The notes: generated by a model from the sequence alone, not told the origin. 64,000 bases of DNA from Bugula neritina (GCA_964035545.1 OZ037768.1:7968741-8032740), one strand, 5' to 3'; shown: positions 1 through 64,000, counted from the stretch's first letter. Program-made: numbers and translations.

Positions 1-594
1 TTGCTTTTCAGTTGTACATTACGTTAGAATGTGCTGCCAAATTACACCCACAATCCTTAGTTACAGCTCAAGGCAGCTGCTCTTAGGGTTTAGTTTCTTA
101 TATTAATAAGTTTAGTGCTTATTGGCTGGCCTTTATGCAGTATTACCCTACTTCCTATCTATTAAATAGCAATGCTTTGCTGCTGATATACTCTTTTGCT
201 GACCAAATGCTATAAAATACATATAATATTGCCTGTATAATATATAATATGCAATATATATGTATCATATATACATGTAATATATAATATTACATATATA
301 ATCTATAATATGTATAATATATATACATGTATTATTGCCTTTTAGAATCATAGTTTTCGGTATGAAGAGGATGAGACCACTGGTTCTGATGCATTTATAT
401 TTATTGAAAATTAATTTGTTATGTTGCTTGGTATATTGCTTCTGCTTTTCTTGACAAAAGTGTCACTAAATTTGAAACAAGACGTTTACTATCATATCTT
501 TGCAAGTCTCATGTGTATAGAGTGATAGTCTCATCTGTTTTCAGTAAACTGTGTTCTGTTGTGTTGCTGTTAAAAGTTATCCTGTTTATTGTAG

Positions 595-3500
595 CCTATA
601 GTTCTTACCTTCACGAACCCACAAGCTAATCAGTGGTACTTTGTGGAAATTGATAGAAACTTGAGAACCAAATACAACTCTCTTTGGATAAATGGAATAC
701 TGGTGAATCAGCAGCAACTGCCTCCCTTTGGAAGGTAATTTGTTCAGTTTGTGTCATTTTTACAAGTTTGTATTGTGTATATGAGTAAAGGTAATCTTAT
801 ACTGTAGTTGTATTCAGTCTCATAGTTAATGCATATAAAAATCTTAGAATGAGTAAAATTTTGCTCAACAAATGCTACTTAATGCTTGGGATTGTTGCCT
901 GCCGTATAGATTTTGAAAACATTTTGTTGAAAAGTTTTAAGTTAGTCTTACACATGACCTTACTACCAGGGAGAGTCTGACAAAGCAGCTTTCAATTGAT
1001 CATTCTGGTTCATGATTGAATCGAATCTTGTTCTAGTCTTTAGTATTTTTTGTCATATAATTTTATATTATAGAGTACATCATTTACCAACTTCTAGCTC
1101 TCCTTATAATAGTTTTGCATTACTAACATATAGTTTGGTTGTAGTATACCACCTCAGAACCTCCACCAGGGGGCATCCAACAACCTGCTGATAGGAAGAA
1201 GGAACCCAGGCTCAGACTTCACGTACCCATCCACAGGCATGTTCACCATTGATAGGCTGGATTTGCTCCAAGGAAGTCGTGACTATTTGATGAAGATTGG
1301 GCATATCCAACGAGGTGACAACTCCAAACCTACATTATTTAAAATAATTGTATACTATAACTTATATTTTTAATAACCTTCAGGTTTTGATGTTGAAATT
1401 ATTTATTTTAACTGATGCTTTGCTAAAAAATATACTTTAGTGGTAATTGATTAGTGATGTCGGTGAGTCATGAAGGAGCAGGTGCTCTGTAGGTGTTTAC
1501 AACATCTTCTATGATTCACTCATTAAATACCTTTTACGTTATTATCCGTTTAATTAATTTATTGTTCAATGCTGAAACCATAGCGGAGTTATTCACTAAT
1601 AGTTATCAGTGAGGGTAGGTTATCTCACCCACCTTTTACTTCTCTGGAGTTTACTGAAACGTCTACTATGTGATGTAATTGTGTATTTTCAAGAAATGCC
1701 TGCTAATGAGTAACACGAAGTCTTAATTTACTGTAAATGCCAGCAGTCTGGATTCACAATGCAAGCAGCAAATAGCAATCATTAGCTAGTAATAGAATAA
1801 GTGCTTCCTTCACTAAATGATGAAATCCTATTTCTAATATTATACACTAGAGCAACATTTTCCTATCTAATAATGTCTAAATACTGTATGTTTAAAGCAG
1901 ATAACTTATTGTTTGGCCACCAGTGCATTTATTTATTTGTTCTACTCATTTCTTTAAAGACAAAGTTATCTAATTTGTTTAACATCAATAACATAGGGAA
2001 TGTTGGGTTGTAGGAGTTCCTCCTCATATATTCTACAACATGGAGAAGCCTCAATCTGGTCAAAATATGTATTCTTTGCTGTTCAAAAACCAGAGCATTC
2101 AGCATTTACCAACTGTGGAGGTGATGAACCCTAACCAGGGCTTTCAGTATGTACCAGGAAAGAGTATGTACGCATTGTTGCTCTCCGGGGCTACTGCTGG
2201 TATGACTCAGCCTAGAAGGAATGAGGAATGCTACAACAATTTAGGTATTTAGAAGTTGTCTTCTTTCTGGTATTGAAAACAACTGGATTACTACTAATGT
2301 TCAGTTTTAGTATTTGATTAATCATTGCTAGATCGCAAGGCGCACTGAAACATTATTATATTTGTTTAAAACTGTCAACAATAGTTGTTTATCACCTAAT
2401 CATATTGCTGAGTAAAATGTTAAGTCATGGCCACATCGAGCAGATTTCCTCGAAGACTGCTGGCGAAAACTTTGCAGAGGCAGCAAAATAGGGCTAAATG
2501 TACAGCGTAAAAATTTTTGAGGTTAGAATCTGATTGGCCAATCACTATTTATCAAGCCCACTTTTGTATTTCAGTTTTACGCTTTTATTGAGAATGGAGA
2601 ATGAAATTTCAAAATGAAATAATAGTAAAGCCATTGGCAAATACAACAGGTCACTTGAATGATGTTCGCGCTGACAATGTTGAATGTATTGTGTGTGGCA
2701 GGTAACTCCTGCAGCAGATTTTCTCCGCACACAAAATACCGGTACATGTAACTCTAGATTTAACCATTTATAATATCATTCTGTAGAAAAATGTGTGCAC
2801 GGGCTGCTGATAAGAGGATGGTTTAACCTTCAAATACTGGTTGATAATGCTGGGTACATGTCTTCTGGGTTCAGTGGCATCAGTATGGGCTACTTCAATG
2901 GCAGACTCGTCATAACTGCCAACACTCTCTCTAAAGCGTGGCGTCTGGAAATCACTACGGCAATGGAAAGAAAATGGATGTTTCTGGAGATCTCATTTCA
3001 TCCCAAGTTTGGACTCTCTGTGTTTAAAGACAAGGTACTGTTTGTAGATGAGTATTTCGCCCGTATCTGTGAAATATTGTATAGGTTTGGTACTTTACTG
3101 CCTCTTTTTCCTGTATTTCCAGTATTGACTTTAATTTAATCTTTCATCATAGTTTGTGTTATGGTGCTCAAAAGTGCTCTTTAAATACCATCTGTTGACT
3201 TGATATGATAATTACTACAGAATTTTCTCTGGATCTCATCAGTTATTAAACTATTAGCAGTGACTTTCCAAAACAAGATTTTGCTGAGCTAAATAAGTTG
3301 TGTTTTAGGAGCTCATAGCTGACACGGTTGCATATTCGAATGTGAACTATCGGCCCGCTGTTCTCCCAAGTAAGTTTATTTTGGGAGGAACTAACGACAT
3401 CAACATGAACAATGGAGCTCTGCTTGTGGATGATCTGGAGATCTGGTATGGAGATCGTGGCTACGTCTGCAGTTTCAGAATTGATAGCATCTGTTACACA

Positions 3501-6500
3501 GAGAGAACCAAGCATTATGTGATTGGTAAGAAAGGGATACTATTTAGTTTCCAATAAATAATAATGATGTAACTCTGAATAAGTTTTATAGACTTTTATA
3601 GTTTGGGTTGCAGCACAACTACTTCCATCTCTCTAACCCTTTGGTTTTAGATTTTTAATATTAAATTTTGTTGCAAAATTTCAGCTCGTTTTTAAAAATA
3701 AGCCAATCAAATGACACACTATCTTTAGAAGCAAGACACCCTCCCAGCATGTCTACTATTCAGCATGAACTTTTTGTATTGCAGACTTTGACAACTGGGA
3801 CTATGACTATAGTGGAAGACTACAGCATGAAGAGCTGATAATACCCGCATACGGTTATTTAGTTGATGGTCTTTACGACCAAGCTCTAGATGTCAATGGC
3901 ATCAGTCACTCACCCACAACAGTGAGTGACATCAAGCCTCGGACACCAGCTAGAGATCATTGGTTAGGTAAGATTGTTTCAAAATAGATAATCTTGTCAA
4001 ACTACAAAATTATAAACCTTTTTTGGTAAAAAATTGAACACATTTTAGACAAAATTTAAGTTTTTTTTACAAATTTATTATGAACCAAATATTCTCTTAA
4101 TTTTTGTCAATTTCATCTGTGGAAACATTCATGTTCGTTAAATTCATTTTTCATCGATTTTAGGTAACTTAGCCTACGTGCAAGGAAGTGGATACACTGT
4201 ATCCTTCTATGTGAAACCAGAGGCTAGCATGTTGACTGCTTCTAACCAAGCCATTTATTTCCTTTCTACTGGTTTGTACTCTTTAAGCTCTTAACTCATT
4301 TATGTTTATAATATAAAAACCAGACATACACTGTATATGTTATTACCTCCCTTAGTCAATTTTATGTGATCATGCAGGTGTGAATGGCATTGACGTCTAC
4401 TACAAGAATAACAGACTGCATGCAGAAGCGCGTCTTGGAAACAGGAAGTGGTCAGTCAGTTCTCCCGTAGACTATCTCAAAGCTGACGAATGGAATTACA
4501 TCATTGTAGCCTGGTCACCTGTAAAGGGACTGCTGTTGGCCAAAGATGAACGTCTGTACTTAGTGAATCAGGACATGTTTGGACAGCAAATGACAAATGA
4601 GGTACAACAAATACTTTGCATTAAAAAGTTCTTTTCTAGACAGACAGCTTTTTATTGTCTATTGAATATTTGTTTTAAACTCTACCAACAGCAATTGTAT
4701 TGATTTTGTAAGTAATGGTCTATGCCTCACTTTTGTTCCTCAGTAATTCTCTCAATAGACCAATAGTATGATGTATAAAGTTGTCAATATTTATACAATA
4801 TCTTCAATTAAATTTTGTATTATTTGGTAGTCAGTAGAGGTAAGCATAGCTTCTGGTAAGAAAGTGTGTCCCATCTTGTAGCTCCGCTACTGATAATAAT
4901 ATATTGTTGCTTAAAGACACTAGAGCTAAATTTATGGTATATTTTATAAAATCAAACTTTGGAACTATTGGGACAGAACAAAGTATGTTCATTATTGTAC
5001 AAACAATAATGTTTTATTAAAAAGTTTACCTAATTTTGTAAATTGGAAATTGCCAGTGAGTTTCTGTAGCAGAAATCAGACTGTAAGACATCATCCTTCC
5101 AGAATATGCTGGAAGCAACTGAAACTATGCCAGTCACACTGTGGTGATAGTATGGGTTGATTGAATCTCTCAAATCAGCTGCTAGATCTACTGCTAGCTG
5201 CTGTATTTATGCTCTGTCTGCTCAGTAAATCTTTTTCAAATCTTAGAATAAAGCATTAGTTTATGAGAGTCAGTTGTAAGAAATAATCTGCTTGTATTTA
5301 AGTTAACGGCATTTTACAATATCTCTTGCATCTGAAGGTTTTTCAAGCTGTTAGGCTAAGTAAAGATATAACAATTTTTTCAAAAAATATTTTGCTGCAC
5401 TGTTTTACACATGTAGCTCAATGGGCTAAATATTTTGCTGTAAATGTTAAACAAGACATTTGTTCATGCTGTCTAGACACCTGCTCATGCTGTCTAGACA
5501 CCTGCTCATGCTGTCTAGACACCTGCTCATATTGTCTAGACACCTGCTCATATTGTCTAGACACCTGCTCATATTGTCTGCACACACTAATTCTTCATAC
5601 CATTGCACTTCAGGTTACCACTGGCAGTCAGTTCTTTATCGGTGGAGTGAATCAGGGAGGTGGTAGATTTGATAACCATAGAAGTCTGCAGGTGATGTTT
5701 GATGAGATGCATATTTGGCAGATGTACCTTCTACCAGGTGAGATATCTAGACAGCACACTCTCTGCATCTCGTTTGTTTATGCTGTCAGAGTGTTTACTC
5801 TTTATTACAGCCATATTTTAATGTTTAATAGAATTATTTCATTTATATAAATTTTTTCATATTAGTATGTAAAATTTCGTTTTTATTGTAATAATATTGG
5901 CTAATTTTACGTTGAAATATATTATAATTTTCACAAATTAGGTAGCTGATTTTTAAGTAATTAAATGTTTGACTATTGTGGAATAATTAGCTTTTTGTTA
6001 TGCTAATAATGTTATATGGAAAGTTACGGCTTAGATGTATACTGCATATTATACTGAATATTTTGCTTTGAAGAGTTAAGCAAAGCTAAATCTTGCAATT
6101 TAAAAAGTCTAAAATTAGATTTTGATATTAAATAGAATAGTAGACTTCAATACTGGGTTTTAGCATTTATGATTTGATCAGTATTACGTAATGACTTTGG
6201 TTGTCAGAAGCAAAACTATTCAATTGATTTTGCAGGCCCACCTGACCATCATAGCTTCTCATTTGAGAGAAATCACATTTCCTTCAACAAAGTGGAGCAT
6301 CCAGAGTTTGATGTGATGTTGTATGGAGGGCAGATTGTAGAGGGAGAAGTTGGTAATGCTACGTCTCTCAGTGGTATGTTATTTCTTTTTACTTTGATTA
6401 CAACAACAACTGATTAAGCAAAATATTTGCTATATTATCTATACAAAAATTCTTTCTATTTACCTAATGGAGATTTTTCAATAGAAATCATGTTGTTATT

Positions 6501-9500
6501 TTTTGGCGTATAAATAACCGATAAACATTTGAAACTAAATGCAATTTTTCATAGTCTATAAAATATATAATATAAAGCTCGAGATTTCTAATAGCGGTTG
6601 ATGGTTGTCATACCATTTCTTTAAGCATATATCTGGTCAATTTTTTTTACTATGAACGTTATTAAAAAAATAGCCACTCTATAAGTTGTCTAAACTCACT
6701 AGTATCTTGTACTAAAATGCATGTTGATTGCAGGTAGTGGACAGTACGTCGACTTGGGTGAGCACTCCAATCTGTGGATTGACGACTTAGAGCAGTGTGA
6801 TCAAGGCTTTACTATGTCCTTCAGAATAAAACCTAGAAGCGGGTTTTACCAGCCTGACCAGGTGGTTCTCTCTGGAAGCTCGTATGAGATCACCACTCTG
6901 TCACGTTCCAGGTATAAACTGCTAGTACCATAGTAGATATATAACTATATGCAGTCTGGAATTAATATTTGTGTCAAAACTAACATTTGAGTATACAACT
7001 TAGTAAGAGATAAGTTTTTCTATTCACTGCAGCTATCAGTATGACATGTGGCCCCTGATAACTTATACCAGTTCTAATAATTTTCTTATTTCCTGTGTAC
7101 TTGTGTTGCTCTATGCACTATTTTGCTTACTACTTGTTACAGATGTCATAATATATAATAATGACTCAGTGACATGTAGCATATTCTCAACTATTATGTG
7201 GCTGTTAAGAAACAAACCTTTTTATGTGAATGTATCTGTACGTAAATTCAAATAAATTTGGGTCTATACAGTCGCATACAGCTACATATATCTAAATGTA
7301 GATACATAAATCTTTGACTTGAATTATTTTTCTGACAACATTTTTTCCACCGAGAAAAAACTTACTTGCTACAATGTTAATTACTATTCTGTCTATGCTA
7401 CAAAAATAACGAAAACAACTGTGAATTTAAGTTTGCTTTAGCACATTTTTCTACATAATAAAATAGCTAGAGATTGATGTATGTAAACTCCTATGGCTTT
7501 GTGTTTATTTAGCCTGTGTTTATTTAGCCTGTGTTTGTAGGTTGCAAGTTAAGGTGATGAGCAAGGACCAGGAGTGGGAAGTGAGGTCATACTCTATGCC
7601 ATCTAATGGCTGGACTCTGATAGACATTTCATGGACTGAGGATGACGGCCTGCAGTTCTATGTCAATGACACTTTATCTGTGAGAGATCAAGCTGGTCAA
7701 CCGAGAACGAGTGTGAGTCAGACAGTTACGATTAGTAAACCATCTTGAGTACATACACTACGATCTCTTGACGATATCCCGATTCCTCTTGACTAATGTT
7801 TGTCTTGGTTTATTTACTTTTCTGTTTTAATCTCCTATTAAAGCTTGATAAAAAAGCTAATCTAATGTGAGAAAAATCATTTTTCTTTATTTACATTTTA
7901 ATAACAAATATGGTTCGAGATAATTTATAAAAACAAATGCAACTTTTTATTTATAGATAATGCTAACGGTGTACGTCACATTTCTCAGATAATCTGTATA
8001 AGCTTCTGCAATTGTAGCCATACTCTCAATCAAGGCTGTTGGTTGGCAAAGCAGAGAATCAGGCAAACAGGAGATATTTCAACGGAGAAGTAGATGAGTT
8101 ACACTTCTATAGGACCACTTATCAAGATCTCAAAAAGAAGAACATTTTTGCAACACCTCGCTGTGAGTTTAGCACATGATTTACTTTCCTTTCTAACATG
8201 TTGCACCATTTACACATGCAAACATGTAGCTCTATTATGGTGAATAATTGTACTACAATGATCTTACTTTAAAACAAGGTTTACTATTTATGACATGCAA
8301 TTATAATATAGATGCTTTAATAACATTGTTCAGGTAATTTCCACAAGTTGCTAGTGACTATGGATGGAATTCAAGGCAATAGAGTAGTTCATGAAAACAA
8401 GACAGATATCCTTGTTTTTGGTGGACCTCAAATTGTGAATGGAATAAATGGTGGGTATTTATCTATATATTGGTACTTTTACTTCATGTTGCGACACTTT
8501 ATTATATTGTATTTCTGTATTCATCAGCTATTGTAAACTATTTTACTGTAAGTTGTCTGCTCACTGTTTTTAAAGTCGTCTTCTCTAATGTTTTACAAGG
8601 AATATGATCATACTTTCATGAACTGTAATATTTAATTTGTTAATGGAAAACTCTAAAACACACTTGGTTCCTGCATAAACTTTAAATTATATTTAAGAAA
8701 ATAAATTTTAATATTTGTACAATTATATTATATTATGATAATTTTATATTTGATGTTCTTGGCTGTAGCAATGTGAATTTGAAAGCAACTAGTAAAACTT
8801 GAATCAATGTGGTGAGCTCACTGAGCATTTGCGCATCTCAGTAGCTTATAATATGCCTTATAAGCCGTTGTAATCTGTAAGCTTACATTAACCTTCTCTC
8901 ATGACTGTATTATTTTAAATGATAGAAACTGCCATACAGCTTGCCCCTTCACAGTCCATAGAAATTGGTAGAAGACTCACTTGCCAGTCCAGACCCAACT
9001 CTTGTCTTAATGGATTTACGCTGAGATTCACAATGAAGCCCATCTCTTTGGGTTTGACGTCATATTTAATTTCCAGTAACCCTGTCGAAATCATATATGG
9101 AAATGGTAAATATCAGTGATACATAACAAACAACTGTTCCTATGATTTCTCATTTTGCTCTGTTTTAAAATTTCTATAACCAGCAGTTGGGTATTTTATA
9201 TTACGACTGTTCCTAATCTAATTACTGTGTAGAGCTTTCAATAGTACTAAATGTCTACAAAGAGAGCATACGGATAGCTTGTTTTAAAATGCTCAATTGT
9301 TATTTTTGTGCTTTTAGATCGAAAACTGTACGTCAACTACAGATCAGTAGATGGAGTTTGGCAGTCTGCGTTGTCAGGGCTGGAGATGGACAAATGGTAC
9401 ACTCTTGATCTCTCCTGGGACGATGAGAATGGAATGACTGTTTATGTGAATGATGTGCAGAGAGCATGGCAACAGGTAGACTACTGGTCGTGTCACACTT

Positions 9501-12500
9501 TAACTACTCTCATACTAAAGTAAATGTCATGGAGGACTTTAGCTGTATTGTTAACAAGTGAAGGTATTTTATTAGACACAGAATGTATCAGGCAGCTTAG
9601 GAGGTATCAAATCAAATATGACACATTATTGTATTGTATTTAGAACATTCACTACTAATCAAAATTTGCTATGCTTGTAATGACCTCCATATACTAAAGT
9701 ATGTTTTTATAGTGGATTTGTAGCAGTTTTGGGAATAATCATTGATGGTATATTGTGTAGATGTCCTTCACCTCTTACCCGAATTACAACGACAACCTGA
9801 GTTTCTACATAAATCGACCATCTGGCACCCTGCAGACGAGCTATACTAGATCTGAGCTTGTTGTCGACACGTTCGGTATCTGGGATGCTAAGAGAGAGCT
9901 ACTGAAGGCCTGTGGCACACTACCCAATATTCCTCGTAAGTTTTCTCTAATCCTTTCTAGTTTCTACATTGTATAAAAGAGATTTTAATTTGTGCATATA
10001 TTTAGCCTGGATGTAATTTGAGCCTTGTATCAATTATTTTTGAATTTACTAACCTCTGTGTTCCTAAGTCTATATAGTGAATTTATTTTCAACAGCAGTT
10101 GTGGGAGTTTTTTTTATACAGTTTTGCTAAATCTTTGAAACGAGCTCGAAAGTTGAATTAAAATGAGTTGCAATTTATGCCAATTTTAGTGTGTCAGAAC
10201 TTTCTATGATACTATTACAGATACCATTAAAGAGAGCATGTTTTTCTTCTTAATAATATTTATATCTCATTGTTTCCAGCTACTATCGGTTTGTGGCTGC
10301 CTGCAGTGGATCTTCAGTTTAGTTCATTTGCATGTGTGGCTGTGTTTACTTTTGTAAATGTTAATGTAGCTGCTCACATATACAGCTGTGAAATCTATCC
10401 AGCACTAGCTAATAGCTTTATCTGTATCATTCTGAAGGTCATGTTGCCAGCCAATGATTGAGATATTGCTGCGTATTAGAGCTTAGCAGTGATTGTTGCT
10501 GCATTTATACGTTTTTGGTCTAGCATCTCATTCTTTTAGAATTTAGACTATCATCACTTATTCTCATGCCACATATTTTTAGTAGGCAAGTTTTTTCTGC
10601 CAAATAGCCTGCATGAAGCACCAAAATATATTTTTTAAATTATTTTTTCGTAATATCAAAAATGTATGTTTCAGATAATTTGAACATTATTTGTTAGGCT
10701 CTAATGTCTTTATATGCATATACATATTTTGCTATGGTTAGAAAAGCATGTGCTACTCATAACATAATTATCACTTACTAGTCGTAGCCTAAATTGTCTT
10801 GACAACTTTTAAATTATATTGTAAAAATATCTAAAATAGCCTATTAGACAATGAGTCGTATATCTACTACAGCGGAAGTAAAGCATGACGCCATTTATCC
10901 CGAGAGCCAGAAGGGATACATCCGACTTTTCTACATCCCCACTGAGTATGAAGTGAAGTACAACATGGATGAAGAGTTGACTATCAGGTTTCAAGCCACC
11001 GACGAAGACGGACTTCTGTGGTATAACGTAGATGGGGATATCAGGTCATACCTCTATCTACAAGTAAGTTTTTTGAAGTGGAGGTAAGAAAGTCTTGCAT
11101 AAATGTTTAAAACCTAATCTATATGCAATGCATGTTCACATAGAATCATGGTACTATAAGACATTCATAGTCAGTTGCATACAGATGTAAATTAAGAAAA
11201 TTGCGTAATTTTATATGCTCTGCTGTGAATTTAACTCGAGCGATTGAATTTAGGATGGAGATTTGTGGTTCGCTACACAGAAAGGCAATCAGCCAGCCAA
11301 TAAAAGGTGGATTACTAATGGACAGAATTTCCACAACAGTAAGCAGGACCATGTATTGGTGATGAAAAGTAGCAATGGAAACTCTGTAAGTATGGTTACA
11401 TGTATTATCAGCAAATTGTTTAATTGTTCTCATTGGATATGTATGTTTGTTTTCATTGTGTATTTTAACATTTTAACTTTCATTATTGTATGAAAAGTTG
11501 AGTTAAAGTGCTATTTGTTTATTTAGGTACCAAAGAGTGGGTTAAATTTAACAAAATCCCATGGTCAAACCTAACCCCAAATTCAGCTGTTTTGAATTGA
11601 AATGGACTGTTTAGTAGTAACAACTTTGTTTTGTTTTTTGTAGCAACTCTATACTTTGTTATCTATAAATAGGTTATATATGAACTAAAAAATTGTTTCA
11701 AAATTGAAATATAAATTAATGAAGTTGATAAATAATATTGATGCAGATATGCAAGCTCAGACTTGTTATCATGTATTCGATTATGTATTATATCTTACTG
11801 ATATGTTTTAGTTATTCTTCACACTGGATGGCACAGATCTGGTAAATATTGGAACAAACTACAGAGTAAAATTCCTTACTGAAGATTTTAACATAGGAGG
11901 GCATAAGAATGTATCACAAGCTACTGGCCAAGTTGTAAAAAACAGTTTTGTCGGCATGATTAGAGACGTCAAGTTTAACGGCAGTCTATACAACCAAGAG
12001 TTTGATCTCTTCAACGAGATGTGGAAAGAAAATTTTCCTGGTTAGTAAATCGTCAAATAATTCTGAATACTCTGCATTTTTTGCCATGTTATATGAATTT
12101 CCTGTTTGCTAGCTTGTAAAGGGATAGCACTTAGATTTTCTGCTGTATTTTAGATTATGTGCGAACATCTTGCGACATGAAGTTTGACCCTCCAATTGAG
12201 GCTATTTGTGACGAAGGAGATGCACCCGTCACATTTTTGGAAAATGATACATATATCATTGAACAGAGCTGGTCTAAGAAGGGCAAGAAGCCATCACTGG
12301 AAGTTATCTTCACAACTGTGGAGCCCCGAGGCCTTTTGCTTTTTACTGGAACAAAAACTGGCAGATACTTTGCTCTTGAAGTGTTTGATAGAAACCTGTA
12401 CATGGTAGCAGATGTCGGCGATGGCTTGGTTCAGCAAATGGTTAGTTTATAGCCGTTGATTTTAAAATTAAAGCAGTTTCTAATCTTTCAATCAAAAAGG

Positions 12501-15500
12501 TTTAATTTTTTATTTTTCTTATGTAACATGCTATTCTTAGTGAGAAAATTGAACTTATCATAGGGACCTAGGCACTGTTCTTACATTACGCATATAAATT
12601 GTATAGTAAATCAAGTGATAGAATTACTTTGAGTTTTGCAGATTATCGTTTGTTTAATTTTAGCACCAACTATCTTGTTTATCTGGTAATAGGTTGCTGA
12701 ATATCAAAACTGTTTATTATAACATGTGTCTGCTTGCAGATTGGCTCTGATGTAGCTGACAATCGGCCACATATGGTGAAGTTTACGTTTAACACTGCTG
12801 AAAATATGGTGAATGTAATATACAATAGCGAGCATCGTGATGAGCTGGACTTCCCATTCACAGCTCTTGGTAGCCGTTTCAACACTCTGTTTGAGGGACA
12901 AATATACATTGGTGGCCATCCTGACTTCTACTCTCTGCCCTGGAATATCTACTCTCGTAGCGGATTTGTCGGCTGCGTGTCCGTGTTTCAGGTAAGTACC
13001 TGCAGAGTAATAAACCAAGCTAGAATTAGACGTTGCAAAGTTTGATTTAAAAAATACTAATATTTTTCTTTTACATGCTTTATTTACTTTTTAAGATTTG
13101 TTTGTATTAAATTGTATAAAATCACAATAATATACCCAGAAAATGAATGTGTGATAACACATTTTTTGATAAATTAATAAACAATTTTTTTTGTTCAAAG
13201 TCATACAAAATTTCCTCAATAATTTGTTCAATATATTTATGGTACCGTCTTTTAGATCAATACATTATCATCTGATTTGAGGAAACTCTATCAAGACCAA
13301 AATGCTAAAAACATTGTTTCGGGCTGCCAGCCATTCACCAGCTTCTGTGACTCTAACCCGTGTAAGCATGGTGCTCCTTGCTACAACAGGAAAAACAGAT
13401 TTGAGTGTGATTGTCGAGGACTGCCCTTTGTGAATCGTCAAAATGCTGTCTGTGGCGAAGGTATGATTTGCATTACAGGAAAGACATTTGCGTTTAACTT
13501 TTAAAAAAAATTTCTAAGCAAAAGTTTAACCTTGGCTATTAGAAAATCTATGATTTTGTTTTTCTTTTCATAAAAATAGGACAATAATTTTAAAATTTCA
13601 ACATTTTATGCTACAGAAAAATATATTTACACAAATTTTAAAAGCAATTAAGACCTTATCTATGCATTGCTTTAAAATTTGAAGTTTTATTAAACCTATT
13701 TATTTTTCCGAGTACCAGATGATTCTTGTCATTTCTCTTTAGTCTCATCTGAGATACTTTTGTACATGCCAATGAATTACTACAGTCACCATGTTTTACA
13801 TGTAAAATATGTCAGGCAATTACTATGACCATCAGACATTGCATAGCAATGCATTGTGTTTATCTTACAGCGGCCCTCATTGGTAATATAAATGGGACAA
13901 CTTACTTTGATCTGTCATTGGGTAGAGATATCAAAAGTCATGTGAATGACTTTTCTATACGATTCAAAACAATGACAGCAGAAGGCACAATGTTTATGAC
14001 GTACAGTCCCTCTCATCCGGAGTATATTAAAGTCTTTTTTGATAATGGAAAACTTACTGTTGCTGTGAATATTGATGGAGTAAGTGAATGTTTCTTCTGA
14101 TTATAGATATTAAGCATGTAATACAGCTTGAATGTAATTTTGTTGGAGTAAATATCACTAGTTGAAAAATTATGATCTTTTATATAAGCAGAATTTTCTT
14201 GTGGAAAATGTAGTTTTTGATGATATTTTTAATTTTTTTGCTCTATAATACTTTATTAGCGTGAAGTTCAAACATCTCTGGCTGGACAATACAGTGACTA
14301 TGAGTGGCACACCTTGTATATACAGAGAAGAGCAGACGATATGAAAACATGGGTTGATGGGAATTCCCCCACACAAGGTAACACAACTCTTAGTTCACTA
14401 CTACCTGCACGCCCTCTAGTTTAAAATCTCTTTACGCTTAAAAAAAGTTAGAATTTCGGTTCCAATACTTGCAAATGAAGTAAATTTTGATTTTATTTTA
14501 CATGCCAACACAACTAATATGGCTAACTAATAGTAACTGTATTTATTTTGAACAAAATAATATTGTATGTTTGGTGTTTGTTAAATTTATTCTCGTGAGA
14601 AGTCACTCATATTTTTAAACTGAATTCAATTGACCAGAAATTCTCAGCCTATTATAGTCGAATCTTTATACATAATACATTAACATATAATATTATATGA
14701 TATATAATCCATTAACATATAGTATTGATATCTAATACATTAACATACGATACAGTACGCTAAAGCATGATAATATCTGATGTGTTATACACAACATACT
14801 AATGCATAATGCGGTGTGTGCTGCTAAAAATATGACTAATACAAATTAATTTGCTGTGTGTTTTGGCTTGCTGTGTTTTCTGTATTGTGATATTGACATC
14901 ATACCTCACTGTTGCATTATATTTTGTAAAAAGTTGGCAGTTTGCAAGGTAATTTAATAAACAAATATCCCAGCACCAGCCCAGTTCTACCTCGGGGAAT
15001 CTATTAGCAGATAGCACCGGTGATGGAGAAGCATGTGTTGTAACACCAGTAGCCATTTATCTAGTCTAGTTTGTATATGGGTGTCTTATGGTGTGCATGC
15101 ATTATGTGTTATGTATATATTAATAATAAGCAATACAACCTGTTGACTCTCATACCGGGAAGTACTATATGTAAAAATAACATATAAAAATCTCCCGTAC
15201 TCCTCTTGCCATCACCAATGATCTTGTGGGATTCAAACCCATAATCTAGTGCACTCCGGGCCAACACTCTAACTACTAGACCAATGTAGCTCCTTTGTAA
15301 ATTACTTCTATTTATGTTCTAATATTTATATGTCAACTAATGGTGAATGTCCTGTTATGGCACAGGGGCTGGAGGTTATTAGTCAATTAGTTTATTAGTC
15401 AATTAGTTAGAGGTACTGTCTTCTCTCTGTCATGACCTCCTATGATGCTGTATAACTGTCACTGCATGCATAAATTGTAAACACAAAAGGGAGACTTGCG

Positions 15501-18500
15501 CTCCATGCTGCATGCTTATGAATGCATGAAGACTAACATGAACAGTAAACAAAATTAATGTATATAACCATTGTGAAGTTAATGTTGGTAAGATTTCTGA
15601 ATCATCCCTGATGCTTTTTTTACAAACTATTTTTAACAGATTGTTAGCTTGCTAAATGGTTAATCTTTTTTTCAGTTGATATTACTAGCAAGGATTTCTA
15701 CATATACATGAAAACCATTCGTTTGGGAGCAGATATACCTAACCCAGTTCCGCCATACTTTTTTGGTCACATTACCAATATTGGTTTCCCAGACATAATT
15801 GAAGGATATCCAATTACTGGTATGTAGTGAAGTAAGATTTCTAAAAGTAACAATGCATTGTTTATCAAATAGAATAAAGCTGTGCGCAGTTTTATTTGTA
15901 ATTTATAGTTATATAATGAGCCTGTATGAAGCACATTTTATATTATATCATATTTAGTATAGCTCGCATATTATATTAAATATAGTTTTTTATACTGTTG
16001 CATACCCTACACTTTATAGTCTTATACTACATAGTGTAATTTCGAGTGTGTGTTTTAATATAGAGTATGATGTGCGTTATATAATGCTATAGTTCTAGGC
16101 TGTAGGGTGATATTCTAATAGTAATTATTTATTCACATTGACCATATAATCACTTAAATATAGATCCTAGAGAACTACCTATGGTGAGATATCCAATAAC
16201 ATTCCTGACAAGCAGAGCATTTATTCGTGTACCAAACCAAGTAGAAGAAATGGTATCCGACTTCAAGGTACATTTAATATTAAATAATAACATAATCTTT
16301 GTATTTGCCACATCATTCACCAATTGTATAATATGTTATAATAATTTTAAATCTCACTTCCGTAAAATGACTATGCATAAAGTTACAAGGTAGATTTATC
16401 ATACTGACAAATAATTTTATAAATCCACTTGCAAATTTTTACCAATTCTAGTTGCACTTTTTCATAAAAGTTATTTTAAATACTGTTACAGCGTTTACTG
16501 TGACAGCATTTACTGTTACATTTTTGTAGATTATAGTTTTAATTAAAACAGCTCAAAGAGATTCATTGTTTCTGTACCAACCTGGTCAAAATGGCCAGTA
16601 CCTGGCTGGTATGATCAAAGATGGTAACCTGCAGGTCAGGTTTAATTTTGGAGGCGGTGATAAGCTGATTGACACAAATGGTAAGGAGAATTGGCTAGTT
16701 TGAATTATGTGCATGTGAGCTGTATATATCAAAGAAAGCCATACTTTAATGTTTTCGAAACCTTTAAAATGTATAGCCATATTTACAAGTTTTGTAATGG
16801 CAATAGTTATAAAATCTACTAGACTAGACACACTAAAAAACATGTTATTTTATCTGTAATTACGCTTGTTTAATGCACACGTCAGAATGGTGCAGGTTTG
16901 TAAATACAGATGTTAATCTAGTTTTGTCTGAATATTGTATTTTAATGAAATAAAAGTTGCAAATTTAACTGTTCATTTTAGCGTTTGTTAGTGATCGCAA
17001 CTGGCATATATTGGAGATTTATCGAAAAGATCCTAAGAAGCTCTCAACTAAAGTGGACAGCTCCCCTGCAGTTGAAGCAGTGATAAGCACTGAATCAGTC
17101 TCATTCAATCATCTAGGACCCATGTTTATAGGAGGTAAATATTATAGTGAATTTTGCAGGACCTAAAATTGCTGTAATTTAAAAAGCAAACTTTAGCAGA
17201 ACGTAACAAATTTTGGCTTTTAAAAACTAACCCTACTCTTGGTTACAATCTGTTTTAAGTTTATGTTGCTCATATGTCTTTGTTGTCAAAATTCCGGTGT
17301 ATTATTTAGGAATTCCGAGAAATGTACTAGTGGTTCCTGGATTACGTCAATTCTATACACAAGAGATGCAAGGTTATAGAGGCTGTATGGCTTCTTTGGT
17401 TAAAAGCTCCACACTAATTGACATTGGCAATGAGGGTTTGCAGGACCCAGAGGTTAGAAATGCTAAGCTGATTATTCGAGGCTGTGAGAATCAACAGGTT
17501 TGTAGCCAGTGTTTTCATGGCTGCACTCGATCTCCATGGTTGACTTCCTGTGACAACACTATGATTCCATTCTATGGCCGATGTTGTGAAGACCCAGGCA
17601 TTGGTTTTCATTTCAATGTTAGTGAATCGGCTGGATATATTAAATATCGATACATACCCCCAGTCTCCTCAACATATGATCGTATATCATTTGGATTCAG
17701 AACTTGCTCGCCAAATGGTTTACTCGGTAAGATTTCTGGGGCAAACACTCAGGAACAGATAAAATTGTACTTAGAAAATGGTAATGTAGTAGCTAAATAC
17801 CAATTAGGTGGGCCTAATGTGGCAGCATTGACTACTGAAAAAACCTATATTGATAGCCAACTTTATATCTTACAATTTGAAAGAAATGGTCTGCTAGGTG
17901 AGTTAACCATTCGAAATAGTGACACTGGTGCAATACTAGAGGAGCTGGATACATTTTTGTCATCAACTGATGACAAGCTTGATGGTGCACAACTTCTTGA
18001 GATAGGCAGTGAAGAGGTTAATGGTGTGTATACAAATGTATACAATGGAGTGATTCACGGATTTCAACACACTAACCTCGCTATTTTTAATCTGGCTAAA
18101 GGATTAGCAGCGGGAACTAGCATCAAAGAACCAGGAACATCGCATATTCGAGGAGGCAACATGACCGCGTTGACTGGAATGGATCTTTGTCTGCCACCTC
18201 CACCAGATGCTATAGATGATTGTGGACCAGATAAACAAACATGCCAGAATTTTGGAGTGTGTGAAAATAATCGGTGCAATTGCACATTGACTGCATATAA
18301 AGGAAAATTCTGCACAGTTCAACCAACTGGCCATTATTATGGTTTCAATAACTTTGAGCCTGGTCTAGCTATTCATGAATATCCTGAAGCAGTCACAACT
18401 AATGAAGACTATTTTGCAGTCGGAATCATGACTTATGAACCAAATGGAACGATATTTAGAGTGGAAAGTTCAGATGGAACGCAATATTATCATTTGAGAC

Positions 18501-21500
18501 TTATAAATGGTCATGCTCAACTTGAGTATCGACTTCGGAACCGCCAGATGTTTATCACAGAGGATAGAATGACGCTTCACTCTGAGTTGAGCAAATATTA
18601 CGTTATTCGAATGAACCGAACTAGAGATAATGTTACATTTTATGTGCACAATTTACAAAGATATAAAGTTGATGACAATATTCGAGGAATACCATTTCGA
18701 AATCAAAAAGAGCTGACTTCCGGGGGCATTATGCAGCAGGGCCAAATCAAAAAAGACTGGAATGGTATTTTAGGAGGTCTTTACTACAATGGGAAATTCA
18801 TATACCTCATGTCATTTAGTGATACCACATACAGAAAGTTCGGTGATATTGAAATAGTGTATGATCCTTACCAGTTGAAATTTCCTACTGTTGTATGTCC
18901 AGTTTGTGTAAATGGAATAAGAACAAAAGACGGATTGTGCAACTGTGAGTATACTGGCTTTGCAGGAAAATGTTGTGATGAAAACCCACTGTTTGGATTT
19001 CAGTTTAAAAGATATGGCAGTGATGCAGTACTAGTCTACAGAAATGAGTCAATGGATGGAAGAGACATTGACGAGTTGTCTGTAAGTTTCAAAACTGCGA
19101 AAGGATGGGGAAATGCGGAAATATTGAGAGTTGAGTCATTAAATGGAGAACAGTATATTGTAGTTGAAATTGTAGACAACCTCCTTAAAGTTCGTCACAA
19201 CATCGGTGGGACTGAGAGTGAGGAAGTGTTTAGAACTGTAGATATAAGACAGCAGAGACATCACCATGTTAGAATCTATAGAAAGGGACAAACGGGGTAT
19301 ATTGAACTCAAAACAGGAGATACTCAACTAGAAGTCATTAAAAAAGAGAATGTATTGTTTGAAGATGCGGGTATTTTCAATGCCAAAGTGATATATGTAG
19401 GAGGACGCTTCATTAATGACACCTATGTTCATGCCGGCCATTATGGGATTATTTGGAATGTAAACTTCAATGGGTTTGATTTGGTAGAAGTTACCAGATT
19501 AAAAGGTGCAGATGCTGGTGTATATGTTGTTAATGAAGCCGGAAAAGATTTTGAAATTGTTCCTTCACCATGGCCTATACTGTGTGATAAAGAAGCTCAC
19601 TCTACTTGTATGCCTGAAGCTCCTGTGCCACCCGTGTTTGGAGGTGCAGGTGGTAGCTTTCCTGAAGCAAATGTTGTAGCTCCACCTAAGGGAGTTGTTT
19701 ACCCCCCAGTTACTGGCGGCCCGATCACCGTTCCAGTAATTGCTGCTATAATGGGTGGACTAATCTTTACCTCGGCAATAGTTTTTGCTGCGGCTGGAAT
19801 GAAGCCTGGGTTTTTAGCACTTTCTAAAGGCATGGTTGGTGGTGCTGGTGGCAAAGGAGCATATATGCCGGTAGCAGATAGCAAACTCGGCACCTTTCCT
19901 AATTCTCACAGTAATTACATGGGAACCATTGGAATGGAAGCAGATGGTACTGGTGGTGGTGGTGCTAGTCAGGCTGGCACCAGAAGTCTTTATGAGGAAT
20001 CTGTTAATCAGGAAACACGATTTGATGCAACTGACACAAGCCTTATGGGTGGTGCAGCTATGAATGGCGGCGGCGGCGTTGGTGGTGGTGGTTTCAACAC
20101 GTATAATAGCACCAACACATGGTATGCGCGCAATGAGACTATTGAGAATCAAGGTGGTTATGGAGGAAGTACCATGGGTGGCTATAGAAATGGTTATGCT
20201 GGCTCTGTTGCTGGAGGTAGTGTTGCAGGATCGGTGTATGGCTTCGGTACCGTTACAAACCCTGATCAAGCATTTATTACACTCTCTGAAGATATAGCTG
20301 TAGACAACGTGGTGCTAACTGCAGATGGTCGATATGTTGTTACTGGATCCAACCTTGGGCCACCTCAAGTTTGGAATACTAATGTAAGTTTCTGTGCTAT
20401 ACCTATTTTAATACTTTTGTATAAGCGTATGCATTTTTTCTTAATTTAAATGAAATATTAATTGAAATATTATTCTACAAAACCAGTGTATTTATATATA
20501 TGTGTTATCACAGTTAAATTTCATTGTAAGCTTACATGTAATATACCATATTTACCACATTTTACAGAATGGTGAGATGGTAACCACAATGAGGGGTGAC
20601 TTTATGGGATCAACAGGGCTTCACCTGGCAGCTAATGAGCAGTACCTGGTTGGTGAAACAATGGCTGAGCAGGCGTCAGTGGACATGAATGATATTCAAA
20701 CTGGCAACCATATTCCGATAAGACGAGTAGCTGTAAGACTTTTAATATGTACAAATGCTCTTTATTGTTAAACTTCTTTGAGTTAGTTTCAGACAATAGA
20801 GGCTTCGCTCATCTCTTTAAGTTATCGACAAAAGATTTTGGCCTTTTACATGCAGTGATCACTTTTCTCAAGATTTCTATCATTTAATTGGTGCACAAGT
20901 ACAGGTCTATATAAACCGTCTGCTTATACCTTAGATTGCTACTTTTGTTTTGAACAGGTTTGGGATTTCAATACTGGCAATCCACTGCCCATAGCTGTAG
21001 ACCAGCTTTGCACAGCAAGTTGCGTGTCTAAAGACGGGTTCAAAGTTGTTATGGCTATGACGGATAAATTTGGTGGTGGTACAACCGTGAAGGTGCTGGA
21101 CTTGCTTTCTAACAAAGTCCTCCATGAGATTACGTATCCCGAAACCATAGGTAAGGATTTTAACTGTTTGCCAATATTACTTAGTTAATTTGTTGTTGAA
21201 ATTTATAGTGTCTGATAATTAGAACTTTCTTATCTCATCACAATGCTCAGCAATATTTTGTATTCTTGTAGGTGTTGCCGATTCAGCTTCATGTGTCTTC
21301 ATTTCTCCGGATGACAGATTCGTCGCCGTTGGATTTACCAATTCTTTCGACAATAACGCAAACTTCATTGTCTTTGACTTGTTTAACAAGAGCGGGGTTG
21401 TTGATTCTCCAATCGTAGCCTTGAATGCTGATCCTCACTGCACAGTAATACTCAATCATGATGAAGCTTTAACTGGTACCAAGAATGGAGAACTTGTCAT

Positions 21501-23492
21501 TTGGAGCATGAAAACTGGCAAAGCACAGGTAGACTTTACTTTATTGATTACTAATTGATTATTTGCATAAGCTAGCTATTGCCTTTATATAAATGTGTTG
21601 ATTTCAATTTTGATGAAATTAGGAAAATGCTATTAAATTAGTAAAACCACAGTGAGAAAGTGCCATTGCCCAGCTTAATTATCAGCCGTCATGTTCTAAA
21701 AATTATGTGGAGTTTATGCTATAAAAATGACACAGGGTTGTAAACTTCGATTTTCAAAAATTTTGATGCTTTTTTGTTGCATTATTATAAAAAATATTTT
21801 GTTTGAAGAGATATTCTATAATTTTGTTATTTGAACACAAACATTTGCTTTGGCAGAGCAATTTTATAAGAGCTATGACTTCAGTTCTATATATTAGATT
21901 TTTAATGGTGCTTGCATGGCAATGTTTAAAGTTCACAATTCATATTTTCTTTTAACAAATATTTTATATATTTTTTTTACAAATTTGAGCTCTAACATAC
22001 ACATATACTTTACTTACAGAGACAACTTACTAGTGGAGATACTACAATGCTCTCGCAGAGAGGTATGCCTGCTGCACATGACATGGAGGTTAAAGAAGTG
22101 GCATTGAGTGATGACGGAAGATACCTGGCGTCTGCCTCCGCCGATAGAACCGTCAAGATATGGAACATGAGTTCGGAGAGTCTGATGCATACACTACATG
22201 GGCACAATGATGAGGTACATACACCTTCCTACAAGCTACCAATTTAATTGCTCAAAAACATGATTGAGGAGATCCTCAACTTGGCAAATTGTGCTTTATT
22301 GTTCAAAGTAACCAAAGTGAACGTAGGGCAAGCAATAGACATGAGCTCAACACAAAGTTAAGATGCAGCTAAAACAGTTATATTATTAAGTAGCAGAGTA
22401 TACTTGTGAAACTTGCATATGCCCAAGAATTATTCATACTATACCAGATGAATGGTTTTGCTTACCACTGTGTGATTTGAGCAAAGCATCTAAATGAGAC
22501 TAAGCATTATTCATGACACCATTATCTTCTTGACGCTAATTAAAACTCGTGTTTAGTGCTTAAAAAACTTCCACAAAACAATTATAAATAATTCTAATAC
22601 TTTTGATTAAAAATTTGATAAGCGCTCATAAATCTTTTGCCAAGAAGTGATTTCAATGCATTTGCTAGTTTAATTTTTATGTTTTGCACTATTTTTATGT
22701 TTGTATAGTATAATTTTCATGCTATAAAAAATATTTTTCACTGTGCTGATATATTCTATTTCTAGTTTATAGTTGTCTTCCCACATATAAAATTGCACAT
22801 TTAAACGTGATTTTGAGATTAACTGTTTTATTTACTACTTGTGTGTTGTGATATTAATGTTAATTTAAGATAGAAAAACATGCTGCTTTGTATAATTTTT
22901 GCATACAAGTTTAAAGCCTTGATCAATTCAATGAGGTGTTAACTAATTAATGTAAACTCTTATAACTCCGTTGTGAAAAATGTTAATTTTACAAACAATA
23001 ACCAAACATTCATTACTCTGTACTTATAAAAGTGCTCATAATGCATCTCAATATTTAATGTCTTTCTCTCAGGTTTGGACAGTTGACATAGCCTCTGATA
23101 ACACAATTGTTGTCTCTGGCTCACAGGATGGTACAATCAAACTCTGGAGGCTAAGGAACGGCAATCAGGTAAATAAAATCCTTTATGTTTGGTTCCGGAA
23201 CTTTTTTGTGTTTAGACTTGTTGGATTTTTAATGAAAAAGAAAGCTAAAGTTAATAAACGTTATGCTATTTGGTAATAGGTTTATTAAAATGGTTTGAAG
23301 TTAATGCATAACTGTTCTAAATGTTATTTGCTGTAGATCACTTCTTTCAATGCTACAATGGACATCTTCCATGCAAGATTCAGTAAAGACAAAAAGACGG
23401 TGGTAGCTTTGGGTGATAAATTTGGTGCCAGAAAACTAATAATGCTGCAGATAGTTTCTCAGAAGAAATGGAGAATGAAGAGCACGAGTTAG
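595..23492 (+). CDS. 5'-partial giant type-I membrane protein: ConA/LamG3-like repeats, neurexin-like LNS(LamG)/EGF array, TM helix, Gly-rich linker and cytoplasmic WD40 propeller
   Basis: 36 GT-AG exons joined in frame (sum 9219 nt, 3072 aa plus stop): 595-734,1145-1314,2014-2244,2787-3034,3309-3525,3785-3967,4164-4271,4378-4601,5614-5737,6236-6373,6734-6911,7541-7712,8018-8162,8334-8450,8926-9105,9318-9475,9761-9935,10873-11063,11254-11385,11812-12040,12154-12440,12740-12991,13256-13460,13871-14079,14260-14377,15676-15819,16164-16267,16530-16680,16982-17134,17310-20383,20568-20732,20958-21150,21272-21528,22020-22214,23073-23168,23337-23492. LamG motifs (IRFQATDEDGLLWY, IYIGGHP..SGFVGCV, YRGCM), EGF (CDSNPCKHGAPCYNRKNRFECDC), TM (VIAAIMGGLIFTSAIVFAAAGM), WD40 (LASASADRTVKIWN, VSGSQDGTIKLWR). 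The start codon lies upstream of the window. Confidence 0.88.
5455..5580. repeat. Intronic 21-bp minisatellite, about 6 copies (TGTCTAGACACCTGCTCATGC / ..ATAT)
   Basis: Tandem units read directly; the array ends about 30 nt upstream of the acceptor at 5613. Confidence 0.9.
15190..15291 (-). mobile_element. Degenerate tRNA-derived SINE (head region), intronic
   Basis: The reverse complement shows an A-box-like TGGTCTAGTAGTTAG and a B-box-like GGGTTTGAATCCC, followed by CATTGGTGATGGCAAGAGG, which resembles the copies at 24532 and 51188. Confidence 0.55.
19724..19801 (+). other. Predicted single transmembrane helix of the LamG-WD40 protein
   Basis: ITVPVIAAIMGGLIFTSAIVFAAAGM is uncharged and hydrophobic, follows a Pro-rich stalk (PEAPVPPV..PPKGVVYPPV) and is followed by Lys. 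Confidence 0.8.
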
Positions 23493-24531
23493 ACAGCTTA
23501 CGTCTGCTAAAATAGTGGTGAACTACTGTATACTATTGTATGTCCCACTCTTCTGTGGACATACTGCTGGCACACACCTGGCATATGCAGATACTAAGGT
23601 GCTAATAATTTTTGATTTCTGTTATACTCTATGGAAAATAAAGATCTGACATTATTGTTCCTTAAGTAGAAACTTTTACAGGTACTTATTGGTCTTGTAA
23701 GAGTCATTCCACGTGATATGGAATTAGACTTGTATACTGTCACCAAAACCTTAGATTAATTTTACTCAAAATCATTTCTAACTAAAATATCTGCATTGTG
23801 TGTAATCAATGAATTAATTTATGTACTTTTAAGCAGACTACTATGACAATGATCATGGTTCTATTTTGCATAGATAATTATTTTAATTTATTTAAAAACA
23901 AATAACCCTGTTTGGAGGAAGACTCTACAATAAGTCTTAAAATACTCAGCTTTCTAGATGTTATATTTTTATTGCTCCTATATTATTTTTATATTGGGTT
24001 GTAATTTAGTGTTAGTATCATATTATTATACTGTTCTACAATATTGCATTACCTAAATAACTTATTATACTGGATGCTTTATTATTATACATATATATGA
24101 TCTTTATTTAGAGCGAGCTGTGTTTGTACAAGTATACTGAGCACAGGGCAGTATGGCCTTGCAGCTTAGAGCTAAGAGCTTTCATGTATTCTATAGTAAT
24201 GGAAATTTATTTAGTGTGTATATTTAAAAATCTATAACATGTATGAAAACTTAGTGCAACAGCTGAAATTGTAGAGCCAATTGTTGAAGGCTGAAATTTC
24301 GAATAATTTACAAATATTTTTAGATTTTAGCTTACTGTTAACCATTAATTATTTAAAGCTGTTTTTAGCTGGAAGTAGAAATAAGGCTCTGTTTGAATTT
24401 CTTACCTTTTGTAAGTGTGCTTTTAGCTACAAATAAAATCTCTCACAAACAAAATTTATTGTTCATATAGCTTGCTATTAAAACAATAATTATATAGAGT
24501 GTTTTTAACAGTATCACATAAAAAGCAAAAC

Positions 24532-24760
24532 AGCCGTGGTTTAGTGGTTAGAGCCACTGGCTTAGTAAACACACGGTTAGTGGTTCAAAACCTAGTAAAA
24601 GCCATTCGTGATATTAGGAAAAGCATTCAGCTATAATTACTCCTTTGCCACAAAAGAAAGCAAGTCTATATAGCTTGAAAAATATATAAGTTGTAAATAT
24701 ATAACTTGAAAAACCCGTACTATTAGGGGTCCTCACAGGAATGGTGAATATACATCACAT
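24532..24760 (+). mobile_element. Degenerate tRNA-derived SINE
   Basis: A box TGGTTTAGTGGTTAG, B box GGTTCAAAACC, then GCCATTCGTGATATTAGGAAAAGCATTCAG, homologous to the 51188 copy (shared GCTTAGTAAACAC). The 3' end is uncertain. Confidence 0.6.
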
Positions 24761-26559
24761 ATATTGCTATTGCATATGTACATGAGTCAGTTTACTTCAT
24801 TTAGTACACACCAGCAACTTATCACCTAACACTAAAGTTTGCTCAAAATCAATTGAAATTCACTATCCATGGTTTTTTTATGTGCTGGTTTTAACTACGC
24901 ATAACAGCAAAGGCTGGGAGGGGATTCCCCAACATTGAAGCACAGGTCATTGTCATATGCACTTAATATTCTATATGTGCGACCGTTACGAAAAAACCGT
25001 AACGGTCCGTAACCAAAACTAGCTGAATAATTAGGGAAAAACATGGGAAATGAAGCAAAATTAAAAAGAACTTTGATTATTTAGGTGTATGTATTGGTGT
25101 TTTACTAGTTGTGGCCAAAAAACCATGTTCATTACCAGCTAAATTGTGAAAAATAGCCAAAAACTGAAGATATCCAGTGTGTACTAAATTAAGTAAAATG
25201 ACCCACATAGGTACTACAAAAAACCTCCTAGCTTTTAATGCTTGAAGCCATTTTTCTGTGTTATTAGACAAGGTCACTGCAGCTTGCCTTTTAGTCTCTT
25301 GACTTAATATAAACTCTGCTATTACTGGTGCATGCAACTTAATCATTTCGTCTTCCATAGCATATATGGTTTCTTTTGTTTGATTATCCCAATAGCTGCC
25401 TGAGGTTTCTGCAACTTTCACAAATTTGTCTCATAAATAACAACATTGACGTCTAACTTCACCTGTTTCACCTTACTTTCTGTGCCATTTGATAGAAGTC
25501 CCTGTCTATTAAAATGTTCAGGATGCATCGATGTGCAATAATTGCTATATTCCTCAACAACTTGTATATAAACGCTCATGCATTGGGGTTTACTATACTG
25601 GGATAACTAGGATCATTATATCTGCACTGCATGTTCATCCTGATGCATTTTATTATGACTTTCATAGCTGTGTCTGTAAGGTGGCAAAATATGATGATAT
25701 GTTGAAACACAATGCACATACCTCTAGTTTAGCTATCAAAATGCATTAACAAGCAAGATTATAAAGTTGTGTTCTTGTGAGAATTTCAGCCTGCTCCTAC
25801 ACCAAAATTTAAGAAGGTAATAAGAGAAGTTGAGGTATTGAACTCTCTTCTTTTCCACACCTAATTTGAGATTTGTTTCGTGTTTTTTTTAAACTTAGCC
25901 TCAGTTTCAACATGTAGGATTGAGTCTAGATGCCCTTCAGGCTTTATGTTCTTGACCCTAGGAGGAGTGAAACCTCTGATCAAGCTAAAAGAGCATTTGG
26001 CATGTATGTCATATGTGACAGAAATATATAGTTTTTATAAGAAATAGCTTATGGGGTTATCAAAACTAAAAACTGGGGGTATCAAAACTAAAAACTACCA
26101 ATGTTGGTCTTTTTATGGATGTGAAAATGACAGAACCAAATTAGATAGATCTCTCGCTTTATACCACATAGAAAGCTATTGAAATGATAACATGCATAAA
26201 AGAACCGTGTATGTAGAAGTGTGGGTAACAGCTTGAGCTTTATTACCGCTGCCATTGTCACAACAACAATGCTAAACCCGTGTCTGGGTCTCCAACTACA
26301 AACTCGAGAATCCTAAACGCGTGCACTTAGTCACCCCCAACTCGGCGCTGCTTTTAGAACAATTTGTCAGAACAATAAATAAGTCTGAGTTCTAAGCAAA
26401 GGAAGCAGCAAATGAAGTGATATGCTAGCTGGAAACATTATGCACTTCGAAGGAAAATTAAAAACTTAATTAAAGAGCTCACACTGTTAAATTTTCTTGG
26501 TTATTCTTTCTTACTTTCTTACCTTAGCGGACCTAAAGTAAATGGAATAAGATTGAATA

Positions 26560-27520
26560 ATCATAATGAAAACTGAAACTCAATAATGAATCTTATAGTT
26601 ATTAATTTGAATTTATGGTAATAACAGTGCAGATTTTCTAAAGGTTTTAACACAATGGTTGTACATTTATGATAGTAACAGTAACTGTAAGTGTAACACT
26701 AACACCAAGTCTAACTCAGTAAATGTAACACTAACTGTCTTACTCACTAACTTACTGTCTAAAACTAAAAGTAAAAGTAAAACTAGATGTTAAACTTTTT
26801 GTAATACTTATACTTATAATTATAGTTATACTAATAGTAATACTAATACTAATAGTAGTAATAATACTAATTGTAAACAGTAAAACAACGGAATAGTAAT
26901 ACTAAGTCTAATAGTAATACTAAGTCTAATCACTCTAATGCAGTTAAATGTTAATGTTATAATTAAAATTTAATGTAAATCACCTTAGTAAATGTAATCA
27001 GTAATGGTAATTCACTAATTGTAAAATTAATCATTAACTCAAAATAGAAACGTAATTGCTACCATAAACAATGGCAGTATGAGTATAAGTATCAGTATGA
27101 CTATCACTATGACTATGAGTATGACTATGAGAGTCGGAGTATCAGTATCAGAGTATGGCTGCCGCACTCACTTTCAGTTTCTCTCTGTCTATGATGTACT
27201 TCCAGCTTCTATTCAATGATGAGTTTTAAATTTAAAATTATCATGATTATTATTAATAGTTCATTATTATACTATCAATTCTAGTTTATAATGAATTTAA
27301 TTATAGTGTTTACAATATTTTAATTTATCAATACCATTATTATCATTATGAACATGTTCTTCATATTCATATTGATAATGATTGTTTTGATAACAATTAT
27401 AGTTTGTGATGAAGTTAATAATCGTGCTTAGGCTATAGTGTTATTGATTATCATTATCATTTTCATTATTAACTTTTAGTTGTATCATGAGGATAATTAT
27501 ATCAATCATTATTAATAACC
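26560..27520. repeat. Low-complexity region with cryptic 6-nt and 3-nt periodicity
   Basis: Runs such as TAACAGTAACTGTAAGTGTAACACTAACAC, AATACTAATAGTAGTAATAATACT and AGTATGACTATGAGTATGACTATG, followed by ATT/ATC-rich triplets. Confidence 0.6.
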
Positions 27521-27733
27521 TAAACTAGTTTGATTTTACATGTGCCTACCAATTAAAATTAGAAAAAGCATCAGAAAATTGTTATGGGGTTTGAGACTGT
27601 GAACCAATATAATATCTAATAAGAGTATAAGGGGAATGTTTTAAAAGATCGTTTGGCAAATATGATTACATATAAATTATATTTAAGCTATTGTTGAATT
27701 GATTTATTTTTATATGCAGAGTATTTGGTCAGA

Positions 27734-30700
27734 ATGTCAGAGCTAGAAGCAATTGGTATTGCTGGTTCAAATTATTTGAGAGAGACTCTAACAAACTGTA
27801 GCGATCCACTAAAAGCTATAGAAGAATTCCAAGAGCAAAACAGCATCCTTTTGCCTTCCTTAAAACCTTCACTCCACTTTCTCGATCTTCATTTAATCAA
27901 TAGAGTAGATTTTAACACTACAGGTATTTACTGTATAAAACATATTGCCGACGTGTAGTTTAACCAGCTTAACAGATCTATATTCTGCCTATGTTGTTGT
28001 ACACATTGGATTGAAAAAAGTAGACCATATATATATTTATGAATTTTAGTTCTTTTGATTTTCATTAATTCGCTTTGCTTTTTGCTTACCTGTGTGAAAC
28101 TGCGGCTTGTACTAGTACAAGTGTGAAAGTTGTTATTTACTACAACCGATTTGTGTTTAAAGTTGTAGACGTTCTTCGAGATGCATTAATTAAACAGATC
28201 ACTGTTATCAACGAAACAGAAGATGAAACTCAAAAAACTAAGAAGTTATCTGAAATGCTTGATAAAAGTTTCCCTGTGATTAAAAATAAAAAACTTCAAC
28301 CAATCGCTATGCATATTATGAAGTTTTTACCTAAAATCAAACCCAAATATTTAACTCAGGTAATTCTTAAGTGTTTTGATGTTTATGCTGTGTGCTCAAA
28401 CCTTAATGTTTCTGTGCTTTACTCATTTGTTATGAACTTATTTACATAATCACAAACTTGATTTTTCACTCAGAAATCAAGTAAAGGCTGTACTCAGTTT
28501 TTGTCGACACAATATTTTTATAATGTGTTTTTGAACTGTAGAACTGTATTGTGCTGAATAATAACTTGCCTCAAATTTATGTAAGGAGTGTTAAATTAGA
28601 ATTTGCTCTGATACTGGTTAGCTGTTTGCTTAGCTTGAAAAGGAAAAGGAATTGTATAAAGCTGCTCCTACAGAAGCAAAGAGGCAGATTTGGCAAGGAA
28701 ACCAGGGACTGTTTGGAGACGAAGTATCACCAATACTCAATGCTTATATAAAGAACAAACAGTCCCTCTTGTTTGAACATAGAACTAGGAAGTCTTTCTT
28801 CAATCTATCACCAAAAGTACGAAGAAGTGACGAGCTGGTGAAACGTCTTGTAGATATGATTGGTCACAACATTGACCTATATGACATGACCCTACAGTTC
28901 CTCCGGACACTGTATCTGCGTACACGTAATGTGCAGTATTGTACTCTTAGGTAATGCTGCTTAAATGTCGCTGCAAGCAATCTACTAACTTCGTAATTCA
29001 TGAAAAGAGTGTTTCAAATGCCTGATAAACGATGTTTCAGTGCTTTTTTTTAATGATTTGTTGGTAGTTCTTTTTAATATTTGGTGGTTCCCTTAATTTT
29101 CCTTATGCTTTATATTAATTTTAATTAGTTTTCTGATTGTTATCGTATAACCTTTTGCTTACAAACGATTATCATCCACCAACATGTCATGCACTTGATT
29201 TCTAGGTCAGATATTTTAATGGCGCTACACGAGCATGAGGTGAATGACATATGCTCACTAGACCCCAGTCATAAGTTCACCTGGTGCCTGGATGCATGTG
29301 TCAGGGAGCACTATGTTGACAGCAAGCGTGCCAAGGAGCTGCAAGGCTTCCTTGATGGTATCAAAAAAGGGCAGGAAGAGGTTCTAAGGTGGGCAGCAGA
29401 CCTCTCTTGGTTGTCTTACTTAAAGATCTCAGGCTATTCAGTGTATTTATTCTCTTCAGGTTTACATCCTAAGTGATACTATTATTAGACTGATAGTTGA
29501 AACTCTTTTAGTAAATTTCCCTTCCACTTGCAGTGATCTGGCGATGGTGCTAGCTGACCCCTATGCTCTCCACACTTGCTGCCTAACACTAATCAAGCTC
29601 CTGCACAACTCCGTTACATCTGAATCTCTTCCTCGGGTACATCAATGTTTATGTAGTCTGTATACATTAGCTTTATTTTTCACTCTCACCTTGAAAAAAC
29701 TGCCATTACTTGCTACACTTCACTGTTTCTGAGCTATATTTGATTTTAATTCTGTATAGATGTATGATATGCAGCAAGAAACACACAAATCCACACATTT
29801 CATGTTCATGTGTTTAGGCTGAACTTAGTATATTAATGTAATACAACTAATCTAATAATGTTTTCTGGTTTGGTTACAGGATAATGGAGACTATGTACTG
29901 ATATTGCGAATGATACAGCTTGGATTAAATGCATGGAATATGATGGATAAATGTTCGTATAAAGAAGCTAAGGTATATTGCAGTACCTGCAGCTTATTTA
30001 CTAGACTTATAATTTTCCAACTATAACCAAATATAGAATAATATGCTTTGGATCATTGTCTCACTTCTAGGACAGGAATTGTTTTCTCTTACTAGATGTT
30101 TTAGCTGGAAACCCTCAAGTTTTGCTAAAATGCTTCCTAAGTGTAGCAAAATTGTATTGTAAAGTGGGCAAATTTAACTTACATTTTCTTTTAATACAAT
30201 GTTGTATTGCTTGAGAATATTTATATCTGTTGAGTAAAATATTTTGCCGGCCTTGGTACTCAAGCCTAAATTTGTAAAGTGAGATACTAATCATTTTACA
30301 GTGTAATTGGACAATTATATTTACATGATATTAAAATTTGATAGAGTGTAAGTGAATGTTTTTGTGCTATAAAATTGCTCGATTTTCATGTAATTTGTCC
30401 GATCTTTTACTCTTCTATCTACCTTTGCTTAAACAATGCATTTTATTGTTCCCCTTTAAGTAATCAAACATTTGTATACCTAAACACTGTACCTGTGTAA
30501 TTTATTACATTGCAAGTATTCAAATATTTATACACTTAGACACTGTACCTGCATATAGGCTATTGATTGCATTGCATACGTTTGTTGTTATCTCCCCTGT
30601 AGATGCAGCCTGCGCTGGTCATCCAGTTTCTACCAGATATAGAGTCGCTGATGGTGGATGAGCAGATTAGAAGTCATACTCAGAAGTTACCTGACACGCA

Positions 30701-33238
30701 GGTAGAGGCTGCCGAGGGTTTGCCATCGTCTCTCCTCACTATGGTCTCTGAAAGCGAGATTGCTGCCTATATTATGGTGTACTACGCTTCACATGGTGAG
30801 TACGTCTGTAAAATGTTCCGGGATTTTATATATTAGACTTTCAATAATTACTTATTGTTATACATTTTTTCTCTTTTGGCAATTATTTGTTGATCATTTC
30901 CAATAAATATATTGACTCAATCTGTAAATATTTGATAATATAGTTAATGGTGATTTGAAAGTCACTGGCCTTGTAATCAACATTGTAACTCTGGTGTGTT
31001 TTGTTGAGAATTTGACAATACTAGTAAATAGCTCTATAGTCTATATAGCCTAATTATGATTGTGTTTTCTTTTTAGTAGTATGAAAATGCAATATTTGAA
31101 AAAATAAGACTTAGTTTTATGCAATTAGCTAAGCCATATGCGTATTATTGGGTCACGAACTAATTTGCTGTTGTAGTCATCAACTCGAAGGAAGTATTGC
31201 TGTATGCCAATGTTCTGGAGGCCTTGAAGTGTGAGGGTGACGTGGCGTACTCTGACACTCTCCTACACTATATTGTCAATGATATGGCACAGCACATTGA
31301 GTCTATCATGGCCGCTAATAATCTAATATACATTGTCGACATGTTCTTCATGGTAAGTCATCATAGTGTGTATAGTAACAGACTAACAGCTGTGAGTGTC
31401 ACTATTGGTTTATGCAGTCATCTTGTCAAGAGTGGAGTTACTCTGAACTCAAGTGAACTGAAGTGTTTACCAGCTGAACAATTTACATTGAGTTGCTAAA
31501 AGTTACTTGCAGCTTTGATGTTTTATATTGTGTTTATGAGTATGTTGTACAACTGAAAATTTCATTTCCATGCGATCAGAAATCCCAAATTATTTCAGTA
31601 CATACTGGCACAAAATTCATTATAAAACGAAATTGTTTAGGCATCTAACCTTAAAACAGTATGTAAATGAAAACTAACATGTATAGCAATATTCTAGTAC
31701 TGCATAAGTAAAGCGTGTTAAGGGTTGTACTGTGCTTACACTGTAAGCTTTATATTGTATTCTGTTTGCACTATCAACACATTTCGTTTATATCATACTA
31801 AATGTGGATACGGTTGGGTTTTACTAAATATATTTATTATGATCACAGACTAAGATTTCAAGGGAGTCCATGACTCATCATCTTCTTCGCCTATTCTGGT
31901 TGATACAGAAAAAGATACCCTCTTTAGTCATGATCGAATTGCTCAGTAGAATCTCTGTGGAAGGGCAGGTAATTCCCATACTCAATACATTTGTTATTAG
32001 CAATAGTAATAGCGGAAATGCTATCCCTCAGGTCAAGAATGTTATTTTATTGTAAGCTGTTATGAGATGTTATTTCGTAGCTAATTAATATGTTTTTTTT
32101 TGTTTCCTGCATATGTTACATCTAGTTACTCAGCTCCAAAAGCAAGTTATAAGAGCAATATATTCTAAGTGTTATTTTGTTTATGTATATTCACTTATGT
32201 ATAGTATTATTATATATTGTAGGATGAGCTAGTGTGTTACATATATAGTATTATATGTTGTAGGATGAGTTAGTGTGTTACATGTATAGTATTATATGTT
32301 GTAGGATGAGTTAGTGTGTTACATGTATAGTATTATATGTTGTAGGATGAGTTAGTGTGTTACATGTATAGTATTATATATTATAGGATGAGTTAGTGTG
32401 TTACATGTATATATAGTATTATATATTGTAGGATGAGTTAGTGTGTTACATATATAGTATTATATATTGTAGGATGAGCTAGTGTGTTACATATATAGTA
32501 TTATATATTGTAGGATGAGTTAGTGTGTTACATGTATATATAGTATTATATATTGTAGGATGAGTTAGTGTGTTACATATATAGTATTATATATTGTAGG
32601 ATGAGCTAGTGTGTTACATATATAGTATTATATATTGTAGGATGAGCTAGTGTGTTACATATATAGTATTATATGTTGTAGGATGAGTTAGTGTGTTACA
32701 TATATAGTATTATATATTATAGGATGAGTTAGTGTGTTACATGTATAGTATTATATATTGTAGGATGAGCTAGTGTGTTACATGTATAGTATTATATATT
32801 GTAGGATGAGTTAGTGTGTTACATGTATAGTATTATATATTGTAGGATGAGTTAGTGTGTTACATGTATAGTATTATATATTGTAGGATGAGTTAGTGTG
32901 TTACATATATAGTATTATATGTTGTAGGATGAGTTAGTGTGTTACATGTATATATAGTATTATATATTATAGGATGAGCTAGTGTGTTACATGTATAGTA
33001 TTATATGTTGTAGGATGAGTTAGTGTGTTACATGTATATATAGTATTATATATTATAGGATGAGCTAGTGTGTTACATGTATATATAGTATTATATATTA
33101 TAGGATGAGCTAGTGTGTTACATGTATAAAACTCTGCAAGATTCGGCTGAACATTCAGAGTCAGAGACGCCGATGGCTGTTGATTTTGACAAGGAGTCGC
33201 CACTTTCTGTCGTCCCGATGCCTTCTAATGCCGATTAA
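27734..33238 (+). CDS. NELFB: Negative elongation factor B (NELF-B/COBRA1), 568 aa
   Basis: Exons 27734-27923,28163-28359,28634-28950,29206-29388,29534-29636,29880-29972,30603-30795,31177-31352,31849-31968,33104-33238 (1707 nt). Diagnostic motifs: LRETLTNCSDPLKAIEEFQ, KRQIWQGNQGLFGDEVSP, LQFLRTLYLRTRNVQYCTLR, DPSHKFTWCLDACVRE, ELQGFLDG. The C-terminal SPLSVVPMP resembles the NELF-B tail. Confidence 0.95.
32199..33127. repeat. 41/45-bp minisatellite, 22 copies, each containing the NELFB terminal 3' splice site plus the first 24 or so exon nucleotides
   Basis: Unit TATAGTATTATATATTGTAG|GATGAG(C/T)TAGTGTGTTACAT(G/A). 22 GGATGAG occurrences were counted between 32222 and 33109; the last copy runs into unique exon sequence. 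Confidence 0.95.
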
Positions 33239-33273
33239 TGCGTCATATTGAAAGTATGTGTATAGTGATAGGT

Positions 33274-33279
33274 TTTATT
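33274..33279 (-). terminator. Putative AATAAA polyadenylation signal of ENDOU
   Basis: TTTATT on the + strand, about 70 nt downstream of the ENDOU stop and within the 108-bp gap between the two convergent stop codons. Confidence 0.5.
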
Positions 33280-33346
33280 GTAAAACTGACAAAATATACA
33301 TATTAGTCAGGCTCTAGTTACACCTGTCTTTTTGACTTCGTGGTGT

Positions 33347-35906
33347 TCATGATACCATGGGGAAAGCTGTCGCTACTTGTATCCCCGATACGTGAGAGAC
33401 GTCGTAGGTTTGAATAGAGACTATATTGCCCTGGATCTGCGTGTTACACTGCCGCCCTGGTCTCGCCAACATACACAGCGTGTATAGCGCCATGTCAAAC
33501 TCCGGTGAAGTTCCTATGTTTACAATAGTTGGCATTATATCATACTGGTTTTGTAAAAGATACTTTTATTTTGCTATGTGATATGATACTAATGTAAAAG
33601 TTGCTATATAATTTTCTTACCGATAAACATGGATCCTCTGGCCTTGTACAGTCCATCCCAGTTGAATTTAGTGTCTATCAAACTGGGCTAAAATGTAATA
33701 TAATTTTATTTTACAATAAAAAGCATGAATAGCAAAGCTCAACAACCATTACTCCTTGCTATTTTGTATTGGATAGTTTTGCTTATATACAATCTGTAAT
33801 GCTGAAAAAATCAAAACTGTTACAATAACCTAAATTTGAGTATAGCTAGTTACTGAAATGGAATATGTGCTTTTGGAGGTGTTTTCTGCAATGTCACTTG
33901 ATTTAATTCACTTTCATGAGAAATTGGTATTTTGTGACATTAGATGTCGGATTGTTTTCTAAGATTGGATTCCACAGTAACCATTATCTCATCAGGTGTT
34001 GTATTCAAATTAAAATCAAATAGATATGTTATCAAATGTGTCGAACTGTTTCCACACTGAGTAAGAAGTATGCTATATAGAGTCGTCTCACCTCTGATTT
34101 AGCATTGTATCCTAAGTAGTCCAAGTTGCCACTCTTCTGAAGCAAATACATTTGCACCCAGCTGTGGAATCCATTGATCTTATCTGGTTTCTTTTCTCCA
34201 ACAAAGACGTGCTCAAACCCGCTGCTATCTGCGAACGTCATGGATGATCTTCGGCCATAGAAGGAAAACCACAAATCGTACAACACATCTTTCAGAGCAC
34301 CACGCTGTATCTTGCCTAACAAAACAGTGATTCATAAATGTAAATGAACCATCAACCATCATAACTTTATTCATGGATGTGGATACCTATATGCACTGAT
34401 TAGAATGTTGATTGCACTAATTACGTCCCTATTACCTCAAGTCAACATACCTTTACTTTCAAGGAGGTTGTTTACATGACTCATAACCTGGGAGGAGGCG
34501 ACATGATCCAGGAAAGCTTCGGTTTCTGCAAGTTCTGCACTTGTCAGGTTGGGCTCTCTCTGGTCATTGAGTGGATTGTAATTATTCAACAAGGCTATGA
34601 ACAAAGCATAGCTCGACTGACTCAGCTTTCTCTCATCAACATAGGAGAACAATCTGGATAAAAAGACATCAGCAGGAAGACATTAGTGCTGTTGAGATAA
34701 TTTACCCAATCTGCATGCTTTAACAAATTCAAACATGATTCTTAGCTTACTCATCCCCATCTGCGTTGATGGCTATCTTGGAGTCAGTGTATCGTAGGTG
34801 GTCGGATTCCCAAAGAATATTGCCAATGCCCAAAAGTTCTGTATCTGTTATTTCATTTTCTTCACCACTTCCAGATTCTATTTTAAACATTCATCACTTA
34901 ACTCATGGTGTGAAAAAAAACACATGTCGAATTTGTAGAAAAAATTGATAGTTTTTAGCAATAAATAAAAACAACTTGGGCTCACCACAAGTTACGTCAT
35001 AGTCGTCGCAGCAGTCATCATACTGTCGACAGTGTGGGTTACACTGACATGTGTGAGCAGTTGAGAAATCATCTCCACATCGACCTGTGCAACTTTCTCC
35101 TACAGAAAGTTAAAAAATTCAAGTTCAAATTCCAAATCAGAACTCATGATAATGAGGATGGCGAAAACCATGAGCATGAGTAAATGCTAGCAGCATCATA
35201 GAAGAATAGTAGTGAATGAAAATGTTTGTATAATAAAATGTGATAACTTTAACGATGTGACACAAGACAAGCAGAACAAAGTAACAGTAGCAGTGTTCAA
35301 CATTTCAGTTAAATAAATTGAGTGATTTATTCTTATTGTTCTGTAAAAAATCAATTTAGTATAACTTTCAAGTACACCTCACCATTTCACCAAAAAGACG
35401 GGTGGCTGCTCAATTTAATGTGTTTCACTGCAAAACTCTCAAACTTCATATTATCTTTCGGTAAATATTTTTATACTTTGATTTCTGTCTAATGACACCA
35501 GTCTAAATGATGGACTAGTAGTTCTATCCCCCTCCTATTTGGCGCATGTATAAGCTTGATAATTTTTAGCTGACAAGTTTCAACCCAGATATAGATGCTG
35601 TGTAACTTACGGAGGCATACTGCTTGATAGTCGCTGCAACAATCTCCAACCCTCATACAAGCATCATTGCATTGGCATGGTTGGGAGGGTGAGAAGCTTC
35701 CCCCACAACGGCCAACACAGCTTTCTGTAACACAAACTATATATGACATGTATGCAATGCAATGCATGCTCTATGATGCTTGTAAAAAGTTAATAAAACA
35801 AATCAATTTATACAAGATACTGTGATCAGAGCTACCTACCTGCTTGTATAGTATTAGCCCAGCACAGCATTAGCATTACGCTAAATAGAACTGAATTTAT
35901 CTTCAT
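33347..35906 (-). CDS. ENDOU: Secreted poly(U)-specific endoribonuclease (EndoU/XendoU family) with signal peptide and two somatomedin-B domains, 360 aa
   Basis: Minus-strand exons 35840-35906,35611-35724,34986-35099,34751-34877,34451-34653,34092-34315,33621-33687,33347-33513 (1083 nt). Signal peptide MKINSVLFSVMLMLCWANTIQA; SMB domains SCVGRCG..CQCNDAC..GDCCSDY and SCTGRCG..CQCNPHC..DDCCDDY; catalytic motifs SSGFEHVFVGE, GFHSW and K..GSMFIGTSPEFDMALYT. Confidence 0.95.
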
Positions 35907-38711
35907 CTAAAAAGATAAAATTAAAGAAAATACCTCTAACATCTACAATGTTACTTTCGCAAAGCAATAATATGGGTAGATGTTTTTCCTTCAAAGTTGA
36001 AATTCCCTTTTGCAAACATATTTTTGCGCAAATGTTTCATTTTTCAAAATGTATATTGTCGTTTTTATAGCTACTTTATATGAAACTGTAGAAAAAGAAA
36101 AACCTTCTAAATTTTATAATTTTCAAACTCCCTTTACTCACACTGATTGATGATTGTTCTCAGAAAACGGAGAAAATTTCTAAAGGCAGCTTCTCTCCTG
36201 CTTTTCTTCCCTCCTAATTTTTACAAAGCAATGCCCAGTTATTGACTTTCATCAAGTTATAAGAGCTTACACATCTGTGAAATTCACAGCTCAATACGTT
36301 CAAATAAATTAATTTAGTTTGAATTTTCAGTTATCTTTAAGCTGTTAAGAGCTAGTTTTATGCAGTGTATAATGTATATAACTTAATGTAAGTCCTTACA
36401 TGATATACTTATCTTGTGCTGAACACACAGCTGTAAAGTTTTATGAGCTTTTTCATTTAAATTTGCAAATTGATATGAAAACGTCTCATTGTTTTGTTAT
36501 ATGGCTGTCCGGTACATCAATAAGTGATAATATTACATAGTTGAATATAATAAATGGTATAATTGTAACTATTTACTGTAAATGATAGATACTCTGCACA
36601 TGTAAATATGAACCGTAAGATTACCCATGTGTCACAGTAGTAGCCAACAGAGTCGGTTTTAGAAACAATTAAGACTACCATTTTTTGCTCAATACTTAAC
36701 ATAGAGTTATTGTAATTTTGTATTGTATGAATAATTATAATTGAAAAGTACAGAATAAAATATATTTTGACCTGTTGTATTGTTGAATTGATTACAGGCC
36801 TACTGCCCCCAGCAAAAGTATAAAATATTGTATTTATATTTTAAAAGTGCTAGAGTTTGAGCTACATATCTCTTATTCACATACTGTACTCACCTCTGCA
36901 AAGCTTCTTGTCTGAAGTATCTAGTTAGTTGTGAGTGACTAGCACAACATACACTTCAGTCAAGGAACTTATAGTGTTGAAAACATTACCTGAGGTTAGG
37001 TTATTGGTCGCCTAAATGTACTCAAAAACTGGCCAACTTGCAACATCTGCCACTTATTAGTCACATGCATTATGTTTGAGACTAAAATAATTAATGAATA
37101 AATTTTTTCCCGATTTCCTATTCACTTTTTGAATCATATAAGGCTGAAACCTCCTACACAAAATGTGATTAATTAATAGTGTTTCAGCTTTGCCAGTGCC
37201 ATGCACACTCGTCCTGGAGCCCACTTCATACCATATGAACTTGTGTCCACTGCACACCATGTACTAACCACCACGTGACCTTGCAATGTTTTTGCTAAGT
37301 ATTCTAGAGAGAGCCGATGATGCTATTTTTAGCGCACCCATCTTGGTGGAATTTTAGTTGTGCTTATTGTATGCCCATGAAGCACTGTGCCACTGTTGCT
37401 TAGCTGCATAGTGCATCCTTTTAGCATTAAAAAATTGAACTGCAATTTCTGATATAAAACTAAATTTTGTTGCTATGCATAGACGTTTACAATACATGTT
37501 CTCAATTACTAAATATGCAGCATACAATAACACACTTGCATGCATCACCTTTAACTATGGCAATCTCTGCGTGAATGTATATTGTGCATTGATATGTACA
37601 TAATATTATACAATTATTGAAAGCTTCATTTATATACATGTACTGAACTGATAAGTATTGCATTCACTGCTCTATAACCAAAGATTCACCTATCTAATTA
37701 TCAATTGCGCTTCCTTATTTGGAGTTATAGTTAGGTGTCTGTGCGTTTGTTACTACGCAGGCAGTACAACTGCATTTTTAGCATCTTTATATAATGATAT
37801 CTAGCCTAACACTGTACAAATATAGCAACTAATCATTTGTTCTTCAAGTTTGGTTAATCCAGCTGAGAGTATTCTTACTGCAAACTCCAATATCAAGTGT
37901 TATTCAAGGTATAGTGTTACCTCCACCAACACTTGAGCTTTGTAAGGTATGTACAGTAATAATATCTTTGTATTGTAAAACTAACCATTAGCAGTATCTG
38001 AATAGCAAGATAAACAAAATATAGCTTTCTAGTTTTGTGAGCAGCGTGCTGTTGTATAACATGAATGCAGCCAGTCAGCTACCTGTAGTTGTGTGACAAC
38101 AGTTATAGCACATTCTAGTTTCATTGTTGGTGTTGACTCTATTACCACTTTTCATTCTTCTTCTGCACCCAGTAGCTTTGATCCTTTGACAAAGATTGTT
38201 GATGAAAGATCAATTTGTTTTTTATGACTACTATTGAACAAAGAGCAAATAATCATCAGCTATGCCCAGCTAGTATTAATTGAGTGAGCATAATACTATA
38301 ATGAGCTGGCAGCTGAAAGACTCCTGTGGGACAGCACGCTGACATACCTTGAGTAGAATAGCAACAGTAAGAGGGCCTTTATAGCAGGTCTGTTAGTAAG
38401 CGGATTAGTTAGAAAGAAGCTCTTCTACTGTTTGGCTGTGAGGTAGAGTTAACATTCAACTAGATAGTTGCAAAGTCACTAGCATAAATGCATCACGGTT
38501 TATTCTTTATATTATTTTGTTGTGTTAGATATGCTAGTTTATAATTTTGTTTTGGTAGCGGCTCTATAGGATAACACAGGAATATCGCAAGTCTAAGTGA
38601 AGGCAAGGAAAGTTTGGATTGTATGAGCTAGAGAACAGGGTCTATCAGCTATTGAAGAGTAACACTAGACTATCCAGCCATCAAATACATGAGGATATTG
38701 GAAACTTGTAG

Positions 38712-46137
<7,426 letters not shown>

Positions 46138-46626
46138 TAAAACTGGAGACAAAGATCATAATTTGTAAAAAGGCAAGGCAAGAGTGTTTGCGGGTGGCTC
46201 ATTCCTTTAGGCTTACCCACAGAAAACTAACTGGTTTCATGACAATAAATATACAACTTGCATGCCGATTGCTACTTACAAATTTAACCGGCTTGTGCTT
46301 ACCTCTAATTTGCTACCCTTTGCAACATTATCGCTATGCGCTAGGCTTTCAAACCCTTTTTTAACTAATAAATCAATTAAACATTACCGTTACTTATTAT
46401 AACTCTATGCTTTGTTACTAAACAAATTTTTAAATTTTAGAATATGTGCCATGAAATATTTAGTAAAATTTCAACCAGGCCAAGCAGGGGTAAACAAACA
46501 GGTTGCATGTCTGTGCTGATACTTTTTGCATGTGCTATTCATAAACTGTGTTTGCAGTAGTGTTGAATGACTATTGCTTGACAATTTAATTGCAATATCA
46601 TATAAATAAAAAATGTTATCTTTTAG

Positions 46627-46758
46627 ATAATTCAGGAAAGAGCTGATGTCAAAGCTTTGCGTCTTCTAATCACACGTCTTAAGCAAACTTTACAAGATTT
46701 TTCTTTGAGAATATTAGTGCTGGAGGAAAAGATTTTTGAATACGAATGTGCAGTTTAA
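46627..46758 (+). CDS. coro: Candidate alternative terminal exon of coronin (second coiled coil)
   Basis: A phase-0 acceptor TTTTAG is followed by an open frame IIQERADVKALRLLITRLKQTLQDFSLRILVLEEKIFEYECAV*, with a heptad pattern and an RILVLE motif. It has its own downstream AATAAA near 47059. Confidence 0.7.
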   Translation: MIQERADVKALRLLITRLKQTLQDFSLRILVLEEKIFEYECAV

Positions 46759-47518
46759 GAGTAACAGTTTGCCAATAACTAAAGACTTAAATGCAGCTTC
46801 AGAAATCTGCCACTATGCCACAAGGAAAATTGTAAATTGTAAATATTAGAAATAGTCAGGAGTCAAAGTGGTTCTCTTTTGTCAAAATAGTGATATAATA
46901 AGTCAATATTCTTTTATATTTTGTTAGAATAGTAAAATATTATATAACATTATTTATTGTGACTTCAAGTCCACAGTTTTGTATTGCAATAATTACTACT
47001 CCTACAGTTTTACAAAGTCTTTTTAAATTTTTTATTACTAATTATAAAATTTGCCATTAATAAAGGTATCATTTACAGACTTTGCTTTCTTTCCTTAGAG
47101 TTTATAGGTTTAAGATATGATCAAATTACAAGGTCCCCAGGCAACAGTGGCGGTGGTTTTGCATATTTGCTAAATATGCTATACATCAGGACTTTTTAGT
47201 TTTCATTTTTAATCAATTGCAAACAGCAATTGTATTGCTTAGCATAAGGGGTTGGTGTAAAAAGTTGTTTCCTCGGCTTGGCTAAATGTTAGCTCAAACT
47301 CTGATCTTGATCTGCAAAATGAGTAAGGACTCCAGGCCAGGGTTCTCGTCTAGTGATAATAGTCAGTTCTTGCTTCTAGGATTCACAGTACACATTAAAA
47401 CAAGTTTTTTATTTATGAATTTTAAATCTATCTTTGTCAGCTGCACTCAAATGCTTTCCTCAGCTATATGCACTATTCATGCACTTCTCTATGCAATATA
47501 TCATTACAATATGTAAAG

Positions 47519-48017
<499 letters not shown>

Positions 48018-48339
48018 ATTATTATAAGATGTTTCCATTCATAGTCCTCACACAAACTACGCCTGATATACACTACTATGTAACAGTGTTGAGGTAACTA
48101 AATTAATTTACTTTCTAGTTGTGCTCTATACATCCCATATGAGAATAAATTGTAATAAAGCTGTCATTACTGAAAAGAAGACAACTCTCAATATACAAAG
48201 CAGCATTCCACTGCACTTAGAGAGTTCATACTAAGCCAAATGCACACGAGTAAATATGGAAAGTTATATGGTAGACACTTGTAATAGCATATGTGGCGGC
48301 TAGTGCAGTGAGTAGCTTAACTGAAAATGTACATACACT

Positions 48340-49203
48340 AATAGTGGAGCATTGTTTGTAGTCTGATGAAGTTACCTAAAAAGTAACACAAATTTATTTT
48401 CATGCATTTTTTGGTATCAAGTTTGGCCTAACCACATGTATTTTTGTGTTTAAAATAGATATTGAAATACATTTTGTAAAACTTAAATTTGCAGGTTGTG
48501 ATAGTTTATTAAATATTTAAAACAAAACAAGGTGGCTGCAGCTTATGTAAATTACATTCAATAAATATTGCCTAATAATTGAATTAGGTATATAGTAATA
48601 AGCAACATTTAGTGTATGATATATTACAGCATGGTTCTATAGGCATACAAAAGTATAATATAATGCATTATTTATAAAGTGTAAATAATTTTTAATGCTA
48701 TTTTTTTGGATTATTCCCGGGATTTTGCAGTGCACAATATATCATGTTAGGATTAATAATTTAATGCCTTTCAATGAAAGAAGAAGTTTTTGACTGTAAA
48801 TGACATTAACTTTAAATAATTCTCATTAATAGCAGTTAATGAAGTCTTTTTAATAGCCATTGTTGGCACTGAATAGTTATAAATAATATTGTTAGTCTGA
48901 TTGTTTAACATACAAAGTATTACCAGAATAATGACCTAAATATTAGTTTCCTCTTTTTCGGTTTAAAAGGCTGTATAATACTAAATATTGGGTTGCTGAG
49001 CTTGCCTAATTATTTTTAATCCTCTGGCAGGACAATACAAATAGAACAACCACTTTAATATTGTACAGGTAAAGTAGTTTATCCAGTAACCATATTATTC
49101 ACACAATTTGCAAAAAAAATAATACAATCATCATGATCATATACATAGTGCTTAGCAAGTTTTATTCCACACACACAGAAATAGAGAGGAATGGTATGCC
49201 AAA
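48340..49203 (+). repeat. Copy 1 of a roughly 860-bp non-coding segmental duplication upstream of ADAM gene 1 (putative promoter and 5'UTR exon)
   Basis: Colinear with 56650-57530. Shared blocks include AAGTTACCTAAAAAGTAA, GCATACAAAAGTATAATA, GGCAGGACAATACAAAT, ATTGTACAG|GTAAAGTA and CATGATCATATACATAGTGCTTAGCAAGTT. Confidence 0.85.
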
Positions 49204-49850
49204 GGGTTCATAGATGTGGCATATTCTGTAGCAACTATATAGTGCTTCTGTAGTTGGAATGCAGATTTTTAGAATGGTATTTGAAAAAATTAGATTCAAA
49301 AAGTTAAAATTAAACTAAAGTTTTAAGAACATAGTATTAGCACTATATTTTTTGTGGGCCAAGTTCATATTTATTAGGTTAAAAAAATAGTATCAAGCTT
49401 TCTTAGTTGTTAATTAAAAAAGAAATTGGTTTATGATTGTGCAATCAAAACTTGAGCAATTCCAGTTAATACAGTTTTTCACATAAATGATCAATCATTT
49501 TTTTTTTGTAATTTAATGCTGTACTCATGTTGCGAACTCTGTATACAAATGAACCAACAATCAGTAAAATATAGATCAGTTGATTGCCACCACTTTACCT
49601 ATATGTTATATTAAAGATATATGAACCTGTAGTTGTTATGAATAAACTGCTTTTGCAAATTTTTCTGACAACTTCCTGCAAGTCATAAATGAATAAATAA
49701 ATTGACTTGTACATACGTCTTCATAGATTAATATGTTTTAGGTTTCAGGCTTATTAGATATTTCTAATTGAAACAACAAATCTGAGATCCTATTTCTTTA
49801 TATTTTAGGTTACTTTCTCAAACTATGTGGAGCTCAATTTGGCTGATATA

Positions 49851-52800
49851 ATGTGGCCAAAAATAGGATGTTATGTAATAACTCTGTTAACTATATGGAC
49901 AGAGTGTATTTATACCACTACCTTTAGAAAACTTGATTTGGCTAATTCAGCAGCACTGAAATTTTTAAGCAATAATTTGAAAGAAAATTATGTCAAAGTA
50001 TATCTCATCACAAACCCTGTAAATAGCTCAAATTATACAGTGAAGAATTCAACTGCCAGAGTTTCTATGAACTCTGTTCGTCATTTGAATTACATCAAAT
50101 CAAAGGCTTCAACTTTTGGAAACAGACTAGCACTTGAAATAGTTTTTGAAAAATGGCAACTTAAAATTTTTCTAGAAAAATCATCTTTAATGATTTCAAA
50201 AAACTTTGTTAGGAAATATTTTAGAAAGGATGGCAAGCCAATTAGTAAACCAGCTGGTAATTTGGAACGTTCATTTCATTATTGCTACTTTACTGGTCAC
50301 ACTCAAATATTGCCTTCGAGCGTTTCCCTTAGCATATGTAATGGGGTAAATGGGATTGTTGAAATAAAAGGCCAAATATATACAATAAAACCAACAATTT
50401 TTAACAGCCGATTGCGACATACTTGGAATTTACAAAATTCAACTGCTTCTCTTGAGGATGTAAAAAATGAGATGAAATGTAATTTCAGCTTGAAGCCACT
50501 CTACAACTTTTCCCAATCAAGAAACCATAGATATATTCGCCAAATTAGAACTCCCCTCAGTGGCACATCACCCAACAGATATATTGAGATGTATATTGTT
50601 ATGGACAACAGCATATTTCAAAGAGAAGGCAGTATTGAGGCAACCATACAAAGAGCAATAGATATCCTAAATTATGCTAGTGTGTTATATCATAAACTTG
50701 ACATTTACTTGACCTTAGTTGGCATTGAAGTTTGGAGCGATGCCGATAAAATTCCATTTGAGAGAGTCGATGGATCTACAGATTATAATTCTGTTAGGGT
50801 TTTGCAAGAGTTCAATAAGTATCGGCATCTTAAAATAACTTGGAAGGTTAATAATGATAATGCGCAGCTATTCACAGCTAACCGGTTTCACGGTGGTGTA
50901 ATTGGAAGAGGCATGCAGAGCATTTGCTCAGAGACTAGAAGCGCAGGAATAAACTATGACGGATTTAGTCGTGACTATATTAGAGCATCTGTAACAATGT
51001 CTCATGAGCTTGGCCATGCTTTAGGATTAACTCATACTGACGGATTTGTTGGTGATCGATGCAAATGTAAAGGCCCAGTCAATTCAACTCTCAGTACTTG
51101 TATAATGCATTCAAGCTTAAACAGTAAGTGTAATTAAATTCTATTACTAATTCAGTTTATTATATATAATTTTTTTTAGTTATGGAGTAGCTGTAGTCTA
51201 GGGATTAGGGTGTTTGCTTAGTAAACACAATATCATTGGTTCGAGCCGGATAAAGGCCATTGGTGATGCTAGGAAGAGGGTCCAGTCATAATTTCTCTTG
51301 TGCCCCATCTGAATAAGTCCTTAGCCGAATTAATGGTGACTATAAAATTGCGTGAATTTTTTATAAATGATATTCATTTTATTTGTCTTCAATACTTGAT
51401 AAAATTGTTGCATATAAATCAATTGCTTCTGCAAACACATAATTTTGTTAATATAATATGTTAGTCAAAGATAGTTTTCCATTTAGATTATCATATTTAA
51501 AAAACATTTTAGTTCAAAAAAGTTTTTGTGCTTTTAATTAGAATAGGGGGGGGGGGGAGAGGCATTTTAATAGGGTGCTAGTAATTTTGCTTTCATTATA
51601 ATAAAGTGATTGCAAATATTCCTTGATTCTTCAACTAATTAAGGCACGCTATTTTTTTACAAAAATGCGTGTTTAACCAAAATATTATGTTGATGAGTGT
51701 ATAAAAATGAATTCAAAAAAGTTGCATAATATTAATGTTTATTCAAAATGCATCAGCTCTAATTTTTACAAAAAATTAAAATAGTTTCAAAAGCTACAAT
51801 GTTTTCAAAAATGCATTATTTAGACTGCTATTTTAAAATAACTTGAAAAATGTAAATTTGTAAGAGGAATTATATTTATCCAGCTATTGGCCCTCGTGAT
51901 CTAACTACTAGTTTCTCTGCTTTTAGTTTGTGAAATTTTAGCATTTTTAGAAAGTAAAACAAATACACAGTAATAGCTAGTACAATTCAAGTTACATTAA
52001 AAACTTACTCCCTGCAAGAACTGGTACAAACCTTGAGAGAAGCTTGCCCCAGTAACTTAATTTTTATATTCAATGTACAATGCTCTTATCAAATGTATTG
52101 ACCAATCAAAAAAGATATAGATTGAACTTAGATCGAATTCATCCTATTTAGATAACTCTGTCAATATTTTATAAAATTGTTCAGTTGCTGCCTGCTCTAC
52201 AGTATGTGGTAGAAGTTTCAAAACTATATGAAGAATATATTTCAAAGTTACTGCATTTGATAGCTCTAATTAGTAGTGCTCATTGAATACCTTTTCATAA
52301 TATTACCTAAGAAAATATGTTGATCTGTCAGATGAATACAGCAAATAATTAAGATGTAAAAAAAAGCTTACTAAGACTTTCTCATTAACTTTACAATAAT
52401 GATTTTTAATTAAAATGTAATCAGGTTCGCAAGTTAGCAAGTCAGTTATAGTTTTTGTACTGTAATACTTTCAATGAAACTCAATTCATGCTTATCTTAT
52501 TTACTTTACACAAATTCTGACATAATCCTAGCCTAGTCCAGTATTTATTTCTGTAAGTCCTGCAGGTTATGTAACAGAGTGGTCTGAATGTACTAAAGAT
52601 GCCCTGCGAGGTATATTGTCTCACACTTACAGTGATACTTGCCTTTTAAACAAACCCCGACAACTGTTCCAAAGAACCTCTGCACATCGAATGTGTGGAA
52701 ATTTAATCATAGAGTCAGGTGAAGGATTGCTGTATATAATATATTAATAATATGGCAAGACACATTTGAAACTGCAAAGATATCTATATATAAATAAACA

Positions 52801-55800
52801 AAGTATATGTAGTAATAAATGAGTTAGGAAAAATTATTCAAGTGTTTTTTTTCTATAGCTATAATTGAAAATAAAATCTGGTACTAAGTAGCTATAAAAC
52901 TAATCTAAGTTTGAACAAGAATGAAATAGTTGTTAGTTACAAATAATAACTTATAGAATTGAAAACTACTATAAAATAATATTTTGGTTTAATGACTTTG
53001 GGTGTATGCATTTCATTTCACATAGATAAGATTTTTAGGTGAAGAATGTGACTGTGGGCTTGAAGAAGATTGCAATAGCAAATGCTGCAACCCTAACACC
53101 TGCCGCCTGTACAGTAATGCAACTTGTGCTACTGGTAAGAAGTTTTTCTATTGGTAGTAATTAAGGGATGAAAAATAAAAAAATTGTTTTCTATAAATGT
53201 CAACATCATATGCAGCTTGAGTCTTCTGCTAGAGATAGATGAGGTAATAAAGAAATTGAAAAAAGCCTGTGTTCTAGATTGCAATTGTAGCAAAAGAAGT
53301 TATATTCTTGCAAGAATTTCAATTCATGCCCCAAGCCAAAATTTAAAAAATAAAGTTAAAGAACTTGGACTATCTCATTTTCTCCTTGTACTGCTCTTAA
53401 ATGTTCTGCCAATGATGCGATAATATTAGGAACTTTTACTATTCTTTCTTCTAGGATCATGCTGTGACCTTGAGACATGTACTGTTCGACCAATCTCATA
53501 CCCATGTCGTTCAGTAAAAGATTCACAGTGTGATCTACCTGAAACATGTGACGGGGATAGTGAATGGTGTCCCGTAGATACATACAAACGTGATGGAACT
53601 GAGTGTACAAACATAGAACAAGGCTATTGCTATGAAGGGAAATGTAACACCCACAGTTCTCAGTGCCAGTTTCTCTGGGGAGGGGAAAAAGCTGATGATC
53701 TCTGCTACACTTTTTTTAATAATCGCTGTAAGAGCTTTTCACAATTAAATCGTAACTATTGTTGTTAGTATTCTGCAGTGTAATGATGAGTTTACCCAGT
53801 GGTTCCCGTGGTGTAATGGTTAGCACACTTGCTTGCAAGCCAGAGGTCTCGGGTTCGATTCCCAGTGGAAGCAATTGTTTTTCAAGCTCTTTCGTCCTTT
53901 AGTGAAGTGTAGTAGCAGTACCCCGAGGGAGTTGAGTGGCCAGGGGAGCCTGAAGACTGAAGGAGTAGTTGAGAGGCCAGTGGAGTTCAGAGAACTGGGT
54001 GGGATGTAGTGATGAGATTACCCAGTGATCCCCGTGATGTAATGGTTAGCACACTTGCTTGCAAGCTAGAGGTCTCGGGTTCGATTCCCAGTAGGGGCAA
54101 AGGTTTTTCATGCAGATCATTATGTTGAATAATTAAAAGGGCTGATAATAGTTTTCTGTATAAATAGAACCTTTTAAATAAACTTGAATACTGAGAGCCA
54201 TAGTTATTCTTCTATCACATGATGATTATTAATAAGTTATCCTATAACTTTGTTATAAATGTGAACAGGTCGACCTATAGGTACTAGAATATTGATCAAA
54301 ATAGCCTACCAAAAGTACTTACAGTTGAAGTAACTTTGACTTAGTTTAACTGGTGTCTATAGCAGCAGCAACATGGTGAATGTGCTCAGTCATTACTAAT
54401 GCCGTGCAGACTAAAAATGTTTAACAATTATTGTAGCTGCAATAATAGAGAGACTGAGAAAAACGGAAATTCTAGATTGAGGAATTAGTAAAACATTATG
54501 TTATAAATTTCAACCCAAACCAAAATTTATCAAGAAAATTAAAGAGCTTCATTTATTAAAATTTCTTCACCACTGCACCTAAATGAAACTGTTTGTTTAC
54601 ATTTAAATTTATTTTAATGAATTAATTGGTTCTTTTATTTCTGTGGTGCTCTACAGTGCCTGGTAAGGTACTTATTGTCATATAATGAGCTCCAGTTAAA
54701 TGAATTACAGCTGATGAGCGAGGCAATTGTGGATGGAGTACCATCACTGAAGAATCAGAACAACTCACAGTTCAAAGAAGGTTCCATTCTTGCCAGACTG
54801 AGTTGGATATGCTGTGTGGACTTCTGTTCTGCAATATGGCTGTTTATAAACCAATAAGAATCACCAATGTTTTGCTTTATCAGAATCGAAATATTGTTTA
54901 CCCCCATTTCTGTTATTTAGCTGCTTTTGATACAGGTGTGTAGTGAATGTTTTTAATAATAGTAATGCATTATTTACTTTGAGTTGAACAGAAGAGCATG
55001 AAGTTGACTTGTGATAACTCCCAAAAGGCATTAGGTTTTTTACTTATTCCAGACACTATTATAGAATTTGTTTACAGTAGGTTTGTCTAAATTTTATTAT
55101 CGAACAATGCATGCTACCAGCTTAAACCCAATGCATTGTAGAAATATTTTATACACATATTTTCATGGATGATGCAACTGCGACTGCAACTGAGTTTTAT
55201 AACTTTATGCATGTAGTTGAAAAAACTCATCACAATTTAGCACAACGTCAGGCAATTGAGATTTTATTAAAATGGTTTAAATCAATTATAGGATCTCTAA
55301 AACCTTGTGATAATACTTTAGCATTTTAAGACTAAATGTGTGAATTGATCAGGTAATCAACAGTTTAAAGCATTTTATGTTTGACTGCACTAGAGCTGTA
55401 GCTGTTTTTTAATGTTGTAGTTGTTTCCCCATGTAATTATTTCCAGGCTTTAATGTCCATGATCCTGGTCAGGTACCAAACGGAGCAAAATGTGCCACCA
55501 ACAGTATGTGTGTCAACTCCAAGTGTGTCTCTGTACCTCAACAACCTGAGTCATGTGACTGTAATGGTAGAGGTGTCTGTAACCAGCTCAATCAATGTCA
55601 TTGTGACATCGGCTGGGCTCCTCCCAATTGTGAAAATCAAATAGTTGATATTTCCACATCAACAAGTTAGTTTAAGAATGGCCTAATGAATTAGTTTAAT
55701 TTTTGGTTTCTTCACACTCTTGGCATTTTGAAGTTTTGACTGCTTATTGCTAGTTTCGGTAACTGCAATTAGTAGCTTTGCAGAAGTGAATAAACTAGCC

Positions 55801-56472
55801 AATGCTAAAGTGGGATGTCAAAACAATTGCTTTGACTACAGACCTATTATGTAATTAGATCATTCGTTTCATGTGCTTTTAGGTAGCAGTTCTGTTACAA
55901 CTAAAAATGAATATTCTGCACCCACAACAATCCATCAAGAAAGAACTACTACTACTACTGTATCTACGACTTCACTCCATACTTCAGCTACTCCAGTATC
56001 TCCAAGTAAGTTTTTGCAAAAATTATTTTTTGAGAAGTGAATAACACAACCAGTTTTGCTAAAATTGAGATATGAATTATATTACTCGCATGCTTGATGA
56101 CTATATACTGTAGAATTAAGTGATGTAGTTTCATTTGTTTCAGGTAGCAGTCCGACTACAACTAACCGAGAGGATGTCACATCCACAACAATAAGTCAAG
56201 AAAAGATTACTCCTACAGTATCTACTTCTTCACTTCATACTTTGACTACTTCAGTATCTTCCAGTTCAGTCAAGGTCAATGAGGGTACGACACCCTCTAA
56301 GTCAAAGAGCTCTACTTATAAATCTCATGAAACACATTCTACAATGATGGCAAATACTACAGATTCAATAAGAGAGAAAACCGGAATAGTAAATTCTGGC
56401 TCTCCATCAACATCTTTCTACTTTAAGTTAGAATGGTTTGTCTTAGTAATTGTGCTCAAGTATTTTGAATAA
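49851..56472 (+). CDS. ADAM/reprolysin (M12B) metalloprotease: signal, prodomain, catalytic, disintegrin, Cys-rich, EGF, S/T-rich stalk and short hydrophobic C-terminus, 896 aa
   Basis: Exons 49851-51123,52566-52718,53039-53134,53455-53727,54711-54935,55447-55665,55883-56005,56144-56472 (2691 nt). Prodomain HYCYFTGH..VSLSICNG; furin-like RYIR; Zn motif HELGHALGLTH and Met-turn CIM; CGNLIIESGEECDCG; disintegrin loop CRSVKDSQCDLPETC; EGF CNGRGVCNQLNQCHCDIGWAPPNC. Confidence 0.92.
51188..51330 (+). mobile_element. Degenerate tRNA-derived SINE, intronic
   Basis: A-box-like TAGTCTAGGGATTAG, B box GGTTCGAGCC, then GGCCATTGGTGATGCTAGGAAGAGGGTCCAG; same family as the 24532 copy. Confidence 0.6.
53779..54110 (+). 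mobile_element. 332-bp TRIM-like non-autonomous LTR retroelement with tRNA-derived (Pol III A/B box) 106-bp LTRs
   Basis: Direct repeats 53779-53884 and 54005-54110 are both 106 bp, run TG...CA and differ at 11 positions. A 5-bp TSD TGCAG lies at 53774-53778 and 54111-54115. The purine-rich GGGTGGGA abuts the 3' LTR. Each repeat holds a tRNA-like segment (TGGTGTAATGG ... GGTTCGATTCC) ending in T5. Confidence 0.78.
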
Positions 56473-56649
56473 GACATCTTTATTAGAATTTCTAAGTTTT
56501 CTAATAAGTTTCTCTGATTGAAATCACTTAATTTTACGTATTTCTAATTTTATCACAAAAATATAAACTTCTAATGTATTGTGTGATAAAGCAGTTACAA
56601 CTACATCTGATTAAGTCTGAGATCATGAATAGAAACTATGAAGCGCTAC

Positions 56650-57530
56650 TAATTGTTGCATTTACCATATCAGTCTGGTAAAGTTACCTAAAAAGTAAAA
56701 GAAAATCATTTTTATGTCATTATTAAATTCTGCCTAACTGCATGTATCTTTTGTGTTTGAGATGGTTAATCAAATAAATAATTATATAAAACTAAAACAC
56801 GTAGGCTGTGATAATCTATGAAATATTTTGAAACAAAGCAAGGATGGCAGCATAGATAAATTAATTTCATAGTTATTGCCTGTTAATTGAAATTTAACAC
56901 CTATATTGAAATATTTATGTAATAATATGCATCATTTAATGTATGATATACTACATGGTTCTACAAGCATACAAAAGTATAATAAGAATTCATTGTATAT
57001 AAAGTGCAAATAATCTTTTAATGGCACTTTGTTGGATTATTCCAGGATTTTACAGCGCACAATAAATTATGTTAGGATTTATGATTCAATGCTTTTCAAT
57101 AAAATTGAAGTTTCAGAGAAGTTTCTGGCTGCAAAAATAACTATCAGTTGTAGTAATTAATAAATTATTCTAATATAATAACCATTGTTGGCATTGAATT
57201 ATAATTATAAATCATATTGTTAGCCTGATTGTTTCATACAAAATATTACCAGAATAAATATCAGTTTCTTCCTTTAGGTTTAAAGATTTGCAGTAAATAC
57301 ACTATAAATTAGTTTGCTGAGCTTGCATAATTATTTTTAATCCTCAGGCAGGACAATACAAATTGAACATCCATATTGATATTGTACAGGTAAAGTATTT
57401 TATCCAGTAATCATATATTTACACTTGCAAAAAAATTATTACAATCATGAATCATGATCATATACATAGTGCTTAGCAAGTTCTATTCCTTGTAAAATAA
57501 CACAGAAGCAAAGAAGAATGGCATGCCAAA
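56650..57530 (+). repeat. Copy 2 of the non-coding duplication (upstream region and putative 5'UTR exon of ADAM gene 2)
   Basis: Colinear homology with 48340-49203, including a conserved donor ATTGTACAG|GTAAAG at 57389/57390. Homology stops shortly before the transposon at 57583. Confidence 0.85.
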
Positions 57531-58689
57531 AAGCAGAAGTTGACAATCAAATTTGATAACGTTTTTTGAAATTATCAATTAATAGTCTGGCAGAAAAATG
57601 CCAATTTTTGACTTAGGTTCGCAATCCCGGATAAAGTTTTTTTCTCTCCTGATTATTCAAATATAGGGTCTAGGTAAATGTTTCCAGGTGGGTGTGGACT
57701 TCTTACCCTTGAGCATTTCGAGAAATTCAAGATGGCCGCCAGGCACCAAACGATTTTTTCTAATTCAAATGTACCTACCCATTGGGGCTAAATTTAAGGT
57801 TCCAATGCTTTGAAATCTTTAGAAATTAATATAATAAAGATGCATGTGCCTTTATCATATGTATTATTGAGTAATAGGCAAATGATACTCAAGGGTAACT
57901 AAGCTAAGCCTTAATCATTCCTTTTTTTCAAGTTTAACCTAGCCTTGCCGTGTTTATAATTTCCTTGCATCTCTGCATCAGTTTGTTCTAACTTCATGAA
58001 AATTTACTATATGGTGTGATTTTATATGCTGATTACAAATATGTCCACCAAATAAAGCTAAAAGGGGTTCTGCAAACTTAAAATGCAACGTCATTGCCAT
58101 ATGAGCTAAATAGCAATTTATTTCCAACTGGCATGCCTATCGAAAAGGTTTGTTGAGCTGCCAACTTAATAGTTATTTTCAGTTTTAAAACTTTAGCTAT
58201 GTTTTTTAAAGTTATAAAAAGGGGTCAACAACCTTAATAACACAGCACCATGGCTTCTTAACATAATTTAATTGCTTTATTATTGACACATCATTTATCT
58301 AAATATTGACATTTTTGCTTTCGAAAACTATTTTTACAATCAGCACATTTCACTTTTCCTCTAAAAGCATTTGTAAACAGTTTTTTATGAATGAAAATGT
58401 ATTTCATGCTGAGGGAAGTAATACATCTATTAGAACAGTTGTTCCCTACCTTTTTCATACCAATCCCCTTTCATTAACGTTTACTATTAATTTCTCCTTT
58501 TTTAATGACCTATGTTGGGTGCACTGGAACACTAATAGCTGAAAGTGATTTGGTAGAAGTAGTTAGTTCTACTTTTGGTGGTTTCTCCAAAATGCTAAAT
58601 AGAAAAAGTTTCTCCAGAATGTACAAGGTCTGAGAATATTGGTGGGAGAACTGTTAAAGCCAGTCTTGATGAAAGTGTAATCACTAGCA

Positions 58690-60060
58690 TGAAGAAGCTT
58701 GAAAAGATGTTGATTAAGATTGCAGAGAGCTCAAGAACAGCAAAACTGTGGCCCATGTGCTTTATTGGACCAATTTTTACCATCAACACCTACATCATAG
58801 CTGTTAGAGAATGAGACTGGGCTTTACACCTAGCAATGGAAGAGGAAATGCACTATCTGCATAGCGTGAAGGTCATGCCACAAGATGTAAGGATTGAATT
58901 TGCGGCTGGTAACCACACAAGGCATCATAAGCGCGGCCAGCTCGACGGCATCTGGTCGGACATGACCATTGAGGTGACCTTCGTAAGATTTGGTCACAGC
59001 AAGGGGGAATCATTGGCATCACCACTAAATCAGAAACTCTCAAGGTGTGGGTGTACAGCACTTCTGCATGCAACAAGATACAGTATGGCCGCAGTGACAT
59101 CAGGGATGAGTCTGAAATAAATGCTTTTACTGCTCATAAGGATGAGATGCAATCAAGAATCCAATCTGATTCAAAGGACAGAGAGTCTGTCAAACGGAAG
59201 ATTGAACTCTGCAATGACCCACTCTAAGAATGATGCCACCCAGTTGCTCTTGTCAATATTGAAGCAGATAAGTGCAACTGAGATGAGGATGCTTCGAAAC
59301 ATTTACAATACGAATTGGGAAGACCATGTAACAAATGATAATATAAAGGAGGAGGCCAAAATAGAAGCTATTGCAATAGACATGAGGAGGAGACCTCTTC
59401 AATAGTATGGACATGTGCGCAGAAGAGATATGGAGGAAGATATTATAATGGTGGCTGAGATAAAGATACAGAGAAAGAGAAAGAGAGGGGGGGCAAAAAA
59501 ATGTTAATGGATACAGTGAAGGATGGCATACTGAAATGTGGCTTCTCAGATGAAAATGTTGACAATAGAATCAGATGACACTCTCTGATAGCACTTGGTG
59601 CCCTGCAAAACCGCTACTCATCCTGGACCACAGCGCACTGGGTGAGAAAGTTCAAGACAAAGCCCTAAAATGAACAATTTGCTGCCTTCCCATGGCCTCT
59701 CAAGAGCAACAATGTAAAATATCGGAAAGGGAGTCATACTAAATGTCTTGGTAGAAGGAAAGTGTGATTTGGTGACACTAGTGCTTTTTTCAGGATGACT
59801 ATTCATACAAGCTACCAAGTTTATGCTATGTTGCTACAATTATGCAAAGTGCTCCTCCATGACATCTACAAGACAAAAGGTTTGGGAAACCAAGGTCAGC
59901 AATGCTATTTGCGATGTGCCTTTAACTTATGTACTTTGCCTCCTACAGATGAAGCTATTGGACAATGTCACCAGAGCACACCTCCAGGTAGCCATATGAA
60001 ACTGCGGCATTAAACCCACAAGAACATTGGTAGGTGATAGGGAATCTAATAGAATCTCTT
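58690..60060 (+). pseudogene. Academ-like transposase remnants (stops, frameshifts, internal deletion)
   Basis: ORF fragments 58836-59120, 59045-59227 and 59795-60013 carry motifs typical of Academ transposases as recalled, spread over different frames. Confidence 0.7.
59262..59660 (+). mobile_element. 5'-truncated RTE-like LINE 3' fragment nested in the Academ-like element
   Basis: TEMRMLRNIYNTNWEDHVTNDNIKEEAKIEAIAIDMRRRPLQ*YGHVRRR..RKRKRGG matches the C-terminal signature of RTE-clade ORFs (EMRMLR..RL.W.GHV.RR..GR.RGRP). Boundaries are approximate. Confidence 0.72.
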
Positions 60061-61397
60061 TTTCCAAAAGGAGTAGGAAATGATGTTGTGCTTACACCAG
60101 ACAGTACTATGAAGTGGATCATGTTAGTTAATTTGGTGTACACTCGACGACTCTAGCTTTTGGCGAGTTTTTACAATTTAGCTGCTATTGTATATAGATT
60201 TTTGCCACAAACTATCAAAATTTTAACAAATAAAACTGAATAATTAAGGCTTTTCCAATTATGTATGATTTTCTATGTCTATTCCTAATTTATTATTACA
60301 TTGGGATATTATATAGGCCGTGATGATTCACAAATGTATATTTAGCTCGTATGACAATGACGCCGCGCTTAAATGTTGCAGGACCTCTTCCCAGTCATTT
60401 TTGTTATGCATAGATAGAATCACCAAATTCTATTACCCCATATAGTAAGTTTTCATGAATTTTGAGCAAACTTTAAAATGTTTGATCATAATCTGCTGAT
60501 GTGTACTAAATAAAGTAAAATGGCCCAAATTCATTAAATGCTCCTGTGGAAGCCAACAATTATGCAAAACAACACGATATGACTATTCTAGTACATCTAT
60601 CCTATGCACAGAGTTCTGCCCTTGTGAAGCAGTAACAGGAGTGTGCTGCAATGAACTAACATTTCTAACAAAGGCTAATGATAGAAAAAAATGAAAAAGG
60701 TGTTTAATATGAACATGAGTGAAAGTTTGTCGCATTTGTACGATTATATATATGTTCAATTTTAACTTTAGCTGAGCAATATGCTGCATCTGTATCTTTT
60801 TTCACCTTCTATTCACTGGCAATAAGCAATGCTTTTCTTTATATATCTGTCCAGTGTCCAAACAGTTATTCAAAAACCTTGTATCATTTCTCTGCACCAT
60901 ATTGAAGCAATTCCGATTTTTGAGCTGAGAAACATGTCTCTTGGCTCTTTACTTTGATTCCTTTTTACTGGCATGGCACATATTCATTCTAAAAATGCAC
61001 ATCTATTTTAATCTTCAAAAAAATTTTGTTTTTGCAACATAATATAGACTTTATGCCGACTAGATTACGATTTTTTCATAATTGGCGGCCATCTTGGATT
61101 TCTCGAAAGGCTCAAGGGTGGCCGGTCCACACCCATCTGGAAACATCTACCTGGACCCTCAAGATAAATAATCAAAAGAGAAAAAAACTTTATCCGAGAT
61201 TGCGAACCTAACCCCCAGTTCTGCCAGACTATAAATAATTGATTCAATAATTACATTCTCAAATTTTGTACAAGATGTTTTTGATACATGTAATGAAAAA
61301 AACTTGGAAGTACTTATCGATTCTGACTTGCAGCTGAGGCATCAATGTCAGTGTCAGCTGTCAACTTGAATATATATATATATATTTATATATATAA

Positions 61398-62685
61398 GGG
61401 GGGGGGGGCACAACGGTCATAGGGGTACAAAAAGCCGGCCAAATTGTGAGAGAACTTATTAACTTAAAGTTGTGATTTTTTTTTCATAAAAAGATATTGA
61501 CATAATTATTTAGCTTTTGTAGTTTCAACACTTGCGGAACATACGTGTTGAAAAGGCGAGTAAAAAACTGTTTTTACCTACTTTTTGTAAATTTTTTAGG
61601 ACGTCGTTAAAGCCTCATAACTTTTTACACTCAAAGGCAAGAAGCCTAGATTTTACTAATATTGTTGCCATTGCTTGTCTCTACAATGCTTAACTAGTAT
61701 AACAGCAAACACTGAAATAAATTTTCCTTGAGGCACATTTACTCTTAATTTGGCCACACGGGGCACAATGGGCCACCTGATTATTGCACTCTGATCACTG
61801 TTATTAGTTTGTTTGCCTAAAAAGTTGGTTGAACTGTTACTAAAATCTATAGATATAGCCATTTCTGACCTTTTTGTAAAATATAAAAGACATCATGGTA
61901 AGACTACAAAACTACAAGTTGAAGCTCCCCTAATATATACATCTGGTGAGGTTAAAGCTTTGCAATTTTATACATAATACAAAACACTCTGCTGTTGCTA
62001 CTAGTAGATAGTCATGATAATCATTATATATTACACCATTGAGGGAATATACATGTATTTGACTGAAATAAATTGTGATTTGCTCATTTGCTTCCCCTCT
62101 TCCCTCCGTACTTCAGTCACAAACCTCAGTCATGCATGCACCTTAGCTACAGTCCATAGAAAAAAGTCTACTCGGATTTTTGTAGTACACGTTACTAAAG
62201 TTTTTTTTTAATAAACGTTGCTCTGAAGTGAAAATAACAGAACATTTTTAGTTCTAAACAGTAATGATAATGGCATTGCAGAACTGAGTGACGTGCGTTT
62301 GATTTTGCCTTCCTCTGCTAACCGTAGTAACACAAACTGTACAGCTAAAACATGAATTTTGCTGTAGATCTGAAAGAGAATCTTTATTTATTTGTAATAT
62401 TAAATAAATAAAGATCAGATGTAACAAAATATACGCAAAATTTCAATATATTTGTTGTGTCCCATTGTACCCCGGTACCGGGGCACAATGGGCCGATTTT
62501 TTTGTCGTGAACATTTCATTATTCTGAAAGTTGTGAGAGAGATAGAAACAAAAAACTGATACCTGTAATAGACAACATATGCAGCATTAAAACTAGAGAT
62601 TATTGAACTAGTAACTTGAAAAACAGACAAATGAGAGCAACAAATGCAAAATTCGGCCCGTTGTGCCCCCCCCCCCCCCCGTTAC

Positions 62686-62688
<3 letters not shown>
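61398..62688. mobile_element. About 1.3-kb non-autonomous TIR element (MITE-like) inserted in a TA tract
   Basis: The left end G(n)CACAACGG and right end CCGTTGTGC(n) are inverted. Internal GGGCACAATGGGCC copies occur at about 61760 and 62481. (TA)n flanks both sides (61370-61396 and 62689-62746). Confidence 0.65.

Positions 62689-62746
<58 letters not shown>
62689..62746. repeat. (TA)n microsatellite
   Basis: Read directly. Confidence 0.95.
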
Positions 62747-62749
<3 letters not shown>

Positions 62750-62913
62750 CTAGACTACTTGAAGCCAAGATGAGTACGTTTAAGTTTTTTACAGGAAACA
62801 TTCAGTGGTGCAAGGGAAACAACTCTTATCAAGATTTTTTAGAAGAAATATCTTACAAATGAGAGACACTTTTAGAGAAAGTTTCAACATTTTATTTGAA
62901 TGCATTGACCGAA

Positions 62914-64000
62914 ATGCTTTGCCATAATCTCTATATTACTGTGTTTGTGCTAAGATTATGCATTGCGCTTAGTGATAAACTTAGCTCTCAAAAACAGCTA
63001 AAAAGGAAAGAACACGACAGCTTTGTTTATGAAAAGCATAAGAAAAGTCAAAGCTCAGACAAATCAAGAGATGAGCTAGTTAAGATTTCTCTACAAGCTT
63101 CTCATCAGCTAGAAACTAATATTGCACATACATATACACTGAACTCACTTGAAGATGTCAACAAGTTTAAAAGCGAAATGACTGAACTTAGTGAAAACAT
63201 ACAGCTGACTATTATCAGAAGAAGTAGCTCGTCTCTGATTTTAAACTTAAAACACAGCCCACTACTAATTTCTAAAAATTTCTTTACAAAGTATTTTACT
63301 TCAAGTGGAGCTCCGGTTATCAAGAGTGCGGATGAACAGGATGTTGAGCTTGCACATTGTTTCTTCACTGGTAATGTTCAAAATCAAGTGTATTCAATGG
63401 TTTCACTAAATTTTTGTAATGGAGTCAAAGGTACTATAGAACTATTTAACAGCACATATAGGATAACACCAACGGTCATAAGTGACAAACTAAATCATCA
63501 CTTGTACCTGATGAATACAACCAACAGGAAGGATGAGTTGAAGAAGTGTGGTACTGAAGAGGCACACCATTTTAGCAAAAGCAAAAATTTCAGCAATTCA
63601 ACAAATTATGCAAAAAACCAAAACAAACGAGAATTGAATCAGAAAAGACCAGTTGCCGGTTACAGTTCAACAACTAAATACGTAGAAATGGTTCTTGTCA
63701 TGGACAACAGCCAATTTCGAAGAGCAGGCAGTATTGAAGCTACAGTTGTCCGAGCAATGACTCTTGTGAATCACGCAAACTTTTTACTGAAGCAATTAGA
63801 TATCTACATTGCAGTGATTAGCTTAGAAATCTGGAATGATAGAGACAAAATCCCGTACCCTGAAGCAAGGGATGGTTCAGGGGGTGTCAACCACAATCAA
63901 CTTTTAAGTAACCTTAGAAGATATCGGCAGCATAAACTGAACTGGAATCTTCCTAATGACAACATCCAATTATTTTCAACTGTAGACTTTGAAGGCAGCA
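62914..64000 (+). CDS. 3'-partial second ADAM/reprolysin paralog (signal, prodomain and start of the catalytic domain in one exon)
   Basis: Uninterrupted frame from ATG 62914 to the window end; it is absent from the ORF track because it has no stop. Signal MLCHNLYITVFVLRLCIA; LLISKNFFTKYF, HCFFTGN..VSLNFCNGVKG, Cys-switch-like KKCGT, KYVEMVLVMDNS..GSIEAT, LDIYI..LEIWNDRDKIP; colinear with gene 1. Confidence 0.9.
   Translation, partial: MLCHNLYITVFVLRLCIALSDKLSSQKQLKRKEHDSFVYEKHKKSQSSDKSRDELVKISLQASHQLETNIAHTYTLNSLEDVNKFKSEMTELSENIQLTIIRRSSSSLILNLKHSPLLISKNFFTKYFTSSGAPVIKSADEQDVELAHCFFTGNVQNQVYSMVSLNFCNGVKGTIELFNSTYRITPTVISDKLNHHLYLMNTTNRKDELKKCGTEEAHHFSKSKNFSNSTNYAKNQNKRELNQKRPVAGYSSTTKYVEMVLVMDNSQFRRAGSIEATVVRAMTLVNHANFLLKQLDIYIAVISLEIWNDRDKIPYPEARDGSGGVNHNQLLSNLRRYRQHKLNWNLPNDNIQLFSTVDFEGS

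What the first reader, a model, noticed from the sequence alone, without database searches (positions are those of the whole stretch)
10873..23492. Neurexin-like receptor with an intracellular WD40 beta-propeller
Seen: the reconstructed protein reads LNS-LNS-EGF-LNS-LNS-EGF-LNS-EGF-LNS-EGF-LNS, then a Pro-rich stalk, TM, a linker of about 160 aa and about 8 WD40 blades ending ..LGDKFGARKLIMLQIVSQKKWRMKSTS*. The last LNS domains, the TM and the first WD40 blade (DIAVDNVVLTADGRYVVTGSNLGPPQVWNT) lie in one uninterrupted ORF (17310-20383), so this cannot be a gene-model merge of two neighbours. Known: alpha-neurexins and CASPR/CNTNAP proteins have LNS/EGF ectodomains, but short cytoplasmic tails with FERM/PDZ-binding motifs and no propeller. 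Inference: an adhesion or glycan-sensing receptor carrying its own signalling scaffold. I do not recognise this architecture from characterised proteins.
Basis: partly seen in the sequence, partly recalled or inferred. Interest (0 to 1): 0.88.

Follow-up and report, generated by a model that had tools for sequence, protein, structure and literature searches.

The report
Bryozoan PHRED-1-type LamG–WD40 receptor
The gene is real: a giant membrane receptor with laminin-G/EGF domains outside the cell and a WD40 propeller inside. It is not a new design but a bryozoan member of the PHRED-1 family, described in planarians in 2017.

Summary
One stop-free exon (17310-20383) encodes three LamG domains, EGF-like Cys modules, a single TM helix (19721-19798), a 164-aa Gly-rich linker and the first propeller blade. 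Six further GT-AG exons finish the propeller and end at the stop codon (23490-23492).

The novelty claim fails. LamG/EGF–TM–WD40 is the PHRED-1 family (Adler & Sánchez Alvarado 2017, bioRxiv 10.1101/131789). PHRED-1 is a planarian muscle protein whose homologues were reported only in lophotrochozoans. Full-length annotated members exist in molluscs, Owenia, flatworms and Seison. The window's WD exons align collinearly with their C-termini at 42-50% identity and carry the family's C-terminal signature.

The genome is a bugulid bryozoan: its HSP70 is 98% identical to Bugula neritina. This phylum was not listed in the paper.

The gene is larger than reported. It starts about 10.4 kb upstream of the window with a signal peptide and a LamG domain, followed by six LamG_3-like modules.

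In a related species the ectodomain is 44% identical but the propeller exons are about 95% identical. A homologue's propeller models as eight-bladed.

RNA evidence could not be obtained. This is a new member of a known kind and of low interest.

The parts
595..9935 (+). Upstream coding exons of the same gene: the end of LamG_3-like module 2 and modules 3-6. Each module is about 210 aa in about 4 exons. The last exon, 9761-9935, ends in phase 1.
   Evidence: tblastn of the Owenia and mollusc family proteins is collinear here (q532-1054 to 2774-7700). Those query regions are Pfam Laminin_G_3 in Owenia. Exon 9761-9935 leaves 1 nt, which completes the codon begun by exon 10873. Single exons gave no Pfam hit of their own.
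10873..12040 (+). LamG (LNS) domain a. Exons 10873-11063, 11254-11385, 11812-12040.
   Evidence: Sequence reading; splice sites and frame check.
12154..12991 (+). LamG domain b. Exons 12154-12440, 12740-12991.
   Evidence: tblastn to Owenia LamG region q1430-1504.
13256..13460 (+). EGF-like module 1 (single exon).
   Evidence: Six-Cys pattern; tblastn q1511-1561.
13871..15819 (+). LamG domain c. Exons 13871-14079, 14260-14377, 15676-15819, with a 1.3-kb intron at 14378-15675.
16164..17134 (+). LamG domain d, first three exons (16164-16267, 16530-16680, 16982-17134). The domain finishes in the big exon.
17310..20383 (+). Giant exon (3074 nt). It encodes the end of LamG d, EGF-like 2, LamG e, EGF-like 3, LamG f, EGF-like 4, LamG g, a Pro-rich stalk, the TM helix, the linker and propeller blade 1.
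   Evidence: Stop-free ORF; Pfam Laminin_G_2 x3; 49% identical orthologous exon in another species.
19721..19798 (+). Single transmembrane helix, followed by the family's juxtamembrane KPG motif.
   Evidence: It is the only Kyte-Doolittle 19-residue window above 1.6 in the 2102-aa model. A TM helix followed by a KPG motif recurs across the family.
19799..20290 (+). Cytoplasmic Gly/Ala/Ser/Thr-rich linker, 164 aa. Its last ~40 aa are fully conserved in the sister species.
20291..20383 (+). Propeller blade 1 (motif ..LTADGRYVVTGSxxGPPQVW..).
   Evidence: 29/30 identical in L001. The same exon end is found as fragments P0069, P0071, P0080, P0088 and P0089 in other genomes. It aligns to the first four strands of the propeller model.
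20568..20732 (+). WD/propeller exon 2 (55 aa).
   Evidence: 94.5% aa identity to L001; tblastn to family C-termini.
20958..21150 (+). WD/propeller exon 3 (motif DKFGGGT).
   Evidence: 95.3% aa identity to L001.
21272..21528 (+). WD/propeller exon 4 (motifs NSFDNNANF.VFD and DEA.TG..NGELV.WS).
   Evidence: 94.1% aa identity to L001; 54.7% identity to Owenia; single copy in the genome.
22020..22214 (+). WD/propeller exon 5, carrying a canonical WD40 repeat.
   Evidence: Pfam WD40, E 5.2e-10.
23073..23168 (+). WD/propeller exon 6, carrying a canonical WD40 repeat.
   Evidence: Pfam WD40, E 5.4e-07.
23337..23492 (+). Last exon, with the family C-terminal signature (ALGDKFGARKLIMLQ.V) and stop codon TAG at 23490-23492.
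   Evidence: tblastn reaches the last residues of the Owenia and Ylistrum proteins.

Best explanation
This is the single-copy bryozoan (bugulid) orthologue of the spiralian PHRED-1 family. It is a very large type I membrane protein of roughly 3,500 aa in about 45 exons. The order of parts is: signal peptide, N-terminal LamG and Cys-rich module, six LamG_3-like modules, seven LamG domains interleaved with four EGF-like modules, a Pro-rich stalk, one TM helix with a juxtamembrane KPG motif, a ~160-aa Gly-rich flexible linker, and a C-terminal eight-bladed WD40 beta-propeller. Shown here: the anatomy, the topology, family membership by collinear homology, and very strong purifying selection on the propeller set against a fast-evolving ectodomain. 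Inferred: the LamG/EGF ectodomain binds extracellular matrix or cell-surface ligands. The propeller, tethered under the membrane by the linker, docks one or more conserved cytoplasmic partners, so that matrix or cell contact is coupled to the organisation of the contractile cytoskeleton. In planarians PHRED-1 is expressed in muscle and its knock-down disorganises muscle fibres. The same role in bryozoan muscle is the most likely one, but it is untested.
For: Anatomy. Family: the paper defines PHRED-1 by LamG + EGF + TM + intracellular WD40, reports homologues only in lophotrochozoans and notes strongly conserved C-termini. Annotated proteins with LamG x9-10 plus C-terminal WD40 include Owenia 3736 aa, Ylistrum 2626 aa, many molluscs, Schistosoma, Clonorchis and Macrostomum. 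The window's exons are collinear with them from the LamG_3 modules to the very last residues, and the WD part is 42-50% identical. Shared signatures are VTGS..GPPQVW, DKFGGGT, ALGDK.GARKLIMLQVV and TM+KPG. Selection: against the orthologous contig L001, the ectodomain is 44.5% identical and the three WD exons 94.6% identical (193/204 aa), with 122 of 144 nucleotide differences at third codon positions. Fold: the propeller model has pLDDT 82.6, and its best PDB matches are eight-bladed (ODA16, Tako8, Fbw7, Rsa4). Synteny of LamG exons, blade-1 exon and WD exons is seen in three other genomes. Organism: HSP70 is 98% identical to Bugula neritina.
Against: Only two blades score as WD40 in Pfam. 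The eight-blade fold was modelled on a mollusc homologue that is 50% identical, not on the window's own spliced protein. Ligands, cytoplasmic partners and tissue of expression in bryozoans are unknown. The bryozoan lacks the juxtamembrane Cys cluster (CKPGCC) seen in molluscs and flatworms.
Confidence: 0.87

Rival explanations
1. It is a categorically new receptor architecture with no described family.
For: Pfam and NCBI give most members no name: they are labelled 'uncharacterized protein' or mislabelled 'neurexin-1-like'. No solved structure exists for the family.
Against: The PHRED-1 paper describes exactly this architecture and its taxonomic range. The window gene shares collinear homology and C-terminal signatures with members from the taxa that paper names.
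Confidence: 0.02
2. It is an artefactual merge of two neighbouring genes, a neurexin-like gene and a WD40 gene.
For: Exon-by-exon models of long genes often fuse neighbours. No RNA data were obtained here.
Against: LamG domains, the TM helix and blade 1 lie in one stop-free exon. Blade 1 is an integral, confidently modelled part of the propeller. The same order is conserved in L001, L002 and L003 and in dozens of full-length annotated proteins. A planarian 8-kb transcript was confirmed by 5' RACE and matched to transcriptome assemblies.
Confidence: 0.02
3. It is a true neurexin or CASPR orthologue that secondarily gained a WD40 tail, so its function is synaptic or septate-junction adhesion, as for NRXN and Nrx-IV.
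For: Neurexins are the best non-family hits for the LamG region (E 1e-22 to 1e-17). The paper calls PHRED-1 a 'divergent neurexin-1 homolog'. Several members are auto-named neurexin.
Against: There are at least 8 LamG plus 6 LamG_3-like modules, not the 6-LNS/3-EGF cassette. The cytoplasmic region is 548 aa with a propeller, not a ~55-aa tail with a PDZ-binding end. Planarian PHRED-1 is expressed in muscle, not neurons. No discoidin or fibrinogen-like domain was seen in the parts scanned.
Confidence: 0.06
4. The WD40 exons are used only in some isoforms, and the main product is a short-tailed or shed ectodomain protein.
For: It could not be tested, because there are no reads. Large adhesion genes commonly have alternative 3' ends.
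Against: There is no in-frame stop or obvious terminal exon between the TM helix and blade 1, since they share an exon. The WD exons are the most constrained part of the gene, at ~95% aa identity against 44% for the ectodomain. That is not expected of a minor isoform.
Confidence: 0.1

Closest known systems
PHRED-1 (Pharynx regeneration defective-1), Schmidtea mediterranea, and its lophotrochozoan homologues (Adler & Sánchez Alvarado 2017, bioRxiv 10.1101/131789)
   Same: Signal peptide, multiple LamG and EGF domains outside, a single TM helix, intracellular WD40 repeats at the extreme C-terminus, a strongly conserved C-terminus, and restriction to spiralian animals.
   Different: The bryozoan protein is a 'long form', like those of Owenia and many molluscs. 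It has six extra LamG_3-like modules near the N-terminus and fewer EGF modules than the planarian protein (6 LamG, 9 EGF, 2536 aa). It lacks the juxtamembrane Cys cluster. Bryozoa were not among the taxa listed. Its function here is untested.
Alpha-neurexins (NRXN1-3, Drosophila Nrx-1)
   Same: A type I protein with alternating LamG (LNS) and EGF modules and a stalk before the TM helix. They are the best non-family sequence matches for the LamG region.
   Different: Neurexins have 6 LNS and 3 EGF domains and a short tail ending in a PDZ-binding motif. This protein has a 548-aa cytoplasmic region with an eight-bladed propeller and no PDZ-type C-terminus (it ends ..KSTS).
CASPR/CNTNAP, Drosophila Neurexin-IV
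   Same: A LamG/EGF ectodomain, a single TM helix and an adhesion role.
   Different: CASPRs begin with a discoidin domain, contain a fibrinogen-like domain and have a band-4.1-binding tail. None of these was found in the parts scanned.
Eight-bladed WD40 propellers: ODA16/DAW1, Fbw7, Rsa4/Notchless
   Same: They are the best structural matches of the modelled family propeller (Foldseek E 1e-21 to 1e-18, TM 0.60-0.66).
   Different: Sequence identity is only 15-22%. They are soluble proteins with other partner domains (F-box, UBL). The match shows a shared fold, not a shared function.
SCAP and Sec12/PREB, membrane proteins with cytosolic WD40 propellers
   Same: A membrane-anchored propeller faces the cytosol.
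   Different: SCAP is polytopic and Sec12 is type II. Both are ER proteins without adhesion ectodomains, and there is no specific sequence relationship.

Membership tests
PHRED-1 family (spiralian LamG/EGF-TM-WD40 receptors) | N-terminal signal peptide, giving a type I topology | tested here: met
   The first coding exon at L011:1585-2403 (window -10415 to -9597) opens with a hydrophobic leader followed by a LamG domain (Pfam E 6e-13). No dedicated signal-peptide predictor was available.
PHRED-1 family (spiralian LamG/EGF-TM-WD40 receptors) | Several Laminin G and EGF-like domains in the ectodomain | tested here: met
   Pfam Laminin_G_2 in three stretches of the big exon, plus the N-terminal LamG. 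Seven LamG and four EGF-like modules were read from exons 10873-19700.
PHRED-1 family (spiralian LamG/EGF-TM-WD40 receptors) | A single transmembrane helix between the ectodomain and the WD40 region | tested here: met
   One hydropathy peak at 19721-19798. An equivalent TM helix followed by KPG is present in the mollusc, annelid and flatworm family members examined; the Seison-like members have the TM helix without the KPG motif.
PHRED-1 family (spiralian LamG/EGF-TM-WD40 receptors) | Intracellular WD40 repeats at the C-terminus | tested here: met
   Pfam WD40 in exons 22020-22214 and 23073-23168. The homologous region models as an eight-bladed propeller.
PHRED-1 family (spiralian LamG/EGF-TM-WD40 receptors) | Sequence homology of the C-terminal region to family members from the taxa named in the paper (schistosomes, Clonorchis, limpets, other molluscs, annelids) | tested here: met
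   tblastn gives 35-50% identity over ~360-450 aa, collinear to the last residues. Shared motifs appear in alignment A1. The flatworm members link to the mollusc and annelid ones at E 1e-80 to 1e-87.
PHRED-1 family (spiralian LamG/EGF-TM-WD40 receptors) | Direct reciprocal best hit with S. mediterranea PHRED-1 (dd_Smed_v6_4789_0_1) | not testable with these tools
   The planarian sequence did not appear in the protein collections searched.
PHRED-1 family (spiralian LamG/EGF-TM-WD40 receptors) | Occurrence in a lophotrochozoan/spiralian animal | tested here: met
   The genome's HSP70 is 98% identical to Bugula neritina and 83% to Watersipora, both bryozoans.
PHRED-1 family (spiralian LamG/EGF-TM-WD40 receptors) | Muscle expression and a role in muscle-fibre organisation | not tested
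   This is known only for the planarian protein. No expression data could be reached for this genome.
Alpha-neurexin | A short cytoplasmic tail (~55 aa) ending in a PDZ-binding motif | tested here: not met
   548 residues follow the TM helix, including a propeller, and the C-terminus reads ..KSTS.
Alpha-neurexin | Exactly six LNS domains in three LNS-EGF-LNS cassettes | tested here: not met
   There are at least eight LamG plus six LamG_3-like modules, in the order LNS-LNS-EGF-LNS-LNS-EGF-LNS-EGF-LNS-EGF-LNS.
CASPR/CNTNAP | An N-terminal discoidin (F5/8 type C) domain and a fibrinogen-like domain | tested here: not met
   The N-terminal exon is LamG. Only LamG families scored in the big exon. 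The exons between were not all scanned with Pfam.

The most novel reading that the evidence does not exclude
The eight-bladed cytoplasmic propeller, together with the ~40 conserved residues before it, is the ancient constrained core of a receptor family that spans all Spiralia. That range includes Bryozoa (this gene) and Gnathifera (Seison), which is wider than the published 'lophotrochozoan' range. The propeller would dock a still-unknown, equally conserved cytoplasmic partner, while the ectodomain diversifies rapidly in LamG_3 module number and in sequence. If so, the family would be a spiralian-specific link between matrix and contractile apparatus, with no counterpart in ecdysozoans or deuterostomes.
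Probability: 0.3. Interest if true: 0.45.

Novelty: new member of a known kind. Interest (0 to 1): 0.24.

Why it matters
The main result is a correction: the 'unrecognised' architecture has a name and a paper. The family is still almost unstudied, with one RNAi study and no known ligand, partner or structure. First, the family has a bryozoan member and a Seison (rotifer) member, so its range is Spiralia-wide. Second, many members, this one included, are 'long forms' with N-terminal LamG_3-like modules. Third, the propeller models as eight-bladed although domain scans detect only two or three WD40 repeats. Fourth, the propeller is about 95% conserved where the ectodomain is about 44% conserved, which marks the cytoplasmic partner as the thing to look for. 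Database names such as 'neurexin-1-like' for these proteins are misleading.

Tried and rejected
Exons were searched singly by reference. The only joining was inside one script, to check frame, stops and hydropathy, and the joined sequence was not printed. As a result the propeller of the window's own protein was not folded. A 50%-identical mollusc homologue, with a 20-sequence family alignment, was folded instead.
- Pfam on single exons of the LamG_3-like modules and on four of the six WD exons gave nothing. These calls rest on collinear homology to proteins whose domains Pfam does recognise.
- The phmmer search of the 1.8-billion representative set with the big exon found only one strong hit, an orthologous exon from an unnamed run. 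By itself that looked like support for novelty. It reflects the fast-evolving ectodomain, because the family appeared once the long LamG hits were scanned for WD40.
- Searches aimed at finding S. mediterranea PHRED-1 itself did not return it.
- ARAGORN found no tRNA-like element in 10000-24000.
- Sequence search of solved structures returned only generic WD40 matches over the two canonical repeats.
- Complex prediction was not used, because there is no candidate partner.


Full report
**1. The observation**

The + strand holds a 1050-codon open frame at 17297-20449. Inside it an exon runs from the acceptor AG at 17308-17309 to a consensus donor GTAAGT at 20384. Its translation contains three Pfam Laminin_G_2 stretches (E 5e-22) separated by Cys-rich EGF-like modules. 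After these come a Pro-rich stalk, one strongly hydrophobic helix, a Gly-rich stretch, and a segment with the look of a WD blade that ends exactly at the donor.

I rebuilt the exon chain from 10873 to the stop by reading the sequence and checked it in a script. The chain has 19 exons. Every junction is AG/GT and the phases match. There is no internal stop, and 2102 codons end at TAG 23490-23492.

The linker is 164 aa with 39 Gly. There are 34 Cys before the helix and 4 after it.

Exons were searched one by one, by reference. The only joining was the in-script frame and hydropathy check, and nothing joined was printed.

**2. A real, constrained gene rather than a merge**

A phmmer scan of 1.8 billion representatives with the big exon found one strong relative, P0001 (E 7e-294). 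It is the same exon on a 5.4-kb contig from another species (L001). That contig also carries the next three WD exons, in the same order.

| Segment | Identity to L001 |
|---|---|
| Ectodomain | 44.5% |
| TM helix | 73% |
| Linker | 64% (last ~40 residues fully conserved) |
| Blade 1 | 29/30 residues |
| Three downstream WD exons | 193/204 residues (94.6%) |

In the three downstream exons the DNA differs at 144 of 612 positions, and 122 of those differences are at third codon positions. That is strong purifying selection on the cytoplasmic part.

Short fragments matching only the blade-1 exon end came from other genomes. In two of them, L002 and L003, LamG exons lie upstream. In L003, a TM exon and WD exons also follow in the same order as in the window.

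The propeller exon 21274-21528 occurs once in the 216-Mb assembly.

**3. What it is**

[quoted passage not shown] The paper reports the following.

- PHRED-1 of Schmidtea mediterranea is a 2536-aa transmembrane protein with a signal sequence, 6 LamG and 9 EGF domains outside, and WD40 repeats inside.
- It was confirmed as an 8-kb transcript by 5' RACE, and it is detected in muscle by in situ hybridisation and by antibody.
- RNAi causes thickened, disorganised muscle fibres and secondary gut-branching defects.
- The domain combination occurs only in lophotrochozoans (Schistosoma, Clonorchis, cestodes, Lottia, Octopus, Capitella), and the C-termini are strongly conserved.

I tested membership directly. 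Among the weaker hits, three long proteins carry 9-10 LamG domains and a C-terminal WD40 region. They are from the annelid Owenia fusiformis (3736 aa), the scallop Ylistrum balloti (2626 aa) and an unnamed run. Searching with their C-termini found dozens more:

- Molluscs: Pecten, Ostrea, Mytilus, Biomphalaria, Aplysia, Patella and others. Most are labelled 'uncharacterized' and some 'neurexin-1-like'.
- Flatworms: Schistosoma, Clonorchis ('Neurexin-3, variant 2'), Paragonimus, Mesocestoides, Macrostomum.
- The rotifer relative Seison.

tblastn of these proteins against the window is collinear from their LamG_3 region through the LamG region to their very last residues. The WD part is 42-50% identical to mollusc and annelid members and 35% identical to a schistosomatid.

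The family alignment shows signatures that the window shares: VTGS..GPPQVW, DKFGGGT, the NSFDN..F.VFD block and the terminal ALGDK.GARKLIMLQVV. A KPG motif directly after the TM helix is also shared.

The planarian sequence itself could not be retrieved. The link to PHRED-1 therefore runs through homologues from the taxa the paper names.

**4. Extent of the gene**

Exon 10873 begins in mid-codon. The upstream exon 9761-9935 ends with the one nucleotide needed to complete that codon.

The first 10 kb of the window holds four and a half repeats of a ~210-aa, four-exon module. This module aligns to the Pfam Laminin_G_3 repeats of the Owenia and mollusc proteins.

Fetching the 20 kb upstream of the window showed one and a half more modules. 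At window -10415 to -9597 lies a first coding exon with a hydrophobic leader, a LamG domain (Pfam E 6e-13) and a Cys-rich module. It aligns to residues ~10-235 of the family proteins.

The gene therefore spans about 34 kb, has roughly 45 exons and encodes roughly 3,500 aa. It is a 'long form', like those of Owenia and many molluscs.

**5. The propeller**

Pfam sees canonical WD40 only in exons 22020-22214 and 23073-23168. This echoes the '3 WD40' call by SMART in the paper.

An AlphaFold model of the equivalent 425 residues of the Biomphalaria member, built with a 20-sequence family alignment, is confident over the folded part (mean pLDDT 82.6, pTM 0.80). It shows about 30 strands starting at blade 1.

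Foldseek's best PDB matches are eight-bladed propellers: ODA16/DAW1, the designed Tako8, Fbw7 and Rsa4/Notchless (E 1e-21 to 1e-18, TM 0.60-0.66). Seven-bladed WDR5-type propellers score about 0.5.

Blade 1, which is encoded in the big exon, is an integral part of the fold. Sequence identity to solved propellers is only 15-22%, so no function can be transferred.

**6. Organism**

An intronless HSP70 from the same assembly is 98% identical to a Bugula neritina protein and 83% identical to Watersipora.

Bryozoa are lophotrochozoans, so the gene lies inside the published range, but the phylum was not listed in the paper. The WD region is about equally distant from mollusc and annelid members, which fits a separate phylum.

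**7. Mechanism**

Shown: a type I topology, an adhesion-type ectodomain that evolves fast, and a flexible linker that ends in a highly constrained propeller.

Inferred: the ectodomain engages matrix or cell-surface ligands, as LamG domains commonly do (established knowledge of neurexins, laminins and agrin). The propeller recruits a conserved cytoplasmic partner, coupling contact to cytoskeletal organisation. By analogy with the planarian RNAi phenotype, this most likely happens in muscle.

There is no PDZ-type C-terminus. The bryozoan protein lacks the juxtamembrane Cys cluster of molluscs and flatworms.

**8. Rivals**

- A two-gene merge is excluded by the shared exon and by the conserved order of parts in other genomes.
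- A canonical neurexin or CASPR identity fails on the tail and on the domain cassette.
The selection pattern argues that the propeller-bearing form is the main one.

**9. Verdict**

The novelty claim is refuted. This is a new (bryozoan) member of a known but little-studied family, and its interest is low.

Noticed in passing
G000 contigs C87:395-2191, C95:18280-20088, C291:55537-57077, C58:7383-8675, C31:24578-25942: HSP70 genes on small contigs carry many in-frame TAA/TAG codons but no TGA (for example 10 TAA and 4 TAG in a 641-aa frame). This is the pattern of a ciliate nuclear genetic code, so the assembly probably contains contigs from a ciliate associate or contaminant of the bryozoan colony.
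   Followed up: no
window 49827-51137 (+): A 436-aa single-exon ORF has a Reprolysin (M12B) metalloprotease domain (Pfam E 4e-36) preceded by a propeptide-like region. It is an ADAM/ADAMTS-type gene fragment.
   Followed up: partly
window 211-335: A ~100-125-nt unit is repeated, often in tandem and on both strands, at 261 or more places across contigs C1-C9 at 75-85% identity. It is an abundant satellite or MITE-like repeat.
   Followed up: no
window 47460-48100: A ~600-bp TA-rich microsatellite (TATATA/TACATA units) reads as long ORFs in several frames. These ORFs are artefacts.
   Followed up: no
P0022 and P0103 (Ylistrum balloti LOC132559438 and LOC132559439, same 392-kb contig): The scallop has two neighbouring paralogues of the family: a short form (2626 aa) and a long form (3483 aa) whose precomputed Pfam list includes Laminin_G_3. 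The bryozoan has a single long-form copy.
   Followed up: partly
P0017/P0090 (Seison nebaliae, 4756/4766 aa), P0020, P0013: A divergent branch of the family is only 28-31% identical in the propeller region, has a TM helix, and (shown for Seison) ends in MLRVV. It occurs in a gnathiferan (Seison) and in unnamed runs. The family's range is therefore Spiralia-wide rather than lophotrochozoan in the strict sense.
   Followed up: partly
family proteins, juxtamembrane region (e.g. P0091 ~2115-2130, P0007 ~3032-3045): Molluscs, the annelid and flatworms share W..(W/Y).CKPG followed by 2-4 further Cys directly after the TM helix, a possible palmitoylation cluster. The bryozoan and its sister species keep only KPG.
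   Followed up: no
G000:C2:969184-978933 and C1:21299077-21323487: There are tandem clusters of intronless HSP70 genes: two on C2 about 5 kb apart and at least three on C1.
   Followed up: no
window 14378-15675: This unusually long (1.3 kb) intron inside LamG domain c contains sequence that looked tRNA/SINE-like by eye. ARAGORN found no tRNA there.
   Followed up: partly
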